Of a DNA stretch of 63,756 bases, positions 1 through 63,756 are shown piece after piece. The stretch spans positions 494,293-558,048 of the forward strand of contig NW_018407282.1 in the NCBI RefSeq assembly GCF_002113885.1, written 5' to 3'. The position numbers were made by a program, and so were the translations under genes. Every line of letters begins with the position of its first letter. The first letter of the stretch is position 1. The notes under the pieces are model-generated. The model had not been told where the DNA came from, did not search any database, and saw only the letters and a list, made by a program, of their open reading frames with translations. Source of the stretch: Mizuhopecten yessoensis (taxonomy: Eukaryota).

Positions 1-12398: not shown

Positions 12399-13826
12399 CA
12401 CGTGGCGAAGTAATTGACATTAATTCCTGTTTAAATGTATGTGGATTTATTTATTCTATCTTTTCCAAAACAAATGCATTATATTTCAGTATGAACACGT
12501 ACATACATTTATATCCCGCTGCTAGTCACGTGATATATATAAATCTCCGCCGATGCACAGTTGTATGCGTATTAACTTTAAAATTTTAATTGTGATGAAA
12601 ATACTGAAAATACAGAGGTAATGGATATCTCTTGATTTCATGTAAACCGACATCGCCCTGTGACAAATCGTACAGCACCAGCACAGGGGCATGCGAATGA
12701 GTTAAAGGATCTATACTGACAGGAACAGATTACTAATCAGCGTATCAGCACAGGGACATGAAAATTAGTTTTAAAGGACGTATGCTTTGACCAATCCTGA
12801 TGTGAAAAGATTTATATTATTCTGCCGCCCTGTGACAAATAGTCAGCATACAGTACCAGCACAGGGGCACGTGAATTAGTTAAAGGACGTATTTTTGGAC
12901 CTTTACTGACGTGAACAAATTAATATTATTCAGTCGTCCTGTGACAATTAGTCAGCACAGGGACATGCTACTTAGTTAAGTGTTTGGAACGTGTAAAGAG
13001 TGCCCTAAAACGTCTAATATTACACTATAAACATTCAGATTGGTCCGAACACACCAACTGTAGCTAATACTCAGGTCCCTGTGGGTATCAGCACCGCCAA
13101 TGTCATTTACGAAGATTTACGAAGGATATCTTGCAGAGTTTGGGATGCTAACTGGATGCACACAAAATATACGATAATTCACCCGAAATATTAGTAGAAT
13201 AAGTATACATACAATTTCTTCATACAAAAGTCTGCCGTAGATCTAAGTAGCCTAAATACTACCTTCCCCGGTACCATAAAAAACCCTTTTTATTTTTAGA
13301 TGAAACTTGAACTTTGCAACATCATAAACCTTTGTTTCTCTATATAAAGCTGAAAATAAACTGGGTTTTTTTCCCCAAACAAATGCTTAAAAAATCATTC
13401 GCATACCATGCATAAAATACTCGAAAAGATTACAAGCGTGCAAGATGTCAGTCTGACGTCAGTGGTACTAAGTGCAATATCAATCTTATGTCAGCACAAC
13501 CAAGACAAAAAATCTGAATTTTCATGTTGATCAGTATACATATATACAATTAAAACATAGCTTTAAATTGACAGAGATTTAAAAAATTAGTTTAAAGACT
13601 GGTGGAGTAAAAAAAAGTGAAATGTGAATTTTATTCATTGCAGGTAGCACGTGTCACGTGATCACACCAGACGGCTTATACCGGAAGCATGCGGTGATAA
13701 TGTTTTTCATGGCAGTTAAGGAAAGAAACATTTTAAAGATAGCCATCTAATATGGTTTTTAACCACAGATAGTATCTCTACCTACCCTCAGCCCGAACTT
13801 ATTGTTATACAGGTGTTTAACACGTG
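12399..13826. promoter_or_regulatory. CACGTG E-box cluster (candidate enhancer)
   Basis: CACGTG at 12399, 12527, 12868, 13648, 13655 and 13821, including the tandem CACGTGTCACGTG. Confidence 0.4.
12650..12980. repeat. Degenerate tandem repeat, 4 copies of a variable ~70-120-bp unit
   Basis: cagcacaggg(g/a)ca...agttaa(a)g occurs four times and cctgtgacaa three times. Confidence 0.8.
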
Positions 13827-14127
13827 TATATATATACTACAGTGATAGAGGTATTACGTCACCGTGAAAAATCGCCTCGCATTTCAAGCATACATTTTTT
13901 AAAGGATTATTTTACAGAGGAATTGCATTAATACAAACCTTTGTTATAACAAAATATTACGGACGTTTATTTAGTAACTGAATTACCAATTATTAAAATA
14001 GTATTATTTGATTAAGGATCTCTGTCCCACTGCACTGGGATGTTGTCCTATATGCAGTATAGCCTGCCCTAAACTTCCACTAAGACATACCTGTAGAACA
14101 GTTTGGTCAGGTCCTCTCCGTTGAAAA

Positions 14128-14196
14128 GGTAGCGCAATCGGATAGAGCGATAGTATTATAATCTGAAATGCAGGATTCGAATCACGGTCTAGCCCC
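14128..14196 (+). mobile_element. Decayed tRNA-derived SINE head or tRNA pseudogene
   Basis: A-box-like ggtagcgcaatcggatagagcg and B-box-like gattcgaatc at tRNA spacing; no intact cloverleaf. Confidence 0.45.
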
Positions 14197-14396
14197 TCTC
14201 AATGTTTACACTCACAACACTGTTGTTGATACTATTTTGATTATTTCATCTTTATTATTCTTCATAAAAATCCCGCAAATTGTGGTTTTCTTTTTAGAAA
14301 TGATTTATCAAAGCTATATCATGCCAGATAAAACATTTCCAATACTAAGCTGCTGTTTTTGACCGTGTTACGAGAATCCCTAAGCGACAACATTCG

Positions 14397-14465
14397 TTAA
14401 CCAGAGGTTCCGGACTAATGAGGTTTTCTTAACCAGAGGTTCCGGAAAAATGAGGTTTCAATGTA
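14397..14465. repeat. 32-bp direct duplication ending in a pogo/Tigger-like MITE terminus
   Basis: ttaaccagaggttccgga..aatgaggttt occurs twice and is followed by caatgta, similar to the cgaggttttactgta end at 56286-56300. Confidence 0.55.
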
Positions 14466-14525
14466 ATGAAATTTATTGTGTCACCTGTCCCGATAGTAAC
14501 AAATAAATGTTGACCCATAGTTTAG

Positions 14526-14658
14526 TTTAGTTTTATTCTGTTTAACGTCCTATTAACAGCAAATGTCATTTAAGGACGTGCATGCATGCGCGCGTGTGTA
14601 TAGGTGTAATTGCCTGCTTGTGATAGCGGGGGATTTCCCTCATTAGTCGCCTCTTACG
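14526..14658 (-). mobile_element. 5'-truncated Meta-domain-type SINE with 9-bp target-site duplication
   Basis: Minus strand reads cgtaagaggcgactaa (MetaSINE core motif, recalled) then the tail cacgtccttaaatgac...gttaataggacgttaaac; flanked by ATAGTTTAG at 14517-14525 and 14659-14667. Confidence 0.7.
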
Positions 14659-17600
14659 ATAGTTTAGCTCCAGTAACGCGTCTTATGCTTATTTAGAATT
14701 TTATTTTATGTAATGTGTTTAGTATAATGTGTCTTTCGTGAAATTTGTTTTTTAGTGAAATGTTTCTTTGGTGTTATAGGTCTTTGATGTCATGTGTTTT
14801 TGCGTAATAGATAATGATAAAATGTGTCTTTGTGGAGCAATGGGTGTTTGGTTTAATTTGTCTTCGTTGTAACGGGTCTTTCGTATTATTGGGGTTTGGT
14901 GTAACGAGCCTTTGGGGTAATCAATCTCAAAAATCTCAAAGTGTTGATCTTCGAGAGACCATCATCAATTGTGGAACGTGTAATAATTCGGATGGAGAGT
15001 CATTTTTTTGTAGCCATTGGTGTCAACTTATCGAAGGCATTTAGTTTCAAACATATCATTTATTTATTTTTTTAGTTTAACCAACATGTGTTACTTTTGA
15101 TAGCTGTACTTCACACGGTCCGGTTTATTAAAGAGATTCTTGCTTTTCCATATTTTTGCTTTTAAATATAAAATCAAAGAATATTTTCTCTCTTAAAACA
15201 CAATAATTATGTAATAACTCACTGTAGAAGGTCAAGAGTACGCAATGAGTTGACTACACGTGAGAAAATAATTGGAGATTTTGGTTAAAACAAGCTTAAT
15301 ACTTCAAACACCCATCCTCTTAGAGACCAGAACACGCGGGAATGTTTACACCCCATTAGGCGTCAAACAATTGGAGGGGAAGTGAAAGGAAACACACCAA
15401 CGTCATAAACCGTCAGGGTCAATTACTACAGCTAAGGGAGACAACTACGCGTGTCAGATACCTCACCTTTTCTTTTGATTGGCGACTTACAAAACAACCT
15501 GTGCTCATTGTCACTGTCGATGGTTTAACCTCGATAAACCAGATCCCAGTTGCGCTTAAATAACATTTATGATTGTGGCCCATTGTTAATTTGGAATTTT
15601 TTCCTCGTTAACTTTTTTTTTCTCCAGAATATCGATTTTTACGGATATCTAAAACATTTTTGATCAATTTCGAAATTTTATGACCTGTAACAGTGACTTT
15701 TCCGGATGAGTAAGTTCAGATTAAGGTCATTCCAATGTAAGTGTATTCTTCCTTAAACAATTACACTATGCTATCGCTGGATTTTCCGTAAAAAGTATTG
15801 ATAAGGAGAAGGTCAAGTATGTATTTTCTGATCATTTACCACCCAGTTTAAAGCTACTTACTTTTTTTTATCATGTACAGTCACGTTCATCCGAACAGAG
15901 AACCATTCTGGAAAACTTCTTTTTCGGGATTTTAATGAAAAAGATATTGCGACTTTAAAGCACTTCTTTTTCTTCAATATGCCAATTATCCGAAGATACT
16001 GATTAACGAATGGTAACGTATGATGGCATTTAATCGTCATCAGGACACAGCCTGTCATAGATGTTATATTTCCACAAACCACCACATTGGAGCCTCCGTA
16101 TAGAACGACCTGTGTACAGCGATTAATTTATCATTTTACTGTGGGCTTTTATTCTAGTTAGTGCGGGGCCTCCGTGGAAGACCACCTATTCAGTTTCTTC
16201 ACATTCTTCAAAATATCGTAAATGAAATTACAACGTAATTGATAAAGTACACGTTAAGTGTACTCTCTGCGTATTTATGACAAATTCACTTCCAAAAGAA
16301 ATTGTTCTATATCCATTTTAATACTGGAAAATGTTGTGGGTATATTTTTATATACATTATAAATATATATATACGTCATATAGAGCCTTCCAGTCTCGAT
16401 CAACGACACTTTGCTGAGTTCGTGTCAAGTTTCCAGATAAACTTTCAGAGGACTTGGCACCCTAATCATAATTAACTTACAACCGAGATTTTAATTCTTT
16501 TGAAGTTTCGTATCTATTGATACTTTCTGTATTTATTTGATGTAACGCACTATATAATACATATGTTGCACTTCAGGACAATGGCGCACCACGAATAGTC
16601 ATCTTGATAAAAAAAAATAAAAAATGCATTTCATTCCCTAATCATGATTAGAAACATATTTGAAAAAAAATAATATTTGAAATTTATCATTTTGAATTAA
16701 ATACTATATATGCATTAACTGGAGACAAAAACAAATACAATTTTTGAACCAATACAAATTGGAAGTAAATGTAAAGTTAAGCTGACAAATATGAGAAAAA
16801 TATTCTGTAAGCTGATTCTTATGGTTGAAACACTTAAGCTGTAATGCTATCGCTACGTACTACGTGTCAAAGAACGTTGACTATCGTTCATGAAGGTTTG
16901 AAAGTTGTATTTTTTTCCTCCAGATTCAGATGGCATCTTTAGCCATGTTGATTATTTCAGTGCCACACCGTAGCATTGAAAAATGGGGTATGATGGCGGA
17001 GAATTAGAAATACAGGATATATATAAAAAAAAATCGGAGAGGATGTGAGATGTTAAAAGGGACGGGCGATCTGACCAAGGAAAAAGAGATAGACAGACAG
17101 GTATAATTTGTTTCGTGTGCTTCTTTTTAAGATATTTTTTTTCTTCAAACAATCCCGGAAAATCACAGTTCAGAAGTGAGAACCTTTCCGATCTTTCAAA
17201 ATTACAAAAATAATTTCACAACTGATTTCTCTATTTTAGTATTGTTTAGAAAAGTTGCTGCTAAATAAGTTTTGCTCTGAAATTGCATATATATATATAT
17301 ATATATCGACTTGTAAAAGCTGATTTTTAATCATCATTTATATGTAGTATATGAAGCTACCACAACCAGTATTAACTTACTATGCAGTAGATTTCACGGT
17401 CCAAGCCTCTAATAAAAGGGGCGTGGCGCTGTTCTGATGTGTACGTATGGATGTTACATGCCAGTTTTGCACTTTCAGGTAAAAGTGCAGTCGACACTGT
17501 GAAAATCTCATTTGTACGTACCATAGTTCTTATCGCTTACTTGGTACAACAATACACATCAATTAATTCGTCGTGCTCATGCCTGACATGGTATATAACC

Positions 17601-17984
17601 TAGTAAAATGCATGTTTGATTATATTTAGGTCAATATGTACATATTGTGCATGCCAGGAGGTGTTTGCTAAAGGTATTCGATATTATCAACAGGTTGGCC
17701 GCCCTATAATTCAGTCTGCTTTTTTTTTTTTTTATACATGAACGAGCTATCATCTAGATAATTTTCTCAACAAACTGAAAGATATACAGGAGAAATAAAA
17801 ATAAACAAACTAATTGTGGCGAATTCTGCAGGTTTAAGATTGTTTGATTTGTTAGAAAGGAAAACAGACTGGTTCTGTTACGTTTGTTTACTTTCAACAG
17901 CACAGCTGAACTTACAGTGTGTATTTATAAATAGGTCTAGAAGAACTCCGAGAGGAAACTTTCAACAAAGGAAAAAAAAGATGA

Positions 17985-20900
17985 TCAACCGAAAATTAAC
18001 TACACTAAGCGTACTCTTAACTGACAGCTAATTACACCTACCGCCCTGTCAACCGGGAACTAATTACACCTACCGTCCTGTCAACCGGGAACTAATTACA
18101 CATATCGTCCTGTCAACCGGGAACTAATTACACATACCGTCCTGTCAACCGGGAACTAATAACACCAACCGTCATGTCACCCGGGAACTAATTACACCTA
18201 CCGTACTATCAACCGGGAACTAATTACACCTACCGTCCTATCAACCGGTAACTAATTACACATACCGTATTGTCAACCGGGAACTAGTTACACCTACCGT
18301 CCTGTCAGCCGTGAACTACATGTAATTACGCATACCGTCCTGTCAACCAGGAAACAATTACACCTACCGTAATGTCAACCGGGAAAATTCTTACACCGAC
18401 CGTTTTTTTTCAACCGGGAAACAATTACACCTACCGTCATGTCAACTGGGAACTAATTACATCTACCTTCCTGTAAACCGGGAACTAATTACACCAACCA
18501 TTCTGTCAACCAGGAAACAATTACACCTACCATCATGTCAACCAAGAACCAATTACAACAACCGTCCTGTCAACCGGGAACTAATTACGCATACCGGCCT
18601 GTCAACTAGGAACTAATTACACCGACTTTCTTGTCAACAGGGAACTAATTACAAATACCGTCCTGTCACCTGGGAACTTTTTATGTCTATCATACTGTCA
18701 ACAGGGAACTTATTACACCCTCCGTACCGTCATCCGATACTCATTTTCCTACCGTACTCTCAACAGGGAAAAATACACCTACTGTTTTGTCAATTAGAAA
18801 CTAAATACACCAATCTTACTGTCAACCGGGAACTAATTACGCCTACTGACGCTGACAATCGATACTAAATACACCAATCTTACTGTCAACCGGGAACTAA
18901 TTACGCCTACTGACGCTGACAATCGATACTAAATACACCAATCTTACTGTCACCCGGGAACTTATTACGCCTACTGCCGCTGACAACCGATACTAATTAC
19001 ACCAAACTTACTGTCAACCGGGAACTTATTACGCCTACTGCCGCTGACAACCGATACTCAATACACCAATCTTACTGTCAACCAGAAACAAATTACGCCT
19101 ACTGCCGCTGACAACCGATACTAGTTACACCAATCTTACTGTCAAACGGGAAATTATTACGCCTACTGCCGCTGACAATCGAAACTAATTACACCAATCT
19201 TACTGTCAACTGGGAACTAATTACACCAATCTTACTGTCAACCGGGAACTTATTACGCCTACTGCCGCTGACAACCGATACTAGTTACTCCAATCTTACT
19301 GTCAAACGGGAAATTATTACGCCTACTGCCGCTGACAATCGAAACTAATTACACCAATCTTACTGTCAACTGGGAACTAATTACCCCAATCTTACTGTCA
19401 ACCGGGACCTTATTCCGCCTACTGCCGCTGACAACCGATACTAAATACACCAATCTTACTGTCAACCGTGACCTAATTACGCCTACTGACGCTGACATTC
19501 GATACTAAATACACCAATCTTAATGTCAACCTGGAACTTATTACGCCTACTGCCGCTGACAACCGATACTAATTACACCAATCTTACTGTCAACCGGTAA
19601 CTTATTCAGCTACTGCCGCTGACAACCGATACTAAATACACCAATCTTACTGTCAACCAGAAACAAATTACGCCTACTGCCGCTGACAACAGATACTAAA
19701 TACACCAATCTTACGGTCAACCGGGAACTAATTACGCCTACTGGCGCTGACAACCGATACTAGTTACACCAATCTTACTGTCAACTGGGAACTAATTACA
19801 CCAATCTTACTGTCAACCGGGAACTAATTACGCCTACTGGCGCTGACAACCGATACTAGTTACACCAATCTTACTGTCAACTGGGAACTAATTACACCAA
19901 TCTTACTGTCAACCGTGACCTTATTTCGCCTACTGCCGCTGACAACCGATACTAAATACACCAATCTAACTGTCAACTGGGAACTAATTACACCAATCTT
20001 ACTGTCAAGCGGGAACTAATTACGCCTACTGCCGCTGACAATCGATACTAATTACACCAATCTTACTGTCAACCGGGAACTTATTACACCTACTGCCGCT
20101 GACAACCGATACTAAATACTCCAATCTTACTGTCAACCGGGAACTTATTACGCCTTCTGCCGCTGACAACTGATACTAAATACCCCAACCTTACTGTCAA
20201 CCAGAAACAAATTACGCCTTCTGGCGCTGACAACCGATACTAGTTACACCAATCTTACTGTCAAACGGGAACTTATTACGCCTACTGCCGCTGACAACCG
20301 ATACTAAATACACAAATCTTACTGTCAACCGGGAAATTATAACGCCTACTGCCGCTGACAATCGGTACTAAATACACCAATCTTACTGTCAACCAGGAAC
20401 TTATTACGCCTACTGTTGCTGACAATTACGCCTGCTGCGGCTGACAATCGATACTAAATACGCCAATCTTACTGTCAAACGGGAAATTATTACGCCTACT
20501 GCCGCTGGCAACCGATACTAATTTCATCAATCTTACTCTTACTGTCAACCGGGACCTAATTACGCCTACGGACGGGGACATTCGATACTAAATACACCAA
20601 CCTTACTGTCAACCGGGAACTTGTTACGCCTGCTGCCGCGGACAGTCGGTACTAAATACACCAATCTTTTAATGTCATCCGGGAACTTATTACGCCTACG
20701 GCCGCTGGCAACCGATACTAATTTCATCAATCTTCCTGTCAACCGGGAACTAGATACACCTACTGTCCTGTCAACCGGGAACTAGTTACACCTATCTTAT
20801 TGCCAACCGGGTATAAGTTACACCTCTTACTGTTAACCGGGAACTAGTTACACCTACCGGCCGGTCAACCGGGAACTAGTTACACCAATCTTATTGTCAA

Positions 20901-23900
20901 CCGGGAATAAGTTACTCCTATCCAAGATACACATTTCTTACTGTCAACCTGGAACTTGTTACACCAATCTTACTGTCAAGCGGGAACTAGTTACTCCTTC
21001 CGTCCTGTCAACCGGGAACGTGATACACCTATCTTACTGTCAACCGGAAACTAGTTAAACGTATCTTACTTTCAACCGGGCACTAGTTACACCTCTCTTA
21101 CTGTCAACCGGGAACTACTTATATCTATCTTACTGTCAACCGGGACCTAATTACGCCTACGGACGGGGACATTCGATACTAAATACACCAACCTTACTGT
21201 CAACCGGGAACTACTTATATCTATCTTACTGTCAACCGGGACCATATTCCGCCTACTCCCGCTGACAACCGATACTAAATACTCCAATCTTACTGTCAAC
21301 CGGGAACTTGTTACGCCTGCTGCCGCGGACAGTCGGTACTAAATACACCAATCTTTTAATGTCATCCGGGAACTTATTACGCCTACGGCCGCTGGCAACC
21401 GATACTAATTTCACCAATCTTACTGTCAACCGTGACCTTATTTCGCCTACTGCCGCTGACAACCGGTACTAATTACACCAATCTTACTGTCGACCGGGAA
21501 ATTATTACGCCTACTGCCACTCACAACCGGTACTAAATACACCAATCTTTTACTGTCAACCGGGAACTAGATACACCTACTGTCCTGTAAACCGGGAACA
21601 ATAAACACCTATTTTACTGTCAACAGGGAACTAGTTACACCTATCTTCCTGTCAACCGGGAACTAGATACACCTACTGTCCTGTAAACCGGGAACAATAA
21701 ACACCTATTTTACTGTCAACAGGGAACTAGTCGAACCTATATTACTGTCAACCGGGAACTAGATACACCTACTGTCCTGTCAACCGGGAACAATAAACAC
21801 CTATTTTACTGTCAACAGGGAACTAGTTACACCTATCTCACTGTTTATCGGGAACTAGCTACACCTATCTTACTGTCAACAGTGAACTAGTCAAACCTAT
21901 CTTACTGTCAACCGGAAACTAGTTAAACGTATCTTACTTTCAACCGGGCACTAGTTACACCTCTCTTACTGTCAACCGGGAACTGATTACGCCTACGGCC
22001 GCTGACAACCGATTCTAATGACACCAAACTTACTGTCAACCTGGAACTTGTTACACCAATCTTACGGTCAAGCGGGAACTAGTTACACCTACCGGCCTTT
22101 CAACCGGGAACGAGATACACATATCTTACTGTCAACCTGGAACTTGTTACACCAATCTTACGGTCAAGCGGGAACTAGTTACACCTACCATACTAATTAC
22201 ACCAATCTTATTGTCAACCGGGAATAAGTTACTCCTATCCAAGATACACATTTCTTACTGTCAACCTGGAACTAGATACACATATCTTACTGTCAACCTG
22301 GAACTTATTACGCCTACTGCCCCTGACAACCGATACTAAATACTCCAATCTTACTGTCAACCGGGACCTAATTACGCCTACTGCCGCTGTCAACCGATAC
22401 TAATTACGCCAATCGTACTGTCAACCGGGAACTTATAACGCCTACTGCCGCTGACAATCGGTACTAAATACACCAATCTTTTAATGTCATCCGGGAACTT
22501 ATTACGCCTACGGCCGCTGGCAACCGATACTAATTTCACCAATCTTACTGTCAACCGGAAACTAGTTAAACGTATCTTACTTTCAACCGGGCACTAGTTA
22601 CACCTCTCTTACTGTCAACCGGGAACTAGCTACACCTATCTTACTGTCAACCGGAAACTAGTTACACCTATCTTACTTTCAACCGGGAACTAGTTACACC
22701 TATATTATTGCCAACCGGGTATAAGTTACACCTCTTACTGTTAACCGGGAACTAGTTACACCTATCTTATTGCCAACCGGGAATAAGTTACACCAATCTT
22801 ACTGTCAAACGGGAACTTATTCCGCCTACTGCCGCTGACACCCGATACTAATTACACCAAACTTACTGTCAACCAGGAATTAATTACACCAATCTAACTG
22901 TCAACCGGGAGTTTATTACGCCGGCTGCCGCTGGCAACCGATACTAATTTCATCAATCTTACTGTATACTAATTACACCAAACTTACTGTCAACCAGACA
23001 ACCGATACTAATTACACCAAACTTACTGTCAACCGGGAATTAATTACACCAATCTAACTGTCAACCGGGAACTTATTACGCCTACTGCCGCTGACAATCG
23101 ATACTAAATACACCAATCTTACTGTCAAACGGGAACTGATTAATCTAGCGAACTCTCGACCGAGAACTTATTACAACCAAAGAATGTCAACCGTATTTCA
23201 CCAACCGTCCTGTAAACAGGTCACTGTTTACAACTACCGTACTGTCAACCGGGAACTAGTTACACCTATCTTATTGCCAACCGGGAATAAGTTACACCTT
23301 TTTTACTGTCAACCGGGAAATTGTTACACATATCTTATTGTCAATCGGGAACTAGTTACACCTACCGTCCTGTCAACCGGGAACGAGATACACATATCTT
23401 ACTGTCAACCTGGAACTAGGTACACATATCTTATTGTCAACCGGGAATAAGTTACTCCTATCTTATTGTCAACCGGGAATAGGTTACACCAATCTTACTG
23501 TCAACCGGGAACTAGTTACACCTACCGTCCTGTCAACCGGGAACGAGATACACATTTCTTACTGTCAACCTGGAACTAGATACACATATCTTACTGTCAA
23601 CCGGGAACTAGTTATATCTATCTTACTGTCAACCGGGAACTAGATACACCTACTGTCCTGTAAACCGGGAACCATAAACACCTATTTTACTGTCAACAGG
23701 GAACTAGTTACACCTATCTTACTGTCAACCGGGAACTAGTAACACCTACCGTCCTGTCAACCGGGAACTAGATACACCTATATTACTGTCAACCTGGAAC
23801 TTCTTACACTAATCTTATTGTCAACCGGGAACTAGTTACACCTATCTTATTGTCAACCGGGAATAAGTTACACCTATCTTACTGTCAACCTGGAACTTGT

Positions 23901-26900
23901 TACACCAATCTTACTGTCAAGCGGGAACTAGTTACACCTACCGTCCTGTCAACCGGGAACGAGATACACCTATCTTACTGTCAACGGGGAACTAGTTAAA
24001 CCTATCTTACTGTCAACCGGAAATTAAATACACCTACTGTCCTGTCAACCGGGAACTAGATACACCTATCTTACTGTCAACAGGGAACTTGATACGCCTA
24101 TCTTACTGTCAACCGGGAACTAGATACACCTACCGTCCTGTCAACCGGGAACTAGTTACACCTATGTTACTGTCAACCGGAAACTAGTTACACCTACCGT
24201 CCTGTCAACCGGGAACTAGTTACACCTATGTTACTGTCAACCGGAAACTAGTTACACCTACCGTCCTGTCAACCGGGAACTAGTTACACCTATCATACTG
24301 TCAACCGGAAACTAGTTACACCTACCGTCCTGTCAACCGGGAACTAGTTACACCTATCCTATTGTCAACCGGGAACTAGTTATACCTACCGCCCTGTCAA
24401 CCGGGAACTAGTTACACCTATCTTACTGTCAACGGTGAAATAGATACACCTACCGTCCTGTCAACCGGGAACTTATTACACCTACTGCTGCTAACAACCG
24501 ATACTAAATAGACCAATCTTACTGTCAACTGGGAACTAATAACTCCAATCTTACTGTCAACCGGGACCATATTCCGCCTACTGCCGCTGACAACCGATAC
24601 TAAATACACCAATCTTACTGTCAACCGGGACCTAATTACGCCTACTGACGCTGACATTCGATACTAAATACACCAATCTTACTGTCAACAGGGAACTTAT
24701 TACGCCTACTGCCGCTGACAACTGATGCTAATTACACCAATCTTACTGTCAACCGGGAACTTGTTACGCCTGCTGCCGCTGACAGTCGGTACTAAATACA
24801 CCAATCTTACTGTCGACCGGGAACTTATTACGCCTACTGTTGCTGACAATCGATACTAATTACACCAATCTTACTGTCAACCGGGAACTTGTTACGCCTG
24901 CTGCCGCTGACAATCGGTACTAAATACACCAATCTTACTGTCAACCGGGAACTTATTACGCCTACTGTTGCTGACAATCGATACTAAATACACAAATCTT
25001 ACTGTCAACCGGGAACTTATTACGCCTACTGCCGCTGACAACCGATACTCATTACACCAAACTTACTGTCAACCGGGAATTAATTACACCAATCTTACCG
25101 TCAACCGGGACCTTATTACGCCTACTGCCGCTGGCAACCGATACTAATATCACCAATCTTACTGTCAACGGGACCTTATTACGCCTACTGTCGCTGACAA
25201 CCGATACTAAATGCACCAATCTTACTGTCAACCGGGAACTTATAACGCCTACTGCCGCTGACGATCGATACTAAATACACAAATTTTACTGTCAACCGGG
25301 AACTTATTACGCCTACTGCCGCTGACAATCGATACTAAATATACCAATCTTACTGTCAACCGGGAACTTATAACGCCTACTGCCGCTGAAAACCGATACT
25401 AAATACACAAATCTTACTGTCAACCGGGAACTTATTACGCCTACTGCCACTGATTAATCCAGCGAACTCACGACCGGGAACTTATTACAACCAAAGAATG
25501 TCAACCGGAAACGTATTTCACCAACCGTCCTGTAAACATGTCACTGTTAACAACTACGTACTGTCAACCGAGGACTAGTTACACCTATCTTATTGCCAAT
25601 CGGGAATAAGTTACACTTATCTTACTGTCAACCTGGAACTTGTTACACATATCTTATTGTCAATCGGGAACTAGTTACACCTACCGTCCTGTCAACCGGG
25701 AACGAGATACACATATCTTACTGTCAACCGGGAACTAGGTACACATATCTTATTGTCAACCGGGAATAAGTTACTCCTATCTTATTGTCAATCGGGAATA
25801 AGTTACACCAATCTTACTGTCAACCGGGAACTAGTTACACCTACCGTCCTGTCAAACGGGAACGAGATACACATTTCTTACTGTCAACCTGGAACTAGAT
25901 ACACCTATCTTACTTTCAACCGGGAACTAGTAACACCAATCTTATTGTCAATCGGGAACTAGTTACACCTATCTTATTGTCAACCGGGAACTAGTAACAC
26001 CTACCGTCCTGTCAACCGGGAACTAGATACACCTATATTACTGTCAACCTGGAACTTCTTACACTAATCTTATTGTCAACCGGGAACTAGTTACACCTAT
26101 CTTATTGTCAACCGTGAATAAGTTACACCTATCTGACTTTCAACCTGGAACTTGTTACACCAATCTTACTGTCAATCGGGAACTAGTTACACCTATCTTA
26201 CTGTCAAGCGGGAACTAGTTACACCTACCGTCCTGTCAACCGGGAACGAGATACACCTATCTTACTGTCAACGGGGAACTAGTTAAACCTATCTTACTGT
26301 CAACCGGGAATTAAATACACCTACTGTCCTGTCAACCGGGAACTAGATACACCTATCTTACTGTCAACAGGGAACTAGATACACCTATCTTACTGTCAAC
26401 CGGGAACTAGATACAACTACCGTCCTGTCAACCGGGAACTAGTTACACCTATCCTATTGTCAACCGGGAACTAGTTATACCTACCGTCCTGTCAACCGGG
26501 AACTAGTTACACCTATCTCACTGTTTATCGGGAACTAGCTACACCTATCTTACTATCAACAGGGAACTAGTCAAACCTATCTTACTGTCAACCGGGAACT
26601 AGTTACACCTACCGTCCTGTCAACCAGGAACTAGTTACACCTATCTTACTGTCAACCGGAAACTAGTTACACCTATCTTACTGTCAAGCGGGAACTAGTT
26701 ACACCTACCGTCCTGTCAACCGGGAACGAGATACACCTATCTTACTGTCAACGGGGAACTAGTTAAACCTATCTTACTGTCAACCGGGAATTAAATACAC
26801 CTACTGTCCTGTCAACCGGGAACTAGATACACCTATCTTACTGTCAACAGGGAACTAGATACACCTATCTTACTGTCAACCGGGAACTAGATACAACTAC

Positions 26901-29560
26901 CGTCCTGTCAACCGGGAACTAGTTACACCTATCCTATTGTCAACCGGGAACTAGTTATACCTACCGTCCTGTCAACCGGGAACTAGTTACACCTATCTCA
27001 CTGTTTATCGGGAACTAGCTACACCTATCTTACTATCAACAGGGAACTAGTCAAACCTATCTTACTGTCAACCGGGAACTAGTTACACCTACCGTCCTGT
27101 CAACCAGGAACTAGTTACACCTATCTTACTGTCAACCGGAAACTAGTTACACCTATCTTACTGTCAAGCGGGAACTAGTTACACCTACCGTCCTGTCAAC
27201 CGGGAACGAGATACACCTATCTTACTGTCAACGGGGAACTAGTTAAACCTATCTTACTGTCAACCGGGAATTAAATACACCTACTGTCCTGTCAACCGGG
27301 AACTAGATACACCTATCTTACTGTCAACAGGGAACTAGATACACCTATCTTACTGTCAACCGGGAACTAGATACAACTACCGTCCTGTCAACCGGGAACT
27401 AGTTACACCTATCCTATTGTCAACCGGGAACTAGTTATACCTACCGTCCTGTCAACCGGGAACTAGTTACACCTATCTCACTGTTTATCGGGAACTAGCT
27501 ACACCTATCTTACTATCAACAGGGAACTAGTCAAACCTATCTTACTGTCAACCGGGAACTAGTTACACCTACCGTCCTGTCAACCAGGAACTAGTTACAC
27601 CTATCTTACTGTCAACCGGAAACTAGTTACACCTATCTTACTGTCAAGCGGGAACTAGTTACACCTACCGTCCTGTCAACCGGGAACGAGATACACCTAT
27701 CTTACTGTCAACGGGGAACTAGTTAAACCTATCTTACTGTCAACCGGGAATTAAATACACCTACTGTCCTGTCAACCGGGAACTAGATACACCTATCTTA
27801 CTGTCAACAGGGAACTAGATACACCTATCTTACTGTCAACCGGGAACTAGATACAACTACCGTCCTGTCAACCGGGAACTAGTTACACCTATCCTATTGT
27901 CAACCGGGAACTAGTTATACCTACCGTCCTGTCAACCGGGAACTAGTTACACCTATCTCACTGTTTATCGGGAACTAGCTACACCTATCTTACTATCAAC
28001 AGGGAACTAGTCAAACCTATCTTACTGTCAACCGGGAACTAGTTACACCTACCGTCCTGTCAACCAGGAACTAGTTACACCTATCTTACTGTCAACCGGA
28101 AACTAGTTACACCTATCTTACTGTCAAGCGGGAACTAGTTACACCTACCGTCCTGTCAACCGGGAACGAGATACACCTATCTTACTGTCAACGGGGAACT
28201 AGTTAAACCTATCTTACTGTCAACCGGGAATTAAATACACCTACTGTCCTGTCAACCGGGAACTAGATACACCTATCTTACTGTCAACAGGGAACTAGAT
28301 ACACCTATCTTACTGTCAACCGGGAACTAGATACAACTACCGTCCTGTCAACCGGGAACTAGTTACACCTATCCTATTGTCAACCGGGAACTAGTTATAC
28401 CTACCGTCCTGTCAACCGGGAACTAGTTACACCTATCTCACTGTTTATCGGGAACTAGCTACACCTATCTTACTATCAACAGGGAACTAGTCAAACCTAT
28501 CTTACTGTCAACCGGGAACTAGTTACACCTACCGTCCTGTCAACCAGGAACTAGTTACACCTATCTTACTGTCAACCGGAAACTAGTTACACCTATCTTA
28601 CTGTCAAGCGGGAACTAGTTACACCTACCGTCCTGTCAACCGGGAACGAGATACACCTATCTTACTGTCAACGGGGAACTAGTTAAACCTATCTTACTGT
28701 CAACCGGGAATTAAATACACCTACTGTCCTGTCAACCGGGAACTAGATACACCTATCTTACTGTCAACAGGGAACTAGATACACCTATCTTACTGTCAAC
28801 CGGGAACTAGATACAACTACCGTCCTGTCAACCGGGAACTAGTTACACCTATCCTATTGTCAACCGGGAACTAGTTACACCTACCGTCCTGTCAACCGGG
28901 AACTAGTTACACCTATCTTACTGTCAACGGGGAACTAGTTAAACCTATCTTACTGTCAACCGGGAATTAAATACACCTACTGTCCTGTCAACCGGGAACT
29001 AGATACACTTATCTTACTGTCAACAGGGAACTATATACACCTAACTTACTGTCAACCGGGAACTAGTTACACTTATCTTACTGTCAAAAGGGAACTAGTT
29101 ATACCTACCGTCCTGTCAACCGGAAACTAGTTACACCTATCTCACTGTCAACCGGGAACTAGCTACACCTATCTCACTGTCAACAGGAAACTAGTCAAAC
29201 TTATCTTACTGTCAACCGGGAACTAGTTACACCTACCGTCCTGTCAACCGGGAACTAGTTACGCCTCCCGTCCTGTCAACCGGAAACTAGTTACACCTCC
29301 CGTCCTGTCAACCGGAAACTAGTTACACCTATCTAACTCTCAACCGGGAACTAGCTACACCTATCTTACTGTCAACCGGGAACCAGTTACACTTATCTTT
29401 CTGTCAAAAGGGAACTAGTTATCCCTACCGTCCTGTCAACCGGGAACAAGTTACACCTATCTTACTGTCAACCGGGAAGCAGTGATTACATCTTTAGTAC
29501 TCTCAATGGGGACATCATTACAGCTATGATACTGTCACCCGGGACCTTATTACAGCAACA
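17985..29560. repeat. ~11.5-kb satellite array, 32-bp monomer (CTGTCAACCGGGAACTAGTTACACCTATCTTA) with 64-bp dimer domains
   Basis: Monomer variant at ~18.0-18.8 kb; 64-bp (33+31) dimer at ~18.8-20.7 kb and ~24.46-25.45 kb; patchwork at 20.7-23.1 kb; ACTAGT-containing monomer at 23.2-24.46 kb and 25.56-29.5 kb; both edges decay gradually. Confidence 0.98.
26181..28877. repeat. 480-bp (15 x 32) higher-order repeat, ~5.6 apparently identical copies
   Basis: Sequence lines starting 26221, 26701, 27181, 27661, 28141 and 28621 are identical, as are the lines between; first difference seen at 28878. Confidence 0.95.
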
Positions 29561-29836
29561 GTACTATCGACGAGAAACTGTTAAATCTACTTTGACTTTT
29601 GTATGGTGTCTGTTCATGAAGATTCACTCTCCTTTCACGACGGCGATATACCACCCTCCTCTGATTGTGAGACCCCTACAAACACACACGTGCACCTCCA
29701 GCATGTGAGACATTATATGTGAGTGGGTTTTTTCCCCACCTTGCACCTGTTTCAGACTCTCAGTGTAAAGTATAGGAACATGAAGAAATATCGACATATT
29801 TTAACTTATTCAGTATAGGATTTCTTCTCTTCTAAG

Positions 29837-29970
29837 TTTGGTTCAAGCGCCACGTTTTGGTTAAAAACACAACATTTTGGTTGAAAAGTCTCGGTATTTT
29901 TTTAAGTCACCTTTTGGTTAAACGGTCACATTTTGGTTCAAGGTTAAAGTTTTGGTAAAAGGGTCAGCAA
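29837..29970. repeat. Degenerate ~19-bp tandem repeat with TTTTGGTT core
   Basis: tttggtt or tttggta recurs about 6 times at roughly 19-bp multiples. Confidence 0.6.
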
Positions 29971-31112
29971 GGTGACATTTCGTTCAGGAGTCTCGTATTT
30001 ATTTTGGTACCTGGTATTTTTTTTCCATATCTGGGAGGCTTTTGCAATTTATTTGACCAATAATGCTTTAATTCCAAAGATGCTCACTTGTGTTTTCATG
30101 ACAGAATTTCTTCCATACTAAAGCAGGTAGCGATGTATGTTTATAATTATTACATAAAACACAGATATTCATAGCAACGATCTCTTTAATAGACAATTCA
30201 TGGATCACGCGCTTTTGAATTAACAAGTCATTTAGAAAGTGGAAGAAACAAATACCGTTAAATTTGTTTGTCAGTGGTTTTAATCAAGAACTTAATATCC
30301 ACACGTGTTCGCTATTAAACCAGAATTTCAGTAATATGCACGGCCCTCAAACATGCTGCAAATACGTTTGGGTCACTCCTACTGCATATTATGTAACAGA
30401 ACCTCCCGCAAAATGACGAAAGATGCCAACTTGTACACCGGAGGTGTAACTTTGTGATTCATAGAAACACTTGTGCTGCTCCTTTACAGAAGCCGTTGCA
30501 TAATGCCATGAAAATCGAACAGATGCATGGACCACACCCATATTACGTCATTGGTGGGTTTTTTTTTTATTACGTCACCGGCATGCGTTAGTGATTTAAC
30601 GGACGATCCCTTTCCATTCGAAATATAATTCATTATTTATTTCGTTAAATACATTAAAATACTTTAATTTTAGTTTATTGTTATCATAATTCTCAACAAT
30701 AACAAAAAATTATGATTCCAGAGCGAATGTTGTCCGTTTTTGTCCTTCCTAACATAATTTTTCTTGTAAAAAAACATGAAGGTAATATCGGTATTCGAAC
30801 TGCAACTTCTATTTTTAGTTTTTAACTCGAGACGGACACCAACAGATTTCATTTCAAACTGTCACTCGACATAGCGCCCTATACGATTTGCAAAATTAGT
30901 TTTGGGCGATTTACAGTTCATTTATAAATATAATTTCAACCGGTTGACGGTAGGAGTTAGGATGTAATTATTTTCTCTTTGGTATGATATACGCCAATAG
31001 GTGGCGCTATTGGTGGTATTTGCACGAACAAATGGCTGGGTTGTTACCTATAGGTGTCATTCAAGCGACACATGTTACAAGAAGCACACGTGTATTTTTG
31101 AGGTTTTTGAAG

Positions 31113-31293
31113 AAAACCCAATTTTCATGATGTAATACTTACCATAACTTTAGCATGCATATACAATACCTACACCCATCTTTGTAGCCCAAAAACAAAA
31201 GATTGAAATATCCTTACCTCCCTTCCGTGACGTAACCCAAAATTCGACGACAGACCCACGGAGTGATCTCCTTTCTTCAAACCCCTTTTATGG
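31113..31293. repeat. DIRS 3' inverted terminal repeat
   Basis: atgcatatacaatacctacacccatctttgtagcccaaaaacaaaagatt...gacgacagacccacggagtgatctcc...ccttttatgg is the reverse complement of 32821-32999, with about 10 mismatches in the inner ~120 bp and more divergent outer ~45 bp. Confidence 0.93.
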
Positions 31294-31309
31294 AGCCTAA
31301 AGGCAGCCG

Positions 31310-31560
31310 GGATGAAAAGAACCTGATCATCTGAGTGGTCGTAACCGTACTTGATGACCTGACAGATCCATCTAGACACTGACTGAGAGGAGATATCCTG
31401 CTGACCCTGCTAAATGGGCAACCGGAGACAAGAGGGGTGAGAAGACAAGACATGAATCTCACTACTCCTTCGACCTGAGGCCAGGTCAATAACGAATACC
31501 ACCTTGTAGGTAACAAACTTCAAGGAGGCAGACGCTAAAGGCTCATAAGGTGCGCCCGCA
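31310..31560 (-). pseudogene. Tyrosine recombinase fragments of the DIRS element
   Basis: One frame reads APYEPLASASLKFVTYKVVFVIDLASGRRSSEIHVLSSHPSCLRLPI*QGQQDISSQSVSRWICQVIKYGYD, resembling the DIRS YR motifs PFEPL...LTxKTxFLLALASARRxSEIHALS and ISxxTISRWI...AY. The intervening LCPVRAL region and the C-terminal HxxR and catalytic Tyr are missing; one in-frame TAG at 31410-31412. Confidence 0.88.
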
Positions 31561-31644
31561 TCAGCGATTCGAGCAGAGGTCACTCTGTCCTGGATGTCGG
31601 CCTGCTCTGTCTCGGCAATCCAACCCTCAGGTAAGTCAGATACC

Positions 31645-32435
31645 CTATATAGACAAACCGTCAACAGAACTGCTTACACGTCTCCGCGAGGGAAAGACCA
31701 AACCCCAAGGATTCCACGAAGGAAAAGCCATGGGGTTAAACCCATATCCCGGAGGATAAGGGAAAGATCCCGCGGGCTGGGAGTGACCCCAGAACCTCCC
31801 CCCCCCCCCCCCAAGGTTCCCGGAAGAATGAAATTCCGGACCGGACCTAATAGGACCGGGTCCGGGTAACTGACCGGGAGAGTAAGCCTGACAAGCATTG
31901 GTGCCGGGATTAGTAAGTTGCGCGTCACTAATCCCGGTAGACACAGACAATCCCGAAAGAAAGTCTGTAGTCACACCAGGACCTGAACCCGAAAGAACAG
32001 GCCCGGCACCAAGACTGTCCCCAACGACAGTACCACCTGGAATGCCGGGATCACTGACAGAGTCCCTACCCGAAGGCAAGCGCGAACGCTTACGGGCGTT
32101 CCCGGCCAATTCCCCGCCCCTACTCCGGGGAGTTCCTGGACAGAAAGGGCCACCCCAGAGACAGTACCACCAGACCCCAGAGAGCTGGTGGCACGACCCC
32201 TACCTCTCTGTTTCCCTCGCTTACCGGAAGAAGCAGAAGAATCTCTCTTACGGCAAGTTAAGGGTAGCTTTGGAACAATGAAGTCCTTGTCCTGAGATTT
32301 AGTCTGTGAACAAAGTTCACAAGGCGAAACCTCACTGCAAGGACGACACTGGGGACAAGCATCATGAGGGTCCCGTTTCACGAAGAAATGGGAACACCCA
32401 TGAGCTGTCCCCCGTCGCTGTCCTGACCGAGACAT
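31645..32435 (-). pseudogene. DIRS ORF1 (gag-like) N-terminal part, frameshifted and truncated
   Basis: ATG at 32435 opens MSRSGQRRGTAHGCSHFFVKRDPHDACPQCRPCSEVSPCELC (C-x7-DPH-x2-C-x2-C-x2-C-x5-C-x2-C zinc-finger-like motif typical of DIRS ORF1), then Ser/Gly/Pro-rich sequence that continues in the 31645-32109 frame. Confidence 0.75.
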
Positions 32436-32820
32436 AACCTCCAAAGCGAAAGTAAACAAAGTTTACAAGCAGACAAACACGGGAAAATGATAATAAAATA
32501 CGATAGTACAAATTACGCAACGTAATATTCACCCCTGATATAAATCCGAAAACGGTTAAAATAAATAACGTTTGCTAAAACAAACAACCGTCACTGAAAT
32601 AAACAGATGTCGGAAATTAACACACAATAATGGCGGACCGCGTGGCACACCACCGGCACACGTGGAGTAAAATAACCGGCCGAAAAAGGCACAAAAATAA
32701 TTTTCAACAATAAACAATTGTATTAACAAGGGCAGATGGGTATAAGGCACACAAACTGCGCAATAAATTGAGTTGACACTTTAACAAAACCGGCAAAACA
32801 AAGTCAGCAGGCGGCAGGTG

Positions 32821-32999
32821 CCATAAAAGGAAGAGGAAGGGAGATCACTCCGTGGCTCTGTCGTCGAGATATGGGTTACGTCACGGTAGGGAGGTAGGGT
32901 TATTTGAATCTTTTGTTTTTGGGCTACAAAGATTGGTGTAGGTATTGTATATGCATACTTAAGTAATGGTAATTATTACTGAAATGAAATTAATTTTTT
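32821..32999. repeat. DIRS 5' inverted terminal repeat
   Basis: ccataaaagg...ggagatcactccgtggctctgtcgtcg...tttttgggctacaaagattggtgtaggtattgtatatgcat pairs with 31113-31293. Confidence 0.93.
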
Positions 33000-35900
33000 A
33001 AGGGGGTTTATTATATTGAGATAGATAGATTAGGAGTTATATGTTTGTGTGTGAGATGTACATTATTGTGTAATTGCGTTATTAATCCTGGTGATTGTAA
33101 ATAAACATCGGTCTGTGTCTATGTCGCAGGGAAATACAGTTTCTGTGTTCGTGTTGTTTATCCTATTGGATAATATAGAAGAGAATAAGTGTTCTACAGT
33201 TACGGAAGCAAGTTAGTTCATACTAAATAATCAGCATGCACGTCGGTGATCTCGTGTGAGTATAGGGTGACGTGGAATTTAAACAAGTCAGTGCTATAAT
33301 GTATACGTACAAAAGGTGCGTTTTGACGTCCTTCTTGTGTAAGTTATTTTCCCTGACTGATAGCAAATGGAAAACTTTTCCTCAAATTAGTTGCTAAGTT
33401 TACAAAACACCGGATCCATTGCCACAGTACGAGATTTTAATAAGGGTGACATGCTCCTGGAGATATTGAATTGCCGTTTCATTTGATGCCTTGTATGTGT
33501 ATGTGTACATCAAAATTTTGTTTTTCTGCCTGTATCGTACAAGTTACCAATGCAATGAATATATTATTGGTTTGGTGTCTTCTCTGTTTTAAATACGGGT
33601 CGCCAGACGTGTAAATAGAGCATAAACGAAAGGTTGTATTGAACTTTTCTGCCAAATAAAAAAACTCCAGTTAAACGTTTATAGAGGTTCGAATATGCAG
33701 GTTCGATTTTATGCAGACCGTGTTCATTATACAAAATAAAGCGTTACCCCCTTAAGCAATCGAAAGAACAGACAGACAATTTTGACAACAAACAAACAAA
33801 CCAACAGGTTAGCGTATAAACATACATAAACAAAGTGTGTCTTCCTGTGTTTACCCTTGTATAATGGTTTTCCCCCACCAGGTGATTCTGAAACACAGTC
33901 TCGGTCGTTTAAACCCTGCCAGTATTTCTTTTTCAGTTTTTCAAATATTCTTTCGTACAGTCGAATGGATTAATCTAACGAGACCTCTGTAAAGTCAAAA
34001 TAACTACACGCAGAACAGAAAATCCTAATCTGAAAAATCAAAAAAATAAATCGGAAAAGCTGAGTTAAATAAAAAGTCTTATCAAGCCGACAAACATTTT
34101 GAAACTTGACCCTGTGTCTGGGTCACCTGACCTCCAATAATAATCACTTATGCTAACACTGTCCAAATATGATGGATTAGGTGTCAAATAATGTTTATCA
34201 CATCATAAACGGGAAAACACGGCGACCTGAAGAAAGAGTTAGACGAATGTTCAAAGACGTGTAATTATATAATGGCGGGTAGATCGGTCACGAATTTAAT
34301 TATGGCGTCGAAGTTATATAAAGGCGTAGGTCGACAGCTAGACAGATAGGGTGGTCTTAATCGCGGACCGACACAACATCAATTTCAGTCAACATTCATC
34401 AAATCAGTCGCGCCAACAAAAACATACCGCTTTGCTTTTTTACACGACTTAAGATTGTTATTCTTGTTTCGGTTAAAGAAATAGACCGACACAGCCTGTA
34501 TTGCAATTCCAACCTACCTACAGTAACGTATACATTATATATTTTCTGTATAAGTAAATCGTCCAGAATTTTCCAATTCAAACGAAGATAGTTCTTTGTA
34601 GTTCTGTAACGTCATCGAAAAAAGTGATCTCAGCAAATGCACCGACCCACATGCCTTCGTACCGGAAGTGCAAATAGCGATATCAAAACACGAGTATGGT
34701 AATCTCGTTTTTGCAACATCTTGATCGGAAGTCAATACGATTTATCCAGGAGTCATGCGCTTTGGTAACAATTGCCGGCTGTGAATGATTTCTGTATCTG
34801 TATGCAAATCATGCGCTCCAGTGACCACAATCGCAGAACGGAAGTCCAAATGGTTATCGAATATACGCTTGAAGAATTACTTAACTTCAAACGTTTCACT
34901 GGTTACGATATGAGCATACAACAAAACTGCAATATCGTTCGTGCTTTTGTCGGTCGAACTCTTGAAAATACAATTTCCTGGCGATGTAACGAATCAAACT
35001 GACACAGATAAGCACGATTTTGACATTACATAACTCATTCTTTGCATACGTCGATAATATTTTGATCATATCGTCATATTGTACCTGTTCACATGGCCAC
35101 AATCCCCTGGAGGAGCGACATTCCATCATTTCTAATCTTTCCAATCAGAACCGCTATCCATCTTTACCAGTTTTCCCAAACAAACTTTAACATTAAAAGC
35201 TAAATAATTATGCCGTATCGGTAGGTTCTGAGATTACCCGCTGATTCCTTTGCCCGTGCAATTATGACGTGAAACGTTTAAAGTCTTTAATCAAAAACCG
35301 AGCATGCAACATTCTTTTCAAATATTTATTTTTTCATTCACTCTTTTAAACTCGGTGTTAAAGTTCACGACACCCCGTGAAAGGTTATTAGCCAATTCGA
35401 TTTTATCTGAAGACATTTTGGTCGCAAATCATGTATAGTCACAGGTGTAAGATCTACACCGTCTCATAAACGTTGGGGGAATGATCTACAGGCTCGTAAA
35501 GCATTTAGACACAATCACAAGGAACATACCGAACACATAAAAATACTGCTTTCAAATATACAAAACGTGAAAACGGTAAGGTGGAAACACGAAGAAAAAA
35601 TTAAAGAAGTACAAGTCACTTGTTTTGCGATTTATGACGATCTTAAATCATGGTTATTTATGCCAGTTAATATATTATGTTTGATCCAGTTTTGCCATTA
35701 ATGTACTCGAAGGGCAAAAAGGTTTAAAAAGCGCAGTGAAAGTATATTTTGCTTTTAACCACAGAGTGAAATGAAAAGTGTTCTTTTTGTCCGAGGTGTT
35801 TGGTGATTGTGTTGTGGACAAGTTACCATGTCATCTATATCTTGATTATGATTATTTATGCGCAGGAATGGATATAATTTGATTTACACAATCCCGTTAA

Positions 35901-36397
35901 CAATATAAAGTGTCAACAATTTGTTTTTGAAGACAGTTTTAGTACTTAATTGAGTGACACGGTTTGATAGAAGTAACTCGGTACAATTTTTTTTATAGGA
36001 ATGGTTTATATTTGCAATTGATTGCTTTTAGTTCATAATTTAGAGAAACTATTTAAGTCTTTGTTTTCTAATTTGAAATCATTCGAACGACATTCAATTT
36101 TATCTAAATGGAAGAAAAGAAGTTATTTCATTTAATGAACGTTTAACATATTTATAAAAAAAAATCATTCAAATTAAATTATATTCAATGAATATTTTCT
36201 AAATTTTAAATCCAATATGTGTTATTCACATGACAGTTTTGAGGAAGACAACATTTTAAATTTAAATCATTGTCTTTCAAAGAGAATTTCAGTCGAGGTT
36301 TCTGAAAAAATATTATTCAGGTCTGAATAAATGTACCTACATTGTGTCTTTTCTTCCAGATAGGTTCTGTGTTTACCATACCCAACGACTATATACT

Positions 36398-36740
36398 AAT
36401 GATAATAATTCGAGGTTCCTATATACCGCTTTATCACAACTTAGTTCGTAGGTCGTCTCAAAGCGGTTCACAAATTATTATCCGTGGTTATAGGGCCTTT
36501 GCAACCAGCCAATATCTTTCCCAAATCCCTGGGGAGCATACAGCCGGCGCTGCCATCCCGGCACTAACAGCGTTCAACAACTCTAGCACTGCCCACCCAC
36601 GTACTCATTTACAGCTGAGTAGACTGGAACAAGCGGAGTAAAGTATCTTGCTCAGATACACCACAGTGCCGTGTCGTGACTCGAACCCGCAACACTTTGG
36701 TCACGAGCCCGGCGTCCTACCACTACACTACCGTGCCTCC
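36398..36740 (-). mobile_element. Full-length tRNA-derived SINE with CORE/Deu-like body and L2-like 3' tail
   Basis: Minus strand: A box tagtgtagtgg, B box ggttcgagtc, then ctgagcaagatacttta (CORE-like), ctcagctgtaaatgagtac and ggctgtatgctccccaggga (Deu/Nin-like), and tail tgtgaaccgctttgagac...gataaagcggtatata...attattat. Domain labels are from recalled motifs. Confidence 0.85.
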
Positions 36741-37635
36741 TGTCGCTAACTACTTATACCTGTACAATTGCCTGTTATGGTTATCACTAAATTTCATTTG
36801 TTAACTGCACAATGACATACAGTTTGATAGCGTCTGGTTGTACATGCATAGAATGAAATCGGACTTTTATAGATACATATGTAAGTCAAGAAAGCAATTC
36901 ACCAATCTAAAAACCTAATGAAACCGTCTTTAAGAATATACAGAAATAATTACACAATAAAAAGTGAATGAAGCCCCCTCCCCCCTTCCACGCAGCACCC
37001 ACTGTACTTCGTTTTGATTTTCTTGACCTTGACGCGCTGTTTTAATCATAAAAGTGTCAAGTTAAAATATAACATATGTATATCAGGAAGACAATGATCT
37101 TCATGAAATTATGATGAATTAATTTGTTTAGGTGAGATTTTGTTGCCACGTGCGCACTTGGATCCGTGAACCTGTTTTCATCGAGGGGTTTACGTATCGT
37201 ACGAACCATCGGCACTTTCCGTAAACGTCGAAATATTTTCATATTTACGGAAATTTAAATAATTCGCTAACGGTTCATCATCAGAAACAAATACCGGTCT
37301 GATTACAATTTACAACATAAACACAACACAACTAGATTAAAAGTCAAGGTTTCGAGGGCGACCCGATACCGTCGAACGTAGTTCTGTCTGTAAACGATGC
37401 CAACTAACGGTTTGCACTGATTTACTTCCAGGGCTGGACGGCGGCAAACGGGAAAACAAAGTCTTAGGAGTTCTGGAAAGCGTGCATAGAGAAAGCTTTA
37501 TGTAGATCAGTTATGTTCCGTTCACAGTCACCATATTCCACTTAGTGTGACGTTCAGAGACCGTCATCATCAGCGATGGACACATTCTTCATATGACGTT
37601 TGCTATTAGATTACGCCTATTAGGTTTGGTTTGCT

Positions 37636-37722
37636 CTCGAGCCCGCCCGTGACCCAGTGGTAGAGGCCTAGTGATCATAGACAGATGTAAGACACCCTAA
37701 ACACTCGACCACTGCGGCCCCC
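37636..37722 (-). mobile_element. SINE 5' head fragment related to the 52485 and 57933 copies
   Basis: Minus strand ggggccgcagtggtcgagtg...cactaggcctctaccactgggtcacggg matches cactagcccgccaccactgggtcgcggg of the other copies. Confidence 0.7.
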
Positions 37723-38121
37723 ATTTTTTTAAAAAGTTTTGAATACCGTCGTCATATGTCCTTAGTTGTCGTCATACGTCCTGAGCTTAAATAAACCAAG
37801 CATTTGCGAAGATGTAAGCATTGTGTCCCGATCAATTCTTATAAAATAAAGATTAGAATCTGCGCGGTGATACCCCAATAGATTTCTTGTCTATCGCCTC
37901 AACCTATCCGGCAAAAACAGAGTCAATATATTTATCCCATAAGCATTGCTGGAGGCTTTCTGACAGTACTTTATACCAATGACAGGCTTTTGATTCAAAT
38001 TTTGGAGTGCAATTATTGCTTCATCTTTTTTCTTGTCATACAGTCTTGTCAGATGGTCTTTACTGTTGCGCAGATACAATAAACATCAAGAAAACGAGCT
38101 GTTTCCTTCCAAACGATGTGT

Positions 38122-41100
38122 GAGGGGGTGCTAGAGATACTACGGTAGAATGTGCCTCAAGCTTGTCCACTACCAGTACACATCTACATGAAACAGGGGG
38201 TGTTAGAGATACTAAGGTAGTACGTGTCCTCAGACCTATCCACTACCAGTACACATCTACATGAAACAGGGGGTGTAAAAGATACTACGGTAGAACGTGC
38301 CTCAAGCCTGTCCGCTACCAGTACACATCTACATGAAACAGGGGGTGTTACAGATACTACGGTAGTACGTATCCTCAGACCTATCCACTACCAGTACACA
38401 TCTACATGAAACATGGGGTGTTAGAGATACTACGGTAGTACGTGTCCTCAGACCTGTCCACTACTTGTACACATCTACATGAAACAGGGGGTGCTAGAGA
38501 TACTACGGTAGTACGTGTCCTCAGACCTATCCACTACCAGTACACATCTACATGACAGAGGGGGTGTTAGAGCTCCTCCGGTAGTACGTGTCCTCAGACC
38601 TGTTCACTACCAGTACACATCTACATGACAGAGGGGGTGTTAGAGATAATACGGTAGTACGTGTCCTCAAACCTATCCACTACCAGTACACATCTCCATG
38701 AAACAGGGAGTGTTAGAGATACTACGGTAGTACGTGTCCTCAGACCTATCCACTACCAGCTCACATCTACATGAAACAGGGAGTGTTAGAGATACTACGG
38801 TAGTACGTGTCCTCAGACCTATCCACTACCAGAACACTTCTACATGAAACAGGGGGTGTTAGAGATAATACGGTAGTACGTGTCCTCAAACCTATCCACT
38901 ACCAGTACACATCTCCATGAAACAGGGGGTGTTAGAGATACTACGGTAGTACGTGTCCTCAGAACTACCCACTACCAGTACATATCTTCATTAAATAGGG
39001 GGTGTTAGAGATACTACGGTAGTATGTGTCCTCAGACCTATCCACTACCAGTACACATCTACGTGAAACAGGGGGTATTAGAGATACTACGGTAGTACGT
39101 GTCCTCAGACCTGTCCACTACCAGTTCATATCTTCATTTAGTAGGGGTGTTAGAGATACTACGGTAGTATATGTCATCAGACCTATCCACGACCAGGACA
39201 CATCTACATGAAACAGGGGGTGTTAGAGATACTACGGTAGTACGTGTCCTCAGACCTACCCACTACCAGTACATATCTTCATTAAATAGGGGGTGTTAGA
39301 GATACTACGGTAGTATATGTCATCAGACCTATCCACTACCAGTACACATCTACATGAAACAGGGGGTGTTAGAGATACTACGGTAGTACGTGTCCTCAGA
39401 CATATCCACTACGTGTACACATCTACATGAAACAGGGGGTATTAGAGATACAACGGTAGTACGTGTCCTCAGACCTGTCCACTACCAGCACACATCTACA
39501 TGAAACAGAGGGTGTTAGAGATACTACGGTAGTACGTGTCTTCAGACATATCCACTACGTGTACACATCTACATGAAACAGGGGGTGATAGAGATACTAA
39601 GGTAGGACGTGTCCTCAGACATATCCACTACATGTTCACATCTACATGAAACAGGGGATGTTAGAGATACTATGGTAGTACGTGTCCTCAGACATATCCA
39701 CTACGTGTACACATCTACATGAAACAGGGGGTGTTAGAGATACTACGGTAGGACGTGTCCTCAGACCTGTCCACTACCAGAACACATCTACATGAAACAG
39801 GGGGTGATAGAGATACTACGGTAGTACGTGTCCTCAGACATATCCACTACCAGGACACATCTACATAAAACAGGGGGTATTAGAGATACTATGGTAGTAC
39901 GTGTCCTCAGACCTATCCACTACCAGAACACATCTACATGAAACAGGGGGCGATAGAGATACTACGGTAGTACGCGTCCTCAGACCTACCCACTACTATT
40001 AGAGATACTACGGTAGTACGGGTCCTCAGACCTACCCACTACCAGTACACATCTACATAAAACAGTGAGTGTTAGAGATACTACGGTAGGATGGGTTCTC
40101 AGACCTGTCCACTACCAGTTCACATCTACATGAAACAGGGGGTATTAGGGATACGATGGTAGTACGTGCCCTCAGACATATCCATTACGGGTTCACATCT
40201 ACATGAAACAGGGAGTGTTAGAGATACTACGGTAGTACCTGTCCTCAGACCTATCCACTACCAGTTCACATCTACATGAAACAGGGGATGTTAGAGATAC
40301 TACGGTAGTACCTGTCCTCAGACCTATCCACTACCAGATCACATCTACATGAAACAGGGGGTGTGAGAGATACTACGGTAGTACGCATCCTCAGACCTCC
40401 CTACTACCAGTACACATCTACATGACAGAGGGGGTGTTCGAGATAATACAGTAGTACGTGGCCTAGGACACATCTACATGAAACAGGGGGCGATAGAGAT
40501 ACTACGGTAGTACGCGTCCTCAGACCTACCCACTACCAGTACACATCTACATAAAACAGGGAGTGTTAGAGATACTACGGTAGGATGGGTTCTCAGACCT
40601 GTCCACTACCAGTTCACATCTACCACTACCAGTACACATCTACATAAAACAGTGAGTGTTAGAGATACTACGGTAGGATGTGTTTTCAGACCTGTCCACT
40701 ACCAGAACATCAACATGACAGAGGGGGTGTTAGAGATACTACGGAAGGACGTGTCCTCAGACCTGTCCACTACCAGTTCACATCAACATGAAACAAGGGT
40801 TGTTAGAGAGGATGTGTTCTCAGACCTGTCCATTACCAGAACACATCTACATTAAACAGGGGGTGTTAGAGAAACTACGGTAGTACGTGTCCTCAGCCCT
40901 ATCCACTACCAGAACACATCTACATGAAACAGGGGGTATTAGGGATACTATGGTAGTACGTGTCCTCAGACTACATAAAACAGGGGGTATTAGAGATACT
41001 ACGGTAGTACGGGTCCTCAGACCTACCCACTACCAGTACACATCTACATGAGACAGGGGGTGTTAGAGGTACTACGGTAGTACGTGTCCTCATACCTGTC

Positions 41101-44100
41101 CACTACCAGAACACATCTACATGAAACAGGGGGTATTAGGGATACGATGGTAGTACGTGCCCTCAGACATATCCATTACGGGTTCACATCTACATGAAAC
41201 AGGGGATGTTAGAGATACTATAGTAGAAAGTGTCCTCAGACATATCCACTACGTGGACACATTCCGCTATCAGTACACATCTACATGAAACAGGGGATGT
41301 TAGAGATACTATAGTAGAAAGTGTCCTCAGACATATCCACTACATGTTCACATCTACATGAAACAGGGGGGGTTAGAAACACTACGGGAGTACGTGTCTT
41401 CAGACCAATCCACTACCAGTACACATCTAGCTAGAGATACTACGGTAGAATGTGCCTCAAGCTTGTCCACTACCAGTACACATCTACATAAAACAGTGAG
41501 TGTTAGAGATACTACGGTAGGATGTGTTCTCAGACCTTTCCACTACCAGAACACATCTCAATGAAACAGGGGTGTTAGAGATACTACGGTATTACGCGTC
41601 CTCAGACCTACCCACTACTATTAGAGATACTACGGTAGTACGCGTCCTCAGACATATCCACTACCAGGACACATCTCCATAAAACAGGGGGTATTAGAGA
41701 TACAACGGTAGTACGTGTCCTCAGACCTGTCCACTCCCAGTACACATCTACATGACAGAGGGGGTGTTCGAGATAATACAGTAGTACGTGTCCTAGGACC
41801 CATCTACATGAAACAGGGGGTGTTATAGATACTACGGTAGTACGTGTCCCTACGGTAGTACGTGTCCTCAGACCTATCCACTACCAGTACGCATCTACAT
41901 GAAACAGGGGGTGTTAGAGATACTACGGTAGTACGCATCCTCAGACCTACCTACTACCAGTACACATCTACATGAAACAGCGGGTGATAGAGATACTATG
42001 GTAGTACGTGTCCTCAGACATATCCACTACGTGTACACATATACATGAAACAGGGGGTATTAGAGATACTATGGTAGTACGTGTCCTCAGACATATCCAT
42101 TACGTGTACACATCTACATGAAACAGGGGGTGTTAGAGATACTACGGTAGTACGTGTCCTCAGACCTATCCACTACCAGGACACATCTACATGAAACAGG
42201 GGGTGTTAGAGATACTACGGTAGGATGAGTTCTCAGACCTACCCACTACCAGTACACATCTACATGAAACAGCGGGTGATAGAGATACTACGGTAGTACG
42301 TGTCTTCAGACCAATCCACTACCAGTACACATCTACATGAAACAGGGGGTGTTAGAGATACTACGGTAGGATGTGTTCTCAGACCTACCCACTACCAGTA
42401 CACATCTACATGAAACAGCGGATGATAGAGATACTACGGTAGTACGTGTCCGAATGGGTATTAGGGATACTACGGTATTGCGTGTCCTCAGACCTGTCCA
42501 CTACCAGTTCACATCTACAAGAAACAGGGGGTTAAAGAAATTCTACGGTAGTTCGTGTCCTCAGACCTGTGTAATACCCTACACATCTACATTATACAGT
42601 GGGTGTAAGGGATACTACGGTAGTACATGTATTAAATAGGGGGTGTTATAGATACTACGGTAGTACGGGTCCTCAGACCTATCCATTACCCTACACATCT
42701 ACATTATACAGCCGGTGTTAGAGATAGGATACTACGGTAGTACATGTCGCCCGACCTGTCTAATACAAATACCCTACATATCTACATTATATAGTGGGTG
42801 TTAGAGAAATACTGTAGTACGTGTCCTCAGACATATCCACTACGTGTACGCATCTACATGAAACAGGGGTATTAGAGGTACTACGGTAATATGTGTCCTC
42901 AGACCTGTGTTATACCCTAAACATCTAATCCGAACTTTGAAAATTCCATCGTCAGCATCGGGAAAATCAGCTATGAGCAGTTAGTTAGAGTTTACGCGGT
43001 GCCTTTCAATAGAATATCGCCGTGTAAACCTCTAACACTGTTGAAGTAACATTATACCAGTGTTAGAAATTACGGTAGTACGTGTCCCCAGACCTGTCCA
43101 ATACCCTGAAACATCTACATTAAACAGGGGGTATTAGACGTAATACGGTAGTACGTGTCCCAGACCTGTCGAATACCCTACATATCTACCTTATTCAGTG
43201 GGTGTTAGGGATACCACGGTAGTACGTGTCCTAAGACCTATCCACCACCAGTAAATATCTACATGAAACAGGGGTTGTCAGAATGACTACGATAGTACGT
43301 GTCCTCAGACATATCCACTACGTGTACGCATCTACATGAAACAGGTATGAGGACACGTACTACCATAGTATCTCTAACACCCTCTGTTTCATGTAGATGT
43401 TTACTGGAAGTGGATAGGTATGAGGACACGTACAACCGTAGGATCTCTAACACCACTTGGTTAATGTAGATGTGTACTGCTAGTGGATAGGTCTGATGAC
43501 ATATACTACCGTAGTTTCATGTAGATGTGTACTGGTAGCGGACAGGCTTGAGGAACGTTCTACCGTAGTATCTCTATCATCCGCTGTTTCATGTAGATTT
43601 GTACTGGTAGTGGGTAGTTCTGAGGAGGTAGTGGACAGGTCTGAGGACACATCCTACCGTAGTTTCTCTAACATCCCCTGTTTCATGTGGATGTGTTCTG
43701 GTAGATTAGACAGGTCTGAGGTCACGTACTACCTGTTTCATGTAGATGCGTCCTGGTAGTGGATAGGTGTGAGGACACGTACTACCATAGTATCTCTATC
43801 ACCCGCTGTTTCATGTAGATTTGTACTGGTAGTGGGTAGGTTTGAGAACACATCCTACCGTACACCCTTTGTTTCATGTAGATGTCTACTGGTAGTGGAT
43901 AGGCCTGAGGACACGTACTTCCGTAGTATCTCTATCATCCGCTGTTTCATGTAGATGTTTACTGGTAGTGGATAGGGCTGAGGACACGGACTACCGCAGT
44001 ATCCCTAATACCCATTCGGACACGTACTACCGTAGTATCTATAACACCCCCTATTTAATGTAAGGTCTGTTATCCCTAACTCCCCGTGTTTAGTGTAAAT

Positions 44101-47100
44101 GTCTGGGTATTGGACAGGTCTGTTATCCCTAACAGAGATACTACGGTAGTACCTGTTACCACCTCTGTCTAATCCCCTGTAACAAGACTTTTACACTAAA
44201 CACGGGGTGTTAGGGATATTACAGTAATACATGTCCTCAGGTACGTGTCCTCAGACCTAGCCACTACCAGAACACATCTACAGTAGAACGTTCCTCAAGC
44301 CTGTCCGCTACCAGTACACATCTACAAGAAACAGGGGGTTAAAGAAATTCTACGGTAGTTCGTGTCTCCAGACCTGTCTTACGGTAGTACGTGTCCCCAG
44401 ACCTGTCCAATTCCCTACATATCTACATTATATAGTGGGTGTTAGGGATACCACGGTAGTACGTGTCCTAAGACCTATCCACCACCAGTAAATATCTACA
44501 TGAAACAGGGGTGGTAAGAATGACTACGATAGAACGTGTTATCAGACCTATCCACTAGCAGTACACATCTACATTAAGCAGGGGGTGTTAGAGATAATAC
44601 AGTAGTACGTGTCCTCAGATATGTCCAATACCCTAAAACATCTACATTATACCAGATTTTTGTTATCGATACTACAGAGGTACGTGTTCTCAGACCTGTC
44701 CACTACCAGAACGCATCTACATTAAACAGGGGTTGTTAGTGATACTACGATAGTACGTGTTATCAGACCGATCCACTACCAGTACACCTCTACCTTAAAC
44801 AGGGGTTGTTAGTGATACTACGATAGTACGTGTCCTCAGATATGTCCAATACCCTAAAACATCTACATTATACAGCCGGTGTTAGAGATAGGATACTACG
44901 GTAGTACATGTATTAAATAGGGGGTGTTATAGATACTACGGTAGTACGAGTATCCCTAACACCCCCTGTTTAGTGAAGATGTGTAGGGTGCTGGACAGGT
45001 CTGAGGTAGCGTTCTACCGTAGTATCTCTAGCAACCACTGTTTCATGTAGATGTCTACTGGTAGTGGATAGGTGTGAGGACACGTACTACCATAGTATCT
45101 CTATCACCCGCTGTTTCATGTAGAGGTGTACTGGTAGTGGGTAGTTCTGAGGAGGTAGTGGACAGGTCTGAGGCCACGTACTACCGTAGTATCTATAACA
45201 CCCCCTATTTAATGTAAGGTCTGTTATCCCTAACAGAGATACTACGGTAGTTCATGTCATCAGACCTATCCACTAGCAGTACACATCTACATTAACCAAG
45301 TGGTGTTAGAGATCCTACGGTAGGATGTGTTCTCAAACCTACCCACTACCAGTACACATATACATGAAACAGCGGGTGATAGAGATACTACATGAAACAG
45401 GGGGTATTAGAGGTACTACGGTAGTACGTGTGCTCAGACATATCGACTACGTGTACACATCTGCATGAAACAGGGGGTGTCAGAGATACTACGGTAGTAT
45501 GTGTCCCAAGACCTGTCCAATACCCTGAAGCATCTACATTTAACAGGGTATGTAAGGGATACTACGGTAGTACATGTCCCCATACCTGTCGAATACCCTA
45601 CTACTACGGTAGTACGCTGCCTCAGACCTGTCCAACTCCCTACACATCTTCATTAAACAGGGGGTATTAGAGATACTACGGTAATACGTGTCCTCAGACC
45701 TAGCCACTACCAGAACACATCCACATGAAACAGGGGATGTTAGAGAAACTACGGTAGGATGTGTCCTCAGACCTGTGTTATACCCGCCCAATACCCTACA
45801 TATCTACAGGGTATTAGGGATACTACGGTAGTACCTGTTACCACCTCTGTCTAATCCCCTGTAACAAGACTTTTACACTAAACACGGGGAGTTAGGGATA
45901 ACAGACCTTACATTAAATAGGGGGTGTTATAGATACTACGGTAGTACGCTACCCCAGACCTGTCCAACACCCCACACATCTTCATTAAACACTACCAGTA
46001 CACATCTCCATTAAACACGGGGTGTTAGGTGTCCTCAGTCCTATCCACTACCAATAAACATCTACATGAAACAGGGGATGTTAGAGATACTACGGGAGTA
46101 CGTGTCCTCAGACATATCCACTACCAGTACACGTCTACATGAAACAGGGGGGGTTAGAGATACTACGGTAGTATGTGTCCCAAGACCTGTCCAATACCCT
46201 ACACATTGAAACAGGGGGTATTAGAGATACTAGAGACGGACGGGTCCTCAGACATGTCCAATACCCTAAAACATCTACATTATACAGCCGGTGTTAGAGA
46301 TAGGATACTACGGTAGTACCTGTCCTCAGACCTGTCCAATACCCTGAAACATCTACATTAAACAGGGTATGTTAGGGATACTACGGTAGTACGCTACCTC
46401 AGACCTGTCCAACACCCTACACATCTTCATTAAACAGGGGGTGTTAGGGATACTACGGTATTTCGTGCCCTCAGACCTATCCATTACTCTACACATCTAC
46501 ATTAAACAGGGGGTCTTAGAGATACTACGGTAGTACGTGTCCTCAGACCTGTCCACTACCAGAACGCATCTACATTAAACAGGGGGTATTAGAGATACTA
46601 TCGTAGTACGTGTCCTCAGACATGTCCAATACCCTAAACCATCTACATTAAACAGATTTTTGTTATCGATACTACAGAAGTACGTGTTCTCATACCTGTC
46701 CAATACCCTACAAATATTGATAAAACAGTAGGTGTTAGGGATACTACGGTAGTATGTGTCCAAAGACCTGTCCAATAAGCAGACATTTACACTACACACG
46801 GGTTGTTAGGGATAACAGACCTGTCCAATACCCTGAAACATCTACATTAAACGGGGGGTGTTAGGGATACAACGGTAGTTCGTGCCCTCAGACCTATCCA
46901 TTACTCTACACATCTACATTAAACAGGGGGTGTTAGAGATACTACGGTATTGCGTGTCCTCAGACCTGTCGAACACCCTACACATGTTCATTTACATTAA
47001 ATACGGGGTGTAAGGGATACTACGGTAATATGTGTCCTCAGACCTGTGTTATACCCTAAACATCTACATTAAATTGGGAGTTAGAGGTACTACGGTAATA

Positions 47101-49220
47101 TGTGTCCTCAGACCTGTGTAATACCCTACACATCTACATTAAACACGGGGTGTTAGGGATATTACAGTAATACATGTCCTCAGACCTGTCCAATACCCTA
47201 CACATCTACAAGAAACACGGGGTGTTCGGGATACTACGGTACTGCGTGTCCTCAGACCTGTCGAACACCCTACACATGTTCATTTATATTAAATACGGGG
47301 TGTAAGGGATACTACGGTAGTACGTGTCCGAAGACCTGTCCAATACCCTACATTTCTACATTAAACAGTGTTAGGGATACTACGGTAATACCTGTCCTCA
47401 GACCTGTCCAATACCCTACACATCTACATTATACAGTGGGTGTTAGAGATACTACGGTAGTACGTGTTCCCAGACATGTCCAATACCCTACATATCTACA
47501 TTAAACCGGGGGTGTTAAGGATACTACGGTAATACATGTCTCCAGACCTGTCTAAAACCCTGAAACATCTACATTATACAGTGGGTGTTAGGGATACTAC
47601 GGTAGTTCGTGTCTCCAGACCTGTCTAATACCCTGAAACATCTACATTATACAGTGGATGTTAGGGATACTACGGTAGTACATGTCGCCAGACCTGTCTA
47701 ATACCCTGAAACATCTACATTATACAGCCGGTGTTAGAGATACTACGGTAGTTCGTGTCCTCAGACCTGTCTAATACCCAGAAACATCTACATTATACAG
47801 TGGGTGTAAGGGATACTACGGTAGTACATGTCCCCATACCTGTCGAATACCCTACATATCTACATTATATAGTGGGTGTTAGAGATATTACGGTAGTACG
47901 TGTCCTCAGACCTGTCCAATACCCTGAAACATCTACATCATACAGTGGGCGTTAGGGATACTACGGTAGTACATGTCCCCGTACCTGTCGAATTCCCTGA
48001 AACATCTACATTACACAGTTGGTGTTAGAGATACTACGGTAGTACATGTCCTCAGACCTGTCCAGTACCCTACATATCTACATTATATAGGGAGTGTTAG
48101 GTATACTACGGAAGTACGTGTCCCCAGACCTGTCCAATACCCTACATATCTACATTATACAGTGGGTGTTAGGGATACCACGGTAGTACGTGTCCTCAGA
48201 CCTGTCTAATACCCTGAAACATCTACATTATACAGGGGGTGTTAGAGATACTACGGTAGTACGTGTCCCCAGACCTGTCCAATACCCTGAAACATCTACA
48301 TTATACAGTGGGTGTTAGAGATACTACGGTAGTACGTGTCCCAGACCTGTCGAATACCCTACATATCTACATTATACAGTGGGTGTTAGGGATACTACGG
48401 TAGTACATGTCACCAGACCTGTCTAATACCCTGTAACATCTACATTATACAGTGGGTGTTAGGAATACTACGGTAGTACATGTCCCCATACCTGTCGAAT
48501 ACCCTACATATCTACATTATATAGTGGGTGTTAGGGATATTACGGTAGTACGTGTCCTCAGACCTGTCTAAAACCCTGAAACATCTACATTATACAGTGG
48601 GTGTTAGAGATACTACGGTAGTACGTGTCCTCAGACCTGTCTAATACCCTGAAACATCTACATTATACAGTGGGTGTTAGAGATACTACGGTATGACGTG
48701 TCCCCAGAACCTGTCCACTATCCTACATATCTCCATTATACAGTGGGTTTTAGGGAAACTACGGTAGTGCATGTCCTCAGACCTGTCTAATACCCTGAAA
48801 CTTCTACATTATACAATGGGTGTTAGAGATACTACGGTAGTACATATTCAATGGGTGTTAGGGATATTACGAGAGTACGTGTCCTCAGACCTGTCTAATA
48901 CCCTGAAATATCTACATTATACAGGGTGTGTTAGAGATACTACCGTAGTACATGTCCCCAGACCTGTCCAATACTACATATCTACATTATACAGTGGGTG
49001 TTAGGGATACCACGGTAGTACGTGTCCTCAGACCTGTCTAATACCCTGAAACATCTACATTATACAGGGGGTGTTAGAGATACTACGGTAGTACGTGTCC
49101 AAGACCTGTCCAATATCCTACATATCTACATCATACAGTGGGTTTTAGGGTAACTACGGTAGTACGTGTCCCCAGACCTGCCCATTACCCTGAATTATCT
49201 ATATTAAATAGAGGGTGCTC
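38122..49220. repeat. ~11-kb satellite array, 73-bp monomer (GTAGTACGTGTCCTCAGACCTATCCACTACCAGTACACATCTACATGAAACAGGGGGTGTTAGAGATACTACG)
   Basis: Subtype A (cactaccagtacacatctacatgaaac) dominates 38.1-42.4 kb and subtype B (aataccctgaaacatctacattatac) dominates 46.2-49.2 kb. The mixed zone has reverse-oriented blocks at ~43345-44133 and ~44949-45234. Confidence 0.98.
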
Positions 49221-50104
49221 GAGTCTCTCAGGTTTCAAACTTAGACAAGGTCGATGACCGGAAGTTCTATTGTTAATCTGTTCGACGTGTAATTTATTTT
49301 GCCGGTTGTATATTGTCAAACAAATTATTCCGTAAACGATTCATTAAAGAACAGGCGTGGTGAAGTCCTTTTTGACATTTCATCTGATTGATTTAAAATT
49401 TAAAATTGTCAGTATGATAATGAGTTTGAAGGCGATATTATGACCCGTACAGACAAAATTAAGTTATTGGGAGTGAGGGAATCGAATGGCCCATATATTT
49501 ACCAGTACACTGACCCCGTAATATCAAAGTTTACAATTTTAAGTGATAAACAATTTCATATAAAATGGATCAGGAATGGATCGGAATGACCATGTCACTC
49601 AGAAAGAATGTAAGGGTGCCTTATTTTTCAAGTGCCATATCTCATGCTGGAAAGGGTCTTGTTTCTGACTGATCTCCAACAGGTCGTGTTTGTGTATACT
49701 TAACGAATCATTCCAGATCTACTTACACGAGCTGACGATGACATTGTGACTTGCTTGATGATTTTCGTTACCTCATTTGAAACCCAACATAACGAATAAT
49801 ATACGTGGAGTTCGTCTTCGGACCATGCTAAAAATTAAACGGCGCATTTCTCTCCTCTTAAAAAATCCATGACGTATCAATGAATTGACTAAGTAGGTAT
49901 ACATTTGAAACAACTTATGATTTATTCTTGTTAATATGATTTTCAATCTGACCGAAAACATTGAAAAGCTGATAAAAAGTTGTCATTTGATTAACTTTAT
50001 CAAGAAAAAATATTAAAGAAAGTTTTATGTGCAGAAACAATGTATTGTACATGTTGACAGAGTTCAAACGTTAGTTTATTGCACAAAAAATGTGCAATAC
50101 GGTG

Positions 50105-50363
50105 CATCACTATGGAACTTATAAATAAGTCTGCTTCTGATTGGCTGAGGGTCGTTTATCAGAATATGAAATAATGCTATATTCACCGGATTTTTTACCG
50201 AAATCCGGAGATGAGCAAATTCGTAATATAGACATTGGAAATACTGTAAACTATTGTAAATGAAAGAAGAAAAACGTTTATCTCGGCTAACGCCTCGGTC
50301 ATTCTATTTTTTTCAGGTTCATATCACAACATATTCACCTAGTAAAAAGTCCATAATTGTATA
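50105..50363. mobile_element. Non-autonomous DNA element, Crypton-like
   Basis: Loose inverted ends (tatggaacttt / aaagtccata), internal tgattggctga, and subterminal ctcggctaacgcctcgg before ...ccataattgtata; layout recalled from invertebrate Crypton derivatives. Confidence 0.45.
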
Positions 50364-51403
50364 CGAACTCCATAGAAATATACATCTGAAACTGATTGAA
50401 ATAAGGAAAAAGTAAAGTAGGTGTAGTATTATCGAAAACTAAAACAGACACATCAACGGGTCTGTTTCTAAATTTCACACTGTGCATATATATTACGATA
50501 CAGAATCCTTCTCGGAATTCTCATTAGGTACGCATGGAGGAAATTATTAAATGCATAATCCGATAAGATTGAGACTGGTGCAATTAATGATAAAACGTTT
50601 CGTATCTGCAGCAATAAGCATTAAATGATGTAACACAGTTTCTACTAAAATTGCAGTCAAAACCAAATTTTTAAAATGAGTTTTAGAGAATTACAGATCT
50701 TACAATTAATATGTCATCAATCTATCTGCAGACATACAACCGATAGCAGTAATATGGCACCGACTGATGTTTGCATCATTAAAGACTTGCATGCTTATTC
50801 CCGCGCTCACGCGCGCGTGTGGTCCCATGCGGGAATTTGATGCTTTCCGAGACACGCTGAAACGTCTGCTGATGAAAACACGTGGGAAGTTTCACGTTAT
50901 CATCATTGCCATCATCTGTCAGAGGATATAAAACGATAAATATTGTCTTTGATAAAAAGCGCAACAAATCGGAGGTTTATAAAATGACTAGAAGGAACAT
51001 TTTCTATATCGGGGTGAAGGGGGGAGGTGGACAGTGAATTAACCTTAAATATTATTTTTCTTTTTATTAAAATTAACTGTTTAAAAATGTAAACTAGTAC
51101 TGAGGATCTAAAGATAAAAGGCCAAATGTGCATCAACGAATGGGATTAAACTTGTTTTTACTTACATCAAAATGTGTGTTGGTTCAAAATTAACGAATGA
51201 CAACAGTAGAGCATTTATTTTTTTATTTTTAGAAATTTCAATTGTCCACGTTAGCATACAAATGATTTGATTTGATTTATTTTTATTTTTCTGTTGTTCC
51301 AGTATATCCAGCTGTAAAAACAGGGAAACGCATGTTAGGAAACATTTGCGAAGGTCTGACGTCCTTTAACTGTCGGGTTAAAATAACGAAATACGCTACA
51401 ATA

Positions 51404-51554
51404 CAGTAAAACATCGACATGATGGCCTTCGTTTCATTAGCAACCCTTACTTACTGTCAATATATTTCAATGTCCAATTTTCTTAAGAATTTCCTCTTAA
51501 CGCCAAAATCAAACTAATCTGAACAAAAAGTGGCAGTATAGCGAGGTTTTATTG
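51404..51554. mobile_element. 151-bp pogo/Tigger-like MITE with TA flanks
   Basis: TA-cagtaaaacatcg ... cgaggttttattg-TA; interior aligns by eye with the reverse complement of 56145-56298. Confidence 0.8.
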
Positions 51555-52484
51555 TACGCGGCATGCAAGACATATGTATGTATGGAAGCTTGTACACGCC
51601 AGTCATATCAACAATGGGAACGTTAGCCCCGCTGATCTTCCATACTCCCGTATCTCGTCAACAAACGATTGCACCTAAATGATGCTAATGGAGTAATTTA
51701 AAAGCTCCTTTAATTTATGCATTGAAAATCTGTTAAGGATTTTAGATTGCATGTGGAAAATGAAACATCCTGTTCGGAGCCTCCCCTTCATTAACAGTAG
51801 GTGTGATGTATCGAGATTCAATGACCATCTCATCAAAACATACAGCACATGAAATGTTAAACTGACGAAAACATGTTGTGCATAACTCTCACAAAAAACC
51901 CTCAAAGAACAAACACGTGCAGAAGTTATAGTAAGTTACGGAAAATGTTCAACAATATGAGGAAGGTAAAATAACGAGGGAGACAGAACAGCACCTTGAC
52001 TGATTCTGGTGGTTTTTTTCTTTGACGTTTGACAGTGAATATATTGTTTGGTATTTTGCAGCTTTGGAATGGTCGCTTTTTCACAGGATAGGTTTGAAAC
52101 ATTTCCCTAATGACAAATTCTAGAGATATTTTCTTTTCACAAACTGTATTTTTCAGATTAAAAAAATATCTAGAATGAAGAAATTCTTTTCAACAGCGAA
52201 GTACATTTTATAACGGCTTAGTTGGAATATGCTGTACAGCTGGCACAGGAAGGGGTGTCCATTTTAAAGATTCAAGGGAAGTAATCGACAAGTTGTTTAT
52301 ATAATGATCAAGAATTACCATAATAAACTATACGAGACAGTGCTATACCCTGACGCATGCAACATGTTTGTTCACATGTTTTCCCCAAATAGGAGACGCA
52401 CAAGTACATCCCCAGTTCTGCAGGGCTTCCCACATTAGTTGCCTCTTACAACATACAGAAAGTAGCATCAGGTGTATTCTTTTC

Positions 52485-52689
52485 CGCGGTGGCCAAGTGG
52501 GTAAAACATTCTGCTACGACTAGCCCGCCACCACTGGGTCGCGGGTTCGAGGCCTCCGTGGGGCAGTTGCCAGGTACCGGTTGTAGGTCGGTGTTTTTTT
52601 TCTCTGTGAACTCCGGCTTACCTCTACCACCAAAACCTGGCACGACCATAGTTGTTCATAGGACGTAAAACACAAACAAACAAACAAAA
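52485..52689 (+). mobile_element. tRNA-derived V-domain-type SINE with 9-bp target-site duplication
   Basis: A box tggccaagtgg, B box ggttcgagg, V-like tttctctgtgaactccggcttacctctacca, tail taggacgtaaaac(acaa)n; flanked by ATTCTTTTC at 52476-52484 and 52690-52698. Confidence 0.9.
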
Positions 52690-55039
52690 ATTCTTTTCTC
52701 AAACTGCGACCTGCTTTTAAAAAAAACCATACCTTTCTGAAACAAGTATTTATACATATTTTCAGAAATATGGGCTTCAATGTATACTTTTCAAAACTGA
52801 ACATTTAGTTTATACACCATCCCAGTTGAACTCCTCAAGTGTACACAAAGGGAACTAGGAGCTAAATTAGGAAAACATTTTCATAGTCATTCATTTCCGG
52901 TAAAAAAAAGGGACCTATACCTGAATATTAAGTTTTTAATGAGAGCTAAAAATCTACTGTTTCAATGCAAAACACACTATTTAAATGTAATATATACTCA
53001 TGAATATCTCGGCGGAGGAATCTTAGAAGTAAACATCCCCGCAAGAAGATACATCAAGTACAACAAAGACTCCGGTAATGAGATTAAGTGCGGATGTGAT
53101 TTTGTAATGTACATTTATCAACTCTTATACTTTCTTCACTTGAAGAGAACATCTTTACACATGTCTGCCAGATTTTTGAAACATCAAGCATGATAATCCG
53201 TACTCTGATTTCCCTTTTCCTGGTACGCAATCCGCGTCATTGTCTGCCAAGAAAATAAACTGTGGTTAACATTATTTTAAAGTTCAAATTTCTGCGATAC
53301 GTCTGTGTTCTATGACAGATAAGTGTTTGTAGGGAGTGTTTCGTAGCACAACTTGGCAACAATGCGGCGTGTTACGTGTGTTTCTTATCGTAATTAAGAC
53401 GTGTGGCGGGAAACACCGGGGAGCAAAAAGACAAAAAACAGAAATTCTTTTGACTGTTGGTCTTATTGTAGCTGACAAACGTTTAACTAACGTCGATGAT
53501 GGGCTTGATTTAATGATTATGACAATCTGCAACATCTCGAGGAGAATCTCGTGGCGCGTGAGATGATGAATGACGAGAATATAGCGACATGCTAATTGGA
53601 TATAACTCAAGACACGTGAGGTTAAAGATACATAATTCATATTTCTGTCATTCTGTAATACCGTGGTATGAATTCGTCTGGAAAGACTTAACTCAGGTAA
53701 AATACCGAATGATGTTTTTTTTTTATACGAAGGCGAAAATTGTTTTTCTTATGATAATTAATGTGGTATTCATGAACGAAGACAAAAACGAAAGGTAAAA
53801 AAACAGTCACACAAAATTAATACATGTCGTATCATGAATGCATCTAGATGTACTTTATTGAAACAGGAACGCTGAAGGTCATGTACTTTATAAAAGTAGA
53901 ATTTCTGGAAAATGTACGCTAAACAAGAAAGTGACCTTTCGGTAAAATACTTTCAATGACAATGCTCAATACATAATCCCATTCTTAAAACACAATATTT
54001 GTGGAGTTAGGATTACACTTATTTAAACGAACAGGTGTATGGATTCCTACAAAGAGCGAATCGAATTCTGCAATGATACAAATTCTACATCTCGTTCCTC
54101 AAGAAGATCTGTAAGAAATTATTATAAAATGTCGGATAAAACCTTAACAAAATAAGCATCCAAACGAAACGTCCGCGCTAAGTCCCAGATGCAGACATAA
54201 ACAGGTGATTTTGAGTACCTTCTGAAAGGAGGCAAGGGGTTTCGACAATCTTGTGGCTGCTACTACTTTTCGAAACATCGGAATGAATCAAAAAGTAACA
54301 GTAGGAAATTTTAGAACGCATAACAAAGTGTCTTCGATTCCATTAATTGTGACGGCTGATAAATGGTTGCAAACACCTGTATATACTGAGGTACTTTTTC
54401 ATTAAGTGCCGTGTTCGACGATATCAAAATTTTGTACTGTCGCGTGTATCGTACAGGTAGCCAAATCATTCAAAATGACGATGCTATGTGCACACTATTT
54501 CCGTTACGGGTAACCAGACGTGCTGCAGCATTCTGGATCCTGTGCGAACGGCTAGTTGGTTTATCAGGGGGACCACAAAGCAGCATTGCATTTGTCCAGA
54601 CAAGCGGTAACAAGCTATTGCATTAAAGTTTTGCATGCGTCTTTAGTGATAGAAAGTCGAATATAAACAACGTTCGAGATCCGGTGTTAAAAGGATTTTT
54701 TAAACAGCACTGACCCGTTTCTCCGTTTTCATTTGAATATTGAAGTTTAAAATAAAGTATAACTCATATTCGATGAATCTAGGGCAAATAAAATAATACG
54801 CAAATTAAACAGTTACTATGAGATTCTTGAAAAAAACACAAGGATAATCAGACCAGGTGTTCCGGAACGGAAATCGTCTTGTGCCTCATCTACGACAACA
54901 GCCATAGGAATCTAGGTAAAATACAATCATGTCATGACTTTAAAGCGATAACTGGGATATCGACAGCAAAACAACATGACACTCTATTGAACATTATCAC
55001 AGACATCGATCCTCACGTCATACAATGAACTATGATATT

Positions 55040-55600
55040 TCCCAGAGAGGTAATAGTCTATATCGCATTTCGCAATGTTTATATAATAGCAACATTTCTT
55101 GCACTGAATGACAAGTGAAATAAGTAGTCAGCATTCCTCTCTCTGTACATCTGCTGGAGGCTGGTCAAGTAAGAATACGCCATTGTCTCCCACTATTTCT
55201 GCGCTTCTGGTTTTCAGAAGACCTGAAGGAGAACACAGTCGTTTTGCGGTGTTTTGTCTATCTGTCCTCCCCTTTCCCTGGTTTACCATTACACAATGTG
55301 ACATGAGTAGGAATATGATCACCAGCTATGATTCTCTTACTATCATTCAGAAACGAACCATCATTTGAAATTGTTCCATGAGTATCAGAGCTTCATGCAT
55401 CTTCCCTCTAAGTGACCACATCTAGTGATTGACCATGGTTGTGGCCACAGAAACCAAGTAGTTAGGAGATATGGCGACCCTCAACACTAGTTAGAGCATC
55501 ATAGTAGAAATTTGGGTCACCCTTTAGCGATTTACCCTTTGGTACTATACAACCTGCTGGTCTAGATAGGTAGAAAACTTCTCAAAAGATTCTGAATGCT
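55040..55600 (-). pseudogene. CR1/L2-group LINE ORF2 relic: C-terminal half of APE endonuclease plus linker
   Basis: Minus-strand translation with stops and frameshifts: FEKFSTYLDQQV..KGDPNFYYD (GDFNFH), HNHGQSLDVV (HxxGHTLD), AGDHIPTH (SDH), then KRRNSGRQWR...LTSLQQMYRE, like the post-endonuclease linker. Confidence 0.75.
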
Positions 55601-55683
55601 GTATCCCATGTCATGAGAATATCTGTGATCTTTGTTGGAAAATCAGGTGTCTCACACTTAAGCATTTCTGGTTGGATTATTCT

Positions 55684-55767
55684 TGGTTTGTTTGGGTTTT
55701 ACGTCCTATTAAAAGCTATGGTCATTTAAGGACATGCCATGTTTTTTGTGGCGGAGGAAAGTTCCCT
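55684..55767 (-). mobile_element. 5'-truncated SINE (tail) with 9-bp target-site duplication
   Basis: ggtttgtttgggttttacgtcctattaaaagctatggtcatttaaggacatgcc..., flanked by GATTATTCT at 55675-55683 and 55768-55776. Confidence 0.85.
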
Positions 55768-55789
55768 GATTATTCTATTCTGTCCTGCA

Positions 55790-56065
55790 AAGCATCGCAG
55801 GACATTGATATTCTGACAGTAGTAGCGCGATCTGGTTAGGAGCACGAGTTGATGACCAAGTACTGACTGAGGCAATACCAATAGACTACGAAATTGTCCA
55901 TGATGCCTAACATTGCAGGCGTTGTGACGGAATAACTGTCTTCTTTAAGAAATGCGCGAGACATATTCTGCCTTCGAGAACATGACATGCTCTGTCAATG
56001 TGGGTAATAGAGTATTCAAATGGTGTATCATATACAAGGTTCCTTTATCTGAAATTGTAAATAAA
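55790..56065 (+). pseudogene. CR1/L2-group LINE ORF2 relic: N-terminal half of APE endonuclease, opposite strand to its C-terminal half
   Basis: Plus-strand translation with frameshifts: SQDIDILTV / IWLGARVDDQVLTEAIPIDYEIVHDA*HCRRCDGITVFFKK / TYSAFENMTCSVNVGNRVFKWCIIYKVPLS, resembling DILxxTETWL...PxGY...HxPR..RGGGVA...FE...IYRPP. Confidence 0.75.
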
Positions 56066-56144
56066 CAGTATGTAAACCAGGAAGCGTGAAAATATACAGT
56101 ATGGAAACAAGGATTCAAATAGACATTATGTGAACTAAGGAATA

Positions 56145-56298
56145 CAGTAAAACCTCGTGACACTACCATCATTTGTCCAACAGAAATTTCAGCGATATAC
56201 AGGTGTTCTTAATCAAACAAGGAGAAGGGACATTGACATATGTTGGCGGTAAACGAGGTGGCAAATGAAACGAGGGGCATTGTATCGAGGTTTTACTG
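56145..56298. mobile_element. 154-bp pogo/Tigger-like MITE with TA flanks
   Basis: Perfect 13-bp TIR cagtaaaacctcg / cgaggttttactg with TA at 56143-44 and 56299-300. Confidence 0.9.
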
Positions 56299-57932
56299 TA
56301 TACAGTGAATCAGGGTCGAATGGAAATATCCCGTATGTAAACTCCCGTATGAAAATTCAGAATTGATATAAGGATATAATGAAAATATACAGCAGGCAAA
56401 TTAAGTATCGGTGGAAAAAAGTTACCATACAATTTAATTATTTCTAAAGTGAAATTGTCACATATAAACTTACTAACCTGTTGTGTAATATTTGTGTATG
56501 GTATTTTATTCAATGGACATGGACATTTTCATAACGATAATACCTTTTCAACTGATTCCGTACATGCAATATCCAATTAAATATAGTTTTCTGTAATTAA
56601 GAATCCTTTCTTTTCTTCATGAGAATATATCTTTAATGGTGGCAGGTCGTGATAGAGCTCGCTGTTAGCATTTTGTAAATGAGCTCGGTGTAGGCAGGTT
56701 GCAATGGTGTTCGTTAGAGGCACGTTGAAATATTGCCCGCTTCAATTCATTTGAAATTATCCATGATTTGCATTTTTTTTTTGTTTTTCAAAAACATGTA
56801 AGTAAGTCATACATGTTTAATGAAATAAACGTGGCGTGCGTCGTACAACATATCAAGAAAAATCATAATAAAAAACCCATATTGTATGTAATTTTCTCCA
56901 CGTTGTATCTTAGCGAACTGACACATATGCCCATCGTTTACAATATGATTCCACACGTCAGCTAATCTCAAAAAATTATTTTCACCGGTATATTGCGTGC
57001 TAAGAGGAAATATAATCATTGTAAAAACTGGATGATTTGTCTGATGAATGTGGGCGCCTCGTGCTCAAGGTAATGTGTTCCGCCAATCAGGAAATGTTTC
57101 TCAATGTCTTAAAAACGATTCGACCTTGAGCTCTTGCCTATCAATCGATATATCACATAAATCGATATAAAACCGCTCTGACAGAGTCTCGTGTAATGAC
57201 TTCTGAGTCGAATTGATTCTTATGGCACATACAAGTATACTTCAAAATATCAAGGCATGATGTTTTACACGAAACAAAAATTACGATGCTGGAGGCGATA
57301 AACCTAGACGCAAGACAATAGACTAGATTTCTTGTTTGCAGCTTTTGATTTTAGTCAACTTGTCTTAAATTTTCAAGACAAATAATGGTCAGGTGCAGGA
57401 CATTTATCACGAAATATCTCTAATATGAAGAATGGTCAAGTATGTGCCAAGTGAGATATTCCTAAGGCATTTACAATTGCGACTGCCATGTGCACTCCAA
57501 AGTACTGCCCAATACTTAGTGTATGTTCCAAGATATAAAAGCTCTAAAGGACTACCGAACGCTTATTACAAAGGTCTAAGATTTTGAAGGTAATTTGACC
57601 AACCCTGACCGAAAAGACCAACCTCTGCCATGGCTTGCTATGCTCAATTGCAGCATTTCCATGTATCTTTAACTCAGAAGCCCGTTATTCTAACTGATCA
57701 GCGTATAAAAAGCATGTAATTTGTTGATTTAGATTTCAAAACACTCGTTTATCTAAAGGGAAAAACATGTATAGTAGACCGCTACTTTTAACTGAAGAGT
57801 GATGTCACGATGGTTTGTTGTTTTAACCAGTTGTTTTAAATTGACGAGTATCACAGACATAGACGCAAAATACTCGTAACACTAAAACTTAAAGATCTGA
57901 GACCCTCACACTGAGGATGAATATATACAAAT

Positions 57933-58147
57933 GGGACTGCGGTAGCTAAGTGGTTAACTGGCATTCTGCTACCACTAGCCCGCCACCACTGGGTCGCGGG
58001 TTCGAGACCTGCGTGGGGCAGTCGCCATGTACTGGCCGTAGGTCGGTGGTTTTTCTCCTGGAAATCCAGTTTTTCCTCTACCACCAAAACCTGTCCTCAA
58101 ATGACCAAAGAAGTTTATAGGACGTAATATACAAACAAACCAAACAA
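57933..58147 (+). mobile_element. tRNA-derived V-domain-type SINE, same family as 52485-52689
   Basis: A box tagctaagtgg; shares ctagcccgccaccactgggtcgcgggttcgag exactly with the 52.5-kb copy; ggtttttctcctggaaatccagtttttcctctacca; (acaa)n tail. Confidence 0.9.
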
Positions 58148-58540
58148 GCCCATGGCCTCTATCCGCAGAGAAACTTTTCGAAAAAGAGTACCGAGATTGC
58201 TTGCCACGCTAAAGGACCAAGATTTGAAAGACTTGGTACTCAGACTGTCCGTCCTTCCATAATGGATGAATATCTAAATAAAAAGGCTTTGTTCTCTTGT
58301 TCTCTGAAGAATTGTCGCAAAACCTTGGAGCTTATAAAACTGCGAGTCGTAAATGCCTTCTAGAAGTTTCCACTGGCTTTTAATGTGGTAAAATTCGTTT
58401 TAGAGTTTTCTATGAAGAGCGAAATTGTCTTCCTAATTCACGAGAAAGCGGAAACAGTGGAGACGCTGATAGGAAACCAAAACTGATTGGTTATAACTAA
58501 ATACTGACAAAACAACCGAAAGAACAAGGACGCGTGTGTG

Positions 58541-60140
58541 CACGTGCTTGTTCTGTACTCGAGTGTTCAGGCGGGAAAGGCAATCGGAAATTAGACGACG
58601 ATCGTATTCAGATCAAATAAAAAAGGGCAATATCGTCAGCGGATTAAGTTGTATCGTCTAGACGACGTTGTAAGGTCTGGATGTGTCTTTTTTGTATGAT
58701 CTGTGATTCATTCATGAAACTTGGCATCGGTAGATTAAAGCGAGGAACACGCTGACGCTAGTGCAACTCAAACATTTTCGGTCTTCTAAATTTGTATGGT
58801 AACGACTGAGACCATTGTCATTGCCCATCCGGGTACATATCACAATACAGGTATATCTCTCAGTAAAGTCTTGAAATCGATAGGTGCAAAGAATATAGAA
58901 TTGCATCTGTAAAGTTTTTTTTTTAACTTTTTAATTTTTAATTCTGAGCTTGTTTTTATTTTAAAGAAATAATTTCCGTTGTTTAGTAGATTTTTAAATC
59001 CAAAATGATATGTATTTGCAGAATAATATATAAATCAGAATATTCATAACATGAAAACTGGTCTGAATATCTTTTTAATAACTTTCAGTCGTATTTATTC
59101 TATTATACGTAATCTACTGAAATAAATTACTGTAATTCAAATAGATGTAAAACAGCGACCGTATGCCTTTAAAATAATTTCGCATAAAAGATATTGATCA
59201 AGAGTTAACATAACAATTAAGGTGATATGGGGCACGAGCATCTTGATATGAATACCTCTACATGAATAATGTATCATATTACATAGTGAGTACGCCTCTC
59301 CCATACCGTAATGTTCTGTCTCTCCTGTACATATACATGATATAAGTTTCCCCCTATATACAATAAACAATATCATCATACAAAATGTTCATGAATGACT
59401 CGAACAGGGCCATTGAATCCGCGTAGTTTTCGTAGCAATGTTAAAAGATAGCGTAGCGTTTAAAATCAATTTAATACACGTGAGTTAATTTTTATATGAA
59501 TACCGCATCCAACCGACGAAAGCTCTCCACGTCAAAACCCCGAGATGGATACAAAGGAGAACACGGGTGTATTTTAATTGAATGTGTACCGGAGTCGCTT
59601 AGTATACAAATATAACCAGGCGGTGACTAGCAGTGTTCTATGTTCTGCGTTGCTTTAATACACGAGTATGTATACGTAGGCTATGCATGGCCACTAAGGA
59701 CCAGAGTTTAGTTAGTTTGTTGTATCTGTGCAAGCGTATATACCGACAATACATAGGAGAGACTGCGTGCATGTATGCCTGCTGGAACATTTCACTGGAC
59801 TGCCATCAAGCACGTGCATGTAATTATAATTATGTATCACGTGCATAACGACTTTTGTGTTTGCTCGTAGGCGACATTTGAAAATACTTTTTAAAAGAAG
59901 AATTATATTTATGATAGTTGTGTGTCGTTGTATGCTGTCGTGTTTCCGTTGCTGTGACCGCTTGGAGAGTCCTGCCTGTTTTCACTACCGTTGTGGTGGT
60001 ATATGTGTAGAAAGCTGTACACACACACACAGGTATAATGAATAAACGTATTCAGATACCTGGTATGATGAATTAGTCACGTGATCACCACTAAGGGGAG
60101 GAGCAGAAGAACGTTTCACACACGTGAAAAAATTCAGTCA
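58541..60140 (+). promoter_or_regulatory. E-box-rich candidate promoter with TCAGT initiator
   Basis: CACGTG at 58541, 59477, 59811, 59838, 60078 and 60121; TCAGTC at 60134-60139 immediately after the last E-box. Confidence 0.45.
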
Positions 60141-60892
60141 ATGCTCCTGGACAGACAACTCATACGCTCCGAGTGAAGATAAAAAACCCGAATCATCATC
60201 TGTCATCCGATTGTCGAATTCGGCAGCGGACCATTGTCAGTCATAGTGGATATTTACACATCAAATACAACTGGATATTTGACGCTCAAAGTGTGTGAAA
60301 CTCATTTTTGAATCAAAGAATTCACTGAATTGTGGGTCTTGTGCATTATTTGTCAATATTCACACATTTCAGTTTTTTTCTTTTACTTGCCAGTTTTGTT
60401 TTCTGGTGTCGTCGTCTGTTCGCTCGTTATAAAGCAGATGTGCTAATTTGTTAGCATCCCGAGGCAAAGGATCATCGGGAGAGTCCTCTGTTGTGATAGT
60501 ATTTCCTTGGGATACTATTAATAATTCAATCAATATATTTCAATGGAGCGCTTAAAAATTCCTATTCAGAACACGACAAAATAGGTGAATATGCATCGTC
60601 TTCATTTAAACAGTGCGGGATATTAAAACGGATCCTTCTTTCACATAAAAGGAATATAATTAACAAAGAAATATTAACACGAAGAAGAGAGACATTCGTT
60701 CATGGAGATGTTTTGCTTAGAGGCATAAAATTCCTGTTTCAAAAGAGTTGTACACGTTTTGCATTTGGTTGCAGGAGCTAGATTTCGTAATATTTTTTTC
60801 CACAATTTTGTTTGGTTCTCAGAATCATTCACTATACAGCAGAAGAGAGAGATACAGACGACAGATTTTCGACATTTGCAGACGAAAGATCG
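60136..60892 (+). other. Candidate non-coding first exon (long 5' UTR) of a gene continuing beyond the window
   Basis: Starts at the Inr-like TCAGT and ends at the consensus donor CG|GTAAGT (60893); no convincing ATG ORF; followed by T-rich intron-like DNA. Confidence 0.25.
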
Positions 60893-63756
60893 GTAAGTTG
60901 ATAGCGCTGATAAGAAGGTTGAAACCGTACGCATTTTACGTTCGTAAGTATACAGAGGTCTGTACAAAGTCATGCCATTTCGTTAGCGAACATGTAATTG
61001 CAGAAACAGTTCGGAATGTGTGAGTTCAAATATGCAATTACCATTATCAGAGTCTTGTTAAGCACCCTACATGTGCATGCATGTCTTTCACCAGTTCGTT
61101 TATTTTTTTACCAACCCGTCTGTCAAATTTGATATTTAGCCTTTACAATGTTTCTAGCGTTGTGGTTTGTATGTGTGGGTTTGTTTTGAACGTTTAATTT
61201 TAATGTTTATATTTTCACTGACGTTCGGTTTTCGTGTACTGTAAATATTAACGTGTAGTAATCAAACGATCACTTTTTCTGCATGCTTTCATGTTTTCCT
61301 ATATAAATATTATGATACGTGATGAATATTTTTATCGACATGAACCCACTCCAAACGAAAATAAATATTGCGATGTTATCGTAGCTTGTACCGCTTTACT
61401 GGGGATGCATTTCCACTCAATAACCCTAATGCATATTTTAGTGTTCATGTTTTACACCTAAGAAATAATAGATATGGGTAAAAATCCAAAATACTCGGTG
61501 CGTTCCCTAATCAATTACATAGTGACATCATTACTCATTTAATCTCTATAATTCGTTGTAGACGTGAAATAATTATTCTGGAATTCCCAAAATTGTCTTA
61601 TCTATTTCCTTAATAACTCACATTACCGTCTCTTATAAGGTAACTTTCTGTTCTATGTAATATATTACTGTCCTGATTATTTGTCATTTGTATTAAAAAA
61701 ATCGCTATATTTCGTCCTGATAAAGATCTGAAAAATTCCTGATTTATTGTTTTGAGAACATATAATGTTTTGTGGTTTTATGTTTGAAGTTTGAAAGATT
61801 TTATGGTGATATCATAATGACGGGACATGTGTTTGCAATTTTTGTGGTTTTTCCTTTATTCGTGTGATATGTTATCATGTTATCTGTTTTAAATATGTTT
61901 TTTTTTGGAGGAAGAATAAGTTACTATAAAAAGAGATCGTATGTTATTATATGAACAAGATACTTTTGTAATATAGAAAACGAATGCATTTTTTAAATAT
62001 AAAATTGAAAACGATCCTTTGAATGAACACTCGAGGTAGATAACGATCACAAACTGGTTTTAAATGTAAAACTGTTTTACGTCACATACCATCTTATCAT
62101 AGTTTTATCTTTAATTTTTTGATCTTATCTTATAAATAACAAAATAAAGGGGTCAGTTTTCGGTGCATGCGTGTTTTTTATGTTCACACAAAGCAACTCG
62201 ACGGAACCACCTATCGGCGTTACAAGGGTATGCAATACAAGTTTGCTTCCTTTCATACCGTTGGTCCTAACACGCCAGCTACTCTGAGATGTCGTTCGGT
62301 ATTTATTTGAAAAAGGAAAACTAATACTAGGTGTGTGTTTATACAAATTATTTAGGCAACACACCTGTACGTGAGCTCTGCTTCAGGTGTAAAACTCTCA
62401 GGTACGCAGAGTAGACGGTACACCTGTGCAAGGTTTGGGATCTTGGATCGCGTGACATTCCGATCCTACGTCTAAAGTAAAGAATACCTCTATTATAATA
62501 GCTCAATACCGCCCGAAATCGACGGTTTCCTATCTGTGGTCAGCATACACAACTGATTATACCAGGGTGCCCCGTGTCCGATTTACTTCGCGTGTTTATT
62601 GGTCGAAGCAGAGTGCATAGCTTTTGACACACAAGCATTGATTATAGATTCTTGTGATTGAGTCCACGTCCCCTTTTCTTCCATAGTTCTTCACTCTGGT
62701 CAGCTGATAATCTCCCTCCATTAATTGCGCGAATCTCTGGCACAATAAGCTATCTTCTGTAATGATATAGTTAGTGGAAGCTACAAACACGGTCTATACA
62801 GATCCCAATTCAAATATGGGTAGGTTTATCATGAATTGATTACCGTTTTAAAAGTATCATTACTCAAACATAAATATAAGACAGTTGTCATTTAATTCTT
62901 ATCTTTATACTTTTGCATTATTCTGATACTAATTATAAATATTTACATTTATGATCTTTTATAAAAAATAAAGCAACGACCATTTTTAAATGTGAAGTTG
63001 CACATGCTTAGCCAAGCTGACATCGTATAATGACCACTTCAAAGGTAAAAAGGAAATTGCCATCTCTGGTGATCTATTTTTATTTATACCCTCGTTGTTC
63101 TGTGCCATCTTAATCGATTATCTTGCGAGATTTTTTACTTGTTGACATGTTAAAACTGTCTGTTTATGTATGATTAGAGATACAAGACTTCAAGATAGAA
63201 AAGCGAGATATGATTTCGTTTTTGTGCTAATCTTTCGAAAATTAATAAAAAGGACGATATTACCATGTGTTTCGTATTCTGATAGTATAAGATATAGTCA
63301 ATCGTTATAAACCAACTTAATTTTGAGTAAATTTGGAGAATAATAAGATATTATTAAAGTTATTTTTATGAAAGGCATGTGTCTCGTTATCTTCCCCATA
63401 AAAATATCTTTTTAATACAATCTGATAAACGTAATTTACCACATACCCCGGATGTCACCTTGCTTAAAGGTATTAAACTCAACAACGTCCCACTTCAAAC
63501 AATGGAGTTCGAAATACTATTGAACACCTGTATTTTGCAGGTAACATCTCCACACCTGTGGTGTTGGTGATTAAATTACCTGTTTAGCGGTAATAAAATA
63601 CTTATTTTACCTGTCTAATCAGTTAAGAGTTGAACAGTATTGTTGAAATCTCGGAGGGATGACCCTTCAAACTTTGGAAACCTATAAACCATAGCTTGGT
63701 TGTTATACCCGGTTTTTAAAATTACCTGTATAGAATACAGCAAATGGCACCTGAAT

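What the first reader, a model, noticed from the sequence alone, without database searches (positions are those of the whole stretch)
31110..33002. Miniature DIRS derivative with intact ends, gag zinc finger and fused recombinase fragments, but no RT or ICR
Seen: both ITRs complete, AAG on both flanks (CTT on the element strand), ORF1 N-terminus retained, at least three separate internal deletions, and no sequence complementary to the two termini upstream of the 3' ITR. Known: autonomous DIRS elements are several kb long, encode RT/RNase H and YR, and use an internal complementary region (ICR) to rebuild their ends before integrating at a short core without ordinary TSDs. Inference: a decayed single copy, or a non-autonomous family moving without an ICR, which would need a different mechanism such as YR-mediated DNA excision. 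This is the best candidate for something undescribed.
Basis: partly seen in the sequence, partly recalled or inferred. Interest (0 to 1): 0.7.

Follow-up and report, generated by a model that had tools for sequence, protein, structure and literature searches.

The report
Dead, internally deleted scallop DIRS copy
This is a single, old, internally deleted and immobile copy of an abundant tyrosine-recombinase (DIRS1-like) retrotransposon of a scallop genome. No evidence was found that it, or any other shortened copy tested, has multiplied, so it is ordinary genomic debris.

Summary
A 1.9-kb minus-strand element has both terminal inverted repeats, the start of ORF1 with a conserved Cys/His motif, and two fused recombinase fragments. 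It has no reverse transcriptase and no internal complementary region (ICR).

Two points fail. The true ends are 31098 and 32989, not 31110 and 33002. The "AAG on both flanks" is not a target-site mark: the left AAG lies inside the element's conserved 3' extension, and the right AAG is flank.

Full-length relatives in the same genome are 6.2-7.2 kb and carry an RT ORF, a recombinase ORF and a 92-nt ICR. Against them the window copy lacks five segments. Two gaps (246 and 210 bp) also occur in other long copies. Three are private (879, 2,790 and 541 bp), and the 541-bp one removes the ICR.

Genome searches across each private junction find only this locus. Five other shortened copies, three without and two with an ICR, are also unique. 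The inverted repeats (87.7% complementary, against 95-96% in young copies) and a frameshifted ORF1 indicate an old copy.

Verdict: a solitary dead derivative. Breakpoints recur among independent copies, which hints that such deletions often arise during reverse transcription. Low interest.

The parts
31098..32989 (-). Whole element with corrected ends (1,892 bp). It is an internally deleted DIRS1-like copy. The 5' end is at 32989 (TTTCATTTCAG...) and the 3' end at 31098 (...CTTCAAAAACCTCAA).
   Evidence: Ends are defined by where homology to 22-38 other copies stops.
31098..31152 (-). The 3'-terminal 55 nt: a right extension of about 24 nt plus the divergent part of the 3' repeat. In full copies this segment is complementary to the right half of the ICR.
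   Evidence: It matches the reverse complement of L039_el 6255-6309 at 96%. It is conserved in all 22 genomic 3' ends.
31132..31293 (-). 3' inverted terminal repeat arm.
   Evidence: 87.7% complementary to 32821-32979.
31316..31318 (-). Junction of the private 541-bp deletion that removed the ICR (L039_el 5803 joined to 6344). It carries a 3-nt filler, TTT on the element strand.
   Evidence: The junction is unique in the genome.
31319..31421 (-). Segment E: a fragment of the C-terminal part of the recombinase ORF (L039_el 5701-5803).
   Evidence: 96% identical to L039. It lies in the 577-aa ORF whose homologues carry core-binding and Phage_integrase domains.
31415..31575 (-). Segment D: a recombinase ORF fragment (L039_el 5333-5491). 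It encodes ...LASGRRSSEI..., which I read from general knowledge as the Arg-containing box I motif of tyrosine recombinases; no tool tested this. The D/E joint (210 bp missing against L039) is also contiguous in C4988 and C107, so it is a lineage variant.
31573..31663 (-). Segment C: a 91-nt piece from upstream of the RT domain (L039_el 2453-2543). It is bounded by the private 2,790-bp deletion that removed RT/RNase H (joint near 31574, 3-nt microhomology) and by the private 879-bp deletion (joint near 31661, 4-nt microhomology TGAC).
   Evidence: Both joints are unique in the genome. The 31661 joint is bridged by contigs of three runs from three studies.
31660..31795 (-). Segment B: the distal ORF1 region (L039_el 1439-1574). 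Its downstream end on the element strand (window about 31660) sits at a breakpoint shared within 4 nt by three other independently deleted copies.
31796..31813 (-). Homopolymer run (G on the element strand) at the B/5'-part joint. The 246 bp missing against L039 are also missing in the full-length copy C3106, so this is a lineage variant and not a private deletion.
31808..32820 (-). The 5' part: 5' untranslated region (32436-32820) and ORF1 from ATG 32435. ORF1 is frameshifted against L044: the 162-aa frame ends at 31971 and the protein continues in another frame (31645-32109). This part is only 81-91% identical to any other copy.
32310..32402 (-). Conserved Cys/His-rich motif at the ORF1 N-terminus, a putative zinc-binding site.
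   Evidence: Conserved across about 30 copies. No Pfam match.
31904..31937 (-). Strong 13-bp-stem hairpin inside ORF1. In five other copies a deletion breakpoint falls in this hairpin.
   Evidence: Folding gives -20.4 kcal/mol with z -5.1, and -24.2 kcal/mol with z -6.5 in L039.
32821..32989 (-). 5' inverted terminal repeat. The outermost 37 nt (32953-32989) are complementary to the left half of the ICR in full copies.
32990..33002 (.). Flanking DNA, not element. It contains the right 'AAG'.
   Evidence: The 5' flanks of about 38 copies are unrelated in sequence but A-rich at -9 to -5 and A/T at -1.

Best explanation
The feature is one solitary, defective copy of a DIRS1-like tyrosine-recombinase retrotransposon. 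The family has hundreds of places in this scallop genome. Full-length members are 6.2-7.2 kb and carry ORF1, RT/RNase H, a recombinase, inverted terminal repeats, a right extension, and a 92-nt ICR (37 nt complementary to the 5' end plus 55 nt complementary to the 3' end).

The window copy keeps both complete ends, the 5' UTR and a frameshifted ORF1. It also keeps four short internal pieces. It has lost RT/RNase H, most of the recombinase and the ICR through three private deletions of 879, 2,790 and 541 bp. It cannot make its own proteins. By analogy with Dictyostelium DIRS-1, where the ICR is essential, it also cannot rebuild its ends from a transcript, so it is immobile.

Shown: the structure, the loss of the ICR, the uniqueness of the junctions, and the age indicators.

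Inferred: how the deletions arose. I lean slightly (about 50:40) towards template switching during reverse transcription, which would give a dead-on-arrival insert, over deletion after insertion. For the ICR-removing deletion specifically, the complete ends imply the ICR was still present when the ends were restored. That deletion therefore happened late: in second-strand synthesis or after integration.
For: Family identity:
- RVT_1 in L039, E 2.8e-14.
- The 577-aa ORF has 88 homologues, named core-binding-domain proteins, some with Phage_integrase or SAM-like domains.
- The ICR abuts both terminal complements in full copies.
- The right extension is conserved.

Map of pieces and gaps.

No cryptic ICR.

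Single copy: only the window locus spans any of the three private junctions.

The deletion is real DNA: the 31661 joint is bridged by contigs of three runs from three studies. In two of them (X4 and X10) the depth is close to that of nearby unique sequence; in X1 it is about three times the flank. The 5' end/flank joint is bridged in X3.

Age:
- The ITR arms are 87.7% complementary, against 94.6-95.8% in L038 and L044.
- The 5' part is at most 91% identical to any other copy, while many main-subfamily copies give identical scores.
- ORF1 is frameshifted.

Replicative origin hinted:
- The upstream (ORF1-side) breakpoint at L039_el 1573-1577 is shared by four independent loci with four different downstream partner sites.
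- A second cluster at 1074-1084 falls in a strong hairpin in five loci.
- Three ICR-less copies break at the 3' edge of the ICR, 6300-6313.
- The joints carry 3-4-nt microhomologies or a 3-nt filler.

ICR requirement: shown experimentally for DIRS-1 (PMC7192593).
Against: - The genome search scores only 40 of 300-860 candidate places per query, and the assembly is fragmented (82,659 contigs), so a second copy in unassembled repeat DNA cannot be excluded.
- The joint that removes the ICR (31316-31318) was not among the contig pieces listed by read laying, so it rests on the assembly alone.
- One X1 contig crosses the 31661 joint with 5 differences at about three times the flank depth. This could be an allele or a related copy absent from the reference.
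- Recurrent breakpoints could partly reflect indel boundaries between subfamilies, because all coordinates are relative to one copy (L039), or fragile DNA sites rather than RT pausing.
- The ICR requirement was shown in an amoeba element, not in a mollusc one.
Confidence: 0.85

Rival explanations
1. This is a non-autonomous miniature DIRS family that transposes without an ICR. One route would be the family's recombinase, supplied in trans, excising and reinserting it as double-stranded DNA in the manner of a Crypton.
For: - Both termini are complete, and many young, probably active full-length copies could supply recombinase.
- A conservative cut-and-paste would leave copy number at one, so uniqueness alone does not exclude it.
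- One X4 contig shows an unexplained junction-like joint, 32999 back to 31119, that is absent from the reference.
Against: - No second locus shares any private junction.
- Three other ICR-less short copies are also unique.
- The AAG...AAG core argument fails once the ends are corrected.
- The 3' flank (AAA) lacks the RTT seen at 17 of 22 other 3' ends.
- The copy is old and diverged.
- The X4 joint does not match a precise head-to-tail joint of this copy.
- An ICR-deleted DIRS-1 does not retrotranspose (PMC7192593).
Confidence: 0.03
2. A full-length element inserted here and was whittled down afterwards by ordinary genomic deletions (in-situ decay). This is a sub-variant of the main explanation that differs only in when the deletions happened.
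For: - The copy is old, which gives time for deletions.
- The complete ends imply an ICR was present when the ends were made.
- The filler and microhomology at the joints fit end-joining or replication slippage.
Against: - The upstream end of the 879-bp deletion coincides within 4 nt with breakpoints in three other loci, and its downstream end (2453) coincides with a breakpoint in C5510. Random decay does not predict this.
- About 65% of the element is gone while both ends and the adjoining flanks are intact.
Confidence: 0.4
3. This is an assembly artefact: a short-read assembler collapsed a full-length repeat copy into a chimeric short one.
For: The assembly is fragmented and the family is highly repeated. 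The pieces differ in their identity to other copies, from 84% to 96%.
Against: - Contigs from three independent studies bridge the 31661 joint, and one X3 contig crosses the 31574 joint with 30 and 28 nt on the two sides.
- The same uneven identity (5' part low, coding pieces high) is seen between other real copies.
Confidence: 0.03

Closest known systems
DIRS1-like retrotransposons of molluscs (LgDIRS1-3 of Lottia, AcaDIRS1-2 of Aplysia; Piednoel et al. 2011, PMC3266345)
   Same: The family here has the same architecture: inverted terminal repeats with a divergent outer part and a conserved inner part, a right extension at the 3' end, two adjoining ICR halves just upstream of the 3' repeat, T-rich termini, and RT plus a tyrosine recombinase (paper read).
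   Different: The window copy has lost the RT, most of the YR and the ICR. In this family the ICR halves are 37 + 55 nt and the extension about 24 nt, against 46-49 nt in the Lottia and Aplysia elements. The 3-bp core could not be fixed: 3' flanks read RTT, while the ICR junction reads AA|TTT.
Dictyostelium DIRS-1 and its engineered ICR-deleted derivative (Malicki et al. 2020, PMC7192593)
   Same: The window copy is a natural counterpart of the ICR-deleted construct. That construct is transcribed and reverse-transcribed but does not complete retrotransposition. The lack of any amplified ICR-less copy here agrees with that result.
   Different: The host and family are different. The window copy also lacks RT and intact YR, and nothing was tested experimentally here. 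Shortened copies that keep the ICR are single-copy too, so the genome gives no ICR-specific contrast.
Internally deleted, non-autonomous derivatives of LTR retrotransposons (LARD/TRIM-type elements; from general knowledge)
   Same: The ends are kept and the coding interior is lost.
   Different: LARD/TRIM elements are defined as families with many copies sharing one internal structure. Here every deleted form is unique.
Crypton DNA transposons (YR-only elements; from general knowledge)
   Different: Cryptons encode an intact YR and have no RT ancestry in the same unit. This copy has only two YR fragments, and there is no evidence that it moved.

Membership tests
DIRS1-like (DIRS order) retrotransposon family | Encodes reverse transcriptase/RNase H | tested here: met
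   Met for the family: RVT_1, E 2.8e-14, in the 745-aa ORF of full-length copy L039. The window copy itself has lost it through the 2,790-bp deletion.
DIRS1-like (DIRS order) retrotransposon family | Encodes a tyrosine recombinase instead of a DDE integrase | tested here: met
   The 577-aa ORF of L039 has homologues named core-binding-domain proteins. Some carry Phage_int_SAM (best 1.7e-5) and Phage_integrase (2.6e-4) hits, all just below Pfam's curated cut-offs. The window copy keeps only two fragments (31319-31575).
DIRS1-like (DIRS order) retrotransposon family | Inverted terminal repeats rather than direct LTRs or split direct repeats | tested here: met
   Arms of 162-166 nt at 86-88% complementarity in the window copy, and 86-96% in eight other copies.
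DIRS1-like (DIRS order) retrotransposon family | ICR upstream of the 3' repeat, complementary to both outer termini | tested here: met
   Met in full copies: reverse complement of the 5' 37 nt abutting the reverse complement of the 3' 55 nt, about 35 nt before the 3' repeat. In the window copy it is absent, so this copy is a defective member by descent.
DIRS1-like (DIRS order) retrotransposon family | Insertion at a short core without target-site duplication | tested here: inconclusive
   No duplication is seen. The 5' flanks are A-rich at -9 to -5 and A/T at -1, and the 3' flanks start RTT in 17 of 22 copies. The exact crossover trinucleotide could not be fixed, and the window copy's 3' flank (AAA) is atypical.
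DIRS1-like (DIRS order) retrotransposon family | Methyltransferase-like domain downstream of RT/RNase H | not tested
   No Pfam hit was seen in the ORFs scanned, and no dedicated profile was available.
   Only the window locus spans the three private junctions. The other short copies tested are unique as well. Caveat: 40 candidates were scored per search.
   The AAG pair comes from misplaced ends.

The most novel reading that the evidence does not exclude
Shortened DIRS copies in this genome may be made by the element's own replication. Reverse transcriptase would stall at fixed sites (a 13-bp hairpin in ORF1, a site just before a C-run, and the 3' edge of the ICR) and jump. The resulting ICR-less but end-complete inserts would record that the ICR acts before or at end restoration and is dispensable afterwards. 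This would be natural evidence on the order of steps in DIRS replication. The bolder reading, that the mini-element is moved as DNA by the recombinase without an ICR, is not excluded by copy number alone, but it has no positive support (about 3%).
Probability: 0.3. Interest if true: 0.45.

Novelty: new member of a known kind. Interest (0 to 1): 0.15.

Why it matters
As it stands it matters little. It is a dead copy of a known kind of retrotransposon, in a repeat-rich stretch between two satellite arrays.

Its modest value is as annotation. It fixes the true termini, right extension, ICR and target preference of an abundant and apparently young DIRS1-like family in a scallop. It also shows that none of six deletion derivatives tested, with or without an ICR, has multiplied. 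That agrees with the experimental finding that the ICR is essential in Dictyostelium DIRS-1.

The clustering of deletion breakpoints at a hairpin, before a C-run and at the ICR edge could be developed into a small study of template switching in DIRS replication.

Tried and rejected
1. Cryptic ICR. I scanned the interior for complementarity to the 37-nt and 55-nt termini. The best was 13-14 of 20, the same as a shuffled interior.
2. A 15-nt inverted match (31101-31115 with 31272-31286). It is a purine-rich tract next to the repeat that full copies with a real ICR also have, and it pairs with nothing at the 5' end. Rejected as an ICR substitute.
3. Splicing as the source of the recurrent breakpoint at L039_el 1573-1577. 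No GT...AG or CT...AC fits at any register allowed by the microhomology. Rejected.
4. Tandem or direct repeats in L039 as the cause of recurrent breakpoints. None were found.
5. A contrast between ICR-plus and ICR-minus derivatives. Both kinds are single-copy, so there is no natural experiment.
6. The X4 'goes back' joint as a circle of this element. Its middle 20 nt match neither this copy's ends nor the canonical ICR, and a rebuilt 45-nt pattern is absent from the reference. Left unexplained.
8. Earlier findings of the scan: none near this place or by words.
Full report
**What is there.** The region holds a long inverted repeat: 166 nt at 86% complementarity, at 31113-31278 and 32833-32998. 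Between the arms are minus-strand ORF fragments. A search of the window's own genome (987.6 Mb, 82,659 contigs) with the 1,893 bases found at least 863 candidate places, of which 40 were scored. Apart from the window locus itself, they match in separate pieces. No other locus matches end to end.

**The family.** Full-length copies are 6.2-7.2 kb: L044 (contig C3106), L039 (C76599) and L038 (C5510).
- L039 has a 745-aa ORF with an RVT_1 domain, E 2.8e-14.
- An overlapping 577-aa ORF has 88 database relatives. These are mostly unnamed proteins of about 970 aa from bivalves, and some are named core-binding-domain proteins. The closest are from Argopecten irradians (76%) and an invertebrate metagenome (79%).
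- Some relatives give Phage_int_SAM and Phage_integrase hits just below Pfam's curated cut-offs.
- About 35 nt upstream of the 3' repeat, every full copy carries a 92-nt ICR. It is the reverse complement of the element's first 37 nt, directly followed by the reverse complement of its last 55 nt.

This is the DIRS1-like architecture described for molluscs and other eukaryotes, including the right extension of the 3' end (PMC3266345). DIRS elements are reported in bivalves at survey level (PMC10294476). The host is a pectinid scallop. The assembly statistics match my recollection of Mizuhopecten yessoensis, which no tool verified.

**Corrected ends.** I aligned the outer ends of many copies together with their flanks.
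- At the 3' end, 22 genomic copies share the sequence through ...CTTCAAAAACCTCAA and then diverge.
- The element is therefore 31098-32989.
The right AAG (33000-33002) is flank.
- The flank resembles the extension because the family prefers A-rich targets: A at -9 to -5 and A/T at -1.
- Most 3' flanks start RTT. The window's 3' flank is AAA.
- I could not fix the exact crossover core.

**Map of the copy on the element strand, relative to L039**.

| Window coordinates | Content | Notes |
|---|---|---|
| 32989-31808 | 5' repeat, 5' UTR and ORF1 | L039_el 15-1193 |
| (gap) | 246 bp missing | joint at a G-run |
| 31795-31660 | piece B | L039_el 1439-1574 |
| (gap) | 879 bp missing | 4-nt microhomology |
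| 31663-31573 | piece C | L039_el 2453-2543 |
| (gap) | 2,790 bp missing | all of RT/RNase H; 3-nt microhomology |
| 31575-31415 | piece D | recombinase ORF |
| (gap) | 210 bp missing | |
| 31421-31319 | piece E | recombinase ORF |
| (gap) | 541 bp missing | includes the ICR; 3-nt filler |
| 31315-31098 | 3' region | |

The 246-bp gap is shared with the full-length copy C3106. The 210-bp gap is shared with C4988 and C107. Those two are lineage variants, not private deletions. The other three are private.

There is no cryptic ICR. The best complementarity of the interior to either terminus is 13-14 of 20, as in a shuffled interior, while the same test finds 20 of 20 at the ICR of L039.

The ORF1 start and its Cys/His cluster are intact and conserved across about 30 copies. 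ORF1 is frameshifted further on. It has no Pfam match, so 'gag zinc finger' remains an inference.

**Is the deleted form mobile?**
- Searches with the whole interior, and with short stretches across each junction, return only the window locus as a contiguous match. Other copies match on only one side of the ICR-removing joint, and only piece C lying between the other two private joints.
- Three other short copies without an ICR are equally unique at their junctions: C2708 (1.7 kb), C5080 (1.4 kb) and C4373 (2.3 kb).
- Two short copies that keep the ICR, C2617 and C2202, are also unique.
- These searches score only 40 candidates each, so the counts are lower bounds. A copy sharing several junctions should still rank first.
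- The result agrees with the experiment in which an ICR-deleted DIRS-1 was reverse-transcribed but failed to retrotranspose (PMC7192593).

**Is it real and how old?**
- Contigs from three sequencing runs of three different studies bridge the 31661 joint. In X4 and X10 their depth is close to that of nearby unique sequence. In X1 the bridging contig is about three times the depth of the flank and carries five differences.
- One X3 contig crosses the 31574 joint with 30 and 28 nt on the two sides.
- One X3 contig bridges the 5' end and its flank.
- The ICR-removing joint was not among the pieces listed.
- The repeat arms are 87.7% complementary, against 94.6-95.8% in L038 and L044.
- The 5' part is at most 91% identical to any other copy, whereas many main-subfamily copies give identical scores and look young.
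- The copy is therefore old.

**How the deletions arose (inference).** I catalogued gaps of all held copies against L039.
- Breakpoints cluster at L039_el 1573-1577 in four independent loci: the window, C2533, C5536 and C2617. Each joins to a different downstream partner site: 2453, 2413, 5292 and 4933.
- A second cluster lies at 1074-1084 in five loci. It falls inside a 13-bp-stem hairpin (z -6.5 in L039, -5.1 in the window copy).
- A third cluster lies at 6300-6313, the 3' edge of the ICR, in the three other ICR-less copies.
- L039 has no internal direct or tandem repeats that could produce these as alignment artefacts.
- No splice-site pattern fits.
- Fixed stall points with variable landing points are what template switching by reverse transcriptase would give.
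- Subfamily indel boundaries or fragile DNA could also contribute.
- Because the window copy's ends are complete, the ICR must have been present when they were restored. Its loss was therefore late, in second-strand synthesis or after insertion.

**Surroundings.** The copy lies between a satellite with a 32-nt unit (18028-29478) and one with a 73-nt unit (38123-48953). There is no other ORF of 110 aa or more within 29.4-38.2 kb, and no other DIRS copy in the window.

**Unexplained.** One X4 contig joins 32999 back to 31119 with ten other letters between. It resembles an ICR or junction variant, but it matches neither the canonical ICR nor a precise head-to-tail joint of this copy. A rebuilt 45-nt pattern is absent from the reference.

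**Verdict.** The description is largely right. The ends and the flank signature are wrong. This is a dead, solitary deletion derivative of a DIRS1-like element, a new member of a known kind, of low interest.

Noticed in passing
window 18028-29478 and 38123-48953: Two large satellite arrays flank the DIRS copy. One has a 32-nt unit with 64/96/128-nt higher-order periods, spans about 11.4 kb and has strong GC skew. The other has a 73-nt unit and spans about 10.8 kb, with inverted blocks around 43.3-45.2 kb.
   Followed up: no
L039 (C76599), L020 (C2533), L031 (C5536), L037 (C2617), L029, L032, L034, L035; window 31660 and 31904-31937: Deletion breakpoints of independent DIRS copies cluster at three sites. 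L039_el 1573-1577 lies just before a C-run. L039_el 1074-1084 lies in a 13-bp-stem hairpin. L039_el 6300-6313 is the 3' edge of the ICR. Downstream partner sites 2453 and 5682-5685 also recur.
   Followed up: partly
5' and 3' flanks of about 22-38 family copies (loci L002-L058): Target-site preference of the family. The 5' flank is A-rich at -9 to -5 and A/T at -1, resembling the element's own 3' end. The 3' flank starts RTT in 17 of 22 copies. The ICR junction reads ...CCTCAA|TTTCAT..., one base short of the genomic 3' joints.
   Followed up: partly
many contigs, e.g. C1616, C1206, C656, C1767, C5510: A main subfamily of full-length copies gives identical scores to the query, so the copies are near-identical to each other. 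This suggests recent or ongoing activity of the family. Many of these copies carry a second copy of a roughly 55-nt stretch about 243 nt away in the ORF1 region, which L039 and the window copy lack.
   Followed up: no
window 32999 joined to 31119 (run X4): A single contig at unique-like depth joins the 5' end region to the 3' terminal region with 10 other letters between. It is a junction- or ICR-like variant that is not found in the reference.
   Followed up: partly
window 31602-31773 (run X1): A 173-nt contig crosses the 31661 deletion joint with 5 differences, at about three times the depth of the unique flank. It may be a divergent allele or a related copy missing from the reference.
   Followed up: no
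window 31272-31298 and 32816-32840: Purine-rich tracts lie directly inside each inverted repeat, for example AAAAGGAAGAGGAAGGGAG on the + strand at the 5' repeat. They are reminiscent of the polypurine tracts that prime plus-strand synthesis in LTR elements, and they are conserved in L039.
   Followed up: no
L031 (C5536) 2168-2214: One deletion joint in another copy is filled by a (CA)n microsatellite of about 40 nt.
   Followed up: no
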